A DNA stretch of 64,000 bases from an uncultured Acidobacteriaceae bacterium. Lineage in GTDB: Bacteria; Acidobacteriota; Terriglobia; Terriglobales; Acidobacteriaceae. Under the pieces are notes generated by a model. That model did no database searches. It worked only from the letters and a program-made list of their open reading frames with translations, and was not told where the DNA came from. Location of the stretch: contig CAWIIY010000004.1 of NCBI GenBank assembly GCA_963836295.1, positions 26,962-90,961 of the forward strand. The letters are read 5' to 3'. The position numbers were made by a program, and so were the translations under genes. Shown here piece by piece: positions 1-64,000 of the stretch; the stretch's first letter is position 1; each line of letters starts with the position of its first letter.

Positions 1-738
1 GGCTACCATAACTTTAACCAGAACTCGGGATTCACTCTTGTTTTGCCGAACGACTTCACCACCGAGAACTACCCGAACTCGATGATGACCCAGGTTATCG
101 GGATCAACAACCACGGCACCACGGACGGCTTCTACGTGGACAATGCCGGCAACACCCACGGCTTCTACTTCATCAAGGGAACGAGCCCTAAAGGAACGTT
201 TGTCAACGTCGATTACCCTGGCACGGTATTCAACCAGTTACTCGGCCAGAACGACATGGGACAGGCGTCGGGCTACTACAGTATGAGCCAGAACAACAGC
301 ACCCCCGACTTCCCCTACGTGTACAACGAATTGGGGGGAGGGGTTTTTCAGGTAATCACCATCCCGGCGGCCGTTGGAGGAGCGCAGGCCACCGGCATCA
401 ACAACTCACAGCAAATCTCCGGGTTCTACATCGACGCCGCCGGCACGAATCATGGCTTCCTGCTGAACTTCGGCCTGTTGGTGACGCTCGATGCCCCTGG
501 TAGCACCTTCACTCAGGCACTCGGACTGAACAACCGGGGACAGGTGGTGGGTGATTATATGGATGCGGCCGGCAATACCCACGGCTTCGTGTGGACCAGC
601 GCTGGCGGCTTCGTGACGGTTGACGATCCCAGCGGCATAGGCACGACCGTCGTCAACGGCATCAACGACGCGGGCGACCTTGTTGGGTTCTACGGTAACG
701 CTCCGATCAACAGCGGATTCGTAGCCACCCCGAACTAA
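1..738 (+). CDS. Extracellular repeat protein with HAF-like repeats (5' partial)
   Basis: Frame 1 has no stop from base 1, so listed ORF 43..738 is only the part after the first start codon. About five ~45-aa repeats of GINNxGxxxGxYxDxxGxxHGF. Confidence 0.6.
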   Translation, partial: GYHNFNQNSGFTLVLPNDFTTENYPNSMMTQVIGINNHGTTDGFYVDNAGNTHGFYFIKGTSPKGTFVNVDYPGTVFNQLLGQNDMGQASGYYSMSQNNSTPDFPYVYNELGGGVFQVITIPAAVGGAQATGINNSQQISGFYIDAAGTNHGFLLNFGLLVTLDAPGSTFTQALGLNNRGQVVGDYMDAAGNTHGFVWTSAGGFVTVDDPSGIGTTVVNGINDAGDLVGFYGNAPINSGFVATPN

Positions 739-762
739 GCCTTGACTTGGCGATATGCAGTA

Positions 763-796
763 CCCCGCCCTGCCGAAATAGGGCGGGATTTTTTTG
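763..796 (+). terminator. Rho-independent terminator
   Basis: CCCCGCCC / loop TGCCGAAATA / GGGCGGG followed by ATTTTTTT, directly after the stop at 738. Confidence 0.6.
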
Positions 797-933
797 TGCC
801 GAGCATGTTCGACAGTCTGGAAGGCAAAACCCTCTTCGCAACCTCTATGGACGGGTCGCGAAACGCTGGAACGGCGATTGTGGAGTTACCCGCGACGTGC
901 ACCATGACTCGGCTTCGAGCTTAGAATCGAGTC

Positions 934-1597
934 ATGGCTAGACAACAGTTCCTTTGCCGATGGTTAATTTTGGGCACGCTGTTTTGCGTTGCGACCGCTG
1001 CTTTCGCCGACGCTTCGCCGGTTGAACGAATCGGCGCCCTGAGTGCGCCCGCAGCTTCTGACGCTCTGAAGCAAGCGGTCGAAGAAAGGGGATACCGTAT
1101 AACGCTCGAACGGCGGTTGGACGGCGGAGTTCTGGTTTGCAAAAAAACTGGAGGCTGCGGCGAAGCCTGTTCCAGGCGCGCTCTATCCTGGGTTGGCGGA
1201 CGCAGAGTTCGTTGGAGTGGTTAACCTGCCCAAAGGTATGACCGATTTTCGCGGTCAGACAATTCCTGCAGGCGTGTACACCTTGCGCTATCAATTGCTG
1301 CCGCAGGACGGCAATCACATGGGCGTTTCTCCTAATCCTGATTTTTTGCTGGCCATTCCTGTCGCCAGCGACCCGAATCCGGAGCAGGGGTATCTCTACA
1401 GAAAGCTGGTTGCGCTGAGCGCCAAAACGACCGGCACGAATCACCCAGCGGTAATTGCGATGGACGCAGCGGGAGCTCCGAGCAGTATCGTGGGAGACGC
1501 GCAGGGAATGGTGGTATTCACCGTGACCGTCCCCTCCTCGGGTACGAGCGCGACCGAGAAGCTGGGAATTGTGGTGAAAGGTACCGCCGGGCCCTAG
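934..1597 (+). CDS. Secreted hypothetical protein, apparently split by a 1-nt frame change
   Basis: ORF 934..1224 carries signal peptide MARQQFLCRWLILGTLFCVATAAFA. Frame 2 is open from 1103 and reads TAEFWFAKKLEAAAKPVPGALYPGLADAEFVGVV straight into ORF 1193..1597. The junction lies within 1103..1141. Confidence 0.45.
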
Positions 1598-2127
1598 GAA
1601 ACAACGAGAAAAAGACCGTTTTCTCGAACCTGCTTTCACGGCTGGGTGTAGGCTTCAATTCGCGCGACCTCGTTCAACTTCCACTTCAGGCGTGTCTCAT
1701 CCATTTTCCCGAAAAATAATTTCTTCCTGCCCCGCTGAGCTACCGCTGTTTTTCTCCTCCGTGGTGTTGCAGAGTGCATCAGTGCGATGAATATCACAAC
1801 AGCCCCCTTTGGGCCGTCTCCCATGCGAGCCAAGTCACTGGTTCCACTGCTTATACACGACGGAAGCGACTGTTAAAACGGGCAATGCACGGATTTGCCG
1901 TTGTAGAAAGCAACAAATCACTTCGTTAAAAAATGCAACTCCGGGATCGTGGAGATTTGCAACAGGTCTGCACAACCCAAGCAAACCTCGCTACTTGTGC
2001 CTGTCCATGGGAACAATTTTCCTCATCCGCTGGTTTGGTATCCCGAATGCCTTAGTAAAAGTGTCAAGCGCGATACAACCAGCGCTGGCAAAGCAAGAAG
2101 CCCTCGGATGCGAGGCAGGAGGCGGTT

Positions 2128-2805
2128 ATGACAGTTCTTCTAGTGCTCATGATGTTCGCAATCTTCCTTACGATTGATTTCTTCTACTCGAAGGCTAAGC
2201 ACCCCGTGTTGCAGGTAGCTCCGGCGATGCGCAAACAGGACACGGCGACGGCGCGGTTGAAGCCCAGCCTGGTAGGCGGATTCTCAGTTCCCGATAATCT
2301 CCGCTATCACCCCGGACACACTTGGGCGCTCAGCGAGAGTCCAAACCTGGTACGAATCGGGATCGACGACTTCGCCTCCAAGCTGACCGGCAAAGTCGAA
2401 CACATCACGCTGCCGCAGCGTGGCCAGTGGATTCGTCAAGGACAAAAAGTGTGGAGCCTCGTGCGCAACGGAGTCAAAGTTGACATGGTTTCCCCAATTG
2501 AAGGCAGCGTGGCCGACATCAACGAAGCGGTGGTAACCAACCCGGCCCTGGCGACGAAAGATCCCTACGGTGACGGCTGGCTGGTAACGGTGCAGTCTCC
2601 CGATGCCAAAACCAACTTCCGCAACCTGCTGGGCGGGGCGCTGGCACGGTGGTGGACGGAAGAGTCCTCCATGCGGTTGCAGCGGGTCATGCCCAACGCG
2701 CTCGGCGCCTTGGCCCAGGACGGCGGAGTCGCGATCGACGATCTCGCCAGCACCATGCCGGACGAGCAGTGGACCAAGATCACCCGCGAATTCTTCCTGA
2801 CATAA
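2128..2805 (+). CDS. Membrane-anchored glycine-cleavage H-protein-like (GcvH family) protein
   Basis: N-terminal TM helix, then YHPGHTWA...VRIGIDDFA...VSPIEGSVADINEAVVTNPALATKDPYGDGWL, the GcvH/lipoyl-domain pattern. Confidence 0.7.
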   Translation: MTVLLVLMMFAIFLTIDFFYSKAKHPVLQVAPAMRKQDTATARLKPSLVGGFSVPDNLRYHPGHTWALSESPNLVRIGIDDFASKLTGKVEHITLPQRGQWIRQGQKVWSLVRNGVKVDMVSPIEGSVADINEAVVTNPALATKDPYGDGWLVTVQSPDAKTNFRNLLGGALARWWTEESSMRLQRVMPNALGALAQDGGVAIDDLASTMPDEQWTKITREFFLT

Positions 2806-2824
2806 CTGCAGTCAGAAAACCAAC

Positions 2825-2861
2825 GCCCCGGAGTGCACCTCCTGCTCCGGGGCTTTTTCTT
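2825..2861 (+). terminator. Rho-independent terminator
   Basis: GCCCCGGAG / 11-nt loop / CTCCGGGGC followed by TTTTTCTT, 20 nt after the stop at 2805. Confidence 0.6.
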
Positions 2862-2941
2862 GCGCCGGTTGACTGCGATCAGAATTCATCGTCCTATGGA
2901 TATACCGCCGGTATCATAAGAAGCAGAGCCAGGAGCCAACC

Positions 2942-3775
2942 ATGAGCAACGTTCTTCTCATCGGCAAAGACTCGGAGACGACCCGTTCCATCATGCAAGC
3001 CCTTGCCGATAAGGATTGCTCTAGTGAATGTGCTGCCGGCGGCGCGGACGCCATCCACCGTTTGCGGCGTCAATCGTTCGATGTGCTCATCACCGATCCT
3101 GAAACCACCATTGAGGAAGACCTGGCGCTGATCGAGGAGATGCACGAGATCCGGCCAGGTGTGAAGACCATCATCCTGGCTCCGCATACGACGCCGGAGG
3201 AGGTTATCGCCGCCCTGCGGGCACGTGTGTTCGTCTGCATGGGCGCTCCGTTTGAAGCTGATGAGATTGCCAACTTCGCGGCCCAGGCCGTCTCCGACGC
3301 CGACTGGCGCACCGACATTGAGGTTTTGTCGGCGCAGCCGCAATGGGTTTCGCTGCGTGCCAACTGCCGCATGCTGACGGCCGAGCGGGTGGTGAGCTTC
3401 CTGCGCGAGCTGTGCTCGGAATTGCCGGAGGATACCCGCAATGACGTGATGTTGGCCTTCCGCGAGATTCTGCTGAATGCCATGGAACACGGCGCGGCGT
3501 TCAATCAGCATAAGGTGGTGGAGGTGTCGGCGGTGCGCACCGAACGAACAATTGTCTTCTACGTGCGCGATCCGGGTACTGGCTTCCGGCGCAATGCTAT
3601 CGCCCACGCCGCGGTAGCGAATGCTCCCGACGCTCCCGCCGCCCACATCGAACACCGCGACGAGCTAGGCATGCGCCCCGGCGGATACGGCATTCTGCTG
3701 GCGCAGGGCATCGTGGATGAGTTGATGTACAGTGAAGTGGGCAACGAGGTCTTGCTGATCAAGCACACGGCGTGA
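2942..3775 (+). CDS. Receiver-like domain fused to a HATPase_c_2 (RsbW/SpoIIAB-like) domain
   Basis: N-terminus has a CheY-like layout (VLLIGKD...FDVLITD...KTIILAPH). C-terminus has AFREILLNAMEHG...VRDPGTGF...GGYGILLA, the anti-sigma-kinase-type ATPase motifs. Confidence 0.65.
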   Translation: MSNVLLIGKDSETTRSIMQALADKDCSSECAAGGADAIHRLRRQSFDVLITDPETTIEEDLALIEEMHEIRPGVKTIILAPHTTPEEVIAALRARVFVCMGAPFEADEIANFAAQAVSDADWRTDIEVLSAQPQWVSLRANCRMLTAERVVSFLRELCSELPEDTRNDVMLAFREILLNAMEHGAAFNQHKVVEVSAVRTERTIVFYVRDPGTGFRRNAIAHAAVANAPDAPAAHIEHRDELGMRPGGYGILLAQGIVDELMYSEVGNEVLLIKHTA

Positions 3776-3792
3776 GGCGTTAGATTACGCTG

Positions 3793-4421
3793 CTATAACC
3801 ACCCCTTCGCGCGGGCGATGCGCGCCGCCTCCACCCGGTTGGCGGCGCCGAGTTTGCTGATGGCTTCCGAGAGGTAATTCCTCACTGTGCCTTCTGACAA
3901 ATTCAACTCAGTGGCGATTTCGGAGCTGGCTTTGCCTTCTCCGGCGAGACGCAACACCTGGCGCTCGCGCTCAGTAAGCGGATCGGCCTCGTCGGTTCAC
4001 GCCTCGGCGGCGAGTTGAGGATCAATGACACGCAAGCCGCGATGCACGCGGCGCACCGCGTCAGCCAGGCGCTCCGCTGGCATGTCTTTCAGCAGATAGC
4101 CCGAAGCTCCGGCGTCGAGAGCGCGGCGCAGGTATCCGGCGCGGGCGAAGGTGGTAAGAATGATGACGCGCACCGGTACGCCGCGGCGCTTCAATTCAGC
4201 CGCAACTTCCAGTCCAGTCAGCGTTGGCATTTCGATATCGGTGATGAACACGTCGGGCTGGTTCTGCTGCACCGTGCGCAAAGCTTCGTCGCCGGAATGT
4301 GCGCGAGCGATGACCTCGATATCGTCTTCCATTTCGAGTAACGCGGCCAGCGCACCTAGCGACCGATGGCTTGGTCTTCGGCGAGAATTACCCGGATCTT
4401 GTCGCGCTTAGCGGGCGGCAT
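3793..4421 (-). pseudogene. NarL/DesR-type response regulator carrying two lesions (TA insertion plus in-frame TGA)
   Basis: ATG 4421, 4 nt after the kinase stop, reads MPPAKRDKIRVILAEDQAIGR then TAG (4356-4358). Deleting the dinucleotide TA restores AEDQAIGR-GALAALLEMEDDIEV... (ORF 3997..4332). An in-frame TGA at 3997-3999 is followed in the same frame by TDEADPLTERERQVLRLAGEGKASSEIATELNLSEGTVRNYLSEAISKLGAANRVEAARIARAKGWL-stop (LuxR HTH). Confidence 0.7.
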
Positions 4422-4425
4422 GCCC

Positions 4426-5538
4426 TCAGTTTCGCAGAGCCGAGGCCATTGGCGCGAGAGGCAAATGAATTACCAGGCGAGTACCGGCGGCGGTCTGGCG
4501 CTGCAGCGAGCCGCCAATCGCCTCCAGCCGTTCGCGCATGCCGCGCAGACCATTGCCTTCGGGAGCATCAGCGCCGCATCCGTTGTCGGAGATTTCCAGG
4601 GTGCAAAGCTGTTCGTCGCGCGCCAGGCGGACGCAGCAGGTTTGCGCCTGGGCGTGGCGCACCACGTTGGTTACAGCTTCACGCAGCGCCAGGGCAAGCA
4701 CGGTTTCCTGCGCTGGGCTGAGCGGAACCTCCGAGGCTTCGCAGTCTACGCTGATGCCCGCGGTTTGCAGCGTCTGACGGGCGCGCACGAGTTCGGCGGC
4801 GAGACCCTGACCCCGATATCCGCTGATAGCTTCGCGCACGTCGGCCAGCGCGGCGCGGGAGGTGTGTTCGACATCCTGCATTTCCTGCTTGGCCCGCTGC
4901 GGATCGCGATCTACCAGCTTGCGCGCCAGCTCGGCCTTCAGAGTGATGAGCGAGAGAGTGTGTCCCAGCAGATCATGCAGGTCGCGCGCAATGCGTTCCC
5001 GCTCCGCGACCTTGGCGAGATGTTCGATCTCGTTGTTGGCCACGCGCAGCTTCTCTGCGGCACAGTGGCTGAGTGCGAAGTAATGGTTGCCGAATCCCAC
5101 CACGAGAATCAGCAGCAGCATCGAGCCCCAGAAACCAACGGGCAGGTTGAGCCGATAGACATACCAGACGAGTACGACTACGTCCAAAGCCAACAGTAGA
5201 GACACTCTGCGCAGGTTTGGGTGGAAACCGCCAGCAGCCGCTGCATAGATCAGAAAGCCGACGGCGCCGCTGTTGAACGGGATCAAGACCGCGGCCATGG
5301 CCGTCATGGCCAAGATGCTCGCCAACCTGTACGGCTCGGGACGGGAGAATGCCTGCAGGTAGAACAGAATAAAGACAAGACCTAAGAAGGTATTGATCAC
5401 CCAACCCGACAGAGAACTGTGCTTTGACAGCGGATCCAAGAAGAACCAAGCCAGAAGTGGCAACCAGATGAGAGGCATCCAGCGATGTTGGTCATCGGTA
5501 GGATAAATTTTCCACCAGATTGCGCGAATGGTAGTCAT
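4426..5538 (-). CDS. DesK-like sensor histidine kinase (HisKA_3 + HATPase)
   Basis: Several N-terminal TM helices; H-box ERERIARDLHDLLGHTLS; ATPase motifs REAVTNVVRHA and DNGCG. The MTTIRAIWW start at 5538 was chosen because the longer ORF overlaps the upstream small gene. Confidence 0.85.
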   Translation of the reverse strand: MTTIRAIWWKIYPTDDQHRWMPLIWLPLLAWFFLDPLSKHSSLSGWVINTFLGLVFILFYLQAFSRPEPYRLASILAMTAMAAVLIPFNSGAVGFLIYAAAAGGFHPNLRRVSLLLALDVVVLVWYVYRLNLPVGFWGSMLLLILVVGFGNHYFALSHCAAEKLRVANNEIEHLAKVAERERIARDLHDLLGHTLSLITLKAELARKLVDRDPQRAKQEMQDVEHTSRAALADVREAISGYRGQGLAAELVRARQTLQTAGISVDCEASEVPLSPAQETVLALALREAVTNVVRHAQAQTCCVRLARDEQLCTLEISDNGCGADAPEGNGLRGMRERLEAIGGSLQRQTAAGTRLVIHLPLAPMASALRN

Positions 5539-5551
5539 TGTCTGCTCGTCC

Positions 5552-5713
5552 CTATTGTTGTCTGGAATGGGCCCTGGGCACAACTGTGTACCAGATCACA
5601 GCAACCGCCGTAATCGCCAGACCTAGCCAATCCCAGTGTCCACTGAAACTAAGCGCTGTAAAGATAACCATGGCGACGGCCCAGAGAATCCATTGTGCGC
5701 TTTTGCTTTTCAT
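5552..5713 (-). CDS. Small 2-TM membrane protein (53 aa, below the ORF-track cutoff)
   Basis: My translation: MKSKSAQWILWAVAMVIFTALSFSGHWDWLGLAITAVAVIWYTVVPRAHSRQQ-stop. AGGAGG lies 5 nt upstream of the ATG, directly upstream of the kinase. Confidence 0.5.
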   Translation of the reverse strand: MKSKSAQWILWAVAMVIFTALSFSGHWDWLGLAITAVAVIWYTVVPRAHSRQQ

Positions 5714-5770
5714 AGGTACCTCCTGATTCGGTTCTGACGATCACTGTCAAATTCGACAATGGCTGCGTCA

Positions 5771-5795
5771 ACTGACCACTGACAACTGACCACTG
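5771..5795. repeat. Heptanucleotide tandem repeat ACTGACC ACTGACA ACTGACC ACTG
   Basis: Read directly; intergenic, 3 nt from the stop of the ABC permease. Confidence 0.8.
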
Positions 5796-5798
5796 TTT

Positions 5799-6617
5799 TC
5801 ATCCATACAGCTTGCCTTCATCGCGCCAATACCCCCAAGCCGCCAATCCCAGGCAAATCAAGGTGAACGACACCAGTCCCTCGACGTGTCCCCAAGTGGA
5901 CGCCGGTACCATGCCTAAACCGACCACATTCAGCGCGAGCTGGCTCATGTGGTACGGCGGTAGCACGTTGGCGAACATGCGCAACCCATGCGGCAGCATG
6001 AAGAGCGGGATCCACAGCCCAGAGCAGAACGACATCGGCAAATAGATCAGGTTAACCAGCGCCGGAGCGGAGTTCGGCTTCGCGAAGTACCCGATTGCGA
6101 GTCCCATCGCGCTGAAGGGAATCGAACCCGCGACCAAAACGCCGAGCAGTTGCGCGGCTGTGGTCAGCGGCAGCCGCACGCCACCGAACGCTGTCCCGAC
6201 AGCAAATAGCAGAAGCACGATGACCGTACTGAACACAACCGCTGAGAACAGCTTGGCGAAGAAATAGGCCGCAATCGGCATTGGCGAAGCACGCTTCACT
6301 TGCAGCCAGCCCTGGCCGCGTTCGATCGCGAGGCTTACCCCGAAACCGAACAGCGCAACCGCCATCACGCCGAAGCATCCCATGGTTGCCAGCATGTAAA
6401 CCGCGGTTTCATTCCGGTTGGCAGGGTTGCCCGATCCAAGTACGATGCCGAACAGTACGTAGAACATCAGCGGAAACGCGACCGTAGAAATCGCATACAC
6501 CGGGATGCGCACGTTCTTCAGTAACTCGTACTTCGCTTCCTTGTAGAAGAGCGCGATCGTTCTCGCCGGTGAGCGGCGGGTCACAGCAAGAGTAGCGGGA
6601 AACGTGGTGGAAGCCAT
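5799..6617 (-). CDS. ABC-2 type transporter permease
   Basis: 272 aa with about 6 TM helices, immediately downstream of the ATPase with a 1-nt gap. Confidence 0.8.
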   Translation of the reverse strand: MASTTFPATLAVTRRSPARTIALFYKEAKYELLKNVRIPVYAISTVAFPLMFYVLFGIVLGSGNPANRNETAVYMLATMGCFGVMAVALFGFGVSLAIERGQGWLQVKRASPMPIAAYFFAKLFSAVVFSTVIVLLLFAVGTAFGGVRLPLTTAAQLLGVLVAGSIPFSAMGLAIGYFAKPNSAPALVNLIYLPMSFCSGLWIPLFMLPHGLRMFANVLPPYHMSQLALNVVGLGMVPASTWGHVEGLVSFTLICLGLAAWGYWRDEGKLYG

Positions 6618-6618
6618 G

Positions 6619-7575
6619 TTAGTTCATCTCCTTCGAGGTATCGGCGTCATGGTTCTGCGTCAGCGCCAGGAACGCCTCTTCCAAGCCCGCATTCGTGACT
6701 TCCAAATCGCCCAGCCAGGAATCTCGCTGCAACAACTCGCGCACCACCGGTTCGGCAGCGTTCACTTGCAGCTCAAATGCGTTGCGGTCGGCCTTCGCGC
6801 TGAGCACGCCGGGAATCTGGCGGACTTCTTCGAGCGACAGCCTGCTGGTGCAGCGGATCTGTTTGCCCATCGCCCGCGCCTTGATTTCGGCGGGCGTGCC
6901 TTCGGCCACAATCGTCCCCTTATTAAGCACAAGGATGCGATCTGCCAGCGCATCGGCTTCGTTCAGGTAATGCGTGGTGAGGAGTACCGTCTTGCCGCGG
7001 CCGATCAGGGTGCGGATTTGCGCCCACATCAAACGCCGCGCTTCCACATCAAGGCCAACTGTGGGCTCGTCCAGAAAAAGCAGGTCGGGATTACCGCAAA
7101 TGGCGATACCGAACAACACGCGCTGCTTCTGGCCGCCTGAAAGCTCGCCGTACGGGCGATTCTTGATGTCTTCGATTCCCGCGATCCTCAGCGTCTCCGC
7201 GATGGGCAGCGGCGCTGGATAGTAAGACGAAAACAGGTCAATATGCTCGCGCACTCTAAGCGTTTCCGGCACACGGCCGACTTGGAGCATGGCGCCGAGC
7301 CGCGTCTGCACCTGTCCGAGATGAGGGTCAGACCCGAGTACCGAGATGGTCCCGGAGTCGGGACGCGCCAGGCCCAGCAGGACTTGCACCAATGTGGTCT
7401 TGCCTGCACCGTTGGGACCGAGCAGCGCCAGTAACTCACCAGCGTAGATTTCGAGATTCAAATCGCGCAGTGCGACAACCTCACCATAGCTTTTCTTTAG
7501 GTGATGGCTCTTCGCAACACTCACCACCCGGGGGCTTGAGATGTCGAGAGGTATTTCGGCCAAAGCAGTTGGCAT
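6619..7575 (-). CDS. ABC transporter ATP-binding protein
   Basis: Walker A GPNGAGKTT, signature LSGGQKQR, Walker B LLFLDEPT. Start MPTALAE at 7575 is preceded by AGGAG. Confidence 0.9.
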   Translation of the reverse strand: MPTALAEIPLDISSPRVVSVAKSHHLKKSYGEVVALRDLNLEIYAGELLALLGPNGAGKTTLVQVLLGLARPDSGTISVLGSDPHLGQVQTRLGAMLQVGRVPETLRVREHIDLFSSYYPAPLPIAETLRIAGIEDIKNRPYGELSGGQKQRVLFGIAICGNPDLLFLDEPTVGLDVEARRLMWAQIRTLIGRGKTVLLTTHYLNEADALADRILVLNKGTIVAEGTPAEIKARAMGKQIRCTSRLSLEEVRQIPGVLSAKADRNAFELQVNAAEPVVRELLQRDSWLGDLEVTNAGLEEAFLALTQNHDADTSKEMN

Positions 7576-7753
7576 GGTTCGCTCCTGTGTGCCCAGCTTT
7601 CTTCGGGCCACGCTTGCGATCATCGCTCATGCGAAACTCAGGCGGTAGTGTGGATTGTCAGCGACCGGGCGTGACAAATGTCATGGAATGAACGCGATTC
7701 ACCCCCTGTCGCCAACTGCCAAGTTCGCGTCGGCAGGGCTTTTCGAGTGACTT

Positions 7754-7775
7754 CTATCACAGTTGCAAGTGATAG
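7754..7775. promoter_or_regulatory. Perfect 7-bp inverted repeat CTATCAC-N8-GTGATAG (possible operator)
   Basis: Read directly in the divergent intergenic region between the ABC operon and ORF 7893. Confidence 0.3.
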
Positions 7776-7892
7776 CAATCACGGCTGATATGCCCGTCTG
7801 GAGCGACACTTGGTTGTAAGAGTGAGGGGCCGGAGCCGAAACGCCGCACCCTGCCTTATGCGACCCGTCGGCCGAGGTGACAGAGGTCCGCC

Positions 7893-8360
7893 ATGCTGCT
7901 TGCATACCGCCTAGTAAAGCTGATCGAGAGCCATTCCGATGGGTTGGCCCGCAGTCTGCACAACCGTTATCGCCAATGCGAAAAGTGCTCGGCATACGCC
8001 AATGTGCCGGACAGCGAGCTAACCGAGAAAGTGTATGAAGTGTATCGCCATTTGGGCGAGTGGCTGCTCGGCAAGACCGAAGCCGATATTGAGAGCCGTT
8101 ACCTGGAGGTCGGAGCTCAGCGTGCAGCACAGGGGGTTCCCATTAGCCAGGTGGTGTGGATGATTTGCCTGGTCCGCGAGAACCTTTGGGACTACATGCA
8201 AAAGCAAGCAGAACTGGAGCGTCCGGCAGAGATCTTCGGCGAGTTGGAACTGCTGGAAATGCTGGATAAGTTTTTTAATCTCGCCATTTATTACGCTGCG
8301 CTGGGGCACGAGCGCGCCACTGCTGGCTACTCGGTGAAATCGGAAACCGTGCCTGCTTAG
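7893..8360 (+). CDS. Hypothetical protein (possibly RsbRD-N-like helical sensor domain)
   Basis: 155-aa ORF with coding-like composition and only weak motif resemblance. Confidence 0.4.
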   Translation: MLLAYRLVKLIESHSDGLARSLHNRYRQCEKCSAYANVPDSELTEKVYEVYRHLGEWLLGKTEADIESRYLEVGAQRAAQGVPISQVVWMICLVRENLWDYMQKQAELERPAEIFGELELLEMLDKFFNLAIYYAALGHERATAGYSVKSETVPA

Positions 8361-8371
8361 ACGAGGACCCT

Positions 8372-9700
8372 ATGTCCTGGATCGATCAATACCGCGGCAA
8401 GCTGGTAACCGCACGCGAGGCGGTGTCTTGCGTGGAGTCGGGAATGCGGGTGTACATCCATCCCGGCTGTGCCGAGCCGGAAGCCCTGGTGGAAGCGCTG
8501 ATGGTGCGTGCGCCCTTCGTAAAGGACGTAGAAGTGATGCACCTGCTAACCCACGGCACTTCGCCGTACTGCGCGCCCGGGATGGCGGAGCACTTCCGCC
8601 ACAACGCGCTGTTTGTTGGCGGCAATGTGCGCGAGGCGGTGAACGATGGCCGCGCCGATTACACTCCTATTTTCCTGGGCGAAGTCGAAGCGCTGTTTGA
8701 AAGCGGCGAGGTGCCAATTGATGTTGCCTTCATTCAAGTGTCACCGCCCGATTCCCACGGATATTGCAGCTTTGGCGTCGGTGTGGAATGCACGCTGACC
8801 GCTGCGAAGTGCGCGCGCTATGTAGTTGCCCAGGTGAACGCCCATATGCCTCGCACCTACGGCGACAGCTTCATTCATGTGAGCAAAATTGACGCCATCG
8901 TGGAACTCTCGCGCCCGCTGTGCGAACTGAAGGTGCAACCCAGCAGCGAGTTGTTTGGGGCAATTGGCGCGCGTGTAGCATCGTTGATCGAAGATGGCGC
9001 CGTCCTACAATGTGGGATCGGTGGCATCCCCGATGCGGTCCTGCCCAACCTGATAGACCGCAAGGACCTCGGTGTCCACACCGAGCTGATCTCCGACAAC
9101 GTAATCCCTCTCATCGAGGCGGGAGTCGTCAACGGGCAGCGCAAAAACTGGAAGCCGCGCAAGATCATTCTTAGCTTCGTGCTGGGCACCAAAAAGCTGT
9201 TCGACTTTATTGACGAGAATCCCATCTTCGAATTTCATCCCTCGGCCTACACCAACGATCCCTTCCGCGTCGCGCAGAATGACCGCATGGTGGCCATCAA
9301 CTCCGCCATCGAGGTGGATTTGACGGGACAGGTTTGCGCCGAGTCCATCGGGTCGCAGTTCTACAGCGGCTTCGGGGGGCAGCTTGACTTCATCCGTGGC
9401 GCGGCACGCTCGAAATACGGCAAGCCGATCATTGCGCTGCCGTCGACGGCCAAGAATGACACGATCTCGCGCATTGTGCCCCGGCTCGCCAATGGCGCGG
9501 GCGTTTTGACTACGCGGGCCGACGTGCATTATGTGGTCACGGAATACGGTGTTGCCTATCTGCATGGACGAACCATCCGCCAGAGGGCCGAGTCGCTCAT
9601 TCAGATCGCTCATCCTAAGTTTCGCGACGAGCTTTACAACTATTGTGAGCGTCAGCGCTGGTTCCAGCGCAACGCTAGTGCGGTGGAAGTAAGTGGGTAA
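8372..9700 (+). CDS. Acetyl-CoA hydrolase/transferase family protein (4-hydroxybutyrate CoA-transferase-like)
   Basis: 442 aa with family-typical stretches: GMRVYIHPG.AEP, LFVGGN, GIGGIPDAV, EVDLTGQV. Confidence 0.85.
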   Translation: MSWIDQYRGKLVTAREAVSCVESGMRVYIHPGCAEPEALVEALMVRAPFVKDVEVMHLLTHGTSPYCAPGMAEHFRHNALFVGGNVREAVNDGRADYTPIFLGEVEALFESGEVPIDVAFIQVSPPDSHGYCSFGVGVECTLTAAKCARYVVAQVNAHMPRTYGDSFIHVSKIDAIVELSRPLCELKVQPSSELFGAIGARVASLIEDGAVLQCGIGGIPDAVLPNLIDRKDLGVHTELISDNVIPLIEAGVVNGQRKNWKPRKIILSFVLGTKKLFDFIDENPIFEFHPSAYTNDPFRVAQNDRMVAINSAIEVDLTGQVCAESIGSQFYSGFGGQLDFIRGAARSKYGKPIIALPSTAKNDTISRIVPRLANGAGVLTTRADVHYVVTEYGVAYLHGRTIRQRAESLIQIAHPKFRDELYNYCERQRWFQRNASAVEVSG

Positions 9701-9714
9701 GGAGCGCAAAAGAA

Positions 9715-10002
9715 ATGACATCGCAGCCGCGCGGTAACGTAATCATCGATCCGGAAGAATGCAAAGGGTGCGGTTTGTGCGTGGAATCGTGCCCGCCCGA
9801 GTGCCTGGTCCTGGCGCCGGAACTGAGTAAGTATGGGGTGCATCCGGCGCAATACACCGGGGAGGATTGCACCGGCTGCGGCGCTTGTTTCTACTGCTGC
9901 CCTGAGCCGGGAGCAATTATTGTGGAGCGGCTGATCCCAACAAAAGCAGCAACCGCGGTCGTCCCGAAAAACCAGGAGGTGGCCCATGAGGCAACTCTGT
10001 AA
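9715..10002 (+). CDS. 2-oxoacid:ferredoxin oxidoreductase delta subunit (2x[4Fe-4S] ferredoxin)
   Basis: [12 protein letters not shown] and [12 protein letters not shown] motifs. Confidence 0.8.
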
Positions 10003-11038
10003 AGGCAATGTCGCCATCGTAAAAGGCGCGGTGCTGGCGGGCTGCCGGGCTTTTTACGGATACCCCATCACACCCGCCAGCGAAATCGCGGAATATGCCG
10101 CCCTCCTGATACCGGAAGTAGGCGGCACTTTTTTGCAGGCGGAGAGCGAAGTCTCAGCGATCAACATGGTCTATGGGGCATCGTCTGCCGGCATGCGGGT
10201 GATGAGCGCCTCGTCAGGTCCCGGGTTGAGCCTGATGCAGGAAGGAATTTCCTACATCGCAGGCGCCGAGCTGCCGTGCGTCATTGTTGACGTAGTGCGT
10301 GGGGGTCCCGGACTGGGCAACATCGCGCCCGAGCAAAGCGACTATTTCTGCATCGTGAAGGGAGGCGGCCACGGTTGCTATCGCAACCTTGTGCTCGCGC
10401 CGTCTTCGGTGCAGGAGATGTTCGATCTTACTGTGTTGGCCTTTGATCTTGCCGACCGTTACCGCAATCCGGTGATGATCATGACCGATGGCTACGTTGG
10501 CCAGATGATGGAGCCGCTGGACATCCAATTACGCAAGATTGAAGCTCCGGAGAAAGACTGGGCGGTCAAAGGCACCGCGGAGACGAAGAAGAACCTGATC
10601 ACCTCGATCTTCCTCGAACCAGATGTGCTGGAAGCGCACGTTCAAAAGCTTGAGGCCAAGTACCAGTTGGCTCAGGAACTCGAGACCCGCTCCGAGGAAT
10701 ATCTGACGGAAGATGCGGACGTGTTGCTGGTCGGCTTCGGCATCGTCTCACGCGTGCTGCGTTCCACCGTGGACCAGTTGCGGGCGCAGGGACTGAAGGC
10801 AGGCCTGTTCCGTCCCATTACGCTGTGGCCATTCCCGTCACGCGAGCTCTGCAAAACGTCGCAGCACGTGAAGTCGGTGATGGTGGTGGAGCTGAACACC
10901 GGAATGATGCTGGAGGACGTGAAGCTGACCCTCAACGGCAAAGTGCCGGTGGAGTTCTATGGACGCGCCGGCGGCAATGTGCCGATGGCGGAGGAAATTA
11001 CCGCGCAGGCGTTCGCGCGCATGTCGGCCCTGGTTTAG
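9986..11038 (+). CDS. 2-oxoacid:ferredoxin oxidoreductase alpha subunit
   Basis: [28 protein letters not shown] is the typical N-terminus. Overlaps the delta subunit by 17 nt. Confidence 0.85.
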
Positions 11039-11090
11039 GGTGCCACCCTTGTCCGTCGCGGCGGACAGGCTGGTGGATGAGGAGGCATTT

Positions 11091-12545
11091 GTGAACGGGT
11101 ACGAAGTTATCCACGAAAAATCGCCGGCGTTCTACCCTCGCTACGAACGTAAAGGGGAACTTCAGCAGCAGACGCATTACTGTCCCGGCTGTGGACACGG
11201 CATCGTGCACAAGCTGATCGCCGAAGCGATCACCGAACTCGGCGTGCAGGACCGCTGTGTCCTGGTGAGCCCTGTCGGCTGCTCGGTCTTCGCTTACTAC
11301 TACTTCGACATGGGCAACGTGCAGGTGGCACACGGACGCGCTCCCGCCGCAGCGACCGCGCTGAAGCGGTCGCATCCTGAATCTATTGTCATGGCGTACC
11401 AGGGTGATGGCGACCTGGCGGCCATTGGCACCGCGGAAATCGTTCACGCGGCGAACCGCGGCGAGAACATTTGCGTGTTCTTCATCAACAATTCCGTCTA
11501 TGGCATGACCGGCGGGCAAATGGCGCCGACATCGCTAATGGGCGAGGTGACCACGACTTCGCCCTGGGGACGCCGCGCCAGCAATGAAGGCTTGCCCCTG
11601 CACGTGTGCGAACTGCTGGCCGCACTAGAGACTCCGACTTACATCGAGCGGGTCGCGCTGAATGATATGAAGAACATCATGAAGGCGAAGCGCGCCGTGA
11701 AGAAGGCCCTGCAGATCCAGAAGAACGGGGGTGGCTTCTCGCTGGTGGAGATCCTTTCGCCATGCCCGACCATCATGAAGATGGATCCCGTGGTCGCGCG
11801 CAAATGGGTTGGCGAAACCCTCGTGAAAGCTTTTCCACTGGGTGTGTTCCGCGACCGCAAGCCGGAGTTGCCACCTGAACCAAAGATTCCCGCGAAGAAC
11901 GTCGCTGAAGCCCTGGAGGTGGAGGAGAACATTCCGCAAGCCACACCCACACACCGCCATCACACCCGCGAGCTGACCGTGAAGATTGCCGGCTTCGGCG
12001 GGCAGGGCGTCCTGCTGATGGGACAGTTGCTGGCCGAAATGGGTCTGCGCGAGCACATGGAAGTAAGCTGGCTGCCATCGTACGGTCCGGAAATGCGCAG
12101 TGGCAGCGCGCATTGCCATGTTTCGCTCTCGCACGAGCGCATCGGCTCGCCGCTCATCTCGCAACCCGAAGTGCTGATTGCGATGAACGAACTCTCACTG
12201 CACAAGTTCGCAGCCAGCGTGGTTTCCGGCGGATTGATCCTCTACAACCACAGCGAGCTGCCCGTGGGCTTCAGCGCGCCGCAAGCTCGAGTGGTGTGCG
12301 TGCCGGCGTCGGAGATTGCCGACCGTTTGGGTGCAGCGAAGGTGGCCAATGTCGTAATGCTCGCGGCGCTGCTGGAAGAGACTGAGTGTTTGCCCGCCGA
12401 GTCAGCGATCTCCGTGCTCGAGGCAACGGTGAAGAATCCCAAGCTCCTCGAACTCGACCGTCAAGCTCTCAAAGCAGGGCGCGATTACGTGGACACGGAA
12501 GTTGAAGTGGGCGCAGTATCGCAGCCCGATGGATATTCATACTGA
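11091..12545 (+). CDS. 2-oxoacid:ferredoxin oxidoreductase beta (TPP-binding) fused to gamma subunit
   Basis: GTG 11091 is preceded by GAGGAGG. Beta part has YCPGCGHG and GDGD motifs. C-terminal part LTVKIAGFGGQGVLLMGQLLA matches the gamma subunit. Confidence 0.8.
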   Translation: MNGYEVIHEKSPAFYPRYERKGELQQQTHYCPGCGHGIVHKLIAEAITELGVQDRCVLVSPVGCSVFAYYYFDMGNVQVAHGRAPAAATALKRSHPESIVMAYQGDGDLAAIGTAEIVHAANRGENICVFFINNSVYGMTGGQMAPTSLMGEVTTTSPWGRRASNEGLPLHVCELLAALETPTYIERVALNDMKNIMKAKRAVKKALQIQKNGGGFSLVEILSPCPTIMKMDPVVARKWVGETLVKAFPLGVFRDRKPELPPEPKIPAKNVAEALEVEENIPQATPTHRHHTRELTVKIAGFGGQGVLLMGQLLAEMGLREHMEVSWLPSYGPEMRSGSAHCHVSLSHERIGSPLISQPEVLIAMNELSLHKFAASVVSGGLILYNHSELPVGFSAPQARVVCVPASEIADRLGAAKVANVVMLAALLEETECLPAESAISVLEATVKNPKLLELDRQALKAGRDYVDTEVEVGAVSQPDGYSY

Positions 12546-12576
12546 AACGCTAGCTATCGGCAGTTGTCTAACTAAC

Positions 12577-12614
12577 GCCTCCGCTTGCCCTCCCGAGCGG
12601 AGGCGGCTTTTTTT
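12577..12614 (+). terminator. Rho-independent terminator
   Basis: GCCTCCGCT / 10-nt loop / AGCGGAGGC followed by GGCTTTTTTT. Confidence 0.75.
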
Positions 12615-12775
12615 CGCTGGCGTCGAAGAATCCAAGGTCGTGAGTTACAGCCGATCCAACGTTTCTTTATTTCGTCATCCACGGGTACCCCGCGCGAACC
12701 CCTCCGCTTAAGTTCAGTGTCAGGCAGGACTACACTACTCGTTTGTCCACAGCGAAACTCAACGTATCAGCCCGA

Positions 12776-13063
12776 TCAGGAAAGCAGCAAGAACGAACCA
12801 GCACCAGGATGGCGCGCCAGCGTTTCCCTTCGGGCAGGGACCCCCCGCCGGAGACGCGAGGCGGGACCCAGAACAGAGCTAGGCACCGCCATGATCAGCG
12901 CCGGCACAAACAGAAAAGCCAGCAGAGCGTATTGTGCCCCACTCTGCGCGAACAGACTCCCCTGGCGCAAAGGCGATGCCAGAGTGCTTCCTAAAAACCA
13001 ACATAATACCGCGCTGCCCAGCCCTGCGACCGCGCCCAGCAAGCGCAAAATTGTGGACGTCAT
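12776..13063 (-). CDS. Small hypothetical membrane protein
   Basis: MTSTILRLLGAVAGLGSAVLCWFLG... with two hydrophobic segments. No clear SD; start uncertain. Confidence 0.3.
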   Translation of the reverse strand: MTSTILRLLGAVAGLGSAVLCWFLGSTLASPLRQGSLFAQSGAQYALLAFLFVPALIMAVPSSVLGPASRLRRGVPARRETLARHPGAGSFLLLS

Positions 13064-13115
13064 CGTAATGGATAGCAGTGTAACAGTTCGACTGGTAGTG
13101 GTTTGAAACCCGAAT

Positions 13116-13613
13116 CTAGCGCGGTGCCGCCGGTGCACTAGTGTCCGCAACCCTCGTCAACTTCCACGGGTTCGGCTTTGGCATCCCGGGCGGCATGGAC
13201 ATGGCGCTCATTTTGAGTTCGGCTGTGGTTTCGCTCTTCAGCCGCATAGTGAAGCGATCGGTCTCGTGCGTGTCCGGATTCTTCGCCGTCAACAGCAAGC
13301 CGTCGCCATTGAGGGTGGCATCTTCGATAGTCTCGGTGATCTGGGTATCGCTAACGCTCTTGATTTCCCCCGCATCGTTGAATTGAAGGTCATGCGCGCG
13401 ACTTAGCGAACCCGAAAGTAGTTGGCCCTGCAGCGTTAGCCGTACCGTCAGCCACGGACGCTCCTCAAACGTTCCAATCCAAGTGCCGGCGTAACCGGCC
13501 AACGGTGACTTCCGAACCGCTTGGTCCGGTGTCGTCTGCCTCGATGAGGTCTGCGACCAGCCTGCACTAACGAGCGTCAGGGCCACCATTACCACAATCG
13601 CACAACGTCTCAT
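13116..13613 (-). CDS. Secreted hypothetical protein
   Basis: Signal peptide MRRCAIVVMVALTLVSAGWSQ. Confidence 0.5.
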   Translation of the reverse strand: MRRCAIVVMVALTLVSAGWSQTSSRQTTPDQAVRKSPLAGYAGTWIGTFEERPWLTVRLTLQGQLLSGSLSRAHDLQFNDAGEIKSVSDTQITETIEDATLNGDGLLLTAKNPDTHETDRFTMRLKSETTAELKMSAMSMPPGMPKPNPWKLTRVADTSAPAAPR

Positions 13614-13859
13614 CGGTGATCCCCCAGGTTCGCTATGAATTGTACTCTGAACTCATCTCGCGCAATGGCCATGCAAAGCCGGCCGCATTGACGTTACCCG
13701 CGATAGCGATCAACGTCGAGGTGAACGATTGGCGGGTGTCGCAGCAGAGGAAGATGGTGTTCAAAATAATAAGGGGAACTGGAGCGCATCCCCCTCTACC
13801 GACGAGTGGCGCTGCAGCAGGAAGCAACCCCGCCGCAACGACAAGGAAATCTCAGCCCA

Positions 13860-14432
13860 TTACTCCCCGATCGCGGGGCTCAGGCTGTGGCGGTCGCCTT
13901 TGAAAAGCCGCGCCGGAGTGGCTTGCCGGGCGCGTTCTTCCTGGTGACAGTTCCAGCATAGCGGGTGCATGTCTTGCAGCTTCAACTGCAACTCGTCGAG
14001 ACCCATTTGGTGCAACTCGAAGAGTTTATGCTCCTGGTTGAGCAGTGCCAGACGGCTTCGTCTCCAATCTGATGGAGAAAGGCTGCGCTCGCAAATGGCG
14101 CAGGTCTTGCCCTCGTACCATTTGGTCAGAAGTCGATCTACGTTTTCTGGAGAAGGATCGACTTGTGCCAGGCATTCCTGGCCGCAATCGCCTTTTTCCG
14201 GCCAGCGCGAGCATGATTTCAGCCGCGAATGCTCCTGACCGCGTAACGCGGTCCAGAATGCATATTCATTGTCGACTTCGATATCGACCGGCTGCCCCGA
14301 CTCCGGACAGACTGCCGACTGGCGGCCACGGTTCTGGTAGTAATTTTGAAGACTCAGCGCCGCCGGAAGACCAGTGACAAGAATCGCGCCAAGGAAGAAT
14401 AAGACGATGGGAAATAAAGCAAAAGTCAACAT
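13860..14432 (-). CDS. Membrane-anchored cysteine-rich hypothetical protein
   Basis: N-terminal TM helix; CxxC pairs (CAICE, CWNCH) plus other conserved-looking Cys residues. Confidence 0.5.
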   Translation of the reverse strand: MLTFALFPIVLFFLGAILVTGLPAALSLQNYYQNRGRQSAVCPESGQPVDIEVDNEYAFWTALRGQEHSRLKSCSRWPEKGDCGQECLAQVDPSPENVDRLLTKWYEGKTCAICERSLSPSDWRRSRLALLNQEHKLFELHQMGLDELQLKLQDMHPLCWNCHQEERARQATPARLFKGDRHSLSPAIGE

Positions 14433-14661
14433 AACTCACCTGCCGCCGGGAACCGGTCCGACAAGGTATATGTAAAACTTCTTATTACCAGGATTCAGTG
14501 ATGCAGCGCACACTCGCATGTGAGGGTCTGAAAATCGACGAGCGATGTTGACGGTACACTCCCACTCCGATGTGCCGCGGCGCAAGCTGACCAGTCTCGC
14601 AACTTCTGGGTCGCCTGCGGGTTGATAAGTCTTCCGTCCGAATCCCTGGAAGCGAGTTACC

Positions 14662-15760
14662 TTGCCGACTCAATCGCGTGCGCGTACGCCAAAAGTCTGG
14701 ATTCTATTGGTGACGCTGACGTCTCTGTTAGGGCCATCTCAGCCACTGTGGGGTCAGCAGACGCCGACCTTCTCTTCCAACGTCAACGTAGTCAACGTGC
14801 TGGCGACCGTGAGAGATAAACACGGCCAAATCGTCAACAACCTCACCAAAGACGATTTCAAGTTAGAGGAAGATGGCCATCCGCAGACGATTCGCTACTT
14901 CGCCAAAGATACCGATCTTCCGCTCACCTTGGGCTTGCTGGTGGACACCAGCATGAGTCAGCGGCGTGTCTTGGAGCAGGAGCGCGTGGCGAGCTACGCC
15001 TTTCTGGAACACCTGATGCGCGAAGATAAGGACAAGGCGTTCGTGATCCATTTCGATTGGGACGTAGAACTACTGCAGGACCCTGACCTCTTCGCGTCAG
15101 AAACTAAACGCCGCCTTGGAGAAGCTGGACAATCCGGAGTTTCAGCAAAGTGGTGGAGGCGGCGGCTCATCCGGGTCGGGCGGCCATCACCGGGGCGGCG
15201 GCACCACGCTGTATGACGCAGTCTTCCTTGCGTCTGACGAACTGATGCAGAAGCAGCAGGGCCGTAAGGCTCTTATCATTCTTTCCGACGGAGTGGATAC
15301 TGGAAGCAAAGTGACGCTAACCCGAGCGATCGAGGCGGCCCAACGCGCGAATACGCTGGTTTACTCTATCCTGTTCTCCGACAAGGAGGCCTATGGTAAC
15401 GGAGGCTACGGTGGGCACATGGGCGGAATGGGCGGAGGCATGGGTCGTCACGGCGGCATGGGCCGCGGCGGTCCAATGGGATATCCCCAGGAATCCCATC
15501 CCGACGGTAAGAAAGTTCTGGAGCAGATTTCAAAGGAAACTGGCGGTCGCTTCTTTGAAGTCTCCAAGAAGCAATCGATTGATCAAATCTACGCGAGCAT
15601 TGAAGAAGAGCTACGCAACCAATACAGCCTGGGCTACACGCCCGACAAGGCCGATGCCACACCCGGCTATCACAAGATCAATCTCACAACTACACAGAAA
15701 GACCTCGTGGTGCAGACCAGAGATGGATACTACAGCGCCGGCAGTGCGGCCCAGCCTTAG
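14662..15760 (+). CDS. VWA-domain secreted protein (acidobacterial VWFA-related type), split by a 1-nt frame change
   Basis: ORF 14662..15216 reads ...FDWDVELLQD. An extra C in the CCC run at 15081-15083 shifts to LTSSRQKLNAALEKL... and ORF 15116..15760. The second half has ILSDGVDTGS and a Gly/Met-rich insert. Confidence 0.7.
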
Positions 15761-15909
15761 ATCGGTTTTCGAATTAGTGTAGCCTTGCAAAGGCACGGGT
15801 AGAGCGGCACTGGCCGGGGCCCCCCAAGCCACGCCGCCTTCGCGCGGTTTGGGGTGATTGAGCGCCGCGTCCCGCGTCTCCTGCCCAAACGCCCTTTCCG
15901 CGGGTCGCA

Positions 15910-16791
15910 CTACTTCTTCCGCTCTACCAGGAAATGCGCGATCTCTCGCATCGTCGCAGAACGATCGCCGAATGAGTCCAGCGCGGCTGAGGCCTTCGCC
16001 ACCAGTTCGTCGGCTTTCTTCACTGAGGCCTCGATACCGAACAGCGCGGGATAGGTCGCTTTGTCATGCGCGGTGTCCTTGCCCGCGGTCTTGCCCAACT
16101 GCTCCGAGGTCTGAGTCACGTCGAGCACGTCGTCGACAATCTGAAAGGCCAGCCCGATATTTTGGCCGAAGTCGCGCAGACTCTGGAGCTGCGATGCATT
16201 CGCTCCCGCATACATGCCACCGGTGACTACGCTGGCCGTCAGTAGCGCCCCCGTTTTGGAACGGTGGATGTACTCCAGCGTGGGCGCGTCCGCATGGTGG
16301 TGCTCCGCTTCGAGGTCCATGACCTGGCCGCCAATCATTCCGCCGATGGTTCCAGTGGCGTGCGCAATTTCGGCAATGATGGCGACGCGTGCCTCCGCCG
16401 GACACTGCAACTTAGCCAGCACTTCGTAAGCGTAGGTCTGCAGGGCGTCCCCGGCGAGGATGGCCGTTGCCTCGCCGAATGCCTTGTGGCACGTGGGGCG
16501 CCCTCGCCGCAGGTCGTCGTTGTCGAGCGCGGGAAGGTCGTCGTGGATCAGCGAGTAGGTGTGCAGCATCTCCAGCGCCGCCCCCAGTTTTTCGACGCCC
16601 TGGGGAATGCAGCCTTCGATCATCTGCGCGGCTTCCATGCACAGGATCGGCCGCAGGCGCTTGCCCCCAGCAAAGACGCTGTGCCGCATCGCCTGATGAA
16701 TGGATGCTGGATACTGCGAAGCCGGTGGGAGCAGGCGCTCCAACGCCGCGTCGGCGACGATTCGACCTTGTTCGAGTGTGCCCTTGAGCAT
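15910..16791 (-). CDS. Polyprenyl diphosphate synthase (FPP/GGPP synthase family)
   Basis: LIHDDLPALDNDDLRRG and FQIVDDVLD aspartate-rich motifs. The MLKGTLEQ start avoids overlap with the upstream gene. Confidence 0.85.
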   Translation of the reverse strand: MLKGTLEQGRIVADAALERLLPPASQYPASIHQAMRHSVFAGGKRLRPILCMEAAQMIEGCIPQGVEKLGAALEMLHTYSLIHDDLPALDNDDLRRGRPTCHKAFGEATAILAGDALQTYAYEVLAKLQCPAEARVAIIAEIAHATGTIGGMIGGQVMDLEAEHHHADAPTLEYIHRSKTGALLTASVVTGGMYAGANASQLQSLRDFGQNIGLAFQIVDDVLDVTQTSEQLGKTAGKDTAHDKATYPALFGIEASVKKADELVAKASAALDSFGDRSATMREIAHFLVERKK

Positions 16792-16816
16792 GAATAGGGC
16801 AGTATAACAATCGCAA

Positions 16817-17866
16817 CTACTTGGCCACGCGATCGGCAATCCACTGCGCGCACTCGCGTGTGCCCAGCGAACCTCCTACGTCCACTGTTGTCTTTTTCGC
16901 GCGAACCGCATCGAGCACCGCGTTCTCGATCTTCTGCGCTTCAGAGTTCAGCCCGAGATGTGCCAGCATCATCGCAGCCGTCAGAATCGAGCCAATGGGA
17001 TTGGCGATGTTCTTTCCTGCGATCGGCGGGGCCGAGCCATGTACCGGCTCAAACATCGAGGTGCGGCCGGGATGGATGTTGCCGCTGGCAGCCATGCCGA
17101 GCCCACCCTGCAGCGCGGCCGCGAGGTCAGTGATGATGTCGCCGAACATATTGTTGGTGACGATCACATCCAGTGAGCCCGGCTCGCGTACGATTTGCAG
17201 GCAGAGTGCGTCCACGTACATGTGCTGGGTCTGAATATCGGAATATTCCTTCGCCACGTCCTTGAAGACGCGCTGCCACAAGCCGCCAGCGTAGGTCATC
17301 ACGTTGGACTTGTCGGACATCATCACCTTCTTGCGTCCGTTGGCGCGGGCGTATTCGAAGGCAAAGCGGATGACGCGCTCGACCCCTTTGCGCGTATTGA
17401 TGTCCTCCTGCGTGGCGACCTCGTCGGGGGTGCCGAACTTGAAATTGCCGCCCATGTCCATGTAAACGCCTTCGGTGTTCTCGCGAATGACCGTAAAGTT
17501 GACGTCGTCAGGCGTGACGTTTCTCAGTGGGCAGAGCGAAGCATCAAGCAGGCGCACCGGACGAACATTGGCGTAAAGGTCCATCTTGAAGCGCATGCCC
17601 AACAGAATTTCCTTGGCGTGGATGTTGCTGGGCACGCGCGGATCACCCAACCCACCGACAAAGATCGCATTGAAGTCACGAGTCAGCATCTGAAAGCCGT
17701 CTGGCGGAACGGTGGTGCCGTCGACCAGGTAGCGGTCCGCGCCCCAGTCGAAAGTAGTGAACTCGACAGCCGCTCCAGTAGCGCGAACCACTTCGAGGGC
17801 GTTGGGGATGACTTCTTTACCGATACCATCTCCGGGAACAACAGCGATCCGCTTGGTGGTGGTCAC
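16817..17866 (-). CDS. Isopropylmalate/tartrate dehydrogenase family protein (LeuB-like)
   Basis: KRIAVVPGDGIGKEV, IRENTEG and NMFGDIITD motifs. GTG 17866 is preferred because ATG 17896 lies inside a heptamer repeat. Start uncertain. Confidence 0.85.
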   Translation of the reverse strand: MTTTKRIAVVPGDGIGKEVIPNALEVVRATGAAVEFTTFDWGADRYLVDGTTVPPDGFQMLTRDFNAIFVGGLGDPRVPSNIHAKEILLGMRFKMDLYANVRPVRLLDASLCPLRNVTPDDVNFTVIRENTEGVYMDMGGNFKFGTPDEVATQEDINTRKGVERVIRFAFEYARANGRKKVMMSDKSNVMTYAGGLWQRVFKDVAKEYSDIQTQHMYVDALCLQIVREPGSLDVIVTNNMFGDIITDLAAALQGGLGMAASGNIHPGRTSMFEPVHGSAPPIAGKNIANPIGSILTAAMMLAHLGLNSEAQKIENAVLDAVRAKKTTVDVGGSLGTRECAQWIADRVAK

Positions 17867-17881
17867 GGGGAAATAGTAGCA

Positions 17882-17916
17882 CTCAGCATTCAGCACTCAG
17901 CAGTCAGTAGTGGTGA
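17882..17916. repeat. Heptanucleotide tandem repeat CTCAGCA TTCAGCA CTCAGCA GTCAGTA GTGGTGA
   Basis: Read directly in the divergent intergenic region. Confidence 0.8.
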
Positions 17917-17990
17917 GCAATTCGGTGGGGGAGGTGCCGTACGAATTCTCTTTGGTTCAGATTGCCGGGATTTGTTGGACAATCAAAGGC

Positions 17991-18004
17991 TGACTGCTGA
18001 CTGC
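17991..18004. repeat. TGACTGC TGACTGC, an inverted partner of the 17882-17916 block
   Basis: The reverse complement GCAGTCAGCAGTCA matches CAGCAGTCAG in the upstream block. Confidence 0.7.
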
Positions 18005-18039
18005 CACTTCGGTCCCTTCGCTATAATCAAAGGTTCAGT

Positions 18040-19096
18040 ATGCGTGTTACGACCTTCCAAGAGAAGCTTGCAGCTAGCGGCGCACGCCTTGGCATGTCTC
18101 GCGGCGCGGAAACTCCGGCCGACTTCGGCGATTCCGCGACTGAATTTCAGGCGCTGCTGCAGGGCTGCGCTCTCTTCGACATGAGCTGGCAGGCCAAGCT
18201 GGTATTGGCCGGAGAAGGACCGCGTGCGCTGGCTGAATGGCATGGTCACGAACAATGTCCGCGACCTTGCACTGGGAAACGGTGTGTACAGCTTCATGCT
18301 GAGCGCACAAGGGCGAATCCAGGGAGATCTAGTGGCCTACAACCGCGGCGACTACCTGCTCGTGACCACCGACCGCGAGCAAGCGCCTACCATAGCTGAG
18401 ATCTTTGATCGTTACATCATCATGGATGACGTTGAGGTCGCCGACATCAGTGACAAGCTCGCCGCGATTGGCGTGGTTGGCCCGAAGTCGCGCGAAATTC
18501 TGGCCGCTGCCGGCGTGGAGGTCTCTCAACTCGAACCCGGCCAGGTGATCGACAGCGTGTGGCACGATGTTGGGATTTCCATAGCGCGCAGTGCACAGCC
18601 GCAGATGGATGGATTCGAGATTTGGTTTGCCTCGGAGAACGTGGACACAGTCTGGGACGCCTTGCTCTCGGCTGGCGCGACGCCCTGCGGCAGCAATGCC
18701 CTCGAATTCTATCGCATCGTCAGAGGCGTACCGCGCTTCGGAATTGACCTTCGCGAACGAGATTTGCCGCAGGAAACCGGACAGCAGCACGCATTGAATT
18801 TCGCCAAGGGCTGCTACATCGGGCAGGAGATCGTGGAGCGAATTCGCTCGCGCGGCAACGTGCATCGCATGTTCACCGGCTTCGAAGTACAAGGCGATCT
18901 GCCAACGCCGGGAAGTAAGGTCCGCGCCAACGATAAGGACGTGGGAGAGATAACCAGCGCAGCGCGGATTCCATTTCCGAGCGGCGAGCGGACGCTGGCG
19001 CTCGGCTATCTGAGGCGCGAAGCGGCAACTCCCGGCGCCACGGTGCAGATCGGCGAGCAGACAGCAATAGTACAGACCCTTCCGTTCAGCGAGTGA
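18040..19096 (+). CDS. Folate-binding YgfZ/GcvT-family protein, split by a 1-nt frame change
   Basis: ORF 18040.. reads ...DMSWQAKLVLAG. One missing base near 18210-18212 joins it to EKDRVRWLNGMVTNNV... (ORF 18224..19096). C-terminus has CYIGQEIVERI. Confidence 0.75.
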
Positions 19097-19106
19097 ATAG
19101 ATTTCT

Positions 19107-19748
19107 ATGCCAGACAAAGAGAAGAAGCCTGAGTTTGTAGTAACCGATCGCCGCTTGTTCAGCACCGATGGCGAGTTGCGCCAGGACGTGGTCGAAGATG
19201 AAGAGCGCCGCGCTGAACGGGAACGCGAGAAAACCGAAGCGCAGCGACTGGCCAACGAAGAACGCGCGGCACAACAACACCCTGCGCCATCGAGCGCCAC
19301 GCAAACCAAGTCCATCGTGACCGATGAAGCCACTCCCGATGGCCCCACCGCGGAGGAGCAGCATGATTCTGCGGCGGCTTACCGGGAATCGACCCGCGAG
19401 ATCGACGATCGCATCGAGAGAGAGATGCGCAAACAGGGACAGCCACACCGCGCTCAGGACTTCGAGATTACCTTCGAAAAGTTCGTCGCCTCGCTTTATA
19501 TGAGCGCGCTCATGCAGCTCGGCCTGGCGGCGCCGCAAGGTGGGAAGCCGGAGGTCGACCTGTTAGGCGCACGGCAAACCATCGACACGCTGGCCATCCT
19601 GCAAGAGAAAACCAAAGGCAACCTAACGCCGGCGGAGCAAAGTATGCTCCAGAACTGTCTCTACGAATTGCGCATGGCCTACCTCGAGGTTACTAACCTG
19701 CTCACCCATCCGCCACAGGGTGAACCGGCTGTTGATGGCAAGGTCTGA
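19107..19748 (+). CDS. DUF1844 domain protein
   Basis: FEKFVASLYMSALMQLGL...DLLGARQTIDTLAILQEKTKGNL pattern. Confidence 0.65.
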   Translation: MPDKEKKPEFVVTDRRLFSTDGELRQDVVEDEERRAEREREKTEAQRLANEERAAQQHPAPSSATQTKSIVTDEATPDGPTAEEQHDSAAAYRESTREIDDRIEREMRKQGQPHRAQDFEITFEKFVASLYMSALMQLGLAAPQGGKPEVDLLGARQTIDTLAILQEKTKGNLTPAEQSMLQNCLYELRMAYLEVTNLLTHPPQGEPAVDGKV

Positions 19749-20527
19749 TGAAAGCGGTGCTCACGGTGTTGGGCAGCGGAACCTCGATGGGTGTGCCCAC
19801 CATCGGCTGCGACTGCCGCGTGTGCATGTCGGCAGACCCGCACGACCGGCGTACGCGCCCATCGGTCATGGTGCAGTGGGATGGACACACCGTTCTCATC
19901 GACACCACGCCGGACTTCCGCGAGCAGGCCATCCGTGAAGGCATTCGCAAGATCGACGCCGTTCTTTACACCCACGGCCACGCCGATCACATTCTTGGAC
20001 TCGACGACGTTCGGCCGCTTAGCTTTCCCCGTGTGACTGGCGGCGGAAAGATTCCCCTGTATGCCAGCGATGCCACGACGAAGACACTGGGCAGCGTCTT
20101 TCGCTACATCTTTGAAGCGGATTACAAGTACGGCAGTCTGGCGCAAGTAGAGTTGCGAGCCATCGATGGTCCCGTGCAGCTTTTCGGAGCGATCTTCACT
20201 CCGCTGCAGGTGCTTCACGGCGACGCTCCTATCGAAGCGTACCGCTTCGGCTCCGCCGCGTATCTCACTGACTTCAGCAGTATCCCGGAGCAGTCGCTGG
20301 AACAGTTGCAGGATCTCGAAATCTTATTTCTCGATGCGCTGCGGCACCATCCTCATCCCACGCATTCGACGGTGGAGAACTCCCTGAAGCTGGTAGAACG
20401 GCTGAAACCGAAGCACGCGTACTTCACGCACATCTCGCACGACCTGCCGCATGAGGAGACCAATGCAGCGCTGCCCGAAAACGTGCGCCTGGCGCACGAC
20501 GGCCTGAAACTCGAGTTCGACCTCTAG
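19748..20527 (+). CDS. MBL-fold metallo-hydrolase (PhnP-like)
   Basis: GSGTSMGVP, CxCxxC and YTHGHADH motifs. Confidence 0.8.
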   Translation: MKAVLTVLGSGTSMGVPTIGCDCRVCMSADPHDRRTRPSVMVQWDGHTVLIDTTPDFREQAIREGIRKIDAVLYTHGHADHILGLDDVRPLSFPRVTGGGKIPLYASDATTKTLGSVFRYIFEADYKYGSLAQVELRAIDGPVQLFGAIFTPLQVLHGDAPIEAYRFGSAAYLTDFSSIPEQSLEQLQDLEILFLDALRHHPHPTHSTVENSLKLVERLKPKHAYFTHISHDLPHEETNAALPENVRLAHDGLKLEFDL

Positions 20528-20540
20528 GATCCCTGCTCAC

Positions 20541-21488
20541 ATGCAAGTATTCCGCAGCCTTGAAGAAGTGCCGTCCGAACTCGGTCCCACCGTGGTTAGC
20601 GTGGGAAACTTCGATGGTGTTCACCGCGCCCACCAGGAGGTGGTTCGGTTGATGGCTGAACGCGCCCATTCTCTCAGCGGCAAAGCGGTGGTGGTGACCT
20701 TCGAGCCGCATCCGTTCCGCATTCTGCGTCCTGACCTCGCCCCTAAGCTGCTAACGCCTTTACCCATCAAGCTGAGACTATTGCAACAGACCCGCGTGGA
20801 TACAGTGCTGGTGCTGCCCTTCACCCGTGACCTCTCCTTGATGCCGGCGCACGACTTCGCCAAGAACGTGCTCGTCGACACGCTTCACACTCGCGAGGTG
20901 CATGAGGGCTACAACTTCCACTTCGGTCACAAAGCGCAGGGCAACGTAAACACGCTGGCCGAACTTGGCAAAGAGTTTGGTTTCGAGGCCACCGTCTATC
21001 CCGAGCAGTTGTTGCGTGGTCATCACGTTTCCAGCACGGAGATTCGCAAACTGATAGGCGAAGGAAAAATGGGTAAAGCGCGCGCACTGCTCGGCCGCCC
21101 ATTCAACATTTTCTCGAACCCAGGCCGCGGACGTGGTTATGGGCACAAATACACGGTCCCGACGGTGAACTTGGCACGCTACGACGAATTGGTTCCCGCC
21201 ATGGGGGTGTATATCACGTGGCTGCGCGTCGGCAGCGAATGCTTTGAGGCGGTGACCAACGTGGGAAATCGCCCAACTTTTGGGGCGGACTCCTTCGCCA
21301 TCGAGAGCCACCTGCTGAATTTTCATCCCATCGAGTTGCTGCCGGAAACAGAGTTGGAGCTGATCTTCTTGCACCGTTTACGGACGGAGATCAAGTTTCC
21401 GTCGGTCGAAGCGCTGCGTGAGCAGATCGCCAAGGACGTACACAAAGCGAGACGGTATTTTCGGCTCCTGAAGGCGTTCACTCGATGA
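20541..21488 (+). CDS. ribF: Bifunctional riboflavin kinase / FAD synthetase
   Basis: GNFDGVHRAH, the FEPHP region and a C-terminal riboflavin-kinase region (GRGRGYG...PT.N). Confidence 0.9.
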   Translation: MQVFRSLEEVPSELGPTVVSVGNFDGVHRAHQEVVRLMAERAHSLSGKAVVVTFEPHPFRILRPDLAPKLLTPLPIKLRLLQQTRVDTVLVLPFTRDLSLMPAHDFAKNVLVDTLHTREVHEGYNFHFGHKAQGNVNTLAELGKEFGFEATVYPEQLLRGHHVSSTEIRKLIGEGKMGKARALLGRPFNIFSNPGRGRGYGHKYTVPTVNLARYDELVPAMGVYITWLRVGSECFEAVTNVGNRPTFGADSFAIESHLLNFHPIELLPETELELIFLHRLRTEIKFPSVEALREQIAKDVHKARRYFRLLKAFTR

Positions 21489-21591
21489 TTAAGCTGTGAC
21501 TTTACACGCTGCCTGGCTTTGTTGCCGTCTCCAGGCGGTTTGCGTGGTTGCGGCGAAACCTGATAGCTTTTCCCATTGCTTACGGAACCAA

Positions 21592-22185
21592 ATGAACATA
21601 GCCATTCGCCTTGCACTGTTTTGCTGTCTCGCCGGTGCGCCACTGCTGGCACAACTTCCCACCGATAGCCCGGCTGACGCGCTTCGTCATCCCGGCTGGA
21701 ACAAGGGATTGTTCGTGGGTGGCGGCACCTCGGTCGACAGTTCGCCAAGCGGGCAGTCGTTCCTCGTGGGCTTCCGCCTTGGTCGCGTGCTAACCAACCA
21801 ACACGGCAAGGGTTTTCTCCGCGGGACCTTCGAGATGGCGGGGGACATCATTCCGTTGGACGAATACTGGATCAACGGCGGGCAATACGCTGGGGGAATC
21901 AACCCGTTTATCGCCAAGTGGAACTTCACCAGCCCCTCGAAAGTCGTGCCCTATTTCGCCGCGGTGGGAGGCGTGCTCTTCAGTACCCACGATCTCCCGG
22001 CGCCCGACACCGCGCAAGTTAACTTCACCAGCGGGCCCGAAATCGGGGTGCAGATATTCCCTAAGGATCGACAGTCCTGGAATTTGGCACTCAAGGCCTA
22101 TCACCTCTCCAATGCCTCAATTGGCAATCACAATCCCGGTATCAATGCGTCACTGCAATTCATGATCGGGTACACGTGGTATTAG
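21592..22185 (+). CDS. Acyloxyacyl hydrolase / lipid A 3-O-deacylase (PagL-like) outer-membrane protein
   Basis: Signal peptide MNIAIRLALFCCLAGAPLLAQ; C-terminal YHLSNASIGNHNPGINASLQFMIGYTWY. Confidence 0.6.
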   Translation: MNIAIRLALFCCLAGAPLLAQLPTDSPADALRHPGWNKGLFVGGGTSVDSSPSGQSFLVGFRLGRVLTNQHGKGFLRGTFEMAGDIIPLDEYWINGGQYAGGINPFIAKWNFTSPSKVVPYFAAVGGVLFSTHDLPAPDTAQVNFTSGPEIGVQIFPKDRQSWNLALKAYHLSNASIGNHNPGINASLQFMIGYTWY

Positions 22186-22247
22186 GTCTGCAGGGGAGCG
22201 CCCCGGGTTGATCCTGCCCGTCCGATTTCCGCTGCTACACTGATGCC

Positions 22248-23138
22248 GTGCGCAGGCTTATTGTCAACGCCGACGATTTCGGTTTGACCGAGGGCGTGAA
22301 CCACGCCATTGTCGAGGCGCAAGAGCGTGGGATTGTGACCTCCGCTACGCTCATGGCGAATGCGCAGGCGTTCGAAGAAGCGGCCAGCCTGGCGCGCTCG
22401 CTGGCTGATCGCAAGGCACGCTTCAGCGTTGGCTGCCACGTTGTCCTGCTCGACGGCGAACCGCTGTTGCCGACGGATCGAGTAGCCAGCCTGTTGCAGC
22501 CCGGCCCGCTAAACGGTAACCGCCAGTTTCGCAGCAAGCTCAATGACTTCGTGCTGGCGTCTTTCCGCCACAAGCTCGACCCTGTCGAGATCGAAGCCGA
22601 AGCAAGCGCTCAGATCGAGCGCCTGCAGTCGACAGGAATACGGCCCTCTCATTTCGACACCCATAAGCACGCCCACATGTTTCCTGCGGTGCTGAGGCCG
22701 CTGCTGCGCGCGGCGCGAGACTGTGGCGTTCCAGCCGTCAGGAATCCCTTCGGCCAGGTGTGGCCGTTGCCGATTGCAGACCTGCTGCGAAAGGGCAAGC
22801 TGTGGCGGCGTTTCGCTGAACTGAACGTACTGCGCAACTTTGCAAGCAGGTTCCGCCGTGAGGTCGAGGACCACGGGCTGCGCACAACCGACGGATCGCT
22901 TGCCGTGCTGGTTACCGGATTTCTCGACTTGAAACTCTTCACCACGATCGTGGACAGCATCCCGGAAGGGACTTGGGAGTTTGTCTGCCATCCTGGCTAC
23001 AACGACGCTGACCTCGACAAGGTGCGCACGCGGCTGCGGCAGTCACGGGAGCAGGAACTCAACCTGCTGATCTCGGTGGAAGCAAAAGAGATTCTGCAGA
23101 GCCGCGAGATTAAGTTGATCACCTATCGGGAGCTGTGA
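22248..23138 (+). CDS. ChbG/HpnK (YdjC-like) carbohydrate deacetylase family protein
   Basis: LIVNADDFGLTEGVNHAI, SHFDTHKHAH. Confidence 0.8.
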   Translation: MRRLIVNADDFGLTEGVNHAIVEAQERGIVTSATLMANAQAFEEAASLARSLADRKARFSVGCHVVLLDGEPLLPTDRVASLLQPGPLNGNRQFRSKLNDFVLASFRHKLDPVEIEAEASAQIERLQSTGIRPSHFDTHKHAHMFPAVLRPLLRAARDCGVPAVRNPFGQVWPLPIADLLRKGKLWRRFAELNVLRNFASRFRREVEDHGLRTTDGSLAVLVTGFLDLKLFTTIVDSIPEGTWEFVCHPGYNDADLDKVRTRLRQSREQELNLLISVEAKEILQSREIKLITYREL

Positions 23139-23212
23139 CCGCTTCGACCATCCGCCACGCGCTACAATGGCTGTCCCGCCCAGTCGGCTTAATCGTCGCG
23201 GGCACATTGCCC

Positions 23213-24628
23213 ATGAATCCACTTGTACTGCCAGACACCGAGTACAAAGCAGTCTTCGAGCGTATTACCCAACTTGCGTTGGAGTATCTAGCCTCGATCG
23301 GGGAACGGCCAACTTTTCCGAAACGAACCGGAAGCGAAACAGAAGCTTTATTTGCCAAGCCCTTGCCAGAGCATGGAATGGGCGAGGACGCTCTCGACAA
23401 TCTAAGGCAGCTGATCGAGTCCATACGCGTTACCGGCCCCCGTTTTTTCGGTTACGTGCTCGGTTCCGGAGAGCCCATCGCTGCCGCCGCGGATCTGCTG
23501 GCTAGCGTGCTGAATCAGAATGTGACAGCGTGGCGCTCATCGCCCTCGGCACTGACGATCGAACGCGTCGTGGTGGGCTGGCTGGCAGAAGCGATCGGCT
23601 GCGGTGGGTTCAGCGGAAGTTTAACGGGCGGCGGTTCCTCGGCAAACCTGATGGGACTCGCTATGGCGCGCGAAGCCCGCGCGCCCGCAAACGAGATCGG
23701 TGCGCGTCCGGGAACGATCTATGCCTCCGACCAGGTCCACATGTCGATTCCCAAGGCTATCGCTTTGCTGGGCATCGGTAGAGAGCATCTCCGGCTCATT
23801 CCTTGCGACGACGACTTTCGGATTCGTGTCGATCTTTTGCGCGCGAGCATGGAACGCGATCTCAGTGCCGGATTGACCCCTATCGCGATTGTGGGTTCTG
23901 CCGGAACGGTTGCTACCGGAAGTATCGATCCGCTGCTCGAGTTGGCGGAAATCGCGCATGAGTCTGGCGCTTGGTTTCACGTGGACGGGGCCTACGGCGC
24001 TCTGGCCGCCATTGCCGAACCGGCAAAGTTTGCGGGACTGAACCAAGTCGATTCGTTGTCGCTCGATCCGCACAAATGGCTGTATCAGCCGCTCGACTGT
24101 GGATGCCTGCTCTACCGCGATGCGGCGGCCGCGCGCCGCGCGTTCTCACATACCGGAGACTACGCCAAGTCGCTGCTGGACGATCCCGTGGAGGGCTTCG
24201 TGTTCTTCGAGGAAACAATCGAGCTGTCGCGGCGCTTTCGCGCGCTGAAGATTTGGTTGTCGCTGCGCTATCACGGGTTGGCGAACTTTCGCGAGGCAAT
24301 CCGCGATGACCTAATCCACGCGAAGCTGTTGGCAGGGCTGATTACGAAGCAACCCGAACTCGAACTCCTGGCTCCCGTCCCACTCAGCGCAGTCTGCTTT
24401 CGCCATCGATCGCAGAGTGACGCTGACCGCAACAGTAACGGGTTGAACCAAGAAATATTGCAGGGCGTGATTCGCCGAGGGAAGGTATTCTTGTCCAACG
24501 CGACGATTCATGGCAAATTCGCGTTGCGGGCCTGCATAGTGAATCATCGCACCACGCCGAATGACATCGAACAGGTGGTGAGCGAAGTGCTTGCCGTGGG
24601 CAGGGAATTGTCCGCAGGAGTCGGCTAG
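23213..24628 (+). CDS. Group II PLP-dependent decarboxylase
   Basis: SLDPHKWLYQPLDCGCLLYRD contains the PLP lysine. Alternative GTG start at 23135 overlaps the previous stop. Confidence 0.85.
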   Translation: MNPLVLPDTEYKAVFERITQLALEYLASIGERPTFPKRTGSETEALFAKPLPEHGMGEDALDNLRQLIESIRVTGPRFFGYVLGSGEPIAAAADLLASVLNQNVTAWRSSPSALTIERVVVGWLAEAIGCGGFSGSLTGGGSSANLMGLAMAREARAPANEIGARPGTIYASDQVHMSIPKAIALLGIGREHLRLIPCDDDFRIRVDLLRASMERDLSAGLTPIAIVGSAGTVATGSIDPLLELAEIAHESGAWFHVDGAYGALAAIAEPAKFAGLNQVDSLSLDPHKWLYQPLDCGCLLYRDAAAARRAFSHTGDYAKSLLDDPVEGFVFFEETIELSRRFRALKIWLSLRYHGLANFREAIRDDLIHAKLLAGLITKQPELELLAPVPLSAVCFRHRSQSDADRNSNGLNQEILQGVIRRGKVFLSNATIHGKFALRACIVNHRTTPNDIEQVVSEVLAVGRELSAGVG

Positions 24629-24669
24629 TACAAGCTTCGGTGCGCAATCGGAACGTCAATACATTGATC

Positions 24670-25737
24670 ATGCCAACCGCTTCGCAACGCAAGTCCCACG
24701 CAAACAACGACCAAATCGTAACCACAGCGCCTTGCCGCGCCGATCTTGCCGGCGGCACTCTAGACATCTGGCCGCTATACCTTTTCCATCCCGGCGCGGT
24801 GAGTGTAAACGTTGCTCTCAACATACTGACAAGTTGCAAAATCACTCCGCGAAGGGGACGGGAGATCGCGCTCCGATCGCAGGACACAGGGCGACACGAG
24901 CGCTTTGCCGGGCTGGAAGAGTTGCTCGAGGCGAAAACCTATCGGAACCCACTGGCGGCTTATCTGATTCGCTTCTTCAAGCCGGCTTCCGGGTTCACCC
25001 TGGAGACGCATTCGGAATCTCCGGCCGGTGCGGGCATCTCCGGCTCTTCGGCTCTGATGATCGCCAGCACAGCGGCATTGGCCCGATTCATGGGCCACAC
25101 GATTGATATCGAACAGATTCGCGTGATTGCACAGAATGTCGAAGCCCAACTGATTCGCGTGCCCACCGGCTGCCAGGATTATTATCCGGCGATGTACGGC
25201 GGTGTGAGTGCGGTGCATCTTGAGCCGGACGGAGTCCGCTGGGAGCCGGTGCCGGTTTCGCTCGACGAAATGGATCAGCGCTTCGTTCTTTTCTACACGG
25301 GTGCGCCGAGGCAATCCGGCATCAACAACTGGAAGGTGTTCAAGCAGCATATCGACGGTGACAAGCGCGTGATCCATAACTTCGCGGAAATCTCGAGGAT
25401 TGCCCAATCCATGCACCGCGCACTGGCTGAAAGACAATGGGACGACGTGGAGCGCCTGATACGAGAGGAGTGGAAACTCCGGCGGACAAACGCCCCAGGC
25501 ATCACTACTCCGTTGATCGACAAGCTGATCGCTGTGGCCCGGCGGCAAGGCGCGCGAGCCGCCAAGGTTTGCGGCGCCGGAGGAGGCGGCTGCGTAATCG
25601 TGTTCATCGAAAAAGGTACGCGCCAGCGAGTCGAGGTCGCGATTCGTGGCCACGGCGGCCAACCACTGGGCTTCTCTGTAGCTCGCCAGGGCTTATCGTT
25701 CCACCCAACCCCGAAGCTGGAGACGGTCAAGGTTTAG
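24670..25737 (+). CDS. GHMP-family sugar kinase
   Basis: PAGAGISGSSALMIA motif II; C-terminal GAGGGGC. Confidence 0.75.
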   Translation: MPTASQRKSHANNDQIVTTAPCRADLAGGTLDIWPLYLFHPGAVSVNVALNILTSCKITPRRGREIALRSQDTGRHERFAGLEELLEAKTYRNPLAAYLIRFFKPASGFTLETHSESPAGAGISGSSALMIASTAALARFMGHTIDIEQIRVIAQNVEAQLIRVPTGCQDYYPAMYGGVSAVHLEPDGVRWEPVPVSLDEMDQRFVLFYTGAPRQSGINNWKVFKQHIDGDKRVIHNFAEISRIAQSMHRALAERQWDDVERLIREEWKLRRTNAPGITTPLIDKLIAVARRQGARAAKVCGAGGGGCVIVFIEKGTRQRVEVAIRGHGGQPLGFSVARQGLSFHPTPKLETVKV

Positions 25738-25739
25738 CT

Positions 25740-26645
25740 ATGTTCACCACTAGCACGGGACGCCTTCATCCAGTGTGGGCGTTCGTGGTGTCGGCTATGT
25801 TTTCCGTGCTGGCGTTTCTGGTAGCCGGCTACGCTGCCGGAGCCATGGCCGGCGATCGCGTCCTGCTTTTCGAGCTGATCTTTCGTCCCTTGTTGGCGTT
25901 ACTGCTGATCGCACTATTCGTGTGGATGCTGGCTACCGTCGACCACCTCGAAAATCATCGCATTGCAGCCATGGGGTTGCCGCGCGCGCCAGGATGGCTC
26001 AGGCAGTTCACCACCGGCTGTGTTCTCGGATTCCTGCTGACGGTCCTGGCCATTATTCCGATCGCGATTTGGGGGCAGACCAGCAGCAGATTTCGACTGA
26101 GTCTGCACACCTTGCCCAGGGTCGGAGCCGTCCTGCTCGTTCTTCTCCTCGGAGCACTTGCCGAAGAGTTGATTTTCCGCGGCTATCCCTTTCAACACCT
26201 GGAACAGGGCATCGGAGCAATCGGTGCGATTACGGTCTTTTCGGTGATGTTTGGCGCGGTGCACCTGGCGAATCCCGGCGCGAGCCTGTGGGGACTGATC
26301 AATACCATCCTGATCGGCATACTTCTTTCCATCTCCTATCTGCGGACCCGAGCTTTGTGGCTGCCATGGGGCATACACTTCGGCTGGAATTTCGCGCTCG
26401 GATTCCTCTTTGGCCTGCCGGTGAGCGGCCTTCGGCTTTTCAATGTGATGGTGCGGACTACGGCGAGCGGGCCGCAATGGGTGACAGGCGGAAACTATGG
26501 ACTGGAAGCCAGCGCGACGGCTGTGGTGGTCATCCTTGTCGGAGTCGTGATGGTTTGGAAGTTACCGTTGGCACGACTCGCACAACCGGCGTCGCCGATG
26601 GCGGAGACGGTATCCCGCGACAGGGCTTCGGGCATCGAACCCTAA
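25740..26645 (+). CDS. CPBP-family intramembrane glutamic endopeptidase (CAAX protease/Abi)
   Basis: LAEELIFRG and FGAVH motifs with multiple TM helices. The upstream part of ORF 25437 overlaps the kinase and is Arg-rich off-frame sequence. Confidence 0.8.
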   Translation: MFTTSTGRLHPVWAFVVSAMFSVLAFLVAGYAAGAMAGDRVLLFELIFRPLLALLLIALFVWMLATVDHLENHRIAAMGLPRAPGWLRQFTTGCVLGFLLTVLAIIPIAIWGQTSSRFRLSLHTLPRVGAVLLVLLLGALAEELIFRGYPFQHLEQGIGAIGAITVFSVMFGAVHLANPGASLWGLINTILIGILLSISYLRTRALWLPWGIHFGWNFALGFLFGLPVSGLRLFNVMVRTTASGPQWVTGGNYGLEASATAVVVILVGVVMVWKLPLARLAQPASPMAETVSRDRASGIEP

Positions 26646-26700
26646 GGTATGTTGCGGCCTCCGGGATGAGCATATAATTTGAAACAATCCGGGTGTTTCC

Positions 26701-27746
26701 ATGAGCCGTTCCTGTATCTCGCTGTTCGCTACGGCATTTCTTGCCCTTACGATATCCGCATTTGCCGATGACGCCAAAGCGCCGCCCAAGCTTCCGTCGG
26801 AAAGAATGACACCGCAAACTCGCTTGCTAGTGATCCGCGATCTGACGGCGGAGCGCGTATTTGCGCGACGCCTGTTTCCCATCGGTGAAAAGGGATTGCA
26901 GATCAAGAACGGGGTGGTGACGCCCAGCGACGCGAAGGTCGTGGCCTTGGCTTCGGAAAACGGGGCTGCGGCGCGGCCGGGCGACCGGGTAGTCATTTCC
27001 AACGTGGTTATCAAAGAGAATGCAATTGTCTTAGAAATCAACGGCGGCCCGAAGAAGCATGAGAAGTGGTATCAGCACATCCAAGTGGGCGCGCAAGGAG
27101 GAATGAGCACGGTGGGCGGCGCTCCCAAGAGCCTGGAGGCGAAAGGCTCGGAGGTTACGCTGGCGTTCGACAAATATGTGCCCGAGCTGACCGGCGAACA
27201 AGTTCGCGACATGTTATCGCCGGTGTTTGATTTCAAGGCACTCAATCAGGCCGAGGCATATGAGAAGACCTTGCCGCCCAAGGTGCAGGAGGCAATCAAG
27301 GACCAGCAAGGTGCCTAGTGGGCATGGACCGGGACATGGTGATCTATGCCAAGGGACGTCCGCCCAGGAAGATCCGCGATAAGGACGAGAAGGGCCAGGA
27401 CTACGAAGAATGGATCTACGGCACTCCGCCGGAGGAGGTGGACTTCGTGCGCTTCCAAGGTGCGGTGGTTTCGCGATTGGAAATTATGACCGTGGATGGA
27501 CAGAAGATTGTCCGCACCGAAAAGGAAGTGGACCTGAAAGCAGCGGATACGGAGGTTGCCGAAAAGAAGCCAACAGAAAGGCCGGCGACCGCTCCCAGTT
27601 TGCGCCGTCCAGGGGAGCAACAGGAATATCCACAAGGCAACCAGACGGGCCCGCCTCCGCCGTATCCTGATCCTGGTACAACCGGACCCAATACGGCGCC
27701 CGGAACCGATCCTGGGGCGCCACCACATTGGGTTGGAAGCCTTTGA
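26701..27746 (+). CDS. Secreted hypothetical protein, split by a 1-nt frame change
   Basis: Signal peptide MSRSCISLFATAFLALTISAFA. ...AIKDQQGA-stop at 27316; one extra base in the CC run at 27314-27315 would give GA-L-VGMDRDMVIYAKGRP... (ORF 27318..27746). Pro-rich tail. Confidence 0.5.
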
Positions 27747-27795
27747 GCGGCGGTCGATTTGGCACGCCTAGCCGCGCGCCTTTACACTATTAAAC

Positions 27796-29436
27796 GTGAG
27801 GATTGCACTCGGCCAGATCAACACTACAGTCGGCGATCTTCCGGGCAATTCTGCAAAGATCATCGATTATGCGCGACGGGCCAGAAGCGCCGGCGTCGAT
27901 CTTATTCTTTTTCCTGAACTAAGCGTTTGCGGCTATCCGCCGCGCGACTTGGTAGAGCGCTCATGGTTCGTAGAGCGCAACCAGCAAGCTGCGGAAGCGA
28001 TTGCCCGCGAGACCCAGGGGATTGCCGTGATTTGCGGCTTGGTGACTCCGGCCAGATCGGACACCGGCAAGTCCGTGTTGAACTCGGCGGCGCTGCTGCG
28101 TGATGGAAAGATCGACGCCATCCAATCCAAGCGTCTGCTGCCCAGCTACGACGTCTTCGACGAGATGCGCAATTTCGCTCCAGCCGAACGCCAGCAGCTG
28201 CTGGCGTTCGACGGCAAGCAACTCGCGCTCACCATTTGCGAGGACGCATGGAATGACAAGAATTTCTGGGACCGCCAGTTGTACGGGGTGGATCCCGTCG
28301 AAGACCTAATCGATGCGGGCGGGCAAATTCTTCTGAACATCTCAGCTTCTCCGTTTTATCTTCGGAAACGCGAGCTGCGACGTGACATGCTGGCCGCCAT
28401 CGCCAGGCATTACCGTATTCCCGTTGCGTTGGTGAACCAGGTTGGAGGAAATGACAGCCTGGTGTTTGACGGATCAAGCTTCGCGCTGGGTCCTGATGGA
28501 CGCGTGATAGCGCAAGCCAAGTCGTTCGAAGAAGACATCGTCTGCTTTGATACTGAATCGCTTAACGGTGACATCCACTTGAGTGAGGAAGGGCTGGAGG
28601 CAAGTGCGTATTCTGCCCTGGTGTTGGGTACACGCGATTATGTGCAAAAGTGTGGTTTCCGGCAGGCGGTGCTGGGACTGAGCGGAGGTATCGATTCGGC
28701 GCTCACCGCCTGCATTGCGGTGGATGCGCTGGGCTGCGAGAACGTCATCGGGGTTGGCATGCCGGGGCCGTATTCTTCCCAAGGCAGTATTGATGACTCG
28801 GCCGCCCTGGCCGAAAATCTCGGCATTTCGTATGAAGTGGTGCCGATTGGCGAAATTTTTCATTCGTATTTGAAAGCTTTGAAGCCGATGTTCGCTGGCC
28901 GCGAGCAGGACGTGACTGAAGAGAACATTCAGGCGCGTATTCGTGGCTCGTTGCTGATGGCGGTTTCCAATAAGTTTGGCGCGCTCCTGCTCACCACTGG
29001 AAATAAGTCCGAGATCGGGGTGGGCTATTGCACGCTCTATGGCGACATGTGTGGAGGACTGGCGGTCATCTCCGATGTGCCCAAAACGCTGGTCTACCGT
29101 CTGGCACGGTACGTGAATTCGCGTTCGCCAGTAATTCCTGAGTCCACCATAGAAAAAGCTCCTTCTGCGGAATTGCGGCCTGATCAGAAGGACAGCGACT
29201 CGTTACCGCCATACGAAATTCTCGATACAATCCTGGAGGATTACGTTGAAGACAATCAGTCTCCCGATACAATTGCCGCGCAGCACAGCTACCACCCAGA
29301 ACTGGTGCGAAAAGTAGTTCGCATGGTGGACAAGAGCGAATACAAGCGCCAGCAAGCGGCTCTCGGCTTGAAGATTTCGACGAAGGCATTCGGCTTTGGA
29401 CGCCGCTATCCTATCGCCGTCAAGGCGGAGATGTAG
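27796..29436 (+). CDS. nadE: Glutamine-dependent NAD+ synthetase
   Basis: N-terminal nitrilase-like domain (FPELSVCGYPP, CED) plus synthetase domain (GLSGGIDSA). Confidence 0.9.
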   Translation: MRIALGQINTTVGDLPGNSAKIIDYARRARSAGVDLILFPELSVCGYPPRDLVERSWFVERNQQAAEAIARETQGIAVICGLVTPARSDTGKSVLNSAALLRDGKIDAIQSKRLLPSYDVFDEMRNFAPAERQQLLAFDGKQLALTICEDAWNDKNFWDRQLYGVDPVEDLIDAGGQILLNISASPFYLRKRELRRDMLAAIARHYRIPVALVNQVGGNDSLVFDGSSFALGPDGRVIAQAKSFEEDIVCFDTESLNGDIHLSEEGLEASAYSALVLGTRDYVQKCGFRQAVLGLSGGIDSALTACIAVDALGCENVIGVGMPGPYSSQGSIDDSAALAENLGISYEVVPIGEIFHSYLKALKPMFAGREQDVTEENIQARIRGSLLMAVSNKFGALLLTTGNKSEIGVGYCTLYGDMCGGLAVISDVPKTLVYRLARYVNSRSPVIPESTIEKAPSAELRPDQKDSDSLPPYEILDTILEDYVEDNQSPDTIAAQHSYHPELVRKVVRMVDKSEYKRQQAALGLKISTKAFGFGRRYPIAVKAEM

Positions 29437-29482
29437 ACACCCTCGCAGGTTAAACTTGCACTCTGGTTTCGAGAAAGGAAAC

Positions 29483-30412
29483 ATGAACCGTTGCACTGTC
29501 GTATTGATGACCACTAGTCTCGCCTTCGCCAGCCTTTACTCCAACGCCCAGCAAAAGCCGGCGACCGCGTCGAACGCGTCTGCGAAGTCCGCTTCCACCA
29601 CATCCACCAACTCACAGGGATCGCTTCCCAGCCAAGCCACATTCAACGCATTCCTGAAGCGAATGTTCGGATGGAACCAGGACCTCACCTGGAAAGTAGT
29701 GGATATAAAGCCGGCGGAGGCACCTGGTCTTTCGGAGGCAACCATTATCTTCAGCACGCCGAAAGGTCAGCAGGCTACGCGAATCTACGTGACCGCGGAT
29801 CAGAAGCATGCCTTTACCGGCGAACTCGTGCCCTTCGGCGCCGATCCGTTTGCCGAGGCACGCGAGGAACTGAAAAGCGTCAATGGCCCTTCAGAAGGAC
29901 CGAAGGATGCAGCCATCACCATTGTGGAATTCGGCGATTTGGAGTGTCCCGCGTGCAAGGCCGCGCAGCCGAACATTACCAAGCTGATGCAAGACGAGCC
30001 TAAGGCCCGGCTCGTGTTCGAGAACTTTCCCTTGGAGCAGATTCACAAATGGTCGCTGACTGCGGCGAAGTATGTGGATTGCCTGGGTCGGGCGAATAAT
30101 GATGCTGTCTGGAAGTTCATCGCAACGGTTTACGAACACCAGTCGGAAGTGAACGAGCAGAACGTCGACCAGATGCTGAAGGGTTATGTGAAGGATGCAG
30201 GCGGCGATCCAGATGCCATTGCCGCTTGCGCTGCCAAGCCGGAGACGGCGAAGCGAGTGATGGATTCGATGGCGTTGGGCAGAAAGCTCGGTATCGATAG
30301 CACCCCAACGTTCTTCATCAATGGACGCAGAATCGTGGGCTTCGGCGCAAATGTTCCCTACGACGCGGTAAAGTCAATGGTGGACTTCGAAGTAGCCAAT
30401 GCAGGAAAGTAG
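29483..30412 (+). CDS. DsbA-family thiol:disulfide oxidoreductase (secreted)
   Basis: Signal peptide; thioredoxin motif FGDLECPACK. Confidence 0.75.
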   Translation: MNRCTVVLMTTSLAFASLYSNAQQKPATASNASAKSASTTSTNSQGSLPSQATFNAFLKRMFGWNQDLTWKVVDIKPAEAPGLSEATIIFSTPKGQQATRIYVTADQKHAFTGELVPFGADPFAEAREELKSVNGPSEGPKDAAITIVEFGDLECPACKAAQPNITKLMQDEPKARLVFENFPLEQIHKWSLTAAKYVDCLGRANNDAVWKFIATVYEHQSEVNEQNVDQMLKGYVKDAGGDPDAIAACAAKPETAKRVMDSMALGRKLGIDSTPTFFINGRRIVGFGANVPYDAVKSMVDFEVANAGK

Positions 30413-30458
30413 TTTGTTGCTCACTATGGAGGTCGCCGCGCACTGGACGGCCAAGCCG

Positions 30459-32450
30459 TCAGTGTCCGCTGGGTAACTGCACAACGAACGAGTTCGCTTC
30501 TGACAGGCGAAGGATGTGGGGCGTGATGACCACCAGCAGTTCGTCTTCCATGTTGTTTTTGGTGTGCTCGGAAGCTGCGTACGTCAGCGCCGGGACTGTG
30601 CTCAGGAATGGGTATCCGCTTATGCTGCGGGCGTCGGCTGAGGAGATGAGGCCGGTCACTACACTGGACTCGCCACTCTTCAGCGTAATGCTGCCGGTGT
30701 ACTCGCGGTTGTTGATGATGGGAATGCCGTTCACCGTCTGCGTGCCCAGGGAGCGGATGTTCAACTCCAGCTTCAAAGTGACGTCCCGGTTAGTGTGAAT
30801 GACGGGGGTAGCCTTCAGGTTCAGCCCCAGGTCTTCATAGTTGACGGACGGGACGGGCGCAATGTAGCTCTGGTTGCCAAGCACTTGTGAGATGGCCGAG
30901 GAGTTGTAAATGGGAGCGAAGGTTGCATTCACAATAGGATAACGTTCACCCACCTTGAACACGGCAGCATCGTTCTGCGAGGCACGCAGCGTAACGTGAT
31001 CCAGGGACCGAATATCCGACTCATTCAGGTTGACCGCTACGGTAGCCCCGGTGCCTAAGCCAGTAAGCGCCATCAGCGTAAGACCGCCGCCGAAGGTGGC
31101 GAAGGGTGTCGACAAAATCGAGCTGGTTTGACTGGGGAGGGACGCCAGCAAAGCCTGGATAGTCTGCGAGTTGGCCTGGTTGATTCCGCCGGAAGCGATC
31201 AACTGGTTGATAAGGTTCTGAGAATTTTGTCCCAGACCCGCGATGAGCGACGGGTTGATATTGAACAACGTGAACTGCGGCGGAAGGGTCGTGCCGAGCT
31301 GCCTAAGGAAGCTGGAACTGACCTCATAGACCCGCAAGTCAAGCAAGACTTCAGGACGCCCGCCGGACAGGCTTTCCAGCAACTGTCCCGCCGCTTCCAC
31401 CACGGGCTCCTCCGCCCGCACCGAGATGGTGGATTGTGCCTTGTCGGCCGCTATATAACGCAGGTTAAAAAGCACACGGAGTGAGTTGGTCATCTCCGTC
31501 AGCTCCTGGTCGCCCGTCAGGTCGGGCAGATAGAATGTGCGCAGAGACATGCGTTCGTAGGTGCGCCGGTTCTCGATGGTGTCGGCTGCGAATAGCATTT
31601 GCCTGGCCGATAACGGCACCCAGAACGTCTTGGTGACACGTGTCGCCGCTTCCATCGCGGTAGCGAAGTTTACGTCTTCAATGTCGAATCGAACCCGCCG
31701 CTGCTGTACCGAGTCATCGAACTGAGCGGTTATCCCGTAGGCCCGTGCCACTTGGGTGAGCATGGCCCTGGCATCGCCCCGGAAGTGAAAGTCATGGCGC
31801 TTCGCAGCGGGCTGCATTTCGACCGGAGTGGACTGCTCCACGACGCGCATGTTTTCGCTCAGGGGTTTCTCGTCCAGCGGCATCGAGTCGCGCAGCCGCT
31901 GAAGTGCGTATTCGTTGGTCGGGTCGTATTCCAGCGCCCGCCGGAAGTTGGCCATCGCGACGACCTCGTTATGGTCGAGCATCGCCTGGTTTCCCTGCTT
32001 CAGGGCTTGCGTCACCAGTTGCTGGCGTGTGAACTCACGGGCTGTGAGGTATTTCACGTTGTGAGGTGCGAGCTGAGCGGCAAGTTCAAACTTCTCGAAG
32101 GCTGCGTCCAAGTTACCTGATGACTTCAGCTTCACACCCGCTTTGAATTGATGCTTGGCCGCAGCGACGTCTTTAGGGTCGTCGCGTGGAGCGGCCGATA
32201 TGCCAGGCTGTGCTGGCGCAGTTTGATTTGTCGCAGCCGCCTGCGAGGTCGGTGCTTGAGCGGGCGAATTGGTCTTGGAGACTGGCTTATTCAGCGGGGT
32301 GGAGTTACTGGGCTGAGGTACTTGCAGCGCGGAGGGGGCTGTCGTTGCCCCGTTCTGCGGGGCAGCCGTCGCGGTGGGCGCAGCAGTCTGCTGCCCAGCC
32401 AGAGTGCTCGCCATCGCAAGCCCAAGTAGGATCCCGGCCAAAAGACGCAT
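30459..32450 (-). CDS. Secretin (type II/III secretion / PilQ family) with N-terminal TPR region
   Basis: Signal peptide, Thr/Ala/Pro/Gln-rich linker, TPR-like helices. C-terminal secretin block NYEDLGLNLKATP...NGIPIINNREY...GYPFLSTVP...ELLVVITPHI. Confidence 0.8.
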   Translation of the reverse strand: MRLLAGILLGLAMASTLAGQQTAAPTATAAPQNGATTAPSALQVPQPSNSTPLNKPVSKTNSPAQAPTSQAAATNQTAPAQPGISAAPRDDPKDVAAAKHQFKAGVKLKSSGNLDAAFEKFELAAQLAPHNVKYLTAREFTRQQLVTQALKQGNQAMLDHNEVVAMANFRRALEYDPTNEYALQRLRDSMPLDEKPLSENMRVVEQSTPVEMQPAAKRHDFHFRGDARAMLTQVARAYGITAQFDDSVQQRRVRFDIEDVNFATAMEAATRVTKTFWVPLSARQMLFAADTIENRRTYERMSLRTFYLPDLTGDQELTEMTNSLRVLFNLRYIAADKAQSTISVRAEEPVVEAAGQLLESLSGGRPEVLLDLRVYEVSSSFLRQLGTTLPPQFTLFNINPSLIAGLGQNSQNLINQLIASGGINQANSQTIQALLASLPSQTSSILSTPFATFGGGLTLMALTGLGTGATVAVNLNESDIRSLDHVTLRASQNDAAVFKVGERYPIVNATFAPIYNSSAISQVLGNQSYIAPVPSVNYEDLGLNLKATPVIHTNRDVTLKLELNIRSLGTQTVNGIPIINNREYTGSITLKSGESSVVTGLISSADARSISGYPFLSTVPALTYAASEHTKNNMEDELLVVITPHILRLSEANSFVVQLPSGH

Positions 32451-32574
32451 CAGTGCTCAAATTGTATGCCAGTGGGTTCGGACCTTGTCCCGTCAGACGA
32501 TCAGGTTGAGTGTCCCGACAGGTTCACACACGAGGATTTGGCGTGCTAAACTTCACTCACATCGAGGGCTGAGG

Positions 32575-33030
32575 ATGAAAACGGTTTTGCGCAAGCTGAT
32601 GTTCGTGGATTTAATCAAGGGACTGAAAGTCACCTTCCGCAATCAGGACCCTAAGGAAGTCATCACCGAGCAATATCCGCTGCAGCGGCCTGAAGTCGCG
32701 GAACGTTTCCGCGGCGCGCCTCGCCTCAACAACAATCCCGAAACCAACGAGACTCTGTGTATTTCCTGCGATCTCTGCGCGCTGGCCTGCCCTGAACATC
32801 TTATCGTGGTGAACAGCGAGCGCAACCCCCACACCCGGCGCAAGGAACTGACGGACTTCACCTATGATTTGAGCCGGTGCATGTTCTGTGGTCTTTGCGA
32901 GGATGCCTGCCCTGTCGACGCGCTGGAGCTAACGCAGGACTTCGAGATGGCTAACTACAGCCGGGAAGGACTCATCTGGAACCGCGAGATCCTGGAGAAG
33001 GGCCCTGAACCGAACGTGTACCGGCGCTAG
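32575..33030 (+). CDS. NuoI-like 2x[4Fe-4S] ferredoxin (NADH-quinone oxidoreductase subunit I family), stand-alone
   Basis: CISCDLCALACP and CMFCGLCEDACP; FRGAPRL N-terminal region. Confidence 0.8.
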   Translation: MKTVLRKLMFVDLIKGLKVTFRNQDPKEVITEQYPLQRPEVAERFRGAPRLNNNPETNETLCISCDLCALACPEHLIVVNSERNPHTRRKELTDFTYDLSRCMFCGLCEDACPVDALELTQDFEMANYSREGLIWNREILEKGPEPNVYRR

Positions 33031-33182
33031 CGGCTGGGCGACCACGTAATTTCCTCGCGGGCCAAGCCCGACCCTCCCTGGCAGCCGGTTATCGCGGGCA
33101 GCACCTGAAGATTCTGCGCTTGACTCGCGCGCACTGTCTTAGATCCTGGATTTCTCCGTGCCCGTGCCTTTGTGGTGATGCC

Positions 33183-33728
33183 CTATTCGAAGATCAGGAT
33201 TGCCGCGGCGATTACTGTCGTCCAGCGTTCGTGCTTGTCACCGACCGCGCTCTGCGTGATGTTGGCAGTGCGCACGATTTTGTTCGATAGTCGATAGACC
33301 TCTTTCTTCTCGTCCCATGATTTGTCAGCGTCGAATTCCACATCGAGCGTAGTGGCAAGCATTTCGGCGGCAAGTTCTTCGGCGTAGTCCCCGGCTACGT
33401 CGTCGGTCTCGCCGAAGGAATGGTGCTCACTCAAATAGCCATAAGTGCTGTGATCGGCGGGAATCGCTACTCCAATCGAGGCGGCCGTCAGGCGATGGGG
33501 CTCGCGCGTGGAGTTCTCAGCCACCACCGCGAACGTTACCTCTCCCGCCGAGAGGTACTGCAGCCCGTCTTTGCGTGGAATGAGCTTGCAGTTGGGAGGG
33601 AAGATGGACGACACGCGCACCAGGTTCTGGGCGGCAATACCCGCATCGCGCAGCGCCAATTCGAAGGAGGTGAGCCGCTCCCTGTGTTTCCCCACGCCCT
33701 TGGTGAGAAAGATGCGCTTGGGGACCAT
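33183..33728 (-). CDS. pdaD: Pyruvoyl-dependent arginine decarboxylase
   Basis: [15 protein letters not shown]...[13 protein letters not shown]...VRVSSIFPP is the family pattern. Confidence 0.85.
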
Positions 33729-33857
33729 GTCTTTTGCCAATTTACATTCTCCAAAGCTAAAGATAGTTGTAACCGAATCGTTAAAAGTAACACACCAGAA
33801 CAAGACGATTGTGTGAAAACAGCATTAAAGGACAAGAATGGAGAAAAATGTTTGGGC

Positions 33858-34766
33858 TCATCGAACCGTGTTTGCTGCGGGTACCACGGCCTTCAGCTTC
33901 ACCGCAATATCAATGAACGCCAGCGCGGCGCGGCTGAGCGCCTTATCTTTGCGGAAGACCAGCGCCAGATCGCGTTGAATACTGGCATCCGCCAGCGTGA
34001 GCGCAACCAGCGCATTGGCTTGCAGGTCCTCCGCGACGTTGGAACGCGGAATGAACCCAATCCCGACATCGGCTGCGACAAAGCGCTTCAGCAGTTCACT
34101 GGAATCGAGTTCCATGGATATCCGCGGTTTCAGCCGGCGCTCGTGAAAGAGCGTCTCCAGCGTGTCGCGGGTGCGCCCCACCTTCGGTAGAAGCAGCGGA
34201 TACTCCACCACCTCAGCCAACGCCGCCTCGGCCTGTCCGGCTAGCGGATGATGGGGCGGCGTAATCACAATGAGTTCATCGCGATGGATGGGCACCACCG
34301 TCAGGCGCTTGTCGGGCACCGGCAAGGACACGACCCCGAAGTCACACGAGTTCTCGATGATCGCCTCTAGAATCTTGTTGTGCTCCAGCCGCTTGACGCT
34401 GACCGCGACACCGGGATACTGTCGCTTAAATTCGGCGAAAACTTCCGGCAGGATGTGCAGGCAGGTGCCTTCATTGGCGGAGACGACCAGTTCGCCACGC
34501 GGCACGCAATGCATCTCGGCCAGCGCGACCAGCACGACGCGGCGCTGCTCCAGCACGTCTTCGGCATACTTCTGGAATACTTTGCCCGGGCCGGTGACCG
34601 CCACTTTGCCGCCGCTGCGGTCGAGCAGCTTGGCTCCCACCTCCTCTTCCAAGGCGCGAATCTGCGATGAGATGGCCGGCTGGGTGCGAAAACGCCGCTC
34701 GGCCGCTCGCGAGAAGCTGCTGAGCCGTGCGACCTCCAAAAATGTCTCGAGCTGATCGAAGTCCAT
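33858..34766 (-). CDS. LysR-family transcriptional regulator
   Basis: N-terminal HTH LETFLEVARLSSFSRAAERRFRTQPAISSQIRALEEEVG. Confidence 0.9.
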   Translation of the reverse strand: MDFDQLETFLEVARLSSFSRAAERRFRTQPAISSQIRALEEEVGAKLLDRSGGKVAVTGPGKVFQKYAEDVLEQRRVVLVALAEMHCVPRGELVVSANEGTCLHILPEVFAEFKRQYPGVAVSVKRLEHNKILEAIIENSCDFGVVSLPVPDKRLTVVPIHRDELIVITPPHHPLAGQAEAALAEVVEYPLLLPKVGRTRDTLETLFHERRLKPRISMELDSSELLKRFVAADVGIGFIPRSNVAEDLQANALVALTLADASIQRDLALVFRKDKALSRAALAFIDIAVKLKAVVPAANTVR

Positions 34767-34780
34767 GAGAAACGCAGCAA

Positions 34781-34822
34781 TTAGCGATTAGCGGCTAGCG
34801 ATTAGCAACTAGCCATTAGCTC
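34781..34822. repeat. Six tandem heptamers TTAGCGA TTAGCGG CTAGCGA TTAGCAA CTAGCCA TTAGCTC
   Basis: Read directly, 15 nt upstream of the LysR start codon. Confidence 0.85.
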
Positions 34823-34870
34823 CAATCTTTCGAATTAGAGTTCGGAGCGCCGCAAGTTGGAATTTACACG

Positions 34871-35203
34871 TTACTGGAAAATTGCGGGTAGGTCGCTCAC
34901 CTCAATCCAATCTCTCAGCACGCTGGTCGCCTTTGGGCGGAGAGAGAAAAACCGTGCCGCACTTCCTTTTTTCCACGTCGCAAGGAGCATTTCACAGGCG
35001 CCGTGACGGCGGGCAACTCTGCGAAGGCGTTCTCCGTCTTCAGCGGTGGGCCTGGCTGCATAGCCCCCTTTGACCTGAATGAGGATTATTCGAAAGGCGT
35101 CGCCGCGTTTCGTGCCGCTCCGAGGCGGTCCGTGATCTTTACGAATTGCAATCAGGTCTACAACGCCGCGTGACTCGCGGCCATGAGATCCGCAGAAGTC
35201 CAC
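34871..35203 (-). CDS. PD-(D/E)xK nuclease-like small protein (N-terminus uncertain or disrupted)
   Basis: GVVDLIAIRKD...RIILIQVKGG resembles the D...(E/Q)xK core. Its frame is open upstream to 35260 with no good start. Adjacent ORFs in other frames may be displaced N-terminal pieces. Confidence 0.35.
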   Translation of the reverse strand: MDFCGSHGRESRGVVDLIAIRKDHGPPRSGTKRGDAFRIILIQVKGGYAARPTAEDGERLRRVARRHGACEMLLATWKKGSAARFFSLRPKATSVLRDWIEVSDLPAIFQ

Positions 35204-35712
35204 GAAGTGCCAACGCGGCCATGGTGCTTGGGCAACTGCTCGAACGGATGCGCACTTTGGTCATGGTCACCGCCCATTTTGATGTATATGCGGCAATCTT
35301 GAATCGCTTTTTGTATCCCGTGGTTTCCACTTGGGAACTCCGTTAGGGCAATTTGTGAACAACTGGCACCTCGATTGTACGAGTGGCGAGGCCTTTCGTC
35401 AGCGGAACCATGCATTTGCAGTTCATAAATGGGAATTATGCCGGTCATAAAAACATTGTATTAGCCACCCCCTGGAGCGCCGCGTATGCTGGATGTGTGC
35501 GCTTCGGGTGAGGGCCCGCAGCCACGCCAACTTCCTAACCCAATGCAGTTCGCAGTTCCGAAATCCTACACCGGAAGGTTGCACCACTCCGCCGGACAAA
35601 CTGGCGCAAGCGGGCAGGGCGTTCCGCAAAATTTTCACTGCAAGTCAACCGCCGTCCTCGCATGACGGACGCGTGCGCGCGTCCCGCCGAGTGACGGACA
35701 AGGAGATTCCCA

Positions 35713-37137
35713 ATGGCTGATACCAAGCCTGATCCCAAAGCAGTCCTGGCGTTTGTCAAGGAGAACAATGTGCAAGTGCTCGATCTGCGCTTCACCGACC
35801 TCCCCGGACTGTGGCATCACGTCTCTTATCCTATCGGGCAATTGAGCGAAGCGTCGTTCGAGGAAGGCTTCGGCATGGACGGATCGTCGATCCGTGGCTG
35901 GGCGGCGATTCATGAGAGCGATATGCTGCTCGTTCCCGATGCCACCAAGTACATGCTCGATCCCTTCACCGAGATTCCGACCTTGGTGATGGTGTGCGAC
36001 GTCATCGATCCCGTCACTAAGCAGCGCTACGACCGCGATCCGCGCTACATCGCCAAGAAGGCCGAGATGTATCTGGCCTCTACCGGCCTGGCCGACACCG
36101 CCTACTTCGGCGCGGAAGCCGAGTTCTTCATCTTCGATAACGTCCGCTTCGACCAGAACGAGCACGAGGGCTTTTACTTTATCGACGCCGAAGAAGGACG
36201 CTGGAATTCCGGACGAGTCGAAAACAACCTCGGCTACCGTCCGCGCTACAAAGAAGGCTACTTTCCGGTTGCTCCCACGGACCACTACCAGGACCTGCGT
36301 ACTGAGATGGCCATGACTATGCAGAATTGCGGGCTCGTGGTTGAGTGTCATCATCATGAAGTGGCGACCGGGGGGCAGACCGAGATCGATTTGAAGTTCG
36401 ATTCGCTGATCAAGTCGGCGGACGGAATGATGCTCTACAAGTACATCGTGAAGAATGTCGCCAACCAATACGGCAAGACCGTGACCTTTATGCCCAAGCC
36501 GCTCTTCCAGGACAATGGCAGCGGCATGCATACCCACCAGTCGCTATGGAAGGACGGGAAGCCGCTGTTTGCCGGTGACGGCTATGCCGGATTCTCGCAG
36601 CTCGGCTTGTGGTACATTGGCGGACTGATTAAGCACGGTCCGGCTTTGTCTGCCATTATTGCCCCCACCACCAACTCCTACAAACGCCTGGTGCCGGGTT
36701 TTGAAGCGCCGGTGAATCTGGCGTATTCACGTCGCAATCGTTCGGCCGCGTGTCGTATTCCGATGTATTCGGCATCGCCCAAGTCCAAGCGGGTGGAGTT
36801 CCGCCCCCCTGATCCGAGCTGCAATCCGTACCTCGCATTTTCGGCGATGCTGATGGCGGGACTGGATGGAATCGAGAACAAGATCGATCCCGGTCAGCCA
36901 CTGGACAAGGACATCTACGATCTCGGTCCAGAGGAACTGGCAAAGGTCCCATCCATGCCGGGCTCGCTGGAGAACGCGCTTGACGCACTCGCGCGGGATT
37001 ATCAGTTCCTGCTCAAAGGCGACGTTTTCACCGAGGAGATGCTGAACACGTACATCGACTACAAACGGGAGAAGGAAGTGAACGCCATGCGCTTGCGGCC
37101 GCATCCCTATGAGTTCCAGATGTACTACGACATTTAG
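35713..37137 (+). CDS. glnA: Glutamine synthetase type I
   Basis: 474 aa; [10 protein letters not shown] and the [15 protein letters not shown] region. Confidence 0.95.
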
Positions 37138-37589
37138 GAATAACGAGTCAACGATTGAATTGATTTTGAAGTGAGTGCCCACGGCGCGCAAGCCGTGAGC
37201 GGATATGGAATCATGCTCCTGCTGTTAGGAACTTACGGCAGGGGCATTTTTGTTGGACGTTGTTCTTGCCGCGCACAGTTCCGGGTTACTGTGCCCGGCT
37301 CGCACCGGTAGAAGCGGCCTTCAAATCTCCGTCCAAGGGCGGGAGGAAAACCTCTTCAGCCAGGAATCGCGCAGACCACCTCAACACGGCAAACAGATCT
37401 ACCGACCACACTGGAAGTCCTCCGAGCGATACTCGATGGCCAGTTCCCCTCCCAGCCGAGTCGTCAATTTATTCTCAGTCGCATGCTCAGAGCCCGTGAG
37501 ACCGCAACGCATTTCTTAGTCAATTTTAATCCTAGCTCTAGCACCTTGCCCCGGAAGTTATGAATCTGCGCTAACCCTCGGACGCTGGT

Positions 37590-37754
37590 GTCCTGTAACA
37601 GTGGTTCGCTACAGAAGTCAGGCTCGCTTTGAAAGGGCCCAGCTTCAGCCGGGCCGCACGATTGCCATTGAAAAACTGGGCTTTAGCCCTCGGGGTTCGC
37701 AAACTTGGATCGATAACTTCCCCACAATTATTCTGCGAATCTCGGTTACAGGAC
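37590..37754. repeat. MITE/REP-like element bounded by the 10-bp inverted repeat GTCCTGTAAC / GTTACAGGAC
   Basis: Inverted repeat at 37590-37599 and 37745-37754. Internal GC-rich mini-hairpins GGCCCAGC-TTCA-GCCGGGCC (37636-37655) and GGGCT-TT-AGCCC (37678-37689). Confidence 0.4.
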
Positions 37755-37793
37755 GCTGGGGAAACTCTGATTCAGCCACCGCGAAGTCCCTCA

Positions 37794-37847
37794 GCGGCTA
37801 AAGCCGCAATGATTTTGCGCCAGTTACGGACGGCCTGAAGGCCGCCC
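37794..37847. repeat. Pair of GC-rich mini-hairpins (REP-like)
   Basis: GCGGCT-AA-AGCCGC (37794-37807) and GGACGGCC-TGAA-GGCCGCCC (37828-37847, one mismatch). Confidence 0.4.
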
Positions 37848-37984
37848 CCTTCGGGAAACCAGACTTAATCAGAGCTTCCCTAGAACGAAACTATTCGGAT
37901 CGACCAAGGCGGAAGGAGGAATTCTACCCGCGTTTTATAGTTGGCGCTAAGAATCTGCGGTTTTGAGAATGCAGATGGCAATAG

Positions 37985-39451
37985 GTGCCAATCAGACCGA
38001 CCCTTCACAGCGTCTCAGCAAATGGTCCGAGGTTTGCACTGTTTCTTGTTTTATCAGCGATCATGATCGGGTGTGGAGGGGGTGGCTCTAACTCTAGTCC
38101 TGGTGCGGCGACGGTCACTCCCGTAACTCCCACTGCAAGTGCGCCTCCGGCGGTTAAGCTTGATTTGCAGAAAATGCAAACGGTGGTTGCCGGCGGGGCG
38201 AGTTCGGATTATGTGGTTTCGACAACGGGAGAAGAAGGACTGGCAGAGATTGGGACTCACCGGATACGATTAATTAACGTAGACGATAACCTGGTTGGTG
38301 TTGCCGCGGACGGGACCCTGCAATTGCAATGGTCGTACCATCTTAACCAAGGGCTTGCTTTATGTCGTGAGCATCAGTGGATACCGCACATCATCATCGG
38401 CCATGTGTTACCTGCGCCCCTGGCCATAAAGGGAGTAAACGGACGGGTTTACGGGCCTTCCTCGTGGGCGATCTACGATCAATATATTCAAGCTTTCCTG
38501 GATTACGTAATCGTCTCACAAGGATTTACTGAGACCGAGTGGGAAGTCGGCAATGAGATGAGCATCCCTGCGCAAAACTGGGTTGCCCCCGTGTTACCGA
38601 CATCTGCAACCGATCCCGCAGGCTTCAGTGCTTACTCGACTTTGTACTCGCAAATAGCTACTGTAATAGACAATTTTAGGACCCAGCATCCTGGCACAGT
38701 GCTTCGCGTCGGAGGGCCGGCAGCCGATGTAGGTTGGGCGATAGAATTTGTGGACTTGGTGGCAAGCAAGAACGTCCCAGCGGATTTCGTCAGTCTGCAT
38801 GCGTATGGCAACCAACTGAACGGCACAGCGATGCAGACCAATATATCCAGTATTCAGCAGGAAATGGCCGATCAGCATCTCAGCGTGCCTATTGGTATCA
38901 CGGAATGGGGACCGAGTACAGGGAGCACGCTTAACTTTGAGCCGATTGCCGGCGCCTTCGCTCTAGAGTTCGCTTCGACCATCGCGCAAGCAGGAATTTC
39001 AGATGCCATCTTCCTGGCGCTATCTCAGTTTCCCACGAATGACTGGCCAGTGCTCTATACTACAGACCAGACCCCGACCGACGTCATGTTTGCCTTTGAG
39101 GCTTTGGCCGCCCTCAACGGAACAGAAGGTACTTGTACGAGTAGTGCCGGGCTTTCTTGTGTTGCCGTCACCAGTGACGATGGAACTGTGTCTTTGGTGT
39201 TCTGGAATTTTAGTTGGGCGGGCGCTCGTTTCCCGGACACCCTGACCCAGGCGAACGAAACCTATACGATAACGGTTCAGCCGGGAGTAAGTGCTACGCC
39301 AGCCTACACCATCCAGTCGGCGCAACTAGCTTCTGGGCCGTGGGATCAGAACGCCAATCCTATTGCCCTGGTCTCGAGCGGGACAAGTATACGACTCACT
39401 ATTCAAATACCGTACGGCTCTTACGGAAAGGTTTCGCTGAAACCAAATTGA
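37985..39451 (+). CDS. Lipoprotein, putative clan GH-A glycoside hydrolase
   Basis: Lipobox LSAIMIGC. WEVGNE (acid/base-like NE) and IGITEWG (nucleophile-like E) motifs about 120 aa apart. Start codon uncertain. Confidence 0.5.
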   Translation: MPIRPTLHSVSANGPRFALFLVLSAIMIGCGGGGSNSSPGAATVTPVTPTASAPPAVKLDLQKMQTVVAGGASSDYVVSTTGEEGLAEIGTHRIRLINVDDNLVGVAADGTLQLQWSYHLNQGLALCREHQWIPHIIIGHVLPAPLAIKGVNGRVYGPSSWAIYDQYIQAFLDYVIVSQGFTETEWEVGNEMSIPAQNWVAPVLPTSATDPAGFSAYSTLYSQIATVIDNFRTQHPGTVLRVGGPAADVGWAIEFVDLVASKNVPADFVSLHAYGNQLNGTAMQTNISSIQQEMADQHLSVPIGITEWGPSTGSTLNFEPIAGAFALEFASTIAQAGISDAIFLALSQFPTNDWPVLYTTDQTPTDVMFAFEALAALNGTEGTCTSSAGLSCVAVTSDDGTVSLVFWNFSWAGARFPDTLTQANETYTITVQPGVSATPAYTIQSAQLASGPWDQNANPIALVSSGTSIRLTIQIPYGSYGKVSLKPN

Positions 39452-39977
39452 ACAAGGAATGAACGAGTTAAAAGGCCAAGCTAGGCAACGTTTTTGGCAC
39501 TTCACGACGGGCGTAGACCAATCGACTGCACCCCAGGTGCTGGAAGGTTCTGTTCACATTAGCGAGTGCACAGTGCGTAATGTCGCCATTGAGGGTTACC
39601 AAGACCGACGTCGGCACCGCAACGTCAGGTTCCGGTCAGCGACCATACCAATCATAGCCTCTTCCCTGCTTCCCGTTTCAGGGTGCCCCAGAACCCGCCC
39701 GTCCGCTACTAGCCGTCGTACCCATTTCATGCTTTGGCCCTTGTGGTCGTGAAGTGGGGGGTGTCCGAAGTCTCGCTGGAGGGAATCGGCCCACGGGCGA
39801 GGTTTGGAGCGTGGCCTTCGCTCCTGTCCCAGAGTTGCAAAGATAGCTGCCAAGGTTTGCCTGAGCTACAATGATCTGGCCGGGCGAAACGGAAGCGGGC
39901 ACTGCGGGGGGACGCAGCCATGCCGAGCGATAGGTTAGCGGGCTCATCGAGACGATGATCGGCAGTGGGGGGAAATC

Positions 39978-40910
39978 ATGGGTTTTACCGCCGGTGGGGG
40001 ATTTATGCCCACGGCCGCGATGTCGCACCTGGATGTGCTGGAAGCCGAGAGCATCCACATAATGCGTGAGGTTGTGGCGGAGTCCTCACGGCCCGCGATG
40101 TTGTACTCCATCGGCAAGGATTCGTCAGTCATGTTGAGGCTCGCCCAGAAGGCCTTTTACCCTGGACGAATTCCCTTTCCGTTGATTCACATTGATACCG
40201 GGTTCAAGTTTCGCGAGATGATCGCGTTCCGCGATCACATTGCCCATGAAACTGGCGTGGAATTGATTGTCCACACCAATCGGGAGGCGAAGGAACAAGG
40301 CGCCAACCCCTTCCAACTGGGCACTACCAAATGCTGTGCTCTGTTGAAAACTAAGGCCCTATTGGACGTTCTCGCTGCCCATCACATCGATGCGGCCATC
40401 GGCGGGGCGCGCCGTGAGGAAGAAAAATCGCGCGCCAAGGAACGGGTGTTTTCCCTACGCGATTCCCTCGGCCAATGGGACCCCAAGGACCAGCGCCCCG
40501 AATTCTGGAGCCTCTACAATGGCCGCGTCGAACCCGGTCAAAGTATGCGCGTCTTTCCTCTCTCAAATTGGACTGAGCTGGACGTATGGGAGTACATCCA
40601 GAGAGAGAATATTCCGGTCGTTCCCCTCTATTTCGCCAAAGAGCGCGAGATGCTGGTACGAGGCGACTACCTGATCCCTCTTGACCACCCCATTGATCTG
40701 TTGCCGGGCGAGCAACCGCAGCGGGTGATGTGCCGCATGCGCTCGCTCGGCTGCACCTACTGCACCGGCGCAATTCGTTCGACCGCTTCAACGGTCGCCG
40801 AGATTGTGGAGGAACTGAAGTTCTTCCGCCGTTCCGAGCGGGAAAACCGGGTCATCGACCACGATCAGGAAGGCTCCATGGAGCTCAAGAAACGGGAGGG
40901 TTATTTTTGA
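39978..40910 (+). CDS. cysD: Sulfate adenylyltransferase subunit 2
   Basis: LEAESIHIMREV...MLYSIGKDSSVML...PFPLIHIDTGFKFREMI. Alternative ATG at 40020. Confidence 0.9.
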   Translation: MGFTAGGGFMPTAAMSHLDVLEAESIHIMREVVAESSRPAMLYSIGKDSSVMLRLAQKAFYPGRIPFPLIHIDTGFKFREMIAFRDHIAHETGVELIVHTNREAKEQGANPFQLGTTKCCALLKTKALLDVLAAHHIDAAIGGARREEEKSRAKERVFSLRDSLGQWDPKDQRPEFWSLYNGRVEPGQSMRVFPLSNWTELDVWEYIQRENIPVVPLYFAKEREMLVRGDYLIPLDHPIDLLPGEQPQRVMCRMRSLGCTYCTGAIRSTASTVAEIVEELKFFRRSERENRVIDHDQEGSMELKKREGYF

Positions 40911-42743
40911 GCACTGCGGGCGCGGAGCGGGACTTGCTGCGCTTCTTAACAGCGGGCAGTGTGGACGACGGCAAGTCAACCCTGATTGGCAGGCTGCTTT
41001 ACGATTCCGATGGTATCTACGACGATCAGCTTTCCTCGTTGCGCAAGGCGTCGGCCGCCAAGAACGTCGCACTCGATCTGTCTTTGCTGACGGACGGTTT
41101 GCGGGCCGAGCGCGAGCAAGGTATCACGATCGATGTCGCTTATCGTTATTTCTCCACCCCCCGCCGAAAGTTCATCATAGCCGACGCGCCCGGTCACGAG
41201 CAGTACACGCGCAACATGGCGACCGGGGCCTCGACGTCCGAATTGGCTGTGATCCTGGTGGATGCCCGCAAAGGTGTCTTGCAGCAGACACGCCGACACA
41301 CCCTGATCGCGTCGCTGATGGGTATCCGCCAGATGATCGTGGCCATCAACAAGATGGACTTGGTGGACTTCGACCAGCAGGTGTTTCATTCGATTCGCGA
41401 TCAGTTCGGAGAGTTCCTAAAGTCCCTGCAGGGCGCCGAATTCCATTTCGTGCCTTTGAGTGCGCTTGAGGGCGACAATGTCATCGAGCGCAGCGATCGA
41501 ATGCCATGGTACGAGGGAAAGTCACTGCTGCACCTGCTCGAGACCATTCCTACGGCCGCCCGGCGCGATGGCGGGCTGCGCTTTCCCATCCAGAATGTCG
41601 TTCGCCCCAATCCGGATTTCCGCGGTTATGCCGGGCAGGTAGGGTCAGGCATCGTGAGGCCCGGACAGGAAGTCATTGCCTTGCCCTCGCTGCAGCGCAC
41701 CACAGTCAAAGAGATACTGCTTCATACCAAGACCCTGGAGGAAGCTGGTCCGAGCCAATCGGTCGTGCTGACCACCACTGATCACATCGACCTGGGCAGG
41801 GGCGACATGCTAGTGGCCTCCGACGCGGTTCCTGCGGTGTCGGCGAAAATCACTGCTTACCTGATCTGGCTATCGCACACGCCGCTGCGCAAGAGCACTC
41901 GCTATCTGGTCAAGCACACGACACAGGTGTTATGCGGCAAAGTCAGCCGCCTGAATCACAAAATCGAGATCAATACTTTCGCCAAGCTGGATGCCGACAG
42001 TCTGCATTTCAACGAAATCGGCGAGGTGCCAACTCGACCTGCACAACCCGATTTTCTGCGATCCCTACCAGCACAATCGCAGCACGGGAAGCTTCATTGT
42101 CATCGATCCTTTCAACAACGATACCCTCGCCGCCGGCATGATTGTGGAAGCAACTCCCGACCGTCCCAGCGAAGCAACCGATGGGGCCTATGCCGGCTCT
42201 AGCGTCGCGCGGCAGCAGGGATTGACAGTTTGGTTTACCGGCTTGAGCGCAGCCGGTAAGACAACGATTTGCAGGGCCGTCGCCACCGAGCTTCTGGCCC
42301 ACGGGTTGCAGGTGGAAGTGATTGACGGCGATGTCATCCGCAACTATCTTTGCAAGGATCTTGGTTTCAGTAAGCACGACCGGGACGAAAATATCCGCCG
42401 CATCGCATTCGTGGCGCAGTTGCTGACGCGAAATGGCGCGATCGTTCTCGTCTCGGCGATTTCGCCCTATCGGGCGGCACGCGATGCCGCGCGCCATTCC
42501 ATTGGCGACTTCATGGAGGTTTACGTCAACACTCCCCTCGCCGTGTGCGAGGTGCGCGATCCCAAGGATCTCTACAAGAAGGCACGGGCCGGCGAGATCA
42601 CCGGATTCACCGGCATCGACGACCCCTACGAGCCGCCAATGGGGCCGGAAACTATTTGCAACACCGACCAGGAGAGTACGCGAGAAAGCTCCTCGAAGGT
42701 GGTGGCGGCGGTCCTTCGCTACCTTGCTGCAAAACGCTCTTGA
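40907..42743 (+). CDS. cysNC: Bifunctional sulfate adenylyltransferase subunit 1 / APS kinase, split by a 1-nt frame change
   Basis: TTG 40907 overlaps the cysD stop and has GGGAGGG upstream. GTPase motifs GSVDDGKST, DAPGH, NKMD. An extra C at 42029 (GAG GTG C CAA CTC) joins to the APS-kinase part with P-loop GLSAAGKTT. Confidence 0.85.
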
Positions 42744-42785
42744 ACTGGGGTTGGGCGTTCCGATTCCGACGACGAGTTAGGCGGA

Positions 42786-43592
42786 ATGGTACTGGACTTA
42801 GGCGCAATCGCCGGAAGAGTTGCCGTAGGTCTAGCCGTCGGCGTCCTGGTTGGACTCACTGGACTCGGCGGCGGCATGGTGCTGCTCCCAGTACTGATTT
42901 CTGTCTTGGGCGTTCCACCCATCCTCGCCGTCGGCTCCGATGCCGTTATCAACTGCATTACCAAGATTGGAGCGGGTGGACTGCATTGGCGTCAGGGAAA
43001 CGTCAGTTGGCGACTGGTGCTCAGCCTGACTTACGGCAGCATCCCGGGCGCCATCATTGGAGTGGCCATCCTGACATGGGTGCGTGCGACCTTCGGGAAT
43101 GGGGTCAACGACTTCCTGCGGGCCTCAATCGGGGTCTTGTTGGTCGTCATTCCAGTTGGATACTTGTTCAAGCCGCGCGCTTCCGCTCCTCAGGTTTCTT
43201 TTTCGGTATTGCAGGAGAAAAAGTATTGCTTTGGTGTCACGCTCATCGGATTCTTCGCCGGGATTCTGGTGGGCTTGACCTCCATCGGCTCGGGCAGTGT
43301 CATCCTGGTGCTGCTACTAGTCTTCTACGGTTTTCCGCCCGCCATGCTGGTGGGCACCGACATTATTCATGCCGTTCTGCTGGCAGGGCTGACCGGCTGG
43401 CTTCAGTTCAAGCTCGGCAACGTGGATTTCGTTCTCGTTCTGTGCGTGCTCATGGGTTCTGTCCCAGGAGGCCTCTTGGGCGCTTATCTGGCCAGCCACG
43501 TGTCATCCTCCCGGCTCAAGCAGGTACTCTGCGTGCTGCTCATGGCCGTTGGGGCAAGAATGCTCTGGGGAGTGTTGGTCCATGCTAACTGA
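42786..43592 (+). CDS. TauE/SafE-family anion permease
   Basis: Polytopic membrane protein; GLTGLGGGMVLLPVL and internal repeat GLTSIGSGSV. Confidence 0.8.
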   Translation: MVLDLGAIAGRVAVGLAVGVLVGLTGLGGGMVLLPVLISVLGVPPILAVGSDAVINCITKIGAGGLHWRQGNVSWRLVLSLTYGSIPGAIIGVAILTWVRATFGNGVNDFLRASIGVLLVVIPVGYLFKPRASAPQVSFSVLQEKKYCFGVTLIGFFAGILVGLTSIGSGSVILVLLLVFYGFPPAMLVGTDIIHAVLLAGLTGWLQFKLGNVDFVLVLCVLMGSVPGGLLGAYLASHVSSSRLKQVLCVLLMAVGARMLWGVLVHAN

Positions 43593-44397
43593 GTCTGCGC
43601 AGCGCCAATACCTGGCGCGCATCAAGCGTGCTCTGCAGGCTGCCACCGAGATCGCCAGGCAGTATGCGCCTGGCACGTTTCGCGTGCGCGACAACGGCGG
43701 ACGCAACGTGATCACCGAGGTTGACTGCCGGCTTAGCGAGGTGCTCCGCGGCCACTTACTGCAGCCTGGCGAGGGTTGGCTTTCGGAGGAAGATCCCGAC
43801 GACCAGGCACGGCTGGCTTCCGACATTGTCTGGGTGGTAGATCCCGTAGACGGCACGCGCGAATTCGTCGATGTCATTCCCGAGTGGTGTATCTCGGTGG
43901 GACTCGTCGTGGAGGGAGTGGCTACCGCCGGCGGCACCTGCAATCCGGCCAGCAATGAGTCGTTTTTGGGCTCGCTGGATTGCGGCGTTACGTACAACGG
44001 TCGTCTCGTGCGCGCCGCAACGCGCACAACTTTGGATGGTGCAGTCGTGCTCGCCAGCCGCCAGGAGTGCAAACGCGGAGAGTGGCGGCGCTTCGACCAA
44101 GCTCCCTTCGAGGTTCGACCGATGGGATCCATCGCCTACAAACTCTCCCTTGTTTCTGCGGGACTGGCCGATGCCACGTGGACACTGTCTCCCAAGCACG
44201 AGTGGGATGTGGCCGCTGGAGTCGCGCTGGTCACTTCCGCGGGTGGCCATGTTGCCTGCACCGACAATGCCGCGCCGCGGTTCAATCGCAGCAACACGCT
44301 TGTGGCGAAATTGGTGGCCAGCGGAGAAGCCCTCTGGCCAGAAATCGTTCAATTCATTGAGCGAGATCGAAGTTCGAAGAACCTTGATACAGCCTGA
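43582..44397 (+). CDS. cysQ: Inositol-monophosphatase-family 3'(2'),5'-bisphosphate nucleotidase
   Basis: WLSEED and WVVDPVDGTREF motifs; overlaps the permease by 11 nt. Confidence 0.75.
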   Translation: MLTESAQRQYLARIKRALQAATEIARQYAPGTFRVRDNGGRNVITEVDCRLSEVLRGHLLQPGEGWLSEEDPDDQARLASDIVWVVDPVDGTREFVDVIPEWCISVGLVVEGVATAGGTCNPASNESFLGSLDCGVTYNGRLVRAATRTTLDGAVVLASRQECKRGEWRRFDQAPFEVRPMGSIAYKLSLVSAGLADATWTLSPKHEWDVAAGVALVTSAGGHVACTDNAAPRFNRSNTLVAKLVASGEALWPEIVQFIERDRSSKNLDTA

Positions 44398-44740
44398 ACA
44401 AAAGGGACAAGATGCGCGTCAGCCCGCAACGCATGTAGTTGAAGCTATTGGAGAAACAAGACTTACGGATGATGAGGTACAGGACATTTGAGGCCGATTC
44501 ACCCAAATCAAAAGGCAAGCTAAATCAATGATTTACAGCCACGGTCCTGGCTCCGTACTACCACCTCTCTGGAAAGTTGCCCCGGTATTAGCAACAGATT
44601 GCGATCAAACATGTCCGCCATCCCTGCATGCTTGACATACCGTCATTGCGCGTCCCGAAGCGCCGATGAATAAGCTTCGATCCTGTGCTATAGTCGATAA
44701 TCTGCAGGGTTGGACGCCAGTTTCAGATCCGGAGGAGTTG

Positions 44741-44971
44741 ATGAAGTACCGGCGGAACGTTCTAACTACTTTTGTGGTGTGTGCTTTGTGCCTTGTATTT
44801 GTTACAACCCCGGCTTACGCATACGTCGACCCCAACGCAGTGGGTTTGGCTTCCCAGATACTGACTCCTATCCTGATAGCCGCCGCCGCCGGCGTTACAT
44901 TCCTTAGAAAACGAATCGGAGCTGCTTTCGGCGCATTGGCGCGGCGCCTGCGGCGACGCGCTAATGCCTAG
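44741..44971 (+). CDS. Small membrane protein (76 aa)
   Basis: GGAGGAG lies 4 nt before the ATG. Signal/TM segment, YVDPNAVGLASQILTPILIAAAAGV second TM, Arg-rich tail. Stop overlaps the next start (ATGCCTAG). Confidence 0.45.
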   Translation: MKYRRNVLTTFVVCALCLVFVTTPAYAYVDPNAVGLASQILTPILIAAAAGVTFLRKRIGAAFGALARRLRRRANA

Positions 44972-46925
44972 TCGCGATTTCCGTTCCACGGTCGCGTCGC
45001 TCTGGTTCCGGCTGATCACCCTCGGGATTCTCGGCTTGGCCTTTGCCGAAACGCTCAGTCTGGCACAGGGAGAGGTTCAGGGCTGGACCTTTTATCTCAC
45101 CACTGCTGGGATCGTTTTCGAAGTAGCGGTGCGTCTGATTTTCGCGTCGCTGGCCGGTGTCGCTTTAGGGACCCTCTGTACCGCCGCCCTTGCCCCCTTT
45201 CTCTGGCATTTCAGGTCATCGCGCGAACGAATTGCCGAGTGGGCGACAAAGGTTGGCGTGGTTCTGGTCGTATTCCTGGATTCCAGGTTTGCGTTGACAA
45301 TCCTGATCAATTTGTGGGGGGCTAACCACGGCCCGCGATTTGCGACCACTTTGCTCACAGCCCACTTCCTGGCTTTCGCCGTAGCCCTTTACATTCCTCG
45401 CATCCGGAGACAAGTGGTGACGAGCATCGACGGCTTCATGGGCGAAAAGATGACTCGACGCACCGCTATTGCGACAATCGTCGGCGCTGGTGGTCTAGTG
45501 GCCACGGAATTTGCTCTTAGCAGGACAGCACCCGTGGTAAAGGCAGCGCTGCTTCCGCAGCGGCCAAAATCTAACATCCTGCTGATCACTTTCGACGCCT
45601 TAAGTGCGGAAGATATGTCCCTTTACGGGTATGGGCTGCCGACCACTCCGATGATCGACGCTTTTGCCCGCACGGGTACAGTCTTTAAGAACTTCTATTC
45701 CGCCTCTACCTTCACGACTCCAAGCATAGCGACGCTGCTGACGGGACTCTATCCCTCAGGACACCATGTTTATCAGCTGAGAGGCCACGTGCGGGCGCAG
45801 GACGCCAAGAGGAGCCTGCCGCACGCCATGCGAGCCGCCGGCTACGCCACTGGCGCGTTCTTCTCCAACCCGTATGCATACTATCTCGCGGAGACCATGA
45901 GGAACGAGTTCGATTTCCTGCCGCAGCCAACCTTCCAGCAGGGTGGGTTGCAACATCTGTGGGAGGGCACCAGCTGGCTGCACCAGGATACTAGGATTGG
46001 AAGCCGCATCGACGAATACAACGATTTGATGTATGTCTGGAATTCTCTGGGCCGGTTGCCCTACGTTCTCCCCCTGGAGTTCCGGGCGGCCGAGAGTTTC
46101 GCACAGGCGCGGGAAATGCTCGCCAAATTGCCCGATGGATTTTTCCTGTGGGTCCATGTGATGACACCGCACAACCCCTATCATCCCGATGCGGCAGACC
46201 GGGGACGTTTCATCCCTGACGACCAACTGCGAACATTTGAATTTGAAGGGGACGACGGCTTGCCTCGCTGGTATCCGCATTACAGCCCCGACCAGCAGAG
46301 CCAAGTGAACCAGCGTCGTCTTGCCTACGACGAGTTCGTCGCCACCGCCGATCGCGCCTTCGGGGTCTTCATGTCGGAATTGGAAAACAGCGGAAATTTG
46401 AGGGACACAACGGTCATTGTGTCGGCCGATCATGGGGAAAGTTTTGAGGGCGGCGTCTATCAGCATGAAAGCCGGTATCTGACCCGGCCGGTTATCCACA
46501 TCCCTCTTATCATCCGCACACCCGACCAGCAGGAAGGCCGCATGGTTGCATTTACCGCGGACCAGACAGCGCTCGCACCCACGATTCTCGAGCTCGCCGG
46601 TCAGCCGAAACCTGATTGGATGCCCGGCCAATCGCTTGTGCGGTGGCTGAACAGGGATGGCCAAGGCGAAGGTGAGGGACTGGCGTTCTGCCAGTATCTG
46701 CAGCAGAACAGCGTTTTCAAGCCCCTGCGGGAGGGAACCGTAGGCGTGATCGACGGGCAGTACCAATATGTCCTTGTCCTTTCTACTGGAACGGGTGTGC
46801 TTCGCCGGCTGAACGAAGCGCAGTTCTGGAACCTCGACCGCGCTGCCGAATATCCTGAGCGGGCGGAGGCATTGCGCGCTGTGATCTATTCGCGATTTCC
46901 GAATCTAATGCAAAAATCTACGTGA
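44964..46925 (+). CDS. Polytopic membrane protein with alkaline-phosphatase-superfamily (sulfatase/LtaS/EptA-like) domain
   Basis: About 5 N-terminal TM helices, then ILLITFDALSAEDM, SASTFTTPSIATLLTG (Thr where sulfatases have Cys/Ser) and SADHGESF. Confidence 0.75.
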   Translation: MPSRDFRSTVASLWFRLITLGILGLAFAETLSLAQGEVQGWTFYLTTAGIVFEVAVRLIFASLAGVALGTLCTAALAPFLWHFRSSRERIAEWATKVGVVLVVFLDSRFALTILINLWGANHGPRFATTLLTAHFLAFAVALYIPRIRRQVVTSIDGFMGEKMTRRTAIATIVGAGGLVATEFALSRTAPVVKAALLPQRPKSNILLITFDALSAEDMSLYGYGLPTTPMIDAFARTGTVFKNFYSASTFTTPSIATLLTGLYPSGHHVYQLRGHVRAQDAKRSLPHAMRAAGYATGAFFSNPYAYYLAETMRNEFDFLPQPTFQQGGLQHLWEGTSWLHQDTRIGSRIDEYNDLMYVWNSLGRLPYVLPLEFRAAESFAQAREMLAKLPDGFFLWVHVMTPHNPYHPDAADRGRFIPDDQLRTFEFEGDDGLPRWYPHYSPDQQSQVNQRRLAYDEFVATADRAFGVFMSELENSGNLRDTTVIVSADHGESFEGGVYQHESRYLTRPVIHIPLIIRTPDQQEGRMVAFTADQTALAPTILELAGQPKPDWMPGQSLVRWLNRDGQGEGEGLAFCQYLQQNSVFKPLREGTVGVIDGQYQYVLVLSTGTGVLRRLNEAQFWNLDRAAEYPERAEALRAVIYSRFPNLMQKST

Positions 46926-48025
46926 GCCGACAATATCTGAACCTCACTTCGGGCGCTTGGCGGCAACTTCGCCGGAGCTGGCACCTCCGACCAAGTCCTA
47001 TGCTGCTTTGGCAAACCCTGGCGCCCGGTTCCCTATTCTCCGCGATGGCGGCATTGCAGGAGATGTCCGCTCGCAAGCAACTGGCCCAGGCAAATTACCG
47101 GAACGCCATCGTAATTCTTGGCTACTGGCGTTCCGGCACGACGCTGCTGCACGAGTTACTGTGCCTTGATGCCCGTTACACCTATCCGACGACGCATGCT
47201 TGCATGAACCCTCATCATTTCCTACTCTCGGAAGCCTCGGTCCTGGCTCGCGGAGGTTCCAGCCGGCAGCGGCCGATGGATGAGATGGAGGTTCATGCCG
47301 GTTCGCCGCAGGAGGACGAGTTCGCACTTCTGTCGCTGGGCGCGCGTTCGCCTTACGAAGCGCTTCTGATTCCCAGGATACTGCCGGAGGCCCTGAAGCT
47401 CACCGACCCTCGAGACCTTTCATCGCGAGATGAAGAGCGCTGGCGCGAGGTTTTCCTGAGTTTTCTCGCGGGTGTATCGGTGCGGGGAATGGGCCGGCCC
47501 ATGATCCTGAAATCGCCGACGCACGGCTGTCGCGTCGCCATTGTTCGCGAACTGCTTCCGGATGCGCGCTTCGTGGTGATCGTGCGCGACCCTTGGACCA
47601 GCTTCGAATCGGTGGTCCGAATGTGGCGCAAAATGTTTGAAACGTACGCCATTGGATCGATACTGCCAGATGACGATATCCGCGAAGCGATTATCGCCGA
47701 TCGGCCCCGCTTTGAGGCGAAGCTGGCCTCCAGTACCGCCGATCTGCCCACGAACCGATTCATGACGATAACCTACGAGTCTCTAATTGCTAATCCAGCC
47801 GAGGTGATCGAACAGCTCTACGATCGGCTGGAACTCGGAGATTTCAACACAATGCGTGAGGCGGTCATCGCCGAGACGAAACGCCGCCGTGGATACCAGG
47901 CGAAGGGCACCTTGCCGTCGGACTTATGGCGACAGCGAATTAGTAATGAGTGGGCGGCGATTCTAACGCATCATGCAAATTTACGGCAACGCGCGTTCTC
48001 TCTGCCGGAAGGGGCTCCGGGCTAA
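46922..48025 (+). CDS. Sulfotransferase-family protein
   Basis: 5'-PSB-like GYWRSGTTLLHELL and 3'-PB-like KSPTH...VVIVRDP. GTG overlaps the previous stop (GTGA). Confidence 0.75.
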   Translation: MSRQYLNLTSGAWRQLRRSWHLRPSPMLLWQTLAPGSLFSAMAALQEMSARKQLAQANYRNAIVILGYWRSGTTLLHELLCLDARYTYPTTHACMNPHHFLLSEASVLARGGSSRQRPMDEMEVHAGSPQEDEFALLSLGARSPYEALLIPRILPEALKLTDPRDLSSRDEERWREVFLSFLAGVSVRGMGRPMILKSPTHGCRVAIVRELLPDARFVVIVRDPWTSFESVVRMWRKMFETYAIGSILPDDDIREAIIADRPRFEAKLASSTADLPTNRFMTITYESLIANPAEVIEQLYDRLELGDFNTMREAVIAETKRRRGYQAKGTLPSDLWRQRISNEWAAILTHHANLRQRAFSLPEGAPG

Positions 48026-48217
48026 GTTTCCGAGCTGTCGCCGGTCCGGTGAATCACGCCATGGCTAACTACGAATGCAGACCCGACGATCGGATTCCCG
48101 AGTGGCACGGAGCCCTTACAGGTCAATCAAGGGAGCCTCAAATAGGAGCTCGGCGTCCCATCGACTCTCTACAACAGGGTTCCTGATGCGATCACGCCCA
48201 TTCATAACCATCCTTGG

Positions 48218-48667
48218 TTAATGTGGAGTATCACCAGACGGTGAGGGCGTGTCTGGACTTTCATTTTTCTTGGAGTGGTGGAACGGCTTAGCAATCAGCT
48301 TTCCGGTACCTTTGGCGATCTTGCCGGTACCCTTGGCCGTGCCTACCCCGATATCCTTGCCGGCATCTCCAGCACCTTTGCCGACGTTCTCGGCCGCGCG
48401 AGCAGGATGCAGCGTCACCAGGTCGCCGGTCCTTTACCCACGCCCTCGGCAGCCTTGCCCGCGCCCTCGCCTCCGCCTTTGCCGATATCACCGCTGCCCC
48501 TGCCGATATCACCGCCGGCGCTTGTGCCCCTTGGGTGGGGTTGTGGGCTTGGATTGGGTGGTCTGGGGCTGCGTGGCCGGCACTTGAGTCTGGGGAGAAT
48601 TCTGAGCGTGAGCGACAAGGCCAAACGCCAACGCCGCCAGAAACAGCAATGCGACAGGATTTCTCAT
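48218..48667 (-). CDS. Secreted Gly/Lys-rich low-complexity protein read in three pieces (two frame changes)
   Basis: ATG 48667 has GAGG upstream and gives MRNPVALLFLAALAFGLVAHA...TTPPKG. It continues as ...GDIGRGSGDIGKGGGEGAGKAAEGVGKG (ORF 48415..48624), then ENVGKGAGDAGKDIGVGTAKGTGKIAKGTGK... (ORF 48218..48418). The first and third pieces share a frame. Confidence 0.45.
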
Positions 48668-48837
48668 AAACTACCTCGTTAAGGTTAGATGTCAGCGGCA
48701 TCAGCCTGGCCTACCCTTTCGACAGGTCTTTGAACCACATTCGCAGTCTGTTCCGGGCGCTTTTTCTTCCGTTTTTTTCTCCTGTGCTGGTTTTGAGCAC
48801 GGCAGCGATGGCAAAATTGGAAAATGCTGTCCCGCAA

Positions 48838-48859
48838 TTGGGCAACAGTTGGGCAACAG
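48838..48859. repeat. Perfect tandem duplication TTGGGCAACAG x2
   Basis: Read directly, about 65 nt upstream of the tRNA fragment. Confidence 0.8.
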
Positions 48860-48922
48860 AAACGAACGATTCGCAACTTCCCGTTGCGGTAAACTAATGT
48901 AGTCCAACCTGTTACGACGAGT

Positions 48923-48961
48923 GGCCCTGTAGCTCAGATGGATAGAGCAGCGGTTTCCTAA
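48923..48961 (+). pseudogene. 5' half of tRNA-Arg(CCU), truncated in or just after the anticodon loop
   Basis: GGCCCTG-TA-GCTC-AGATGGATA-GAGC-A-GCGGT-TTCCTAA folds as acceptor, D-arm, anticodon stem and loop. The next bases ATGCT cannot pair with GCGGT. I found no T-arm and no CAGGGCC acceptor 3' strand downstream. Confidence 0.6.
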
Positions 48962-49051
48962 ATGCTCTGAATGACGCTACGCGACGTAACCCCAATCACT
49001 TACAGTCGTGCTCGCGCACCAAAAAGCACGCAATGTGACATCAGTAGTCAG

Positions 49052-49228
49052 TTACAGGACACCCCATCGGACACTAGCCCCGCCCCTTGGGGGCACCCTC
49101 AAAGCCGAAAAAGACCCCCGCCCACGTTTAGGGTCGCCCCTTTTTGTGGGAACCCAACCATGCGCGTTGGGATCAGCCAGCGTGGCGCCGTAATAAACGA
49201 ATTCGCGTTCGATGACTTGGATTTTCAC
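49052..49228 (-). CDS. Small hypothetical protein (58 aa)
   Basis: GTG start with GAAGGAGG 6 nt upstream; VKIQVIEREFVYYGATLADPNAHGW... then an Arg/Gly/Pro-rich tail. No family recognised. Confidence 0.3.
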   Translation of the reverse strand: MKIQVIEREFVYYGATLADPNAHGWVPTKRGDPKRGRGSFSALRVPPRGGASVRWGVL

Positions 49229-49587
49229 TCGGCACCTCCTTCTCTGTAGGTTGTCAGGATTAGTGAAAAGTCGTGCCACAGTTGTTGAAAAAACGAAGAT
49301 CTCTTCGCCGACAAAGGCGCGCATGACTCTTCCAATCTGCATGACTTGTGTGAAAGCTGAGATCGCGCACGGTTTTCGGCAACAACAAGAGCGACAATGC
49401 AGGTGTCTGGGGCTAGGCCGAAGGATCCCGGCAACCCTTAGAGCGAAAGTGAGTCGTTTAACTGTTCTCTCGTCGTCTTCTCTGCTCAGCAGACCTTGGT
49501 GGACCTTCCCTCTAAACGTCGCCGTCGAGGCAGTGGAAAAGTGGAAAGCATTTTGTGCTTTCCAAGCGCAGCGGCTTTTCCACGCTC

Positions 49588-49993
49588 TCATCCGGCTGCC
49601 GAGGGCAGCGGTGGGTGGCTACTGGACAGCACGGCCCAAGCAATGCGGGCCAGCTTGTTAGCAATAGCGACCACGATTTTATTGGGTGGTGCATGCCGGG
49701 CGAGCCGGTATATGCTATCGGCCCGAGTACGGGCAGTTGGCCGAACGGGGACTTTCACCTCGCAAGATTTGTAGTTTGCTCCTCTCAATGAGGGGGTTCA
49801 CCCCAGCGTACTGGAAATTGTGGCTGTGAAGGGATCCAGTTTGGTCCGGATTCAACGGGGGCCGCTGCAAGCCTTTTTGGGGAATGTCTCGTATTCCCAT
49901 CCGACTGCTGGACTTCAAATAGGGGACTTCCATCGCCCGGCAATCGAATATGCAGAGTGCTCCATAGACCTGTGAACATCGGTTCATCTTCAC
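49588..49993 (-). mobile_element. IS110-family transposase remnant (C-terminal domain only, frameshifted)
   Basis: Across three frames: LPGDGSPL...SPKRLAA, then FQYAGVNP.ERS, then NKIVVAIANKLARIAWAVL. Order and spacing match the Transposase_20 domain. The N-terminal DEDD domain is absent. Confidence 0.45.
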
Positions 49994-50008
49994 CGCCTGG
50001 GCGCCGTA

Positions 50009-50503
50009 TTACCCTCCAGAGATCGCCCCCACGGCAATATCGATCATGTCCCCATCGGATATCGGCAGCGCGCTAAACGCGCTCGCAGGAATTACCTCGT
50101 TGTTGACCGCTACAATGAAATGGTTGATGTTCCGGTTCCGAAAGGTCTTAGCAAGACATTCTTCGCGCCATTTCGTTAGGAGAGATTCCAGAGTGTTAAT
50201 CTCCCAAACATATTCGTGTGTATTGATGCGCACCCTCTTTAGCTTCGTTTCGTATATACGAGCAGGGCTCATAACTTCGCCGTGTTCTTTTTCCACTGGC
50301 AATCCGAGCTTTTCTCTTCGTTTATTGGCACAGTTGAAGCACAGTGCCCCATCATTGACCGCCCGGCCGATGTACAACGATGCTGCCGCGGTCCACGGCC
50401 GCACCTGGGAAGCATTCTGCGGAAGCGTCTGACCCCCGCAATCCACACACTTCAGGAAATGTTTCCGGGTGTTACGTAGCATGATGGAGGGAGATTCACT
50501 CAT
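50009..50503 (-). CDS. Zinc-ribbon + ThiS/MoaD-like beta-grasp protein ending in Gly-Gly
   Basis: CVDCG...CFNCANK (four Cys). C-terminus FIVAVNNEVIPASAFSALPISDGDMIDIAVGAISGG-stop. Confidence 0.7.
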   Translation of the reverse strand: MSESPSIMLRNTRKHFLKCVDCGGQTLPQNASQVRPWTAAASLYIGRAVNDGALCFNCANKRREKLGLPVEKEHGEVMSPARIYETKLKRVRINTHEYVWEINTLESLLTKWREECLAKTFRNRNINHFIVAVNNEVIPASAFSALPISDGDMIDIAVGAISGG

Positions 50504-51029
50504 GGCATCTCATCCTAGTGCGCGCCCCCCGGCCGATCACAATGGAAATCTGGTCGCCATCCGAGATCAGCACAGAGCTGAAGGCGTCTGCGGGAATCAC
50601 TCGGTCGTTTACGGCGACACGCCACCACCTGCTATCTGCTTTCTTGTACTCGTCATAGAAATACTGATCTTTCCATTTCTCGATGACGGATTCCAACGTG
50701 GTGACGTTCCAAGTGTATTCCCACTGATTGACGCGTATTGTCTTGAGAGTCGACTCATTTGAAGAAGCGAGAACTGGACGCTCCGACTCCCTGTTCAAAG
50801 TATGACCGTTATCCTGTTCTAGAGGCAGGCTGAGCGGCGCCCTGCGCTTATTCGCACAAGTAAAGCAGAGCGCTCCGTCATTGACAGCCCCGCTGATATA
50901 CAACGACGCTGCCGCGGTCCAGGGCCGCTCGTTGGAAGCATTCTGCGGAAGCGTCTGACAGCCGCAGTCAACACACTTCAGAAAATGTTTACGCGTGTTA
51001 CGAAGTGATGTGGGTGGACGTTGACTCAT
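50496..51029 (-). CDS. Paralogous zinc-ribbon + ThiS/MoaD-like protein (C-terminus ambiguous at a G6 run)
   Basis: Same N-terminal module (CVDCG...CFTCANK). C-terminus RVAVNDRVIPADAFSSVLISDGDQISIVIGRG... passes through the homopolymer at 50525-50530. Confidence 0.65.
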   Translation of the reverse strand: MSQRPPTSLRNTRKHFLKCVDCGCQTLPQNASNERPWTAAASLYISGAVNDGALCFTCANKRRAPLSLPLEQDNGHTLNRESERPVLASSNESTLKTIRVNQWEYTWNVTTLESVIEKWKDQYFYDEYKKADSRWWRVAVNDRVIPADAFSSVLISDGDQISIVIGRGARTRMRCHE

Positions 51030-51047
51030 GGTGTCTACTCCCAGCTG

Positions 51048-53415
51048 TTACATCGCAGCAACCATGCGTTTGATCAGCGCTTTTATTTCCTGCTTCTTGT
51101 AGCCGTTGTCCTTCATTGCGCAGCATCCATGCAGAGCAGCATCAGCGGCCTTTTCAGCCAGTTCAGTCGAGGGTTTCTGGCCGATAAGTAGGCACTCGGC
51201 TTCTTCCCTGCGAAGCGGAACAGGCGCGACTCCACCCAGGACGAGTCTTACGTCCTTGGTCACGCCGTCTTCTAGTTTGTAGACGTAGGCCAAGCTGGCG
51301 ATAGCAAAATCGATCGATTTGCGGACACGGAATTTGTCGTACTTCATGGTGTAGCCTTGCGGCACGGCGAAGCGGATCGCTGTCACCAGTTCGTCCTGGT
51401 CGAGCATATCTTTCACTGCCAGTCTGGTAGTGAAGAGGTTGGCTGCATCGACAACCCTCTTCGTGGTGACGATCTGGGCATCCAGCGCTATCAGCACGGG
51501 AGAAATATCCGAGGCGTTGACAGAGTAGCAGCCGCAGTTCATGCAGCGAGCCGCTTCCGCCAGGCACTCTTCCGTTGTGATCGTGGAGCTGTCTTCTTTA
51601 TCAAGTGCGCGCTCGCTGACGGAAAGCTCCTTATCCCCATCCCCGATCGCTTCTGCTTTCTTCGCGCCTTCGGGATCGAACTTCAGAAAGCCGTTTTGCA
51701 CGTGCGGCTCGGGCGCACCTCCGCCAAGCTCCTGGTTTATCGCCTCGGCAGCGTTGCGTCCGGTACGGATGGCCATGATTACCGTGGAGGAGCCGGTGAC
51801 AACATCGCCACCGGCGAAGACGCCGCTGCGGCTGGTTCGTCTGAGTGCATGGCTCGACCTTGATGAGTCCCCGGTTTAGCGCGAGTTTGTACTTCTCCTC
51901 GATAAAGGAGAGGTCTACCTTCTGACCGGCAGCCAGCAGCACGGAGTCGCAATCCACAGTGATCTTGGAATGGCGATCGTATTGTGGAGCGAATCGGTGT
52001 TCCGCATCGAAGACCGAGGTGCAGGTCACGAGTTCCATGCCACGAACTTTTTCGCTTTCATAGATCAGACGCGAAACGCCGTAGCCATTCCTGATAACGA
52101 TGCCTTCTTCTACGGCGCGGGCAATTTCTTCCGCGCTGGCAGGCATTTCCCACGCCTGTTCAAGGCAAGCCAGGGTCACCGACTTCGCGCCAAGGCGTTT
52201 CGCGGTGATTGCGACGTCCATGGCCACGTTGCCGCCGCCGACGACCAGCACGTTGTTGCGCTGCTTCTTGTTAATCCAGAGACTGACTTCTCTGAGGAAA
52301 TCCAGACCGAATTCAGTGAACTCCTCGCCGTCGAAACCGAGCGCCGGACGCTTCCACGCGCCCGTAGCGTAGAACACCTTGTCGTAGGAAGCTTCGAGCT
52401 CTGCCGTAGTGACGTCCTTGCCGACACTAATGTTTGTCTGGAATGTGACGCCCATTTCTTTGTAAGCGTCGATGACGTTCTTTACGTAGTGCTTGGGCAG
52501 ACGGTAGGCAGGGATAGCATAGGTCAACATGCCACCTGGCTCTTCCATTTTGTCGATGACGGTGACGGTGTGTCCTGCTTTGCGCAGGTAGTACGCAGCA
52601 GAAAGGCCTGCCGGACCTCCACCGACGAGGGCAATTTTTTTGCCCGTCTCAGTTTTCGGCGCCGCATAGAAGATCTCGAGATTCTCAAGGATATAGTCAC
52701 CAATGACCCGCTCAACTGCGTGAACGGAAACAGACTGATCCGTTGTCCTGCGGTTGCAGCCATCCTGGCAGAAGTGGGCGCAGACACGCGAAGTGATCAT
52801 CGGGAGTGGGTTCGCCTGCATCAGGATGGCCGCGGCTCCCTTCAGGTCCCCAGCGCGCAGCTTTTCCATGTAACCAGGGATATTCGTGTTCCCTGGGCAG
52901 CTCACCGTGCAAGGCGTGGCGGCGGCCTTCATGCCGCCGAAGATGGAGTGATAGCGGTTATCGCCGCGGATTGCATAACACTCATCTCCGCCCTTGCGCA
53001 TGCAGTCGTAACGGTCACCGATCTCATGGGGATAGCGGTAGAACCAGCAGCGAACATCCTGGCAGATATTGCCGCCGATCGTGGCAAGATTACGTATGAT
53101 CGGCGTAGCCACGGAATAAGCGGCCTCGGCCAACATCGGAACTTCGGCCTTGATCGTCTCCGATTCGGCGATCGTCACCAGCCGCGTCAGGGCGCCGATC
53201 TCGATCTGCCCGTTTTCGCACTTGATGTAATCCGCACCTTCGATCCCCTTCAGGCTGATGACCGTTTCCGGGTAGTCTTTGAGTAGTCTGCCCTTGAGGA
53301 CGCCCAGCAGGTCGGTGCCGCCGGCCATTACCACGGTTTTCCCTTTTGCGCTCTCCTGCATTGCGGCGGCGCAGTTTGCGAATGATTCAGCTCGCGCGTA
53401 CTCGAACCGTTTCAT
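51048..53415 (-). CDS. Chimeric flavoprotein subunit: CoxM/XdhB-type FAD-binding domain + GltD-like [4Fe-4S]/NAD(P)H module + CO-dehydrogenase-flavoprotein C-terminal domain (1-nt frame change at 51825)
   Basis: MAGGTDLL and ATIGGNI; then CPGNTNIP...SRVCAHFCQDGC, KIALVGGGPAGLSAAYYL, VLVVGGGNVAMD. The extra base at 51825 joins to GVFAGGDVVTGSSTVIMAIRTGRNAA... (ORF 51048..51776), ending with LVTAIRF...DFAIASLA...VLGGVAPVPLR. Confidence 0.75.
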
Positions 53416-53428
53416 GATGAATCCTTCC

Positions 53429-55751
53429 TTAAGCCTTGCCGAGGGCGTTAAGTACAACAGGCGGGGTTGCGGGATATTCCTTGATGTCAGCACCGATTGC
53501 GTTTGAGATCGCCATTAACGCCGCACTCGCCAGCGCGGCACCGGAAATCTCACCGATACCAAGTGCTTTGAACATGAAGGTGTCGATCTGCGACTCCATC
53601 ACGAAGCCGTCGTAGGGTGGGATTTCATTGAAGGTCATTCCACTTGTAGTCGATCATGCTGCTCGCGAGCAGGCGACCCGTGGAGGGATCGAGGTTGCAG
53701 TCCTCAAAGATCGCGGTATCGAGGCAGGCAGAACCGATGCCGCCGTGGAGCTGCATTTCGAGTGTTTTCGAGTCGATGATCTGACCGATATCAGTGCCAC
53801 CAGCCAGCTTGAGAATCTCGGAGTGACCCGTTTCCAGGTCAACCTCAACTTCAACGAACACCGCGATACAGCTTGGGCAATCGAATTTCTCAACGTGCTT
53901 GCCGTAACCAACGATGGAAAGCTCTCTGTCGGCCAGCCTGCTGACTGAAATTTTGATCTCCGGCGTGTCGCGCACGAAGACGACCATGTCTCTCATGTCG
54001 AGTTGGTCTACGGGGCGATCCAGCTTAATGGAAGCAATCTCCATCGCCTTCTTCTTCGCGTCCAAAGCAGCCTCGCTCACCGCCTTGCCTATGGTGATGG
54101 TGCCGCGAGACCCGCACAAGCCGAAGTTAGAGGGGTTGTTCCGGCTGCCAGGATCGGTGATCGAGACCCACTCATAGGGGCAGTTCAGCACTTCCGCGAC
54201 GACCTTGCAGGCGTTGCTCCTCTGCCCCATGCCGGATTCGGTGATGTCGCACTCGACAATGACAGATGAACCTCCACCGCCGACGTTCGATACGTCCAGA
54301 TCGGGAATGATACGGACGATCGCTTCGGTGTTGTCTTCCTGAATGTCGCAGTTGCCGATGACGCCCATGCCCACGCCGCGAGCCTTGGTGCCGTTGACGG
54401 ACGTCGGCTTGAGCCATCCCTTCCACTTTTCGGACCAGCCGAACCGGTCGGCGGCTGCCTGCATGACCTCCGGGAAGAACAACGAGGAACGGCTCTTATA
54501 AACGCGGCCGTCACGCCAGATGTATTTATCGCCAGGGGAGACGTAGTTCTTCTTGAAGACGTCGAGGGGGTTGAAATTACCTTCCCGCATAATCGCGCAC
54601 AGCAGTTTCTCAAGGCAGCTATTCAGTTCCTGACCACCGTACCCGCGGACGATCCCAGCCTGCTGGCGGTTGGTGACGGCAATATGGCTGTCGAGAAACC
54701 AGTTCTCGCACTTGGCGAGCACGAGCTGAGCTTCGCCCAGACCTACGCCGATCTGACCCTGGGTCGAGTTGCAGACGCAACCGACATCGACCAGCCAGTC
54801 GCCTTTAACGGCGGTGACGATACCTTCCTTATTCGCGGCCATCGTGGCTTTGATCGTGCTGCCCAAGCGGACTTCATAGGTCATGAGCTGTTCGGCTTTG
54901 CTCAATACGACCTTGACCGGCCGTTTCGTTACATTCGCCAGCATGGCGGCGGAAACGGCGGCGTTCAGCATCGTCTGCTTGTTACCGTAGCTTCCACCAA
55001 CGTTGAACGTGTTCACGTCAATCACTGCGCCCGGCACGTAGGCCTGCATCAAGAGCTTCATGATGTGCGAGCTCTGCGAGGATGCCCACACCGTATAGTG
55101 CGTCCCGCCGTCGTACCGGGCGATCACCGACGGTGTCTCCGGAGCTGCCGGGCACGGCATCCTTGAAAATTCGATCTTGTCGTCTGCGACAAAGTCGGCT
55201 TCGGCGATGGCCTTGTCGGGATCTCCTCTCTTGACCTGCCAGAAGGGCCCATCCGGCTGGAAGTAGGGGCAACCGGGGTCCACCAGGTTGCCGGGAAAGC
55301 GTTCGTATAACTGTGGAGCGCCTGGCTTAAGGGCGTCCTCTGCCGTAAAAACAGCCGCAAGCTGCTCGTACTCGACCGTGATCAGATCAACGGCCGCTTC
55401 GGCGATCTCCATTGTGTCGGCAGCAACGATCGCTATTTGGTCGCCCACATGAAAGGCCTTCGATTCCAAAACGCGCCGGTGTACCGGCCAACCGAGAGCT
55501 GCCAGGAACGGCGCGTTTTCGTGGGTGATGACCGCGCGGACGCCTTCCAGCGCTTCCGCCGCGGAGGTGTCGATCTTCACGATTTTGGCGTGCGGGTAAG
55601 GACTCCGCTTCGTCCTTCCGTACAACATCTGCGAAAGCGAGAAGTCGTCCAGAAAGCGCGCTTTGCCGGTGACGATGTCGCGGGCTTCTTTTCGAGGTGA
55701 GTATTTGCCGATGTGACGATAATTCGGCTGTCTAACATCGCGGTATTTCAT
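53429..55751 (-). CDS. Molybdopterin-binding large subunit of a xanthine dehydrogenase/aldehyde oxidase-family hydroxylase (1-nt frame change at 53639)
   Basis: N-terminal a/b-hammerhead pattern (IGKYSPRKEARDIVTGKARFLDD...YGRTKRSPYPHAKI). The C-terminal 69 aa (...FKALGIGEISGAALASAALMAISNAIG...) sit in ORF 53429..53638 after one extra base. Confidence 0.85.
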
Positions 55752-55767
55752 CGCCATTCCCTTTTCG

Positions 55768-56421
55768 CTAATCGAGCGAATGCTTGCAAATATGTCCGGT
55801 CGCGTAAGGACTGGGATACAGTTCCTGTCGAATCGGAATCGGGTCCTCGGCCAGATCATTGGCCCGGACGATCGTCGAGAGTTCCGCGTCCGTGTTGCCC
55901 GCGAGTTTGTTCAAGGCTCTCAAGACTGTGTAGTGGCTGATGCAGCGGCAGAAATTGCCGGCAAGAGCTTCCTTGATCTCATCCGGCGTCGGCTGGGCCT
56001 TCTTCAGGAAGAGAGCTTTCGCGACCATGATGATGCCCGGGGTGCAGAAGCCGCACTGGAAAGCGTATTCATCGATAAATGCCTGCTGGATCGGATCAAG
56101 ACCCTTCCTGGCATCTTCCAGTCCCTCTATAGTGGTGATGTTCCTACCGTCCATTTCGACCGTCAGCGTCATGCAGGCGGCAATAGCATCTCCGTCGGCA
56201 ATGACGGCACAGCAACCACAGGCACCGGCTCCACACGATTCCTTCGAGCCGGTCAACTGCAGCCGTTTGCGAAGTGTTTCAAGGAGTGTTTCGGAGGGCG
56301 AAATGTCGCCCGCGCCATCGCCGACAGAGAACTTGTATCTTCTGTCGTTTATGTTCAGGGTAATCGATTCAGGCGTAACTAATTTGCTGCTGTTTTGAGA
56401 AACCACACCGCTCGTGACCAT
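55768..56421 (-). CDS. [2Fe-2S]-binding small subunit (CoxS/XdhC-iron-sulfur type) with N- and C-terminal extensions
   Basis: CGAGACGCC and CGFCTPG...NFCRC motifs; AAGGAAG lies 6 nt before the ATG. Confidence 0.85.
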   Translation of the reverse strand: MVTSGVVSQNSSKLVTPESITLNINDRRYKFSVGDGAGDISPSETLLETLRKRLQLTGSKESCGAGACGCCAVIADGDAIAACMTLTVEMDGRNITTIEGLEDARKGLDPIQQAFIDEYAFQCGFCTPGIIMVAKALFLKKAQPTPDEIKEALAGNFCRCISHYTVLRALNKLAGNTDAELSTIVRANDLAEDPIPIRQELYPSPYATGHICKHSLD

Positions 56422-56566
56422 AAGAACTTCCTTAGAGGAAATATGAACAACTCACGCCGGAGAAGTGCGAGCCATGCTGAGGGCAATGCTTGCATGTTGC
56501 GAGCAGGACTTCTACAAGAGCGGGCTGGGTTGCCGCAGTCACTAGGTACTTCCCTGTGCCCGGTTT

Positions 56567-57217
56567 TTATTGTATGCACACGCTGAAAACCGCGCAGTGA
56601 TCGTGCATACATGCCGATGTGACACTGAAGCGGCTTCTAGAAGGCGTGCTTTGACGACCTGGAGGCACATCGATCCTCGCTCGCACGTATGTCGCGCTCC
56701 ATCTTCTTTCGCTGCATGGTGTTCCGAATCGCACTGAGGACCAGTGTTCGGGACTGTGGAAAGGACTGACGCTGGTGTCCACGGGAAATTCCATCCCGTG
56801 TTGGCGCCGGCAGTAGAGTTCGTGCCCAGGTCCGATAGGACACAAGCGGGGTGAGTTCCCAAACCCTTTTCTGTGCTGGAGGTATGATCCCCGGTAGCGT
56901 TCGGGGACGAGTATTTTCGACCTTGTGTGCCTAGGAGTTCTTCGCGCAGATAACCGAACAGCTTTTCGGTTGTGTTCGTAGAATTTTTTTACGTGCGGGC
57001 TGTAATCGCTTAAATCAGGCCAGCGCAAGTCGGGGAAACTGCCACTGCTAATGGCTGCGCGGAGCCAGATTTGACCTTCTGAGCTGAGCTCTGGCGCCCT
57101 CGCACTGTTAATGCTGGATGTTGCAAGCTGAGTCTGAGCCGAGCTTGTTGAGTTGCATCCGGATCCACAAAATAGCACGATCAGCATTAGCTGCGCTAAA
57201 CAGAGCGCGCCTGCCAA
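56567..57217 (-). pseudogene. N-terminal remnant of an L,D-transpeptidase-like lipoprotein gene
   Basis: Lipobox LFCGSGC, then LRWPDLSDYSPHVKKFYEHN, typical of the N-terminal region of acidobacterial YcbB-like proteins. The sequence then degenerates across frames and no YkuD catalytic domain follows. Confidence 0.4.
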
Positions 57218-57298
57218 TTCCTAATTGCTTCACTGAATCCTCCTGCAATCAATGCAATTCCTGGCCAGAGCACATTGGTTTTGAATCTCTGCCAAGAA

Positions 57299-58114
57299 TT
57301 AGCTGCGGCGAGTCGGTACCGATACATCCTGCTGCAGCGTGAAATCGAGCAGCGTCTCGCTGGGTATCTTCACCTGGTCTCCCTTCGTTATTATTTCTGA
57401 GCCGGCTCCGGCCCCCGCGCCAACTCCTGCTCCTATCGCAGCGCCTTTGCCGCCACCGGCAAGGGCTCCAATGATCGATCCCACCGCCGCTCCGCCGACC
57501 GTTCTCTTCGCGGTGCTCGCGCCGCGCGACTTGCCGGTCAATTCGTATTCTCCGGTCACAACCGGCACCGTCCGTCCATTCACCACGATCCCAGTCAGCT
57601 CCAGCCGCAGTTGCGACCTACCGGTGAACGTCCCTGACTCCTTTGACTCCACCAACCTGCCATAAACGTCGGCATCCTTGGGCACTACCACGTTGCCGTT
57701 CACCACCAGCGGTTCTTCCAGCGATGCCTGGAAACGATCCCCCACACGGTTTTGAGTGGAATCGATGTTATTCATAGTGCGCACGCAAATAACGGTTCCC
57801 GCCGGGATGGCGACATGCAGGGGTGTCTTAATGTCGGCATTATCGATCATCCCTGATTGGCTGGAAAGCGACCCGGTCGGCCGCGCCGGCATATCGCTTG
57901 CCGCCGTTTCGGAATCAAACTTGAGCGCTACGATGTCAGCAAGGTTATAGGTCTGGACCGACGAGCCGACCCGGAGAGTAATCTCACTCTCCGTGCCACC
58001 CAGGAACTTGCCCTCGATCAGGCTGCCGTTCCTCAGTTCCAAGGAATCGGCCCACGTGATCGACGCGGTCAGAATAAATCCAATGACTAATCCGCAATTC
58101 AGCTTGAACTTCAT
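57299..58114 (-). CDS. Secreted hypothetical protein with C-terminal glycine-zipper
   Basis: Signal peptide MKFKLNCGLVIGFILTASITWA; GGAAVGSIIGALAGGGKGAAIGAGVGAGAGAG. Confidence 0.5.
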   Translation of the reverse strand: MKFKLNCGLVIGFILTASITWADSLELRNGSLIEGKFLGGTESEITLRVGSSVQTYNLADIVALKFDSETAASDMPARPTGSLSSQSGMIDNADIKTPLHVAIPAGTVICVRTMNNIDSTQNRVGDRFQASLEEPLVVNGNVVVPKDADVYGRLVESKESGTFTGRSQLRLELTGIVVNGRTVPVVTGEYELTGKSRGASTAKRTVGGAAVGSIIGALAGGGKGAAIGAGVGAGAGAGSEIITKGDQVKIPSETLLDFTLQQDVSVPTRRS

Positions 58115-58496
58115 GATGACTTCCCCGCTGCAATGATCCGCTTTGGAAAACCTCCTACTCCCTATTTGGGAGAACCGTTCTTCGTGCCAGAACCTAATCA
58201 GGTTGCCGCACTCGTTATCCAAGACAAAGTGGCGGCGGCAGCCGGCGTTAGAACACTAGCTCATCGTGGACTCGGACAACTTTTCGAGAATTACCTTTTC
58301 TCGGTTCTTCGCTTTCTTCACCCGTTTCTCAAGCTCGCGGTCACTCAAGCTTGTGTTTCGCGGAAGCCTCTAAAATTCAACCTGACTACGAATTACATTC
58401 AACATCGCGTGCAAATCACGAGCTGCGAAAGCCTTCTTCGTGTCCATGATGCCCTGAGTTGCCAAGGGTTCTCCTTCTAATCTGCCAGGGAGCACC

Positions 58497-58928
58497 TTAC
58501 CGGCTCCCCGTTATTACAAATGGTCGAACGGGTGAACTCTTGCGCATATGCAAAACCGTGCCACCCTCGTCGAAGGAAACTTCGTCCATCAATGATCGGA
58601 TCAGATAAATCCCCCGACCGTGAGAGCACATCCGGTTTTCCGGCGCCGTCGGATCAGGTACGGCGCGGCTGTCGAAACCTAATCCCTGGTCCCGAATCGT
58701 GATTGAAACTTCCCCGTCCGAGTTGCAGCGGGTTGTGACGTAAACCCGCTTGTAGGGGTCCTGGGCGTTGCCATGGATCACAGCATTCAAGAGCGCCTCT
58801 CCCAGCGCAAGTTCAATGTCATCTTCGCTACCGTCCACCTCTCGAAACCTCGTTATAAAGCTCATCACTTGATCAATGAAGGGCTGTACGACACTGATAT
58901 GACTTGGGAGAAAGTGCTTCAACTCCAT
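58497..58928 (-). CDS. HATPase_c_2 anti-sigma-factor-like serine kinase (RsbW/SpoIIAB-like)
   Basis: LGEALLNAVIHGN, IRDQGLGF and GRGIYLI motifs; GGGGGAG lies 7 nt before ATG 58928. Confidence 0.6.
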   Translation of the reverse strand: MELKHFLPSHISVVQPFIDQVMSFITRFREVDGSEDDIELALGEALLNAVIHGNAQDPYKRVYVTTRCNSDGEVSITIRDQGLGFDSRAVPDPTAPENRMCSHGRGIYLIRSLMDEVSFDEGGTVLHMRKSSPVRPFVITGSR

Positions 58929-59596
58929 AAAAGTCTCCCCCGGAGTAGTGAGGAGCGGGAGAACGGCGCTGCGTGTCTGAGCCGTATCGAATTGCGGATT
59001 TCGCTGCATCGTAGTCAAACGATGCACGCCTAATACCACGCTGCGCATTCACGGAAGTGATTGAAACCAGGGAGTGTCCGAGGGAAGCGATTCGACAACT
59101 GTCAATCGACTGCCGAAGCTGTTGACGATATTTCGGCAGTGGATTCTTCAACCGTGAACCTGGTTTTTTTCAGTTCTCTGGCCGGAGCGTCAGCGGTTCA
59201 TGCCTGTGGCTTGCGATGACAAGGGCAGATGCAGAAAACTGTGTCTTTTTTTCGATCGCAGTCTTGCCGTTTGGCGGTTCCATTCTCTGCGGATCGTACT
59301 TTAGAAAAGCGTGGGCATTCCTTGTGTGTTTCCCATCCCTCAGCTTTTCGCAGATATTCATTGTGAAAGCCCCGGGTTTTTGGCCTGGCGCGAAGTATGT
59401 CCGCTCGAAATCCATGAAGTTGTCGGGTGGATACGTCCAAGGCTGCCGCGAAGATCGACCGCAATATTGGCCCAGTTTGCCGAGCATCTCGGACACAGTA
59501 TCTATGAAGGGATATGGGTAGGGCCAAGCAGGTAAAGCCAAGTTCGCCCGACCTGCACCTTCCACGCACGAAGCCAAATCTTCCAGCCCGGGAGCC

Positions 59597-60175
59597 TCAT
59601 CGGATCCTAAGCAACTCGCCATCCGCTGTGCGTACCGGACGGATGGGCAATTGCCCGGGTTCGTTCACCGGATAGAGAACCTGTTGGCCGCGGTAGCTGT
59701 CGAGCTCCTGCCGGAAATACCCCTGCTGGTAAAGGAGGCCGACGCCAACTACTGGCACGCCCAGATCGCTCGCGGCTTTCAACGATCGCCTGCGACGTTG
59801 CCAAGGCCTCCGGAGTAAACGCGCAACGCCTCGCTCAGCATGTACTCCATGCTGAAGTAAGCTACAGTGCGCAGCGGAGACTATGGATGCGCCGTCTGAA
59901 ACCACGCTGGGCCGCATTCCTCTCGCTCACCTCGCCCCGCAATCGTTCGACCTGCGCGCGGAAGGCGTCGTCAATCAGGGTCTCGATCTTTGGCCGTGAC
60001 ATGGATTGCAGGATCCGCCACGGGTTTCGGGTAAGCTCCCAAAGCTCGGATCGAGACGATTCCAGATTTCGTCGGTCGAGTGGCTCCACGACCAGCTCAG
60101 GTTCAGCGCGAGTCGAGTGAGGGCATCCGAGTCGTCCACTTCAGATCGCAGCGTGGAATACGGTGAATTCGTCAT
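59597..60175 (-). pseudogene. N-terminal remnant of an alpha-glucan phosphorylase (DUF3417 + phosphorylase start), frameshifted and truncated
   Basis: LALNLSWSWSHSTDEIWNRLDP, then WELTRNPWRIL, then ASDLGVPVVGVGLLYQQGYFRQ in three different frames. What follows below 59600 is unrelated sequence. Confidence 0.55.
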
Positions 60176-60283
60176 ATGACCATTCGCGGCCGCCGCTACT
60201 CACCGGCTCAGAGTGTCCAGAGGCGAGCACGCTCCAAATTCACACCCCATGCTGTTGAGCCTGCGGCCGGCTTGACAAGGGAA

Positions 60284-60330
60284 CCGCAGGGACGATGCTT
60301 TCAGGCGCTTGTCTGATATCGTCCCTGCGG
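60284..60330. other. Perfect 13-bp inverted repeat CCGCAGGGACGAT / ATCGTCCCTGCGG with a 21-nt loop
   Basis: Read directly; followed on the + strand by ATATTTGCTGGTTTTCTGG. Confidence 0.6.
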
Positions 60331-60508
60331 ATATTTGCTGGTTTTCTGGACTTGTTCTTAGGCGCATCACCGGGGTCTGTGACTTGTGTTGTGTCGAAAG
60401 GTGCTGCCAATGCGAAGGATTGAACGCAGTCAAAATGCGACCGACGCGTCCGGCCGGAATCTCAACTGTCAAGATCTTCGCATGTGGACGCGCATAGCGG
60501 CAACTCCT

Positions 60509-60736
60509 TCACGCTGCCACTACCTTGTGTAGGATTGTGCTTTGATCTGCGCCGATGCTGGTTTTCTTTCCCATGACGTCCGCCTCTGCCTGGAGCCAGT
60601 CGTCAAGGTCATGTCCGGGTTCGCAGCCGTGCTGTTCAAACAACTCATATGCACGCTGGCGGATGATTTCCTCCGTCAATTCGGGGAAATCTGGGTTTGA
60701 GGCTTGGGAGACTTCATTCTTGTGCTTTGACATCAT
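60509..60736 (-). CDS. DUF2934-domain protein
   Basis: IRQRAYELFEQHGCEPGHDLDDWLQAEADV. Confidence 0.6.
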   Translation of the reverse strand: MMSKHKNEVSQASNPDFPELTEEIIRQRAYELFEQHGCEPGHDLDDWLQAEADVMGKKTSIGADQSTILHKVVAA

Positions 60737-61306
60737 GCACCTTTGAAGGGCCATCTGGCGCAATACGCGCCAAATGGTGAGATTTCTCACTATGCTAATC
60801 CTCGGCGCGCGGGGTGTCAGTGCCCGCGGTCACAATTCGATGTACATGCGTGCCCGCCTATTCGCATTACTCCCTCTTCCCAAGTTCAAAGATCTTCCGG
60901 CTGGAAGTCAAGGACAGCAGATACGCCATCGGGTGAGCTCTACCCGGTCACTAGTCTACCCATCATTTCACACAGCTACAATGCCTTCGGCCAGCAATAA
61001 TGCGATTGGTAAAAAAAAATGTGCCAGTCGCATTCCTCCGCTCACAAAAGGGCCTGTGTCTTCGCGGCACGGACTTCTGTAGCGAACAAAGTCAATAATC
61101 TACCTAATTCGCGGCAATGAATTTTCGATTCAAGGTCCGATCCCATAGGACAGCAAACAGGGGAAAGGCTTGGCAGAACACGCACTGCCAGATGCAAGGA
61201 AGCTATTTCAAGGGTAGTCTTCCTATCCGAAGGGTATGCGACGTGTTCTCGCGCGCAACCAGGCTCGCGTCGAGGTGAGGGCGCTAAGTTGTTCAATGGA
61301 GGGTAA

Positions 61307-62077
61307 ATGCACGGACTCAGCGACGAGCGTCATTGCAGCAAACTAATTTTTGTGAGGTCTTGCGAATCACATGAGCCGATGGATGTCGCTCATCTAGGGC
61401 GAGTACGCGAGCCGGTGAGTCGATCGAAATCCGGTGTACAGGCAAAATTCGCTGACGTTTTCTGCGGGCGCTCTCGCCATGCCGAGTCGCAAAACGAACT
61501 CAAGGCATTGCAGGTTTTGCTCGCCACTGGGCATTTTCGCGCATGGCAGGGGCAGCCCTTCGTTCTCCACTACCACCATAAAGGAGCAAAACGTCGCTAT
61601 ACTCCCGACATTCTCGTTGATTGGGGTGTTCATCAGGAAGTCGTAGAAATCACAGAGGACTCCGACGCCGATTTGTCTGAGAGTCAGTCGCATTTTGTCC
61701 TGCTGCACGAGCTGCTGGCGGAACACGGCTATACCTTTCGTGTTTGGAAGAAGTCGGAGATTTGTGCCGAACCCCGACTAACAAACGTCGGCCTCATCCT
61801 GCGCTATCGCCGCGTGGATGTCCCAACCGCGGAGGAAGAAAGAATCCGAAGGATATTTTCCTTGACGCCCGAATTGTCCCTGAGCGCATTCTCCCGAGTG
61901 TCCGTTCAGTATGTGCTTCGCCTTGTTCTTGACGGCATATTGCATATCGACTGGTGGGATCCTCTCGGCCTGCAATCCAGAGTGAGCACCACGCCTATTG
62001 GCAAACAAGTATGGCCCAGCTCTATGCCGTCATCGCAGCCTTGTTTCCATGAGGACCGATGGCGCTGCAGGCGTTAA
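61307..62077 (+). CDS. tnsA: TnsA-like endonuclease
   Basis: ESQNELKALQVL...YTPDILVDW...VVEITED is the PD-(D/E)xK layout of the TnsA N-terminal domain. Followed by a TnsA_C-like region; overlaps tnsB. Confidence 0.6.
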   Translation: MHGLSDERHCSKLIFVRSCESHEPMDVAHLGRVREPVSRSKSGVQAKFADVFCGRSRHAESQNELKALQVLLATGHFRAWQGQPFVLHYHHKGAKRRYTPDILVDWGVHQEVVEITEDSDADLSESQSHFVLLHELLAEHGYTFRVWKKSEICAEPRLTNVGLILRYRRVDVPTAEEERIRRIFSLTPELSLSAFSRVSVQYVLRLVLDGILHIDWWDPLGLQSRVSTTPIGKQVWPSSMPSSQPCFHEDRWRCRR

Positions 62078-64000
62078 GAAGAGGACAGCGCGTTAGGGTC
62101 GGTGGGATCGACTTCGTGATTGTGCAGCGTTTGCCCGTAGAATGGTGGCAGTTGCAAAACACCGCCACAGGAGAATCCTGCACATTTGCCGAGGCTGATC
62201 TTCTTGACCGTTTCGCGCAATATGAGCTGTCATTCGACCAAGACACCGCCGAGCCCCAGTCGCTCACAGGTAAACTTGCCGCCAAACTCACTCGCGATCT
62301 GTCCATGTATCCCGCTGAACCGATTACCCTGGCCAGCAACCGTGTGCAGTATCTCAAGGAACTCGACCGCCGCCAGCCCATGAGGATCTCACCCAAAACT
62401 ATGGGGCCACTCATAAAGTCGGTATCCGAGAGGATCAAGGATCCTAACCCGCCCTCTTGGCTCACTGTCTGGCGGGACTACCGGAAGTGGCTAGCTGCCG
62501 GCCGCGACATTCGGGCAATCATCCCGAGGCATGCCGATCGCGGCAAGCGCGGCACACGAATGCTTCCCGAGGTTCAGATCATCAGTGATCAGGTCATTCA
62601 GGAGCTGTACATGACGGCCGGAACGTAAGCGGGTGCCTGAAGTGCACTTGGAAATCGTCCGTCGGCTCAGCGATGCGAACAAGTTCCGGACGGAAACCGA
62701 AAGGCTTCCGATTCCAAGTCGCAGCACGATATATCGCGAGATTCAGCGAAAGTCTCCGTACGAAATCATGGTGGCTCGGTACGGCAAACGCCGCGCCGAA
62801 ATGGAATTCCGGGTGTCCGGCACTGGGCCCGACACTTCCCGTGCTCTTCAACGGGTGTCGATGGATCACACGCCCAGCGACATTATCGTCGTGGACGACA
62901 ACAGCATGTTGCCGTTGGGCCGGCCGACGATCACTTCTGCGCTCGATGAGCACACTCGCTGTGTCTATGGGCTTCTACGCTGGATTCGAACCGCCGAGTT
63001 GCTTGTCGGTGATGCGATGCCTCAAACACGCGATTCTTCCCAAGACCTATGTCCCACGCGAGTTTCCGTCGGTCAAGAACCGCTGGGAATGTTATGGTGT
63101 GCCGGAATTAGTGGTGGTCGACAATCCGCCTGAGTTCCATTCCAGCCACTTCGAACGTGCGTGTCTGCAGATCGGGGCCGATATCCAATATGCCAAGGTT
63201 CTCGTTCCCTGGTACAAGGGCAAGCTCGAACGGTTCCAGGGCACCATGAATCACGACCTAATGCACGGCAAACCCGGAACTACCTTCAGCAATATCTTGG
63301 AACGCGACGACTACGATCCCGGCCGGCACGCTGTCGTTTTGCTCAGCACGTTTCGCGAGATGCTCCACAAGTGGATCGTCGACGTGTACTTGCAAACACC
63401 CCATCGCGGCATCAAGGACACGCCGGCGCATCGTTGGCGCAGCGAGATGATCGCCTTGCCCCCTCCCTTGCCAAGGAGTGCCAGCGAGCTGGACATCGTG
63501 CTCGGGATGACGGCTCAACGAGTGGTGTTTCACTATGGCATCGAATTGGGGGACTGAAGTACAACGGCCCAGAACTGGGGGAACTGCGGCGGCGAATGGG
63601 AGCGGGAGCGAAGGTCGAACTCACATTCGATCCAGGAGATCTCGGCCACATCAACGTGTTTGATCCGCTAGAGAGAGGCCTATATTCGTGTTCCTGCTGT
63701 TGATCAGGCGTACGCCGGAGGACTTTCCATCTGGCAAAACAAGGTCATCCGGCGTTACGCTCAGTGCCAGCTGAATGCCCGCACCGACATCGTGGCTCTG
63801 GCGCAGGCCAAAGCTGAAATCCGTGCACTTGTGGAGCGCGATTTCAACCGCAAGACGACCCGTGGCAGGAAGCGCCATGCCCGCTTCATGGAAGATCACA
63901 CCCGCGGAAACCTCTCGGAGGTGGTCGCCACCGAGTCCACGGGGAATGCTGCTCCAAACTGCCTAACAACGGGAGCCATTACGGACGGCAAATCTGAACG
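62059..64000 (+). CDS. tnsB: TnsB-like DDE (rve/Mu-type) transposase, 3' partial, read across about 4 frame changes
   Basis: Pieces in frames 1, 2, 0, 2, 0. DDE: VSMDHTPSD, VVVDNPPEFHS, YKGKLERFQGTMN. Later FDPGDLGHINVFDP then YIRVPAVDQAYAGGLSIWQ. Junctions near 62620, 62960 (GGG), 63550 (G5) and 63672. Confidence 0.7.

Follow-up and report, generated by a model that had tools for sequence, protein, structure and literature searches.

MoaD/ThiS-like genes linked to enzyme genes have been noted since 2006, and we know of no study in which their role has been worked out. Those linked to the tungsten aldehyde ferredoxin oxidoreductases (AORs) were proposed to encode cofactor-specific carriers, and ThiS-like carriers act as donors in pathways of the thioquinolobactin and PDTC type (PMC1779556). 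In the aorABCDE operon of Aromatoleum, two MoaD-like genes come after the three structural genes; their products, AorD and AorE, are not recovered with the purified enzyme and are considered to act in its maturation (PMC6365974). Moreover, a 2026 review of Moco sulfuration does not mention a thiocarboxylate carrier in the sulfuration step (PMC13653126).

We then focused on two tandem genes, T1 and T2, found behind the structural genes of a molybdoenzyme in a 64-kb window (that is, the whole stretch of DNA analyzed). The features of the locus are the following:

50009..50503, minus strand: T1 gene, encoding 164 aa with a putative Zn-binding N-domain and a ThiS/MoaD-like beta-grasp, ending in ...GAISGG-stop (from the ORF list)
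50012..50242, minus strand: T1 beta-grasp (ThiS-like) domain, residues ~88-164, with the C-terminal GAISGG (from AF2, Foldseek and hhalign)
50315..50476, minus strand: T1 N-terminal four-Cys domain, residues ~10-63, RNTRKHFLKCVDCG...GALCFNCANKRR (from invariant residues)
50408..50433, plus strand: 26-nt stretch in the N-domain coding DNA of T1, identical to 50934-50959
50496..51029, minus strand: T2 gene, encoding a 177-aa paralogue of T1 with the same N-domain, a ThiS-like beta-grasp and a non-GG basic tail, GRGARTRMRCHE-stop (from the ORF list)
50525..50530, minus strand: G6 run in the T2 tail (C6 on the plus strand), a suspected frameshift site that is not supported
50934..50959, plus strand: 26-nt stretch in the N-domain coding DNA of T2, identical to 50408-50433
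51048..53415, minus strand: beta subunit of the linked enzyme, FAD_binding_5 with an inserted NfnB/GltD-like module (Fer4_20, Pyr_redox_2) and CO_deh_flav_C
53429..55751, minus strand: molybdopterin-binding large subunit, closest to the alpha chains of 4-hydroxybenzoyl-CoA reductase and the large chains of CO dehydrogenase
55768..56421, minus strand: [2Fe-2S] small subunit, 217 aa, opening the conserved five-gene operon

The two adjacent minus-strand paralogues, of 164 and 177 aa, are ORFs exactly as described in the first-pass annotation of this DNA. The T2 stop and the T1 start overlap within ATGAGTGA, and the two genes are predicted to be translationally coupled. In addition, the T1 protein of the window is 100% identical to P0001, a hypothetical protein of a Candidatus Korobacteraceae MAG.

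Regarding the C-terminal part of both proteins, the profile scores stayed below the family cut-offs: PF02597 (Pfam) gave 18.4 and 21.6 bits for the two proteins (cut-off 22.5; E 3e-3 and 3e-4), and TIGR01683 gave 28.9 and 25.6 bits (cut-off 37.45; E 1e-6 and 1e-5). When the T1/T2 beta-grasp was aligned by hhalign to stand-alone ThiS-family proteins that pass PF02597, the probability was 99.0% (E 2.8e-18). The AF2 models have block-mean pLDDT values mostly above 90 over the beta-grasp in both proteins (81-94 over residues 91-160 of T1; for T2, the mean over the protein is 79), with a beta-beta-alpha-beta-beta-beta strand order in T1. The best Foldseek matches in the PDB were ThiS structures (3cwi, 1zud, 2lek and 1tyg; TM 0.72-0.75, rmsd 2.1-3.9 A), followed by MoaD (3rpf and 1nvi); the top match of T1 was 3cwi ThiS (E 6e-4, TM 0.72), and T2 matched ThiS with a TM of 0.74 and an rmsd of 2.1-2.2 A. 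Thus, T1 and T2 are both confidently predicted by the models to have a ThiS-like five-stranded ubiquitin-like beta-grasp fold, and the ThiS/MoaD pattern that had been read in the tails is borne out by structure prediction and by profile-profile alignment, with Pfam and TIGRFAM scores that are sub-threshold.

The most conserved part of T1 and T2 is the N-domain, which in the window copies shares 89% amino-acid and 83% nucleotide identity over 54 residues. Four cysteines, C19, C22, C55 and C58, form the two knuckles of a CxxC...CxxC arrangement and are invariant in 46-49 family members, depending on which of two alignments is considered, so that the module first noticed in both copies is real; the 26 identical nucleotides noticed with it were located at 50408 and 50934. 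In the 46-sequence alignment A1, the invariant residues of the T1 N-domain are K14, C19, D21, C22, W37, G52, C55, C58 and R62, and K14 is nearly invariant in alignment A2. In the AF2 models, a helix (H56-65) sets in at the second CxxC, and the predicted Cys4 topology appears more treble-clef-like than that of a classical ribbon. We regard the domain as a candidate zinc-binding one, the identity of the metal (Zn as opposed to Fe, as in a rubredoxin-like site) being putative. No Pfam or NCBIfam model matches it, no N-domain-only homologues were found outside the family among 1.84e9 representatives, and no relative was found in the PDB by sequence, Foldseek aligning the beta-grasp alone.

As to the C-terminal ends, there are 50 GG-ending sequences, every one of them a T1, which makes the Gly-Gly originally noted at the end of copy 1 a clade-wide feature. 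A few T1 orthologues carry GG followed by a short extension (GG+R, GG+KF or longer), and known pro-form carriers likewise have GG and a short extension. Among more than 40 T2 orthologues compared, none ends in GG, and their tails are variable; hence, the expectation that homologues end in GG holds for T1 and fails for T2. Whether T2 could be a GG protein broken at 50525-50530, either by a sequencing error in the homopolymer or by a frameshift of recent date, was also considered. In fact, recomputing the frame with one more G does yield GRGGAH and a stop, and two 1-bp insertions are present in the neighboring large genes of the same window. However, the T2 gene, including the G6 run, shows no base difference among three independent assemblies (L009, L011 and L012), orthologous tails vary around the position of the run, several orthologues share the as-assembled ...HR(V/M)K(R/C)HE end (e.g., ...HRMKCHE), some ends nearly equal that of the window T2 (GRASTHRMKCHE, GRASTHRVKRHE), and T2 forms an old clade of its own. 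From these sequence comparisons, a broken GG protein is scarcely conceivable, and the frameshift reading appears essentially refuted.

The near-identity of the two copies had been taken to suggest a recent duplication or gene conversion. A recent duplication is ruled out, as in a neighbor-joining tree T1 and T2 are two old clades found side by side in most genomes, and C-domain identity is 0.37-0.58 between orthologues versus 0.33-0.48 between paralogues; judging from the sequences, the duplication is old. For gene conversion of the N-domain there would be at most a weak hint: its nucleotide identity is 0.83 between the window paralogues, 0.76-0.77 in orthologue pairs of the window T1 and 0.69-0.82 in those of the window T2, and synonymous codon sharing between the window paralogues is not clearly raised. 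As this near-identity is about equal for paralogues within a genome and orthologues between genomes, it points to shared constraint.

The enzyme linked to T1 and T2 belongs to the xanthine-oxidase family (Ald_Xan_dh_C, MoCoBD_1/2, Fer2_2 and FAD_binding_5). Its beta and large subunits have 788 and 773 aa in relatives, and in the window both genes are split by 1-bp insertions, near 51839 and near 53639, respectively. The linkage to the upstream molybdoenzyme, already remarked upon in the first-pass annotation, recurs in all of the loci studied: in 24 of the 24 loci with upstream sequence, the genes run 2Fe2S - Mo subunit - FAD/GltD subunit - T2 - T1, and the flanks vary. In one subclade, the operon runs on after T1/T2 with unk389 - XdhC - MoaA, XdhC and MoaA being Moco insertion and biosynthesis genes. 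In addition, there are lineages with a GG-less T2 only (L007, L014, L015 and L043). At the Rfam gathering score, no Moco riboswitch or other RNA was matched in 48500-57500, and no terminator or promoter around the operon was convincing beyond chance. Downstream, an IS110-like remnant read from the sequence at 49588-49788 had no Pfam support and was dropped. Separately, a "Prok_Ub" match (0.016 over 20 residues) in the ORF at 49052-49591 is at chance level.

The reported lack of E1, E2 and JAMM partners nearby is upheld. No ThiF family member appears in the Pfam tables of five distinct +-10 kb neighborhoods, on which alone the absence of JAMM and E2 was judged. By tblastn at E<=0.01, no match to ThiF, MOSC, NifS or NifU was found in 31 loci, nor to ThiF, MOSC or NifU in the whole window, where a single weak NifS-like match (24% identity, E 1.5e-4) came up, well away from the operon at 23738-24118. 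Altogether, E1, MoaE, rhodanese, MOSC and cysteine desulfurase are absent within 8-10 kb of any locus. Since MoaD rarely adjoins MoeB (PMC1779556), the local absence of an E1 is not unusual.

The family is rare, with 22 matches at E<=1e-3 among 1.84 billion representatives and a presence in 3 of 185,579 species genomes. In the same set of representatives, the stand-alone proteins most closely related to the beta-grasp all end in GG, and four of them have an informative context: P0102, P0103 and P0104 lie directly 3' of aldehyde ferredoxin oxidoreductase (tungsten) genes, P0103 also adjoining ThiF, MOSC, MoaC, MoaA and MoeA, and P0097 sits in a MoCF_biosynth-XdhC-NifS-NifU cluster. Our literature search turned up nothing on ThiS-like genes in operons of the xanthine-oxidase family or on the enzyme linked to T1/T2, nor any account of a zinc-ribbon-ThiS fusion. 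Together with its position outside Pfam and NCBIfam models, this agrees with the initial impression that the zinc-ribbon/Ubl fusion is not a described family.

Based on these results, we propose, at roughly an even chance of being right, that T1 and T2 are maturation factors dedicated to the co-encoded xanthine-oxidase-family molybdoenzyme, T1 as a carrier and T2 as its non-activatable partner. The pair would be a more complex form of the MoaD/ThiS-like genes placed immediately behind other pterin-enzyme genes, such as those of tungsten AOR. T1 would be a working sulfur carrier, its C-terminal Gly-Gly being adenylated by an unlinked MoeB/ThiF-type enzyme and converted to a thiocarboxylate, and its sulfur would pass to the pterin cofactor of the enzyme, either as molybdopterin dithiolene or as the Mo=S ligand, at a step that precedes XdhC or is shared with it. 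Because the N-domains of the two paralogues hardly differ, this module probably serves to dock T1 and T2 to a shared partner, or to one another. Having lost GG, T2 could not be activated, and is probably a non-catalytic partner, serving as adaptor or chaperone, whose synthesis is tied to that of T1 by translational coupling. The original suggestion of a sulfur carrier or modifier serving the enzyme would then, as best we can infer from the sequences, apply to T1 only. In favor of dedicated maturation we count the ThiS-like folds, the GG-ending T1s including those with pro-form-like extensions, the fixed synteny, the GG-ending relatives and the stop/start overlap, as well as XdhC and MoaA in one subclade and the aorABCDE and AOR-MoaD precedents. 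Against it we count the missing local E1, MoaE, rhodanese, MOSC and cysteine desulfurase, the sub-cut-off ThiS scores in Pfam and TIGRFAM, and the silence of the 2026 review on a thiocarboxylate carrier. Moreover, as some lineages have only a GG-less T2, GG chemistry is not indispensable for the enzyme everywhere. We also know of no role of the four-Cys N-domain in sulfur transfer.

Other explanations draw on much of the same evidence. A beta-grasp can serve as a protein-protein interaction module, as in TmoB of toluene monooxygenase, and T1 and T2 might likewise stay permanently with the enzyme complex as small subunits, or regulate it, with the zinc-binding domain as their anchor and no sulfur being carried. 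Strict linkage to the enzyme in a fixed gene order, coupled translation, an N-domain that is the best conserved part and common to both paralogues, T2-only lineages and the lack of a nearby E1 would all suit such a role. However, the Gly-Gly found throughout the T1 clade and the extended pro-forms are difficult to account for unless the C-terminus takes part in chemistry, the proteins most closely related are free carriers that end in GG and are encoded in cofactor-biosynthesis contexts, and the analogous AorD and AorE did not co-purify with their enzyme (PMC6365974), so that we consider this unlikely. Alternatively, the T1 thiocarboxylate could donate sulfur to the chemistry of a pathway, either forming a thio-metabolite with the Mo enzyme or re-sulfurating Mo=S in place as a repair, with T2 as an adaptor. 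The GG end and ThiS-like fold of T1, and its being tied to one particular enzyme and not to a general Moco operon, are consistent with this, as are the ThiS-like donors of thioquinolobactin/PDTC-type pathways (PMC1779556) and the close stand-alone relative beside XdhC, NifS and NifU, i.e., the Moco sulfuration machinery. Nevertheless, unlike known thiocarboxylate-dependent clusters, this one has no AMP-ligase, CoA-transferase, E1-rhodanese or JAMM, and lineages with T2 only occur, which makes a pathway donor improbable.

In prokaryotes, conjugation with an E1 only does exist, as in SAMP/UbaA and TtuB/TtuC, and with its GG end and Ubl fold T1 might be a modifier of this type, which a distant E1 would join to lysine residues in the enzyme or in T2; an invariant or nearly invariant lysine in the shared N-domain (K14) would fit. 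Nevertheless, no E1, E2 or JAMM occurs in any neighborhood, the nearest relatives are cofactor-linked carriers, and nothing else points to conjugation, leaving this very improbable. It is also conceivable, as a speculation to which we give little credence, that the locus represents a new sulfur route to a xanthine-oxidase-family site, in which a zinc-finger-docked T1 thiocarboxylate, with the GG-less T2 as decoy or adaptor, would install or repair Mo=S, or take part in Mo-dependent C-S chemistry, on the assembled enzyme.

Returning to dedicated maturation, the T1/T2 family is an unusually clean case, being a rare and tightly syntenic five-gene unit in which nature sets a paralogue that would be activatable (GG) beside one that would not, the two having a private, putative docking domain in common. 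Should T1 turn out to carry sulfur as a thiocarboxylate, we would learn from it how cofactor sulfur reaches a specific molybdoenzyme, and would have a new zinc-finger-Ubl architecture together with a bacterial example of a "decoy" Ubl.

Compared with known systems, Ubl conjugation systems (SAMP/TtuB-type and E1-E2-JAMM operons) have linked E1, JAMM or E2 genes, whereas T1/T2 loci have no such linkage. QbsE/PdtH, HcyS and CysO share with T1 the GG-dependent carrier logic, and with a few T1s the pro-form-like extensions, but their clusters encode an E1 (often rhodanese-fused) and a JAMM, none of which is linked to T1/T2 (PMC1779556). Chaperones of the XdhC/PaoD type are also encoded last in the operon, after the structural genes, and are presumed to act in the cofactor maturation of one enzyme, yet they are unrelated in sequence and fold; as one T1/T2 subclade has its own XdhC directly after the pair, T1/T2 are not simply XdhC replacements, and that idea is weakened. 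Canonical MoaD/ThiS proteins (PF02597/TIGR01683) have in common with T1/T2 the beta-grasp and the motif ...VNxxxIPxxxFxxxxIxDGDxIxIxxxxxGG, and with T1 only the C-terminal Gly-Gly; in contrast to them, T1 and T2 score below family cut-offs, have two domains and about twice the length, lie outside thiamin and general Moco operons and, in T2, have no GG. Closest are the AOR-linked MoaD/ThiS proteins (Iyer, Burroughs & Aravind 2006, "tungsten cofactor biosynthesis"; AorD/AorE of Aromatoleum aromaticum), which among stand-alone proteins come nearest to the T1/T2 beta-grasp in sequence, have, like T1, a small GG-ending ThiS/MoaD fold, and have their genes immediately 3' of those encoding a pterin-dependent oxidoreductase, in Aromatoleum also as two tandem copies behind three structural genes. 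Unlike these single-domain proteins of about 70-90 aa, whose clusters often include MoeB, MoaE or MoeA, T1 and T2 (164 and 177 aa) have none of these genes nearby, are partnered with a xanthine-oxidase-family Mo enzyme and not with AOR (AFOR_N/AFOR_C), have systematically lost GG in T2, and carry an added four-Cys N-domain of ~60 aa with its linker, found nowhere else.

The two genes lie on the minus strand, exactly where the first-pass annotation had placed them:

50496-51029, minus strand: T2, ORF of 177 aa, C-terminus GRGARTRMRCHE
50009-50503, minus strand: T1, ORF of 164 aa, C-terminus GAISGG

The start of T1 overlaps the stop of T2 within ATGAGTGA, an arrangement suggestive of translational coupling. 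The T1 sequence recurs with 100% identity in a Candidatus Korobacteraceae (Acidobacteriota) MAG, where it is annotated as a hypothetical protein. Family alignments of 46 (A1) and 49 (A2) members distinguish an N-domain of ~60 residues, a variable linker and a C-domain of ~75 residues. The ThiS-like motif VNxxxIPxxxFxxxxIxDGDxIxIxxG lies in the C-domain; the two proteins narrowly miss the PF02597 cut-off (18.4 and 21.6 against 22.5 bits) and match TIGR01683 with E 1e-6 and 1e-5, under its cut-off. Structure prediction (C-domain block-mean pLDDT 81-94 for T1 and 78-96 for T2) gave the strand order beta-beta-alpha-beta-beta-beta, and the top PDB matches were ThiS structures (3cwi, 1zud, 2lek, 1tyg; TM 0.72-0.75, rmsd down to 2.1 A), with MoaD structures next. 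The beta-grasp tail first recognized by its ThiS/MoaD pattern is thereby borne out, and on these models the ThiS-like fold of both C-domains can be regarded as settled.

Residues C19, C22, C55, C58, D21, W37, G52 and R62 of the N-domain are invariant in both alignments, and K14 is fully conserved in A1 and almost so in A2. The domain is predicted with pLDDT around 90 in T2 and, as its second CxxC opens a helix in the model, it may resemble a treble-clef finger more than a classical zinc ribbon. It has neither a Pfam or NCBIfam model nor a PDB sequence or fold match, while linker and tails are predicted to be disordered. Moreover, among 1.84 billion 50%-identity representatives, the 22 matches at E<=1e-3 (~15 of them family members or fragments thereof) included no N-domain-only homologue.

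The family is rare: a set of 5.8 billion proteins contains 84 of its clusters (90% identity), and 3 genomes out of 185,579 species representatives carry it, namely an Acidobacteriaceae MAG and two further MAGs with the label Actinomycetota. Its tree holds two old clades, T1-type and T2-type, and the idea that homologues would end in Gly-Gly held for the former (50 sequences, typically GAVAGG) and failed for the latter: none of more than 40 T2-type proteins does so, their tails being heterogeneous (GRGRYR/H/Y/F, GRASTHRVKRHE, GRGRLTGRKRRE, GCLLHPF). The best profile matches outside the family are six stand-alone proteins, 72-77 aa long, which score above the PF02597 cut-off (profile-profile comparison with the family: 99% probability, E 2.8e-18). 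All of these outgroup proteins end in Gly-Gly; T2, having lost it, is therefore the derived form. In a handful of T1 genes the Gly-Gly is followed by further residues (GGR, GGKF, GG+12 aa, GG+~38 aa):

L022:343-834 and L023:5300-5791: T1 orthologues ending GGR
P0087: T1 orthologue ending GGKF
L026:7128-7814 and P0089: T1 orthologues with longer extensions

Extended ends of this kind recall the pro-forms known for some carriers and could have to be processed at the C-terminus, although a linked JAMM peptidase is lacking; read-through or an assembly variant is the other explanation.

A frameshift had been suspected in T2 at positions 50525-50530. The run is indeed G6 on the coding strand, and one inserted G yields GRGGAH followed by a stop. 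Nevertheless, the T1/T2 region is base-for-base identical in independent assemblies of other samples (L009, L011 and L012 span both genes including the run, and L010 spans T1), and T2 orthologues have closely similar ends, e.g., GRASTHRMKCHE in P0064. T2 as assembled is thus genuine and not a broken Gly-Gly protein, a frameshift artefact being extremely improbable. Likewise, the 26-nt identity between positions 50408 and 50934 is real, but its reading as a recent duplication is contradicted by C-domains that are more alike among orthologues (0.37-0.58) than between paralogues (0.33-0.48) and by the two old clades; the duplication is thus old. N-domain amino-acid identity is about the same for same-genome paralogues (0.67-0.89) and different-genome orthologues (0.56-0.89), and codon sharing at identical residues shows no clear rise, which points to strong shared constraint on the near-identical DNA, with gene conversion contributing occasionally at most. 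In a short contig, a single hybrid gene (L029:1016-1519) directly follows the beta subunit gene and joins an N-domain identical to that of a T2-only 'Actinomycetota' lineage (P0082) to a T1-type C-domain ending in GG; it looks like the product of unequal recombination between repeated N-domain sequences, or a chimeric contig or assembly.

The proposed link to the upstream molybdoenzyme proved strictly conserved: the order [2Fe-2S] subunit (217 aa), molybdopterin subunit (773 aa), FAD subunit (785-788 aa), T2, T1 was found in 24/24 loci with upstream sequence, drawn from JGI, ENA, NCBI and Logan assemblies. T2-only lineages are few (L007, L014, L015, L043). The further genes considered are:

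51048-53415, minus strand (L009:6389-8755): FAD/GltD subunit gene, from domain matches; hit by a 1-bp insertion
53429-55751, minus strand: Mo subunit gene; hit by a 1-bp insertion
L004:1882-5079, also in L025, L030, L032, L033 and L039: operon continuation in the subclade with T2 ending LLHPF (389-aa protein, XdhC, MoaA)

The 389-aa protein is conserved in that subclade and has no Pfam match. The closest relatives of the Mo subunit are 4-hydroxybenzoyl-CoA reductase alpha (1rm6_A, E 3.5e-42) and CO dehydrogenase large chains. In the FAD subunit, an HcrB/CoxM-like FAD domain (FAD_binding_5 ... CO_deh_flav_C) is split by the insertion of a complete NfnB/GltD-like module (Fer4_20 + Pyr_redox_2), which brings two [4Fe-4S] sites together with an FAD/NAD(P)H domain; the subunit's best PDB sequence matches are 9bov, 9n5u 'NfnA' and 8oh5. 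The enzyme may be a hitherto uncharacterised reductive member of the xanthine-oxidase family, either NAD(P)H-linked or bifurcating. Compared with 99.9%-identical independent assemblies, the window has two 1-bp insertions, at ~53639 and ~51839 (L009 shows both sites, L011 the second), each beside a substitution and neither in a homopolymer, which split the Mo (773 aa) and FAD/GltD (788 aa) subunits into two ORFs each; they represent either strain pseudogenisation or assembly errors.

Outside the five-gene unit the flanking genes differ in every lineage, consistent with a mobile cassette. In L007, the operon lies between two cysteine-desulfurase-like class-V aminotransferase C-terminal fragments (3581-4309 and 10551-11033; Pfam positions 145-371 and 247-371), which hints at its arrival there by insertion or rearrangement. 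The operon's neighbour in the window is a cluster for sulfation and sulfate activation (43500-48100, taken from the L009 gene table), not kept there in other lineages, with inositol-monophosphatase/CysQ-like, TauE, CysN/APS kinase and PAPS reductase genes and the following:

46922-48025: sulfotransferase
44964-46925: sulfatase-family protein

The reported lack of an E1 partner nearby was upheld, as precomputed Pfam tables list no ThiF/MoeB family for five different neighbourhoods of +-10 kb and ThiF, MOSC, NifS and NifU gave no tblastn match at E<=0.01 in 31 loci; the sole match in the 64-kb window is weakly NifS-like (23738-24118, 24% identity, E 1.5e-4) and far from the operon.

Alongside the observed fold, Gly-Gly pattern, synteny and relatives, we infer activation, sulfur transfer, docking and a role for T2, and propose T1 and T2 as dedicated maturation factors for the co-encoded enzyme. 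T1 would act as a carrier of the MoaD/ThiS type: an unlinked MoeB/ThiF-type enzyme would adenylate its Gly-Gly and turn it into the thiocarboxylate, from which sulfur would pass to the pterin cofactor of the co-encoded enzyme as dithiolene or Mo=S ligand; the shared Cys4 N-domain would act as a private docking module, and T2, not activatable, as a stoichiometric partner or adaptor. Taken whole, we consider this proposal the likeliest reading, at about even odds. Against it stand the missing sulfur-activation genes nearby, the T2-only lineages, the N-domain (rather than the carrier domain) being the most constrained part, and a 2026 review of bacterial Moco sulfuration, which mentions XdhC and a cysteine desulfurase alone and no thiocarboxylate carrier (PMC13653126). 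That T1 and T2 are instead permanent structural or regulatory subunits is unlikely, if worth keeping in view; their acting as sulfur donors in pathway chemistry or in-place Mo=S repair is still less probable, and a Ubl-type protein modifier is quite improbable.

Of the six stand-alone relatives, four have informative gene contexts and two do not. The P0103 gene sits between an aldehyde:ferredoxin oxidoreductase (AOR) gene and ThiF-MOSC-MoaC-MoaA-MoeA-MoeA plus an ABC transporter, those of P0102 and P0104 directly follow AOR genes, and that of P0097 ends a MoCF_biosynth-XdhC-cysteine desulfurase-NifU cluster. Those beside AOR are the 'AOR-linked MoaD' genes, which Iyer et al. (2006) suggested to be carriers for the AOR tungsten cofactor; these authors also note that MoaD seldom adjoins MoeB (PMC1779556). 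In Aromatoleum aromaticum, aorABCDE has the same layout as the T2/T1 operon, with two MoaD-like genes behind three structural genes; the MoaD-like products do not occur in the purified enzyme and count as maturation factors (PMC6365974).

The ThiS-likeness of the family is not new, since some automatic pipelines already call members 'ThiS' or 'molybdopterin converting factor small subunit'. As far as searched, the N-domain/ThiS fusion, as the first-pass annotation had supposed, the pairing of GG and GG-less forms and the strict link to this xanthine-oxidase-family enzyme are undescribed, being absent from Pfam, NCBIfam and the results of literature searches. Within the ThiS/MoaD superfamily, T1 has both fold and Gly-Gly, whereas T2 has the fold only. 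The carrier domain is related to enzyme-linked MoaD/ThiS-like maturation factors and would work likewise; nevertheless, T1 and T2 fall outside that group as so far described, because their partner enzyme belongs to a different superfamily, they have an additional domain not seen elsewhere, and the defining Gly-Gly is systematically lost in one paralogue.

Follow-up and report, generated by a model that had tools for sequence, protein, structure and literature searches.

In R. capsulatus, XdhC and the cysteine desulfurase NifS4 act in sulfuration of the molybdenum cofactor (Moco), and we know of no description of a ThiS-like protein in this system. The Enterocloster enzyme Uxd (uxdFOC), an experimentally validated 10-hydroxy-urolithin dehydroxylase described in 2025, is encoded in the gene order FeS-Mo-FAD, and in its enlarged FAD subunit a 4Fe-4S-binding domain has been added along with a second domain for FAD/NAD(P) binding, with two FAD predicted (PMC12658268). 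In the aorABCDE operon for the tungsten aldehyde oxidoreductase (AOR) of Aromatoleum aromaticum, two MoaD-like genes lie behind the three subunit genes; the purified enzyme does not contain their products, AorD and AorE, which are thought to be cofactor maturation factors (PMC6365974). The clusters of AOR-linked MoaD genes have been described as sporadic and mobile (PMC1779556).

Here we describe a conserved, mobile five-gene operon in the MAG of an uncultured soil acidobacterium, in which the genes of a molybdenum enzyme are followed by those of two zinc-finger/ThiS-fold proteins, UblB and UblA. As a plausible but tentative joint explanation, we propose that the enzyme is a Uxd-type NAD(P)H-linked reductase, that the Ubl pair act as its maturation factors and that the frameshifts seen in this copy are assembly errors.

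Operon layout, frameshifts and mobility

The operon occupies positions 50009-56421 on the minus strand of the window, i.e. the whole 64-kb stretch of DNA that was analysed. Its five co-directional genes run from the FeS subunit through the Mo subunit and the flavoprotein to UblB and UblA (Table 1). Neighboring genes are separated by 16 nt (FeS/Mo), 13 nt (Mo/flavoprotein) and 18 nt (flavoprotein/UblB), and at the last junction (-8 nt) the UblA start and the UblB stop share the 8-nt overlap ATGAGTGA. The Shine-Dalgarno-like motifs of the block are AAGGAAG, AAGGGA, AAGGAAGGA and GGGAG. An earlier note on this DNA had claimed five tightly packed minus-strand genes, each with a Shine-Dalgarno site, in a block free of a regulator, XdhC or transporter; ORF positions and junctions, these motifs, and tblastn and Pfam scans bear out all of this. 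Pfam scans of ORFs of at least ~140 aa detected no regulator, XdhC or transporter inside the block, and tblastn with the XdhC of a relative had no match in the window. Neither an XdhC nor a cysteine desulfurase gene lies within these 64 kb.

Table 1. Positions of the operon genes, their domains and the two inserted bases in the window
Feature	Position	Strand	Description
FeS small subunit	55768..56421	-	217 aa; two [2Fe-2S] domains; first gene of the operon; Shine-Dalgarno ctAAGGAAGttcttATG
Mo large subunit	53432..55751	-	molybdopterin-binding; 773 aa when intact; broken near the C-terminus at 53637
Chimeric flavoprotein	51048..53415	-	788 aa when intact; broken by an extra base at 51837
Flavoprotein Cys-rich loop	52906..53073	-	residues ~115-170; predicted extra [4Fe-4S] site beside the proximal FAD
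UblB	50496..51029	-	177 aa; 4-Cys zinc-finger-like N-domain, variable linker and ThiS-fold domain; no C-terminal Gly-Gly
UblA	50009..50503	-	164 aa; architecture as in UblB; ends in ...GAISGG with a free Gly-Gly
UblA N-terminal domain	50306..50476	-	residues ~10-66; RNTRKHFxKCVDC...NDGALCFxCANKRR; four conserved Cys
UblB N-terminal domain	50832..51002	-	89% identical to the UblA N-terminal domain
Single-base insertion	53637		A on the + strand; frameshifts the Mo subunit
Single-base insertion	51837		T on the + strand; frameshifts the flavoprotein

In the window, the Mo subunit is divided between ORFs 53625-55859 and 53429-53638, its C-terminal 68 aa being read on in another frame, and the flavoprotein between ORFs 51631-53493 and 51048-51776. 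With two of the three subunit genes interrupted, the operon could be a decaying pseudogene cluster in which both frameshifts are real, but we consider this improbable. Compared with three independent near-identical assemblies, the window has 6 single-base indels in 19.6 kb and 13 substitutions. The remaining indels disrupt genes with no relation to the operon, namely a fused sulfate adenylyltransferase/APS kinase (42028) and, twice, a hypothetical gene (48433 and 48525), and with indels set aside the encoded proteins are 99.2-100% identical. The extra A at 53637 is missing from a 99.9% identical assembly, L001, and at 51837 L001 has one base less, as has the independent Logan assembly L003. 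L001 encodes intact 217-, 773- and 788-aa proteins, and its 217-aa gene is identical to the FeS gene of the window. As both genes are intact (773 and 788 aa) in near-identical independent assemblies, the two frameshifts are probably assembly errors.

At least five other loci share the five-gene order. No Ubl gene turned up away from this enzyme, which was the neighbour in 7 of 7 readable contexts (L001, L005-7, L008, L009, L010/11, L012 and L013/14), and this supports the five genes as a conserved unit. UblB is present in all Ubl-type loci, including a cassette lineage without UblA (L009/L013/L014). A 6-kb cassette, 99.6% identical, occurs in two distinct genomic surroundings, in one case close to an integrase. 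Horizontal acquisition had been suggested for the operon, and the cassette in these other loci supports its mobility, while composition does not. The block has a G+C content of 0.564 vs 0.577 for the window (22% of equal-sized windows are lower), and its tetranucleotide distance lies at about the 94th percentile. The G+C deficit attributed to the entire block is therefore marginal and holds only for the two small genes, with 0.517 and 0.536 (2% of 1-kb windows are lower).

The molybdenum enzyme

The enzyme is a three-subunit member of the xanthine-oxidase/CO-dehydrogenase family and belongs to the recently described Uxd type. The FeS subunit matched Pfam Fer2_2 (4.3e-26), Fer2 and Fer2_3. In the Mo subunit Ald_Xan_dh_C (hammerhead), MoCoBD_1 and MoCoBD_2 were found; no NCBIfam model reached its cut-off, and the best solved relative is the alpha subunit of 4-hydroxybenzoyl-CoA reductase (hereafter 4-HBCR; 1rm6_A, 3.5e-42). 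The Pfam order in the flavoprotein is FAD_binding_5 (2-113), Fer4_20, Pyr_redox_2, FAD_binding_5 (116-167) and CO_deh_flav_C. Thus the N-part of a CoxM/HcrB-type FAD domain is followed by an HcrB/PaoB-type [4Fe-4S] loop, a GltD/NfnB-like insert (2x[4Fe-4S], FAD and NAD(P)H), the rest of the FAD domain and CO_deh_flav_C. PDB matches were NfnB/GltD-type chains (1e-90 to 1e-52) and HcrB (1rm6_B, residues 13-165). The loop cysteines C118, C123, C138, C146 and C169 align residue by residue to HcrB (1rm6_B), 5y6q_B and PaoB. This architecture is common in anaerobes, with 7311 flavoprotein matches.

By analogy with 4-HBCR, Ucd and Uxd, the chemistry is most likely reductive, so that an aromatic or heteroaromatic substrate would be dehydroxylated or reduced in a related way. 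Electrons from NAD(P)H would enter at the GltD/NfnB-like module within the FAD subunit and pass from its FAD and two [4Fe-4S] clusters to the HcrB-type [4Fe-4S] loop and the proximal FAD. From there they would reach the molybdenum cofactor through the two [2Fe-2S] clusters.

Homologues of the three subunits in Enterocloster bolteae are 66.5%, 70.5% and 65% identical, and the E. bolteae operon is possibly the 'uxd homolog' of PMC12658268. Judging from a BLAST-hit statement in that paper, identity to the characterised UxdO is probably at most 50%. Across the uncharacterised sister FOC operons of E. bolteae and other anaerobes (L015, L017-L020), identity is 65-73% for the Mo subunit, 64-77% for the flavoprotein and 64-79% for the FeS subunit. 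The earlier note had regarded the locus as an uncharacterised redox system. This holds only in part: since gene order and chimeric flavoprotein match the 2025 description of Uxd (PMC12658268), the enzyme is not unprecedented, and its close sister operons have no Ubl genes.

UblA, UblB and their possible roles

UblA and UblB represent a tiny family that combines a 4-Cys zinc-finger-like domain with a ThiS fold and is found always beside this enzyme. Both gave a weak Pfam ThiS match, and the full-length proteins stayed below Pfam and NCBIfam family cut-offs (NCBIfam thiS 1e-6). For UblB, the ThiS match was 3.4e-4 with the whole protein, and the C-terminal part scored 23.6 bits against a cut-off of 22.5 bits. 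UblA is identical to NCBI WCC92_16590; the C-domain of its AF2 model (pLDDT 75) resembles ThiS and MoaD structures (Foldseek 3cwi 7.7e-4, prob 1.0), the top matches being ThiS 3cwi, 1f0z and 1zud and MoaD 3rpf. Its N-domain (AF2 pLDDT 80) has a knuckle and helix layout, with strict or almost strict conservation of C19, C22, C55 and C58. This domain had no Pfam match and only weak treble-clef matches in the PDB, and no relatives of the Ubl N-domain elsewhere were found among 1.84 billion representatives. The two genes share a 239-nt direct repeat (50280-50518 vs 50806-51044) with 76% DNA identity. At the protein level, A and B cannot be told apart by the N-domain, in which the paralogues share 65-89% identity, whereas the C-part does distinguish them, with 33-51% identity across types.

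The C-termini differ as well. UblA ends in ...AISGG, and the GG is invariant in the aligned A-type orthologues across ~55-73% sequence identity. UblB ends in ...GRGARTRMRCHE and its orthologues in GRGRYR, GCLLHPF and similar, never in GG, so that only one of the two proteins is of the GG type previously ascribed to both.

The Ubl pair are best regarded as putative enzyme-specific cofactor maturation or sulfur-relay factors, by analogy with AorD/AorE. Their 4-Cys zinc-finger-like domain would be a docking domain fused to the ThiS-fold domain. The Gly-Gly of UblA could undergo adenylation and thiocarboxylation by a housekeeping MoeB/ThiF-type enzyme whose gene lies elsewhere; working with XdhC and a cysteine desulfurase, UblA would then feed sulfur to the pterin cofactor or its terminal sulfido ligand. 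UblB, which could not be charged in the same way, may be a docking or adaptor paralogue.

XdhC and class-V aminotransferase genes adjoin relatives of the Ubl-operon genes (L010/L011, L009 and L022). XdhC and MoaA lie directly downstream of the Ubl pair in L010/L011, and in L009 the cassette has a cysteine-desulfurase-like gene (class-V aminotransferase) at its flank. Among standalone proteins, the nearest to the ThiS domain is P0337, with 37-39% identity and a profile E of 6.5e-11; it sits in a MoCF_biosynth-XdhC-Aminotran_5-NifU_N-ThiS cluster. Replacement of XdhC by the Ubl pair was rejected, since the two co-occur in one relative (L010/L011). Of the earlier suggestion that the pair replaces or assists sulfuration or insertion, only the assisting role is thus retained, as the best-supported guess from the genes in L010/L011, the P0337 cluster and the aorABCDE analogy.

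Several observations speak against a maturation role. UblB, the partner in every locus, has no Gly-Gly and is therefore no classical thiocarboxylate carrier, and the L009/L013/L014 lineage dispenses with UblA. The best conserved part is the N-domain and not the ThiS domain, which points to docking instead of sulfur chemistry. Sister operons (65-73% identity) function with no Ubl gene. In window ORFs of at least ~140 aa and among the genes called in related loci, E1-like, MoaE, rhodanese and JAMM genes were not seen. Moreover, the XdhC-NifS-NifU-ThiS link comes from one 10-kb contig, and a metagenome scan found no second such cluster.

UblB and UblA might instead be extra enzyme subunits or adaptors, which we regard as rather unlikely. 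Their shared 4-Cys domain, with zinc or possibly rubredoxin-like iron, would dock on the complex, the ThiS-fold domain would serve assembly, partner recruitment, regulation or electron entry, and the Gly-Gly of UblA would be secondary. The conservation of the N-domain across both paralogues over a divergent C-part fits this arrangement, as do UblB without GG as the universal partner, the loss of UblA in one lineage, the close coupling to the subunit genes and the lack of an E1 gene among the window ORFs scanned. The spacing C-x2-C-x32-C-x2-C, which we take to resemble that of rubredoxin, points in the same direction. However, the invariant GG of A-type proteins is hard to explain without C-terminal chemistry, the related standalone ThiS adjoins XdhC, NifS and NifU rather than enzyme subunits, sister enzymes need no such subunit, and the analogous AorD/AorE are missing from the purified enzyme (PMC6365974).

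Sister operons raise another alternative. In the closest relatives that have no Ubl genes (L015, L017/18, L019/20), AMP-binding ligase and CoA_trans genes come after the flavoprotein, immediately in L017-L020 and with an MFS gene in between in L015; the Ubl-type operons, whose enzyme clade is sister to theirs, have UblB and UblA in this slot. The pair could thus substitute for the CoA-activation module, with UblA as a protein-borne carrier, e.g. a thiocarboxylate taking the sulfur of a reductive C-S cleavage, or as a substrate handle. Reductive aromatic C-S cleavage by xanthine-oxidase-family enzymes is on record in work cited in 10.1101/2025.01.17.632430, and in the thioacid syntheses of PDTC and quinolobactin ThiS-like carriers operate alongside AMP ligases and CoA transferases (PMC1779556). 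Yet the argument is purely positional, no known chemistry joins a carboxylate substrate to a Ubl C-terminus, the Ubl-type loci have no adenylating enzyme and UblB has no reactive tail. Furthermore, the substrates of Uxd and Ucd are free phenols and CoA is not involved, so that loss of the CoA module needs no replacement. We judge such a substitution to be quite improbable.

It is highly improbable that UblA is a ubiquitin-like modifier conjugated to lysines of the enzyme or other targets. The beta-grasp fold with its free GG tail would suit such a role, and certain ThiS/MoaD-type proteins of prokaryotes are sulfur carriers that also form conjugates (PMC11323500). Nevertheless, no E1, E2 or JAMM/deconjugase gene was seen among the called genes of the seven contexts or the scanned window ORFs, the family is found only beside one enzyme, and the paralogue UblB has no GG. 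Tagging of the enzyme, another suggestion of the earlier note, is thus not upheld.

Comparison with known systems

Overall, the enzyme shares with Uxd the order of 2Fe-2S, Mo and FAD subunits, membership in the xanthine-oxidase family and resemblance to 4-HBCR. However, uxd operons are without ThiS-like genes, and their hosts are gut Firmicutes rather than a soil acidobacterium. The sister FOC operons have equal subunit lengths and domain order, but genes for an AMP-binding CoA ligase, CoA transferase, MFS, 4HBT thioesterase and TetR follow the flavoprotein in place of UblB/UblA.

4-HBCR (HcrABC, 1RM6) offers the best solved Mo match, a strong match to the N-part of the FAD subunit including the Cys loop for [4Fe-4S], and a model for inverted (reductive) electron flow. 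Nonetheless, NCBIfam scores remain far from the cut-offs (HcrA 274 vs 995 bits, HcrB 140 vs 405 bits), the window has no CoA ligase, and the position of HcrB Cys155 is a Tyr, with another Cys 14 residues further on. The donor here would be the fused GltD/NfnB-like NAD(P)H unit, in contrast to free ferredoxin in HcrABC.

With ThiS/MoaD carriers, the Ubl proteins share the beta-grasp fold and, in UblA, the -GG end. Unlike these carriers they are twice as long and have a unique N-terminal 4-Cys domain, UblB has no GG, and no cognate E1, ThiG or MoaE is nearby. The XdhC/NifS4 system is matched in part by the XdhC and class-V aminotransferase genes next to relatives of the Ubl-operon genes. MoeB and MoaE, frequent members of AOR-linked clusters, are missing here. 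Compared with aorABCDE itself, a tungsten bis-pterin enzyme of the AOR superfamily is replaced by a Mo-MCD xanthine-oxidase-family enzyme, and a zinc-finger-like N-domain is not reported for AorD/AorE. Both operons nevertheless have the same plan, with genes for FeS, pterin-cofactor and FAD/NAD subunits followed by two small MoaD/ThiS-like genes.

Organization of the operon and its reading frames

The five-gene block called in the earlier note proved to be real, with three points to correct: frameshifts, the number of proteins ending in GG and the dip in G+C. On the minus strand, the order is 2Fe-2S subunit, molybdopterin (Mo) subunit, large flavoprotein, UblB and UblA (see the table); the junctions measure 16, 13 and 18 nt, and the last is an 8-nt overlap. 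All the Shine-Dalgarno-like motifs quoted in that note are present and, as it had stated, no regulator, XdhC or transporter lies inside the block. No XdhC was found in the 64-kb window by tblastn with the XdhC of a relative as query, and Pfam scans of window ORFs of at least about 140 aa detected no ThiF/MoeB, MoaE, JAMM, rhodanese or Moco genes; the other window ORFs were housekeeping genes only. Sigma-70 promoters and intrinsic terminators showed no excess over shuffled sequences, and neither a Moco riboswitch nor any other Rfam family was found near the operon or its relatives. UblA is identical to WCC92_16590 (NCBI), a protein encoded in the MAG of a 'Candidatus Korobacteraceae bacterium' (Acidobacteriota).

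In the window, the Mo subunit stops after DYKWNDLQ and its last 68 residues run on in another frame, and the flavoprotein shifts frame near 51840. In L001, a contig of another assembly with 99.9% identity, both the Mo subunit (773 aa) and the flavoprotein (788 aa) are intact. Base-by-base comparison located one extra base in each of the two window genes. Over 19.6 kb, the window differs from the near-identical assemblies (L001, L002 and L003) by 6 single-base indels and 13 substitutions, and 5 of the 6 indels break reading frames: two in one hypothetical gene and one each in a fused sulfate adenylyltransferase/APS kinase gene, the Mo subunit and the flavoprotein. Wherever they overlap with L001, both L002 and the independent Logan assembly L003 match it. 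Since three near-identical assemblies lack the extra bases and similar indels occur in unrelated genes, we regard the frameshifts as probable assembly errors; the same observations speak against a programmed frameshift or a pseudogene as the main reading. The indel pattern suggests an error-prone, perhaps long-read, assembly, and other window genes may be affected in the same way. A GCV_T (aminomethyltransferase) ORF covers profile positions 60-253 only, so its N-terminal part possibly lies in another frame and could be a further indel artefact. The intact L001 proteins were the sequences analysed for the operon.

The lower G+C of the block noted earlier by eye holds for the 1-kb Ubl pair, whose genes have values of 0.517 and 0.536 with merely 2% of 1-kb windows lower, but not for the block as a whole, which at 0.564 against 0.577 for the window falls within the normal spread (22% of equal-sized windows are lower); the signal is marginal. 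By tetranucleotide distance the block ranks at about the 94th percentile. Composition is a weak argument for foreign origin. Next to the operon lies a sulfate-activation and sulfation cluster, with Pfam names taken from the L001 gene calls; this neighbourhood is not kept in related loci.

Coordinates and gene content of the features discussed, in the window and at related loci
Locus	Coordinates	Strand	Feature
Window	50009-56421	minus	Five-gene operon
Window	55768-56421	minus	2Fe-2S subunit, first of five co-directional genes
Window	50496-51029	minus	UblB
Window	50009-50503	minus	UblA
Window	50280-50518 and 50806-51044		239-nt direct repeat
Window	53429-53638		Mo subunit, last 68 residues in another frame
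Window	53637		Extra base, Mo subunit
Window	51837		Extra base, flavoprotein
Window	42028		Indel inside gene matching L001 fused GTP_EFTU/APS_kinase protein (sulfate adenylyltransferase/APS kinase type)
Window	48433 and 48525		Indels, both inside one hypothetical gene
Window	58343		Indel, intergenic
Window	39978-48025	plus	PAPS_reduct (CysD-like), GTP_EFTU/APS_kinase (CysN/CysC-like, split at 42028), TauE, Inositol_P (CysQ-like) phosphatase, sulfatase, sulfotransferase
Window	18224-19096 (region 17195-19096)	plus	GCV_T ORF
L008	1-3313	minus	CCG domain protein, Fer4 protein, large Pyr_redox_2/Fer4 protein
L009	4586-10623		Cassette
L013	4586-10623		Cassette
L014	1-2112		Cassette
L015 (E. bolteae)			TetR, FeS, Mo, flavoprotein, MFS, AMP-binding ligase, CoA transferase, 4HBT thioesterase, MocA, Moco biosynthesis genes
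L015	106-4794		Accessory set
L017/18 and L019/20			FeS, Mo, flavoprotein, AMP-binding ligase, CoA transferase, MFS
L021 (Klebsiella sp. isolate)			Three subunit genes, MocA, TylF methyltransferase, His_Phos/HD protein, XdhC
L021	12745-16385		Accessory set
L022	2720-6940		Co-directional MoCF_biosynth, XdhC, Aminotran_5 (cysteine desulfurase type), NifU_N, ThiS (P0337, last)

An enzyme with a chimeric flavoprotein

The FeS subunit contains Fer2_2 (4.3e-26), Fer2 and Fer2_3, and the Mo subunit contains the a/b hammerhead, MoCoBD_1 and MoCoBD_2 domains (Pfam), as in three-subunit members of the xanthine oxidase/CO dehydrogenase family. The frameshifted C-terminal piece of the Mo subunit carries the motif GIGEISGAA, whose Glu we take to be the conserved catalytic residue of the active site. 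The best solved relative of this subunit is the alpha subunit of 4-HBCR (4-hydroxybenzoyl-CoA reductase; 3.5e-42), followed by CO dehydrogenases. For the Mo subunit, none of the NCBIfam equivalogs attains its cut-off, and the operon stays below the 4-HBCR equivalog level for both the alpha subunit (TIGR03194, 274 bits where 995 are required) and the beta subunit (TIGR03195, 140 where 405 are required).

Both domains of an FAD subunit, FAD_binding_5 and CO_deh_flav_C, are present in the flavoprotein, and an insertion of about 470 aa interrupts FAD_binding_5 between profile positions 113 and 116. The resulting order is FAD_binding_5 2-113, a Cys-rich loop, a module of Fer4_20 and pyridine-nucleotide-disulphide-oxidoreductase domains, FAD_binding_5 116-167 and CO_deh_flav_C. 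The inserted module matches the NfnB/GltD-type chains 9bov, 9n5u, 8oh5_C, 4ylf_B and 5jca_L (1e-90 to 1e-52), and the N-terminal part aligns to the beta subunit of 4-HBCR (1rm6_B) through residue 165 and also to PaoB and 5y6q_B, each of which bears an extra [4Fe-4S] cluster. C118, C123, C138 and C146 align with C117, C122, C138 and C146 of HcrB; the position of HcrB C155 is occupied by Tyr, and C169 of the flavoprotein aligns with a Cys of 5y6q_B. As judged from its sequence, the flavoprotein is a true chimera.

The F-O-C gene order is common to the window operon and the uxd operon of Enterocloster, which encodes a 10-hydroxy urolithin dehydroxylase (PMC12658268), and, as expected of the Uxd type, the C subunit has extra 4Fe-4S and FAD/NAD(P) domains. 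This order and the chimeric FAD subunit place the enzyme in the recently recognised class with a chimeric flavoprotein, whose demonstrated or proposed chemistry is reductive dehydroxylation with NAD(P)H (PMC12658268). The ucd operon, in contrast, is arranged C-F-O, and its FAD subunit is an ordinary one that lacks extra domains (PMC11760930); these differences rule it out as the identity of the enzyme. Matches outside the Uxd group were described as less than 50% identical to UxdO and less than 57% to UxdC (PMC12658268), and this BLAST statement suggests that the window enzyme is distant from the characterised UxdO. By its gene order and predicted domains, the enzyme joins the Uxd/4-HBCR-like reductive branch of the xanthine oxidase family as a new member.

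The flavoprotein architecture is widespread (7311 matches), with 65-66% identity in Enterocloster bolteae and Synergistaceae, and relatives of the Mo subunit form a graded series down to 48% identity, in many anaerobes. The contexts of L015, L017/18, L019/20 and L021 contain no Ubl genes; the flavoprotein is 75% identical to that of the window in L017/18 and 70% in L019/20. Mo subunits are at least 75% identical within the Ubl-type clade and 83-87% (pairwise) within the CoA-ligase-type clade, and the two clades are 65-73% identical to each other. A TylF-family methyltransferase, an NTP_transf_3 (MocA-like) protein and a His_Phos_1/HD protein recur as an accessory set near Uxd-type operons, joined in the Klebsiella sp. 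locus by XdhC.

A small Ubl family on a moving cassette

Among 5.8 billion proteins, the Ubl proteins have 84 relatives, all from metagenomes or MAGs, which fall into two co-occurring types. A-type proteins are about 164 aa long and end in GAVAGG; B-type proteins are about 170-176 aa long and end in GRGRYR, GRGRYY, GCLLHPF or longer basic tails, never in GG. A free C-terminal Gly-Gly is thus found in UblA and its aligned orthologues and is absent from UblB and its aligned orthologues, so that the operon encodes one GG protein rather than the two previously described. When 1.84 billion cluster representatives were searched with a profile, 23 matches only came up and the N-terminal domain appeared in no other architecture; the family occurs in only 3 of 185,579 GTDB species representatives. 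The gene order is conserved: one or both Ubl genes lie directly behind the flavoprotein gene in each of the seven readable contexts (L001-L004, L005-7, L008, L009, L010/11, L012 and L013/14), with UblB only in the L009/L013/L014 lineage. The zinc-finger-like/ThiS-fold Ubl genes form a tiny family, not described before, that is tied to a Uxd-like enzyme. In L008, a heterodisulfide-reductase-like set lies divergently upstream of the operon; it was not seen in the other loci.

In AF2 models, the C-terminal domain adopts the ThiS/MoaD beta-grasp fold, and Foldseek matched it to ThiS (3cwi, 7.7e-4; 1zud) and MoaD (3rpf); Pfam ThiS scores of 18.4-23.6 bits straddle the 22.5-bit cut-off. The N-terminal domain is modelled as small and confident (pLDDT 80), with C19-x2-C22 on a knuckle and C55-x2-C58 at a helix start, a predicted layout that appears treble-clef-like. 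It matched no Pfam family (zf-dskA_traR, E 0.066, non-significant), and Foldseek gave weak RING/ZAD-type matches only (E about 0.6). N-domains of the A and B types are 65-89% identical and do not sort by type, whereas the C-terminal parts do. In the window, those of UblA and UblB coincide with a 239-nt direct repeat of 76% DNA identity and are 89% identical as proteins, compared with 76-84% between UblA and its own orthologues, which hints at gene conversion between tandem paralogues.

A 6.04-kb cassette of the FeS, Mo, flavoprotein and UblB genes is 99.6% identical between L009 and L013/L014, from 16 nt before the first start codon to 116 nt past the UblB stop; beyond these limits the sequences are unrelated. 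In L009, a class-V aminotransferase (cysteine-desulfurase-like) gene borders it, and the 3′ end of that gene recurs as a 402-bp direct repeat, 94% identical, that encloses the cassette; this repeat is exclusive to L009, and L013 has no flanking repeat. In L013, genes for an SNF2 helicase, an HTH_17 protein and a phage-type integrase lie 2-7.5 kb downstream of the cassette. The right boundary of the cassette falls within a short Proton_antipo_N (NuoL-like) fragment. Flanks of the Ubl-type cluster also differ among the window, L005, L008 and L010, and the carrier MAGs are labelled Acidobacteriota, 'Actinomycetota', Zixibacteria and Acetobacteraceae, bin assignments to be treated with caution. 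Plasmid homologues were not found for UblA, and the flavoprotein gave GltD-like partial matches only. The near-identical cassette in unrelated contexts, the differing flanks and the varied MAG labels together support horizontal spread. The proposal that the unit was horizontally acquired is therefore sustained by the other loci, whereas the composition of the window lends it no support.

4-HBCR, Ucd and Uxd are reductive members of the xanthine oxidase family that remove phenolic hydroxyl groups without oxygen and are so far known from denitrifiers and gut Firmicutes. The present finding adds a close relative that has an NAD(P)H input module of its own and occurs in uncultured soil genomes of the Acidobacteriota type, on a moving cassette, which is relevant to the anaerobic turnover of plant phenolics.

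Possible roles of the Ubl proteins

In L010/L011, XdhC and MoaA lie directly downstream of the Ubl pair, which argues against the suggestion in the earlier note that the pair replaces XdhC. The closest standalone relative of the Ubl beta-grasp domain is P0337, a 77-aa protein ending in IAGG (profile E 6.5e-11) that shares 37-39% identity with UblA and UblB, roughly what A and B share with each other, and is encoded last in an XdhC-containing cluster on contig L022. We know of no described role of a ThiS-like protein alongside XdhC. A metagenome scan with P0337 found no second XdhC-NifS-NifU-ThiS locus, which is known from one contig; its sole match, L025, was a chance match to a methyltransferase-like ORF. 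Two weaker standalone ThiS matches lie on uninformative short contigs. In the tungsten aldehyde oxidoreductase operon aorABCDE, three subunit genes are followed by two MoaD-like genes, whose products are not found in the purified enzyme and are believed to be cofactor-maturation factors (PMC6365974); MoaD genes linked to AOR form sporadic mobile clusters (PMC1779556).

Taken together, the XdhC and MoaA genes, the desulfurase-like neighbours, the P0337 cluster and the aor precedents favour a role of the Ubl pair in enzyme-specific cofactor maturation or sulfur relay, in which UblA would serve as the carrier that can be charged. Against this role, UblB, the universal partner, has no GG, the best conserved part is the docking-type N-domain, no E1 gene lies nearby, and sister enzymes work without Ubl proteins. 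These four points make it a serious rival that the Ubl proteins are permanent subunits or adaptors of the enzyme. Operon position, and that only, would also fit a pair standing in for the CoA-activation module.

Carriers of the ThiS/MoaD type are expected to have a cognate ThiF/MoeB and ThiG/MoaE, which were absent from the scanned window ORFs and the gene calls of related loci; the adenylating or acceptor enzyme may be encoded as a distant housekeeping copy. E1, E2 and JAMM Pfam families were found in none of the neighbourhoods, so that linkage of the SAMP/TtuB or Bil/Bub type is not seen. In a more specific form of the maturation role, which we consider unlikely, UblA would be a dedicated thiocarboxylate feeding sulfur to the Moco of one enzyme, either as the terminal Mo=S ligand or in the dithiolene. 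It would dock via the new 4-Cys domain, with the uncharged paralogue UblB as adaptor or competitor, and the whole would travel as a mobile 6-kb cassette. Were this so, enzyme-specific Moco maturation would have a third route, based on ThiS and working beside XdhC and cysteine desulfurase, and the 6-kb cassette would spread a reductive polyphenol-type dehydroxylase among soil bacteria. Any action of the Ubl proteins in cofactor sulfuration would extend the AOR-MoaD theme to the xanthine oxidase family, offer a handle on the enzyme-specificity of cofactor maturation and explain the difficult heterologous expression of such enzymes.

Like aorD and aorE, the Ubl genes strictly adjoin the structural genes of a pterin-cofactor enzyme (7/7 readable contexts). 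However, the partner of aorD/aorE is a tungsten enzyme of the AOR family, and that of the Ubl genes belongs to the xanthine oxidase family. The resemblance would thus be functional and organisational, by analogy, rather than one of membership, and the Ubl pair with its enzyme is a variant of the theme of a pterin-enzyme operon with its own MoaD/ThiS paralogues.

Follow-up and report, generated by a model that had tools for sequence, protein, structure and literature searches.

It was found that the FAD subunit of a xanthine-oxidase-family molybdenum enzyme from an uncultured Acidobacteriaceae bacterium carries a predicted second flavoprotein inside itself: a complete NfnB/GltD-type module is inserted in the [4Fe-4S]-binding loop of an HcrB-like FAD subunit. 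The gene lies at positions 51048 to 53415, on the minus strand, of the 64,000-nucleotide stretch of DNA analysed here (the window). Taken apart from any functional reading, three points are held with high confidence: the architecture, the placement in the family, and the view that an apparent frameshift in this gene is an artefact. It is somewhat more probable than not that the enzyme is an NADH-driven reductive dehydroxylase, possibly acting on an aryl-CoA substrate, with the NfnB/GltD module nested in an HcrB-like FAD subunit.

The window operon has the gene order F, O, and C, all on the minus strand. The F gene (56421-55768) encodes a 217-aa subunit of the CoxS/HcrC/UxdF type with Pfam Fer2_2 (E 4e-26) and Fer2 domains, predicted to hold two [2Fe-2S] clusters. 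The O gene (55751-53429) encodes the molybdopterin (MCD-type) catalytic subunit with Ald_Xan_dh_C, MoCoBD_1, and MoCoBD_2 domains. The C gene (53415-51048; ATG at 53415, stop codon at 51050-51048) encodes the extended FAD subunit. The three-subunit setting proposed in the preliminary description is thus borne out, as the genes of the 2Fe-2S and Mo subunits flank the C gene. Of 80 related loci, drawn from 364 in species-representative genomes, 76 have the order 2Fe-2S, Mo, fusion, as does locus L064 of Enterocloster asparagiformis DSM 15981 (see below). Judging from these domains, the locus encodes a heterotrimeric F-O-C Mo enzyme in the xanthine-oxidase family, belonging to the Uxd/4-HBCR (4-hydroxybenzoyl-CoA reductase) type. 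Promoter and terminator scans gave no signal exceeding shuffled expectation.

In the window, the C gene appears as two ORFs one frame apart (51631..53493 and 51048..51776, both minus), and removal of one base gives a continuous protein of 788 aa, not the ~815 aa estimated previously. In this bridged protein, Pfam FAD_binding_5 matches aa 3-119 (53059..53409, minus; E 8e-27), including the AGGTDL and TIGGNI motifs of an XDH-type FAD-binding domain, but only over profile positions 2-113 of 170. An HcrB-type Cys loop with C118, C123, C138, and C146 (aa 118-161; 52933..53064, minus) aligns to residues 114-159 of the 4-HBCR beta subunit. Next come the helical Fe-S domain Fer4_20 with C169, C173, C212, C216, and C220 (aa 166-244; 52684..52920, minus; E 4e-19), which is also recovered in alignments with StnC, NfnB, and GltD, and the FAD- and NAD(P)H-binding Pyr_redox_2 domains (aa 260-552; 51759..52638, minus; E 5e-37), which contain GGGPAGL, GGGNVAMD, and C417-L418-E419. 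A linker closed by the Cys motif R-C624-M-N-C627-G-C629-Y (aa 553-631; 51522..51758, minus) follows. The remaining FAD_binding_5 fold (aa 632-697) and CO_deh_flav_C (aa 698-784; E 2e-13) complete the protein (51063..51521, minus). In a profile search, aa 632-782 match positions 121-276 of glyceraldehyde dehydrogenase beta, and aa 635-785 match residues 117-272 of PDB 4zoh_B. About 510 residues separate FAD_binding_5 profile position 113 from the rest of the domain. Since this rest is found at aa 632-697, the module, which spans about aa 162-631 (~470 aa), splits the FAD-binding domain itself and not merely an inter-domain junction.

The Pfam order and the intact ORF described below agree with the earlier claim that a single gene encodes the FAD subunit of a Mo hydroxylase and that a complete GltD-like module interrupts this subunit; the Pfam annotation confirmed the nested order FAD_binding_5, GltD-like, CO_deh_flav_C, and all the motifs quoted at that time are present in the C protein. 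In contrast, a canonical XdhB/CoxM FAD subunit consists of contiguous FAD_binding_5 and CO_deh_flav_C domains of ~290 aa in total, which the window C protein does not.

The frame break in the C gene is a motif-associated sequencing/assembly error and not biology. A second, independent contig matches the window at 99.9 % identity across 18.6 kb and carries an intact 788-aa C ORF, whose product P0124 is identical to the bridged window translation at 787 of 788 residues. Compared with the intact copy, the window has an extra base, A, at 51836 (not at 51825, where it had been placed) and a neighbouring substitution at 51839; at this GGACC site (51836..51839) the window reads CAGACGAACC and the intact copy CAGAGGACC. 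It is very unlikely that the break is real, making the C gene a pseudogene or dividing it into one gene for the N-terminal FAD/GltD part and another for the C-terminal CO_deh_flav_C part, even though the shift and the stop codon are present in the window as given and the gene caller, working on the 300-kb contig, split the gene into products of 594 aa and 164 aa. Between the two assemblies there are 13 difference events, of which 9 lie in GGWCC sites, as does every one of the six indels (chance ~4e-16), and the window variants alter residues invariant among the homologues, such as Pro542 to Ser. The neighbouring O gene is broken by the same type of error, an artefactual extra base, T, at 53637 and a substitution at 53638 creating a false stop at 53625, while the O gene of the intact copy (locus L003) is a 773-aa ORF. 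Moreover, the C protein is continuous in all 81 homologues examined. Thus, what had been treated as a shift merely to be bridged is an error of the source assembly, in which GGWCC-linked errors create false pseudogenes.

The N-terminal part of the C protein aligns to residues 13-159 of the 4-HBCR beta subunit, cluster loop included. HcrCAB of Thauera aromatica (PDB 1RM6/1SB3) is, like the window enzyme, a xanthine-oxidase-family enzyme with three subunits, and reportedly works as a reductive dehydroxylase through which electrons flow in the inverted direction. In both HcrB and the window C protein, the Cys loop follows GGN(I/L)CQD, and query residues 13-159 align residue for residue to HcrB 13-159. 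HcrB Cys122, Cys138, Cys146, and Cys155 are said to be the ligands of a [4Fe-4S] cluster. In the alignment with 1rm6_B, C123, C138, C146, and C629 of the C protein align with HcrB cysteines, and C629-YSVNASD aligns to HcrB C155-YATYHGD. The earlier link to the Fe-S insertion of 4-HBCR is therefore literal, because the window protein still has this Cys loop and carries the module within it. The two differ in electron supply: HcrB has 324 aa and receives electrons from a separate ferredoxin, whereas the loop of the window protein holds the ~470-aa module with predicted FAD, a nicotinamide site, and two [4Fe-4S] clusters.

Twelve cysteines are invariant across the 81 C-subunit sequences, although this invariance is partly circular because four of the twelve sit in the peptide patterns used for locus retrieval. 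They include the loop cysteines C118, C123, C138, and C146 (81 of 81 sequences), the five Fer4_20 cysteines, and C629. Twelve would be enough for three [4Fe-4S] clusters, with cofactor occupancy and the assignment of cysteines to clusters remaining predictions. The same set of sequences also keeps the two GxGxxG motifs and the XDH FAD motifs, the residues of AGGTDL and TIGGNI being invariant.

By the terms of the preliminary description itself, a common and already characterised architecture would count against it, and this is largely the case. The architecture occurs at 364 loci in species-representative genomes, and hundreds of intact homologues of 786-790 aa exist; copies from Enterocloster bolteae are found on at least 1000 contigs. 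A functionally characterised member also exists. In 2025, uxdFOC of the gut bacterium Enterocloster asparagiformis was described in NPJ Biofilms Microbiomes as conferring urolithin 10-dehydroxylation; according to that report, UxdC possesses additional 4Fe-4S and FAD/NAD(P) domains with two predicted FADs, and an E. bolteae 'uxd homolog' lacks dehydroxylation at the 10-position (PMC12658268). I identified locus L064 as the published uxdFOC by its match to the description. This locus has the same Pfam domains as the window and a UcdO-like gene 2.5 kb upstream, and the UxdC, UxdO, and UxdF sequences compared here were taken from it. Thus, as far as sequence comparison goes, the nested FAD subunit belongs to a widespread known family, to which the window adds an Acidobacteriota member. 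Three details seem to extend the Uxd report in its accessible text: the exact insertion point in the HcrB loop, the twelve invariant cysteines, and the replacement of Tyr-Arg-Arg by Cys-Leu-Glu described below.

UxdC and the window C protein share four Pfam domains in identical nested order; in an alignment of 807 positions they are 51 % identical (800 bits), with the Cys motifs and Cys-Leu-Glu conserved; the gene order, 2Fe-2S then Mo then extended FAD subunit, is also shared. The closest relative of the window enzyme is the E. bolteae 'uxd homolog', with identities of 65 % (C), 70.5 % (O), and 66.5 % (F), while the F subunit is 53 % identical to E. asparagiformis UxdF. For the O subunit, identity falls to 43 % with UxdO and to 26 % with the UcdO-like protein. 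Given the distance from UxdO, which is equally large for the E. bolteae homologue, the substrate of the window enzyme is probably not a urolithin, and the reaction type may differ, too. The hosts also differ, being a soil-type Acidobacteriota in one case and gut Lachnospiraceae in the other.

What kind of module is inserted? Over their whole length, residues 167-631 of the C protein can be aligned with proteins of the StnC and NfnB types (E 1e-90 to 1e-56). The module has Fer4_20, Pyr_redox_2, and two Rossmann motifs in common with NfnB, the StnC N-terminal domain, and GltD (4ylf_B, 5jca_L, 8oh5_C, 9bov_A, and 2vdc_G). The PCxxxCP and RVCxxxCxxxC motifs are common to the window module, NfnB, StnC, and GltD, and the RCxxCGC motif behind the flavin domains is found in the window C protein and StnC-type proteins. 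The module scores under all NCBIfam cut-offs (best PRK12771, 422 versus 516; gltA, 269 versus 472). GltD and NfnB are free-standing subunits with Tyr-Arg-Arg, whereas the window module is embedded in a flavoprotein domain and has Cys417-Leu418-Glu419 where all five aligned solved relatives have Tyr-Arg-Arg; Glu419 is found in 77 of the 81 family members. Tyr-Arg-Arg after the second Rossmann strand was taken as the NADPH 2'-phosphate site. This one motif suggests an NADH-type nucleotide site instead of the NADPH-type site of GltD. Thus, of the GltD-like Fe-S/NAD(P)H module assigned before, the module itself is present, while its nucleotide site looks NADH-type.

The closest solved relatives of the module, StnC 8oh5_C, NfnB 4ylf_B and 5jca_L, and 9n5u 'NfnA', are without exception parts of bifurcating complexes, and their E values of 1e-90 to 1e-56 are better than that of GltD (1e-52). 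The module might accordingly bifurcate NAD(P)H electrons, sending a low-potential one via the Fe-S chain to Mo, while its partner would go to another acceptor of higher potential; this would supply the low potential that 4-HBCR gets from ferredoxin. I consider this unlikely, since the operon lacks an equivalent of the NfnA partner (the [2Fe-2S]/FAD branch), the nicotinamide-site motif is unlike that of every bifurcating relative, and in GltD and dihydropyrimidine dehydrogenase this module serves simple linear electron transfer. Equally speculative is the extension to the whole fusion family, which would be a self-contained flavin-based electron-bifurcating or potential-boosting Mo dehydroxylase whose NfnB-type FAD splits the NADH pair. 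If this were true, Birch-like low-potential aryl dehydroxylation could proceed without ferredoxin, and the CoA-ligase-associated clade including the window enzyme could, in anaerobes of soil and of fermentative habit, take the place of 4-hydroxybenzoyl-CoA reductase with NADH as donor.

The favoured reading is linear, NADH-driven reductive dehydroxylation. Electrons would enter from NADH through the module FAD to the two module [4Fe-4S] clusters, pass to the HcrB-type [4Fe-4S] cluster and the XDH-type FAD, and continue through the two [2Fe-2S] clusters of F to the Mo-pterin of O and the substrate. The enzyme would thus have its own built-in pyridine-nucleotide donor and, running reductively, would strip its aromatic or heteroaromatic substrate of a hydroxyl group. 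I infer catalytic direction, NADH preference, substrate class, and cofactor occupancy from the sequence. An AlphaFold2 model made with a 28-sequence alignment is poor (mean pLDDT 66, pTM 0.50, Fe-S regions below 50) and lends the proposed electron chain no geometric support. The reductive role, already considered possible in the preliminary description, fits the published homologue UxdFOC (PMC12658268).

The same parts could also work in the opposite direction, in an oxidative hydroxylase or dehydrogenase of the xanthine, nicotinate, or aldehyde type, with the module as an electron exit that reduces NAD+ and replaces the NAD+ site absent from canonical CoxM-type FAD subunits. GltD/NfnB modules are reversible, the alignment of the O subunit keeps the active-site Glu position of CO dehydrogenase (GIGE), and in a profile search the O subunit scores 274 bits with XdhA, 242 bits with 4-HBCR alpha, and about as much with CO dehydrogenase. 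PaoB (5g5g_B and 5y6q_B) was among the PDB matches of the C subunit; the [4Fe-4S] loop is also present in the FAD subunits of oxidative aldehyde oxidoreductases and hence does not fix the catalytic direction. On the other hand, 4-HBCR is the best solved match for both the O subunit (HcrA, 1rm6_A, 3.5e-42) and the C subunit, and the nearest-clade operon has the CoA ligase, CoA-transferase, and thioesterase genes expected for thioester-assisted dehydroxylation. In addition, the sole characterised enzyme with such a subunit architecture, UxdFOC, is a reductive dehydroxylase (PMC12658268). An oxidative enzyme is therefore a doubtful alternative, though a less remote one than bifurcation. All three subunits are far below the NCBIfam equivalog cut-offs for 4-HBCR (alpha, 241.9 versus 994.55; beta, 139.6 versus 404.55; gamma, 130.6 versus 257.8); for the F subunit, the pucE and XdhC matches are under the cut-offs as well.

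Characterised reductive dehydroxylases of the xanthine oxidase family are few (4-HBCR, Ucd/Ucdh, Uxd, and DOPDH). The fusion family may represent a hard-wired electron supply, a pyridine-nucleotide-oxidising Fe-S flavoprotein inside the [4Fe-4S] loop of the FAD subunit. When the literature was searched for a gut dehydroxylase of the XDH family linked to CoA, or for a fusion of 4-HBCR with GltD, no additional characterised member came to light. The urolithin C 9-dehydroxylase UcdCFO/Ucdh is a reductive phenol dehydroxylase of the same family, as proposed for the window enzyme, and NAD(P)H raises its activity in lysates (PMC11760930; PMC12771579). However, it has the gene order C-F-O and a short canonical FAD subunit without the 4Fe-4S loop or the GltD module, and was rejected as a match to the window operon because of this subunit. 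Escherichia coli YgfK/YgfM/XdhD was dropped as an analogy for a GltD-like feeder, since YgfK acts on its own as an NADPH:2,8-dioxopurine reductase and NAD(P)H is not used by DOPDH (bioRxiv 10.1101/2025.04.24.650524).

Some hints on the substrate come from flanking genes. The E. bolteae operon also encodes an MFS transporter, a CoA ligase, a CoA-transferase, a 4HBT thioesterase, and a TetR regulator, and CoA ligase, CoA-transferase, and 4HBT genes are present in the nearest operons of Clostridia and Synergistaceae. By analogy, these operons suggest a CoA-activated aromatic acid as the substrate class. Since the catalytic subunits of the window and E. bolteae are ~70 % identical, their substrate question is probably the same, and this similarity connects a prevalent gut operon with a soil operon. 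A search of the 64-kb window for homologues of CoA ligase, CoA-transferase, thioesterase, MFS, TetR, and MocA found none. Relatives in Acidobacteriota and Actinomycetota, like the window, are without the CoA-activation genes and have two ThiS-like genes instead; downstream of the Uxd genes, a methyltransferase and a regulator are found.

In the window, a 177-aa Zn-ribbon and ThiS/MoaD-like protein (50496..51029, minus; weak ThiS matches) is encoded directly downstream of the C gene, followed by a 164-aa Zn-ribbon and ThiS/MoaD-like protein with a Gly-Gly C-terminus (50009..50503, minus). The two are paralogues with 55 % identity. The family of the 164-aa protein has only 84 members, which are on contigs shared with the closest C-subunit homologues. 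The gene of the 177-aa protein is kept downstream at two other loci (L004 and L005), and its product is a possible member of the operon.

The fusion gene, which encodes the C (FAD) subunit of the three-subunit molybdenum enzyme, was located by ORF analysis on the minus strand. Its first frame opens with the ATG at 53415 and spans 525 codons. A one-base slip then separates '...KVEPCTQ' from 'TSRSGVFAGGD...', and the rest of the gene is read in the +1 frame as far as the stop codon at 51050-51048. Removal of one base yields a continuous fusion protein of 788 aa with four Pfam domains: FAD_binding_5 (aa 3-119), Fer4_20 (aa 166-244), Pyr_redox_2 (aa 260-552), and CO_deh_flav_C (aa 698-784). The FAD_binding_5 match covers profile positions 2-113 of 170 only. 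The remaining third of this fold sits at aa 632-697, since aa 632-782 match positions 121-276 of glyceraldehyde dehydrogenase beta in a profile search and aa 635-785 match residues 117-272 of the solved structure 4zoh_B. Thus, the preliminary description of a FAD subunit interrupted by a GltD-like module was correct and, if anything, understated; the module divides the FAD-binding domain itself.

Is the frame slip also a feature of the gene? The database contains an intact 788-aa protein (P0124), identical to the bridged translation at 787 of 788 residues. Over window positions 59663-41047, its contig (locus L003; GCA_052915845.1) is 99.9% identical to the window and differs from it by 13 mismatches and 6 gaps. 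At the slip, the intact copy reads CAGAGGACCAGC and the window reads CAGACGAACCAGC; position 51839 is substituted, and the A at 51836 is additional. All six indels and nine of the 13 difference events lie in GGWCC motifs; these motifs cover <1% of the aligned bases, and therefore the binomial probability of the enrichment is ~4e-16. Nine of the 35 GGWCC sites are discordant (58343, 53637-53638, 51836-51839, 51791-51792, 48525-48527, 48430, 46308, 42186, and 42028). P0124 and the bridged translation differ in a single amino acid, Pro542 to Ser; the change sits in a GGTCC site, and Pro542 is invariant in 28 homologues. The Mo (O) subunit gene is likewise broken by the same type of error at 53637/53638 (extra base 53637), so that the window version is a 744-aa ORF starting inside the upstream gene and ending at 53625, whereas the L003 and E. 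bolteae versions have 773 aa. A genuine pseudogene would also carry a broken frame; given the intact copy and the confinement of the indels to GGWCC, the break in the fusion gene is an artefact and not a biological feature. It is well supported that the erroneous copy is the window and not L003. The pattern looks like that expected for systematic base-calling errors at a methylated motif, and other seeming frameshifts or pseudogenes in the window are suspect, given these GGWCC-linked errors.

Residues 13-159 of the fusion protein are colinear with residues 13-159 of HcrB (1rm6_B), the beta subunit of 4-HBCR (4-hydroxybenzoyl-CoA reductase), including the extra loop after GGN(I/L)CQD ('GGNICQDVRCWFYRYPHEIGDRYDCMRKGGDECYAI' versus 'GGNLCQDTRCTFYNQSEWWRSGNGYCLKYKGDKCHVI'). 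Past the module, 'C629-YSVNASDISPVLIALDA' pairs with HcrB 'C155-YATYHGDVAPALMVLDA'. These two alignments place the module inside the HcrB-type [4Fe-4S] loop, after its third cysteine and before its fourth. The identities of the [4Fe-4S] ligands in HcrB were reportedly given by Unciuleac et al. in 2004. Over its whole length (aa 167-631), the module aligned with solved proteins of four groups: best with StnC-type proteins (9bov_A, E 7e-91; also 8oh5_C), and also with 9n5u_A, deposited as 'NfnA', with the NfnB structures 4ylf_B and 5jca_L, and more weakly with GltD (about 5e-52). The 'EA-RCxxCGC' motif follows the flavin domains in the fusion protein as in StnC-type proteins, whereas it is N-terminal in NfnB and GltD. 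A bifurcating variant is one rival reading of the enzyme.

Twelve cysteines (118, 123, 138, 146, 169, 173, 212, 216, 220, 624, 627, and 629) are invariant in 81 homologues, although this invariance is partly circular because four of them fall within the patterns used for locus retrieval. They are enough for three [4Fe-4S] clusters. C123/138/146/629 are plausible ligands of the HcrB-type cluster, C624/627/169/173 of one module cluster, and C212/216/220 with C118 or a non-cysteine ligand of the other. The Rossmann motifs GxGPAGL and GGGNVAMD and the XDH FAD motifs AGGTDL and TIGGN are conserved. After the second Rossmann strand, all five solved NADPH-dependent relatives carry Tyr-Arg-Arg, in place of which the fusion family has Cys-Leu-Glu (aa 417-419), with the Glu in 77 of 81 sequences. 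By the usual Rossmann-fold rule, this suggests the use of NADH rather than NADPH. The remaining four have Phe-Arg-Lys at this presumed 2'-phosphate site and may be NADPH-specific variants.

The architecture is common. A database search with the fusion protein gave thousands of matches, the best 120 of which all have the four domains and are nearly all intact (785-790 aa); among the matches listed, the E. bolteae homologue is on at least 1000 contigs. About 30 full-length clusters were obtained at 50% clustering. The window itself derives from a Candidatus Korobacteraceae MAG. In a scan covering one genome per GTDB species, a relative of the fusion protein was encoded at 364 loci. The best 80 of these belong to Acidobacteriota, Actinomycetota, many Clostridia, Negativicutes, Synergistaceae, Coriobacteriales, Chloroflexota, and one Myxococcota MAG, often with several paralogues per genome, and 76 of the 80 have the gene order F-O-C ([2Fe-2S], Mo, and fusion subunits). 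The architecture has also been described for one characterised enzyme, UxdFOC, which confers urolithin 10-position dehydroxylation in C. sporogenes; the paper reports an AlphaFold3 model of UxdC with two FADs at opposite ends and proposes 4Fe-4S shuttling between the two (Pidgeon et al., PMC12658268). In the E. asparagiformis DSM 15981 locus, the 2Fe-2S gene has a UcdO-like gene 2.5 kb upstream of it and is followed by a Mo gene (758 aa) and the fusion gene (about 805 aa), in agreement with the uxdFOC description (PMC12658268). Compared with the window proteins, its subunits show identities of 51% (C), 43% (O), and 53% (F). The preliminary description's own caveat, a common and already characterised family, largely applies; what is new here is a further member of a known enzyme kind and a few structural details worth testing. 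The urolithin C 9-dehydroxylase UcdCFO/Ucdh was ruled out as a counterpart by its canonical FAD subunit. YgfK, first considered as an analogue, was dropped, as it has been shown to be an NADPH:2,8-dioxopurine reductase in its own right, and NAD(P)H is not used by DOPDH (bioRxiv 10.1101/2025.04.24.650524).

Most likely, electrons would pass from NADH to the module FAD, two [4Fe-4S] clusters, the HcrB-type [4Fe-4S] cluster, the XDH-type FAD, two [2Fe-2S] clusters, and finally Mo-MCD. The domain wiring is read from the sequence itself, and I infer the cofactor content, the catalytic direction, and the substrate. The enzyme would catalyse a reductive dehydroxylation, as UxdFOC does; a rival reading is an oxidative hydroxylase with the module as an NAD+ exit. 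The F subunit (217 aa, two [2Fe-2S]; 56421-55768) and the Mo subunit (55751-53429) are encoded directly upstream on the same minus strand, and the best sequence match of the latter among solved proteins is 4-HBCR alpha (3.5e-42), with CO dehydrogenase large subunits a close second.

The E. bolteae operon is much closer to the window proteins than UxdFOC (65% for C, 70.5% for O, and 66.5% for F). By position and identity, it matches the 'E. bolteae uxd homolog', to which the Uxd paper assigns no endogenous substrate or function (PMC12658268). It also contains genes for a TetR regulator, an MFS transporter, a 697-aa AMP-forming ligase, a CoA-transferase, a 4HBT thioesterase, and MCD/Moco genes, as do nearly all of the ten Clostridia/Synergistaceae loci nearest the window protein. 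The ligase, CoA-transferase, and thioesterase genes point to a CoA-activated acid as the substrate in this clade. Such cassettes accompany F-O-C in L006-L015, L018-L026, L032, L041, L073, and L081 (example L001 12532-17896); in Clostridia/Synergistaceae, the TetR regulator precedes F-O-C, and the MFS transporter, CoA ligase, family-I CoA-transferase, and 4HBT thioesterase follow, which looks like complete uptake, activation, dehydroxylation, and release of an acid. In the 64-kb window, no homologues of the CoA ligase, CoA-transferase, thioesterase, MFS, TetR, or MocA genes were found.

Downstream of the fusion gene (50009-51029, minus strand) are two tandem paralogous genes; their products, of 177 and 164 aa, share 55% identity, each with a Zn-ribbon-like N-terminus (CxxC...CxxC) and a ThiS/MoaD-like C-terminus, the second ending in Gly-Gly. 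This family of 84 proteins, all unnamed or called ThiS, shares contigs with the closest fusion homologues (present in L004 and L005) and travels with the Acidobacteriota-type clade of the Mo enzyme; it may serve cofactor maturation as a dedicated sulfur carrier. A sulfation-related cluster adjoins the operon on the plus strand (about 41000-48025). By Pfam assignments made on the syntenic L003, it encodes a sulfatase (44964-46925) and a sulfotransferase (47000-48025), with TauE, inositol-phosphatase-like, and CysN/APS-kinase genes lying upstream of both. A link between this cluster and the Mo enzyme is unlikely. In eight loci (L054, L059, L060, L072, L077, L079, L080, and L083; Gemmiger, Hungatella, Acutalibacter, and one Lachnospiraceae MAG), the fusion gene is followed, at about 10.4-12.2 kb of the locus, by another GltD-like gene of about 520-565 aa that stands free. 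P0137, a 50%-cluster representative of 1730 aa, has the whole fusion at residues 906-1723 and may in addition be fused to the Mo subunit.
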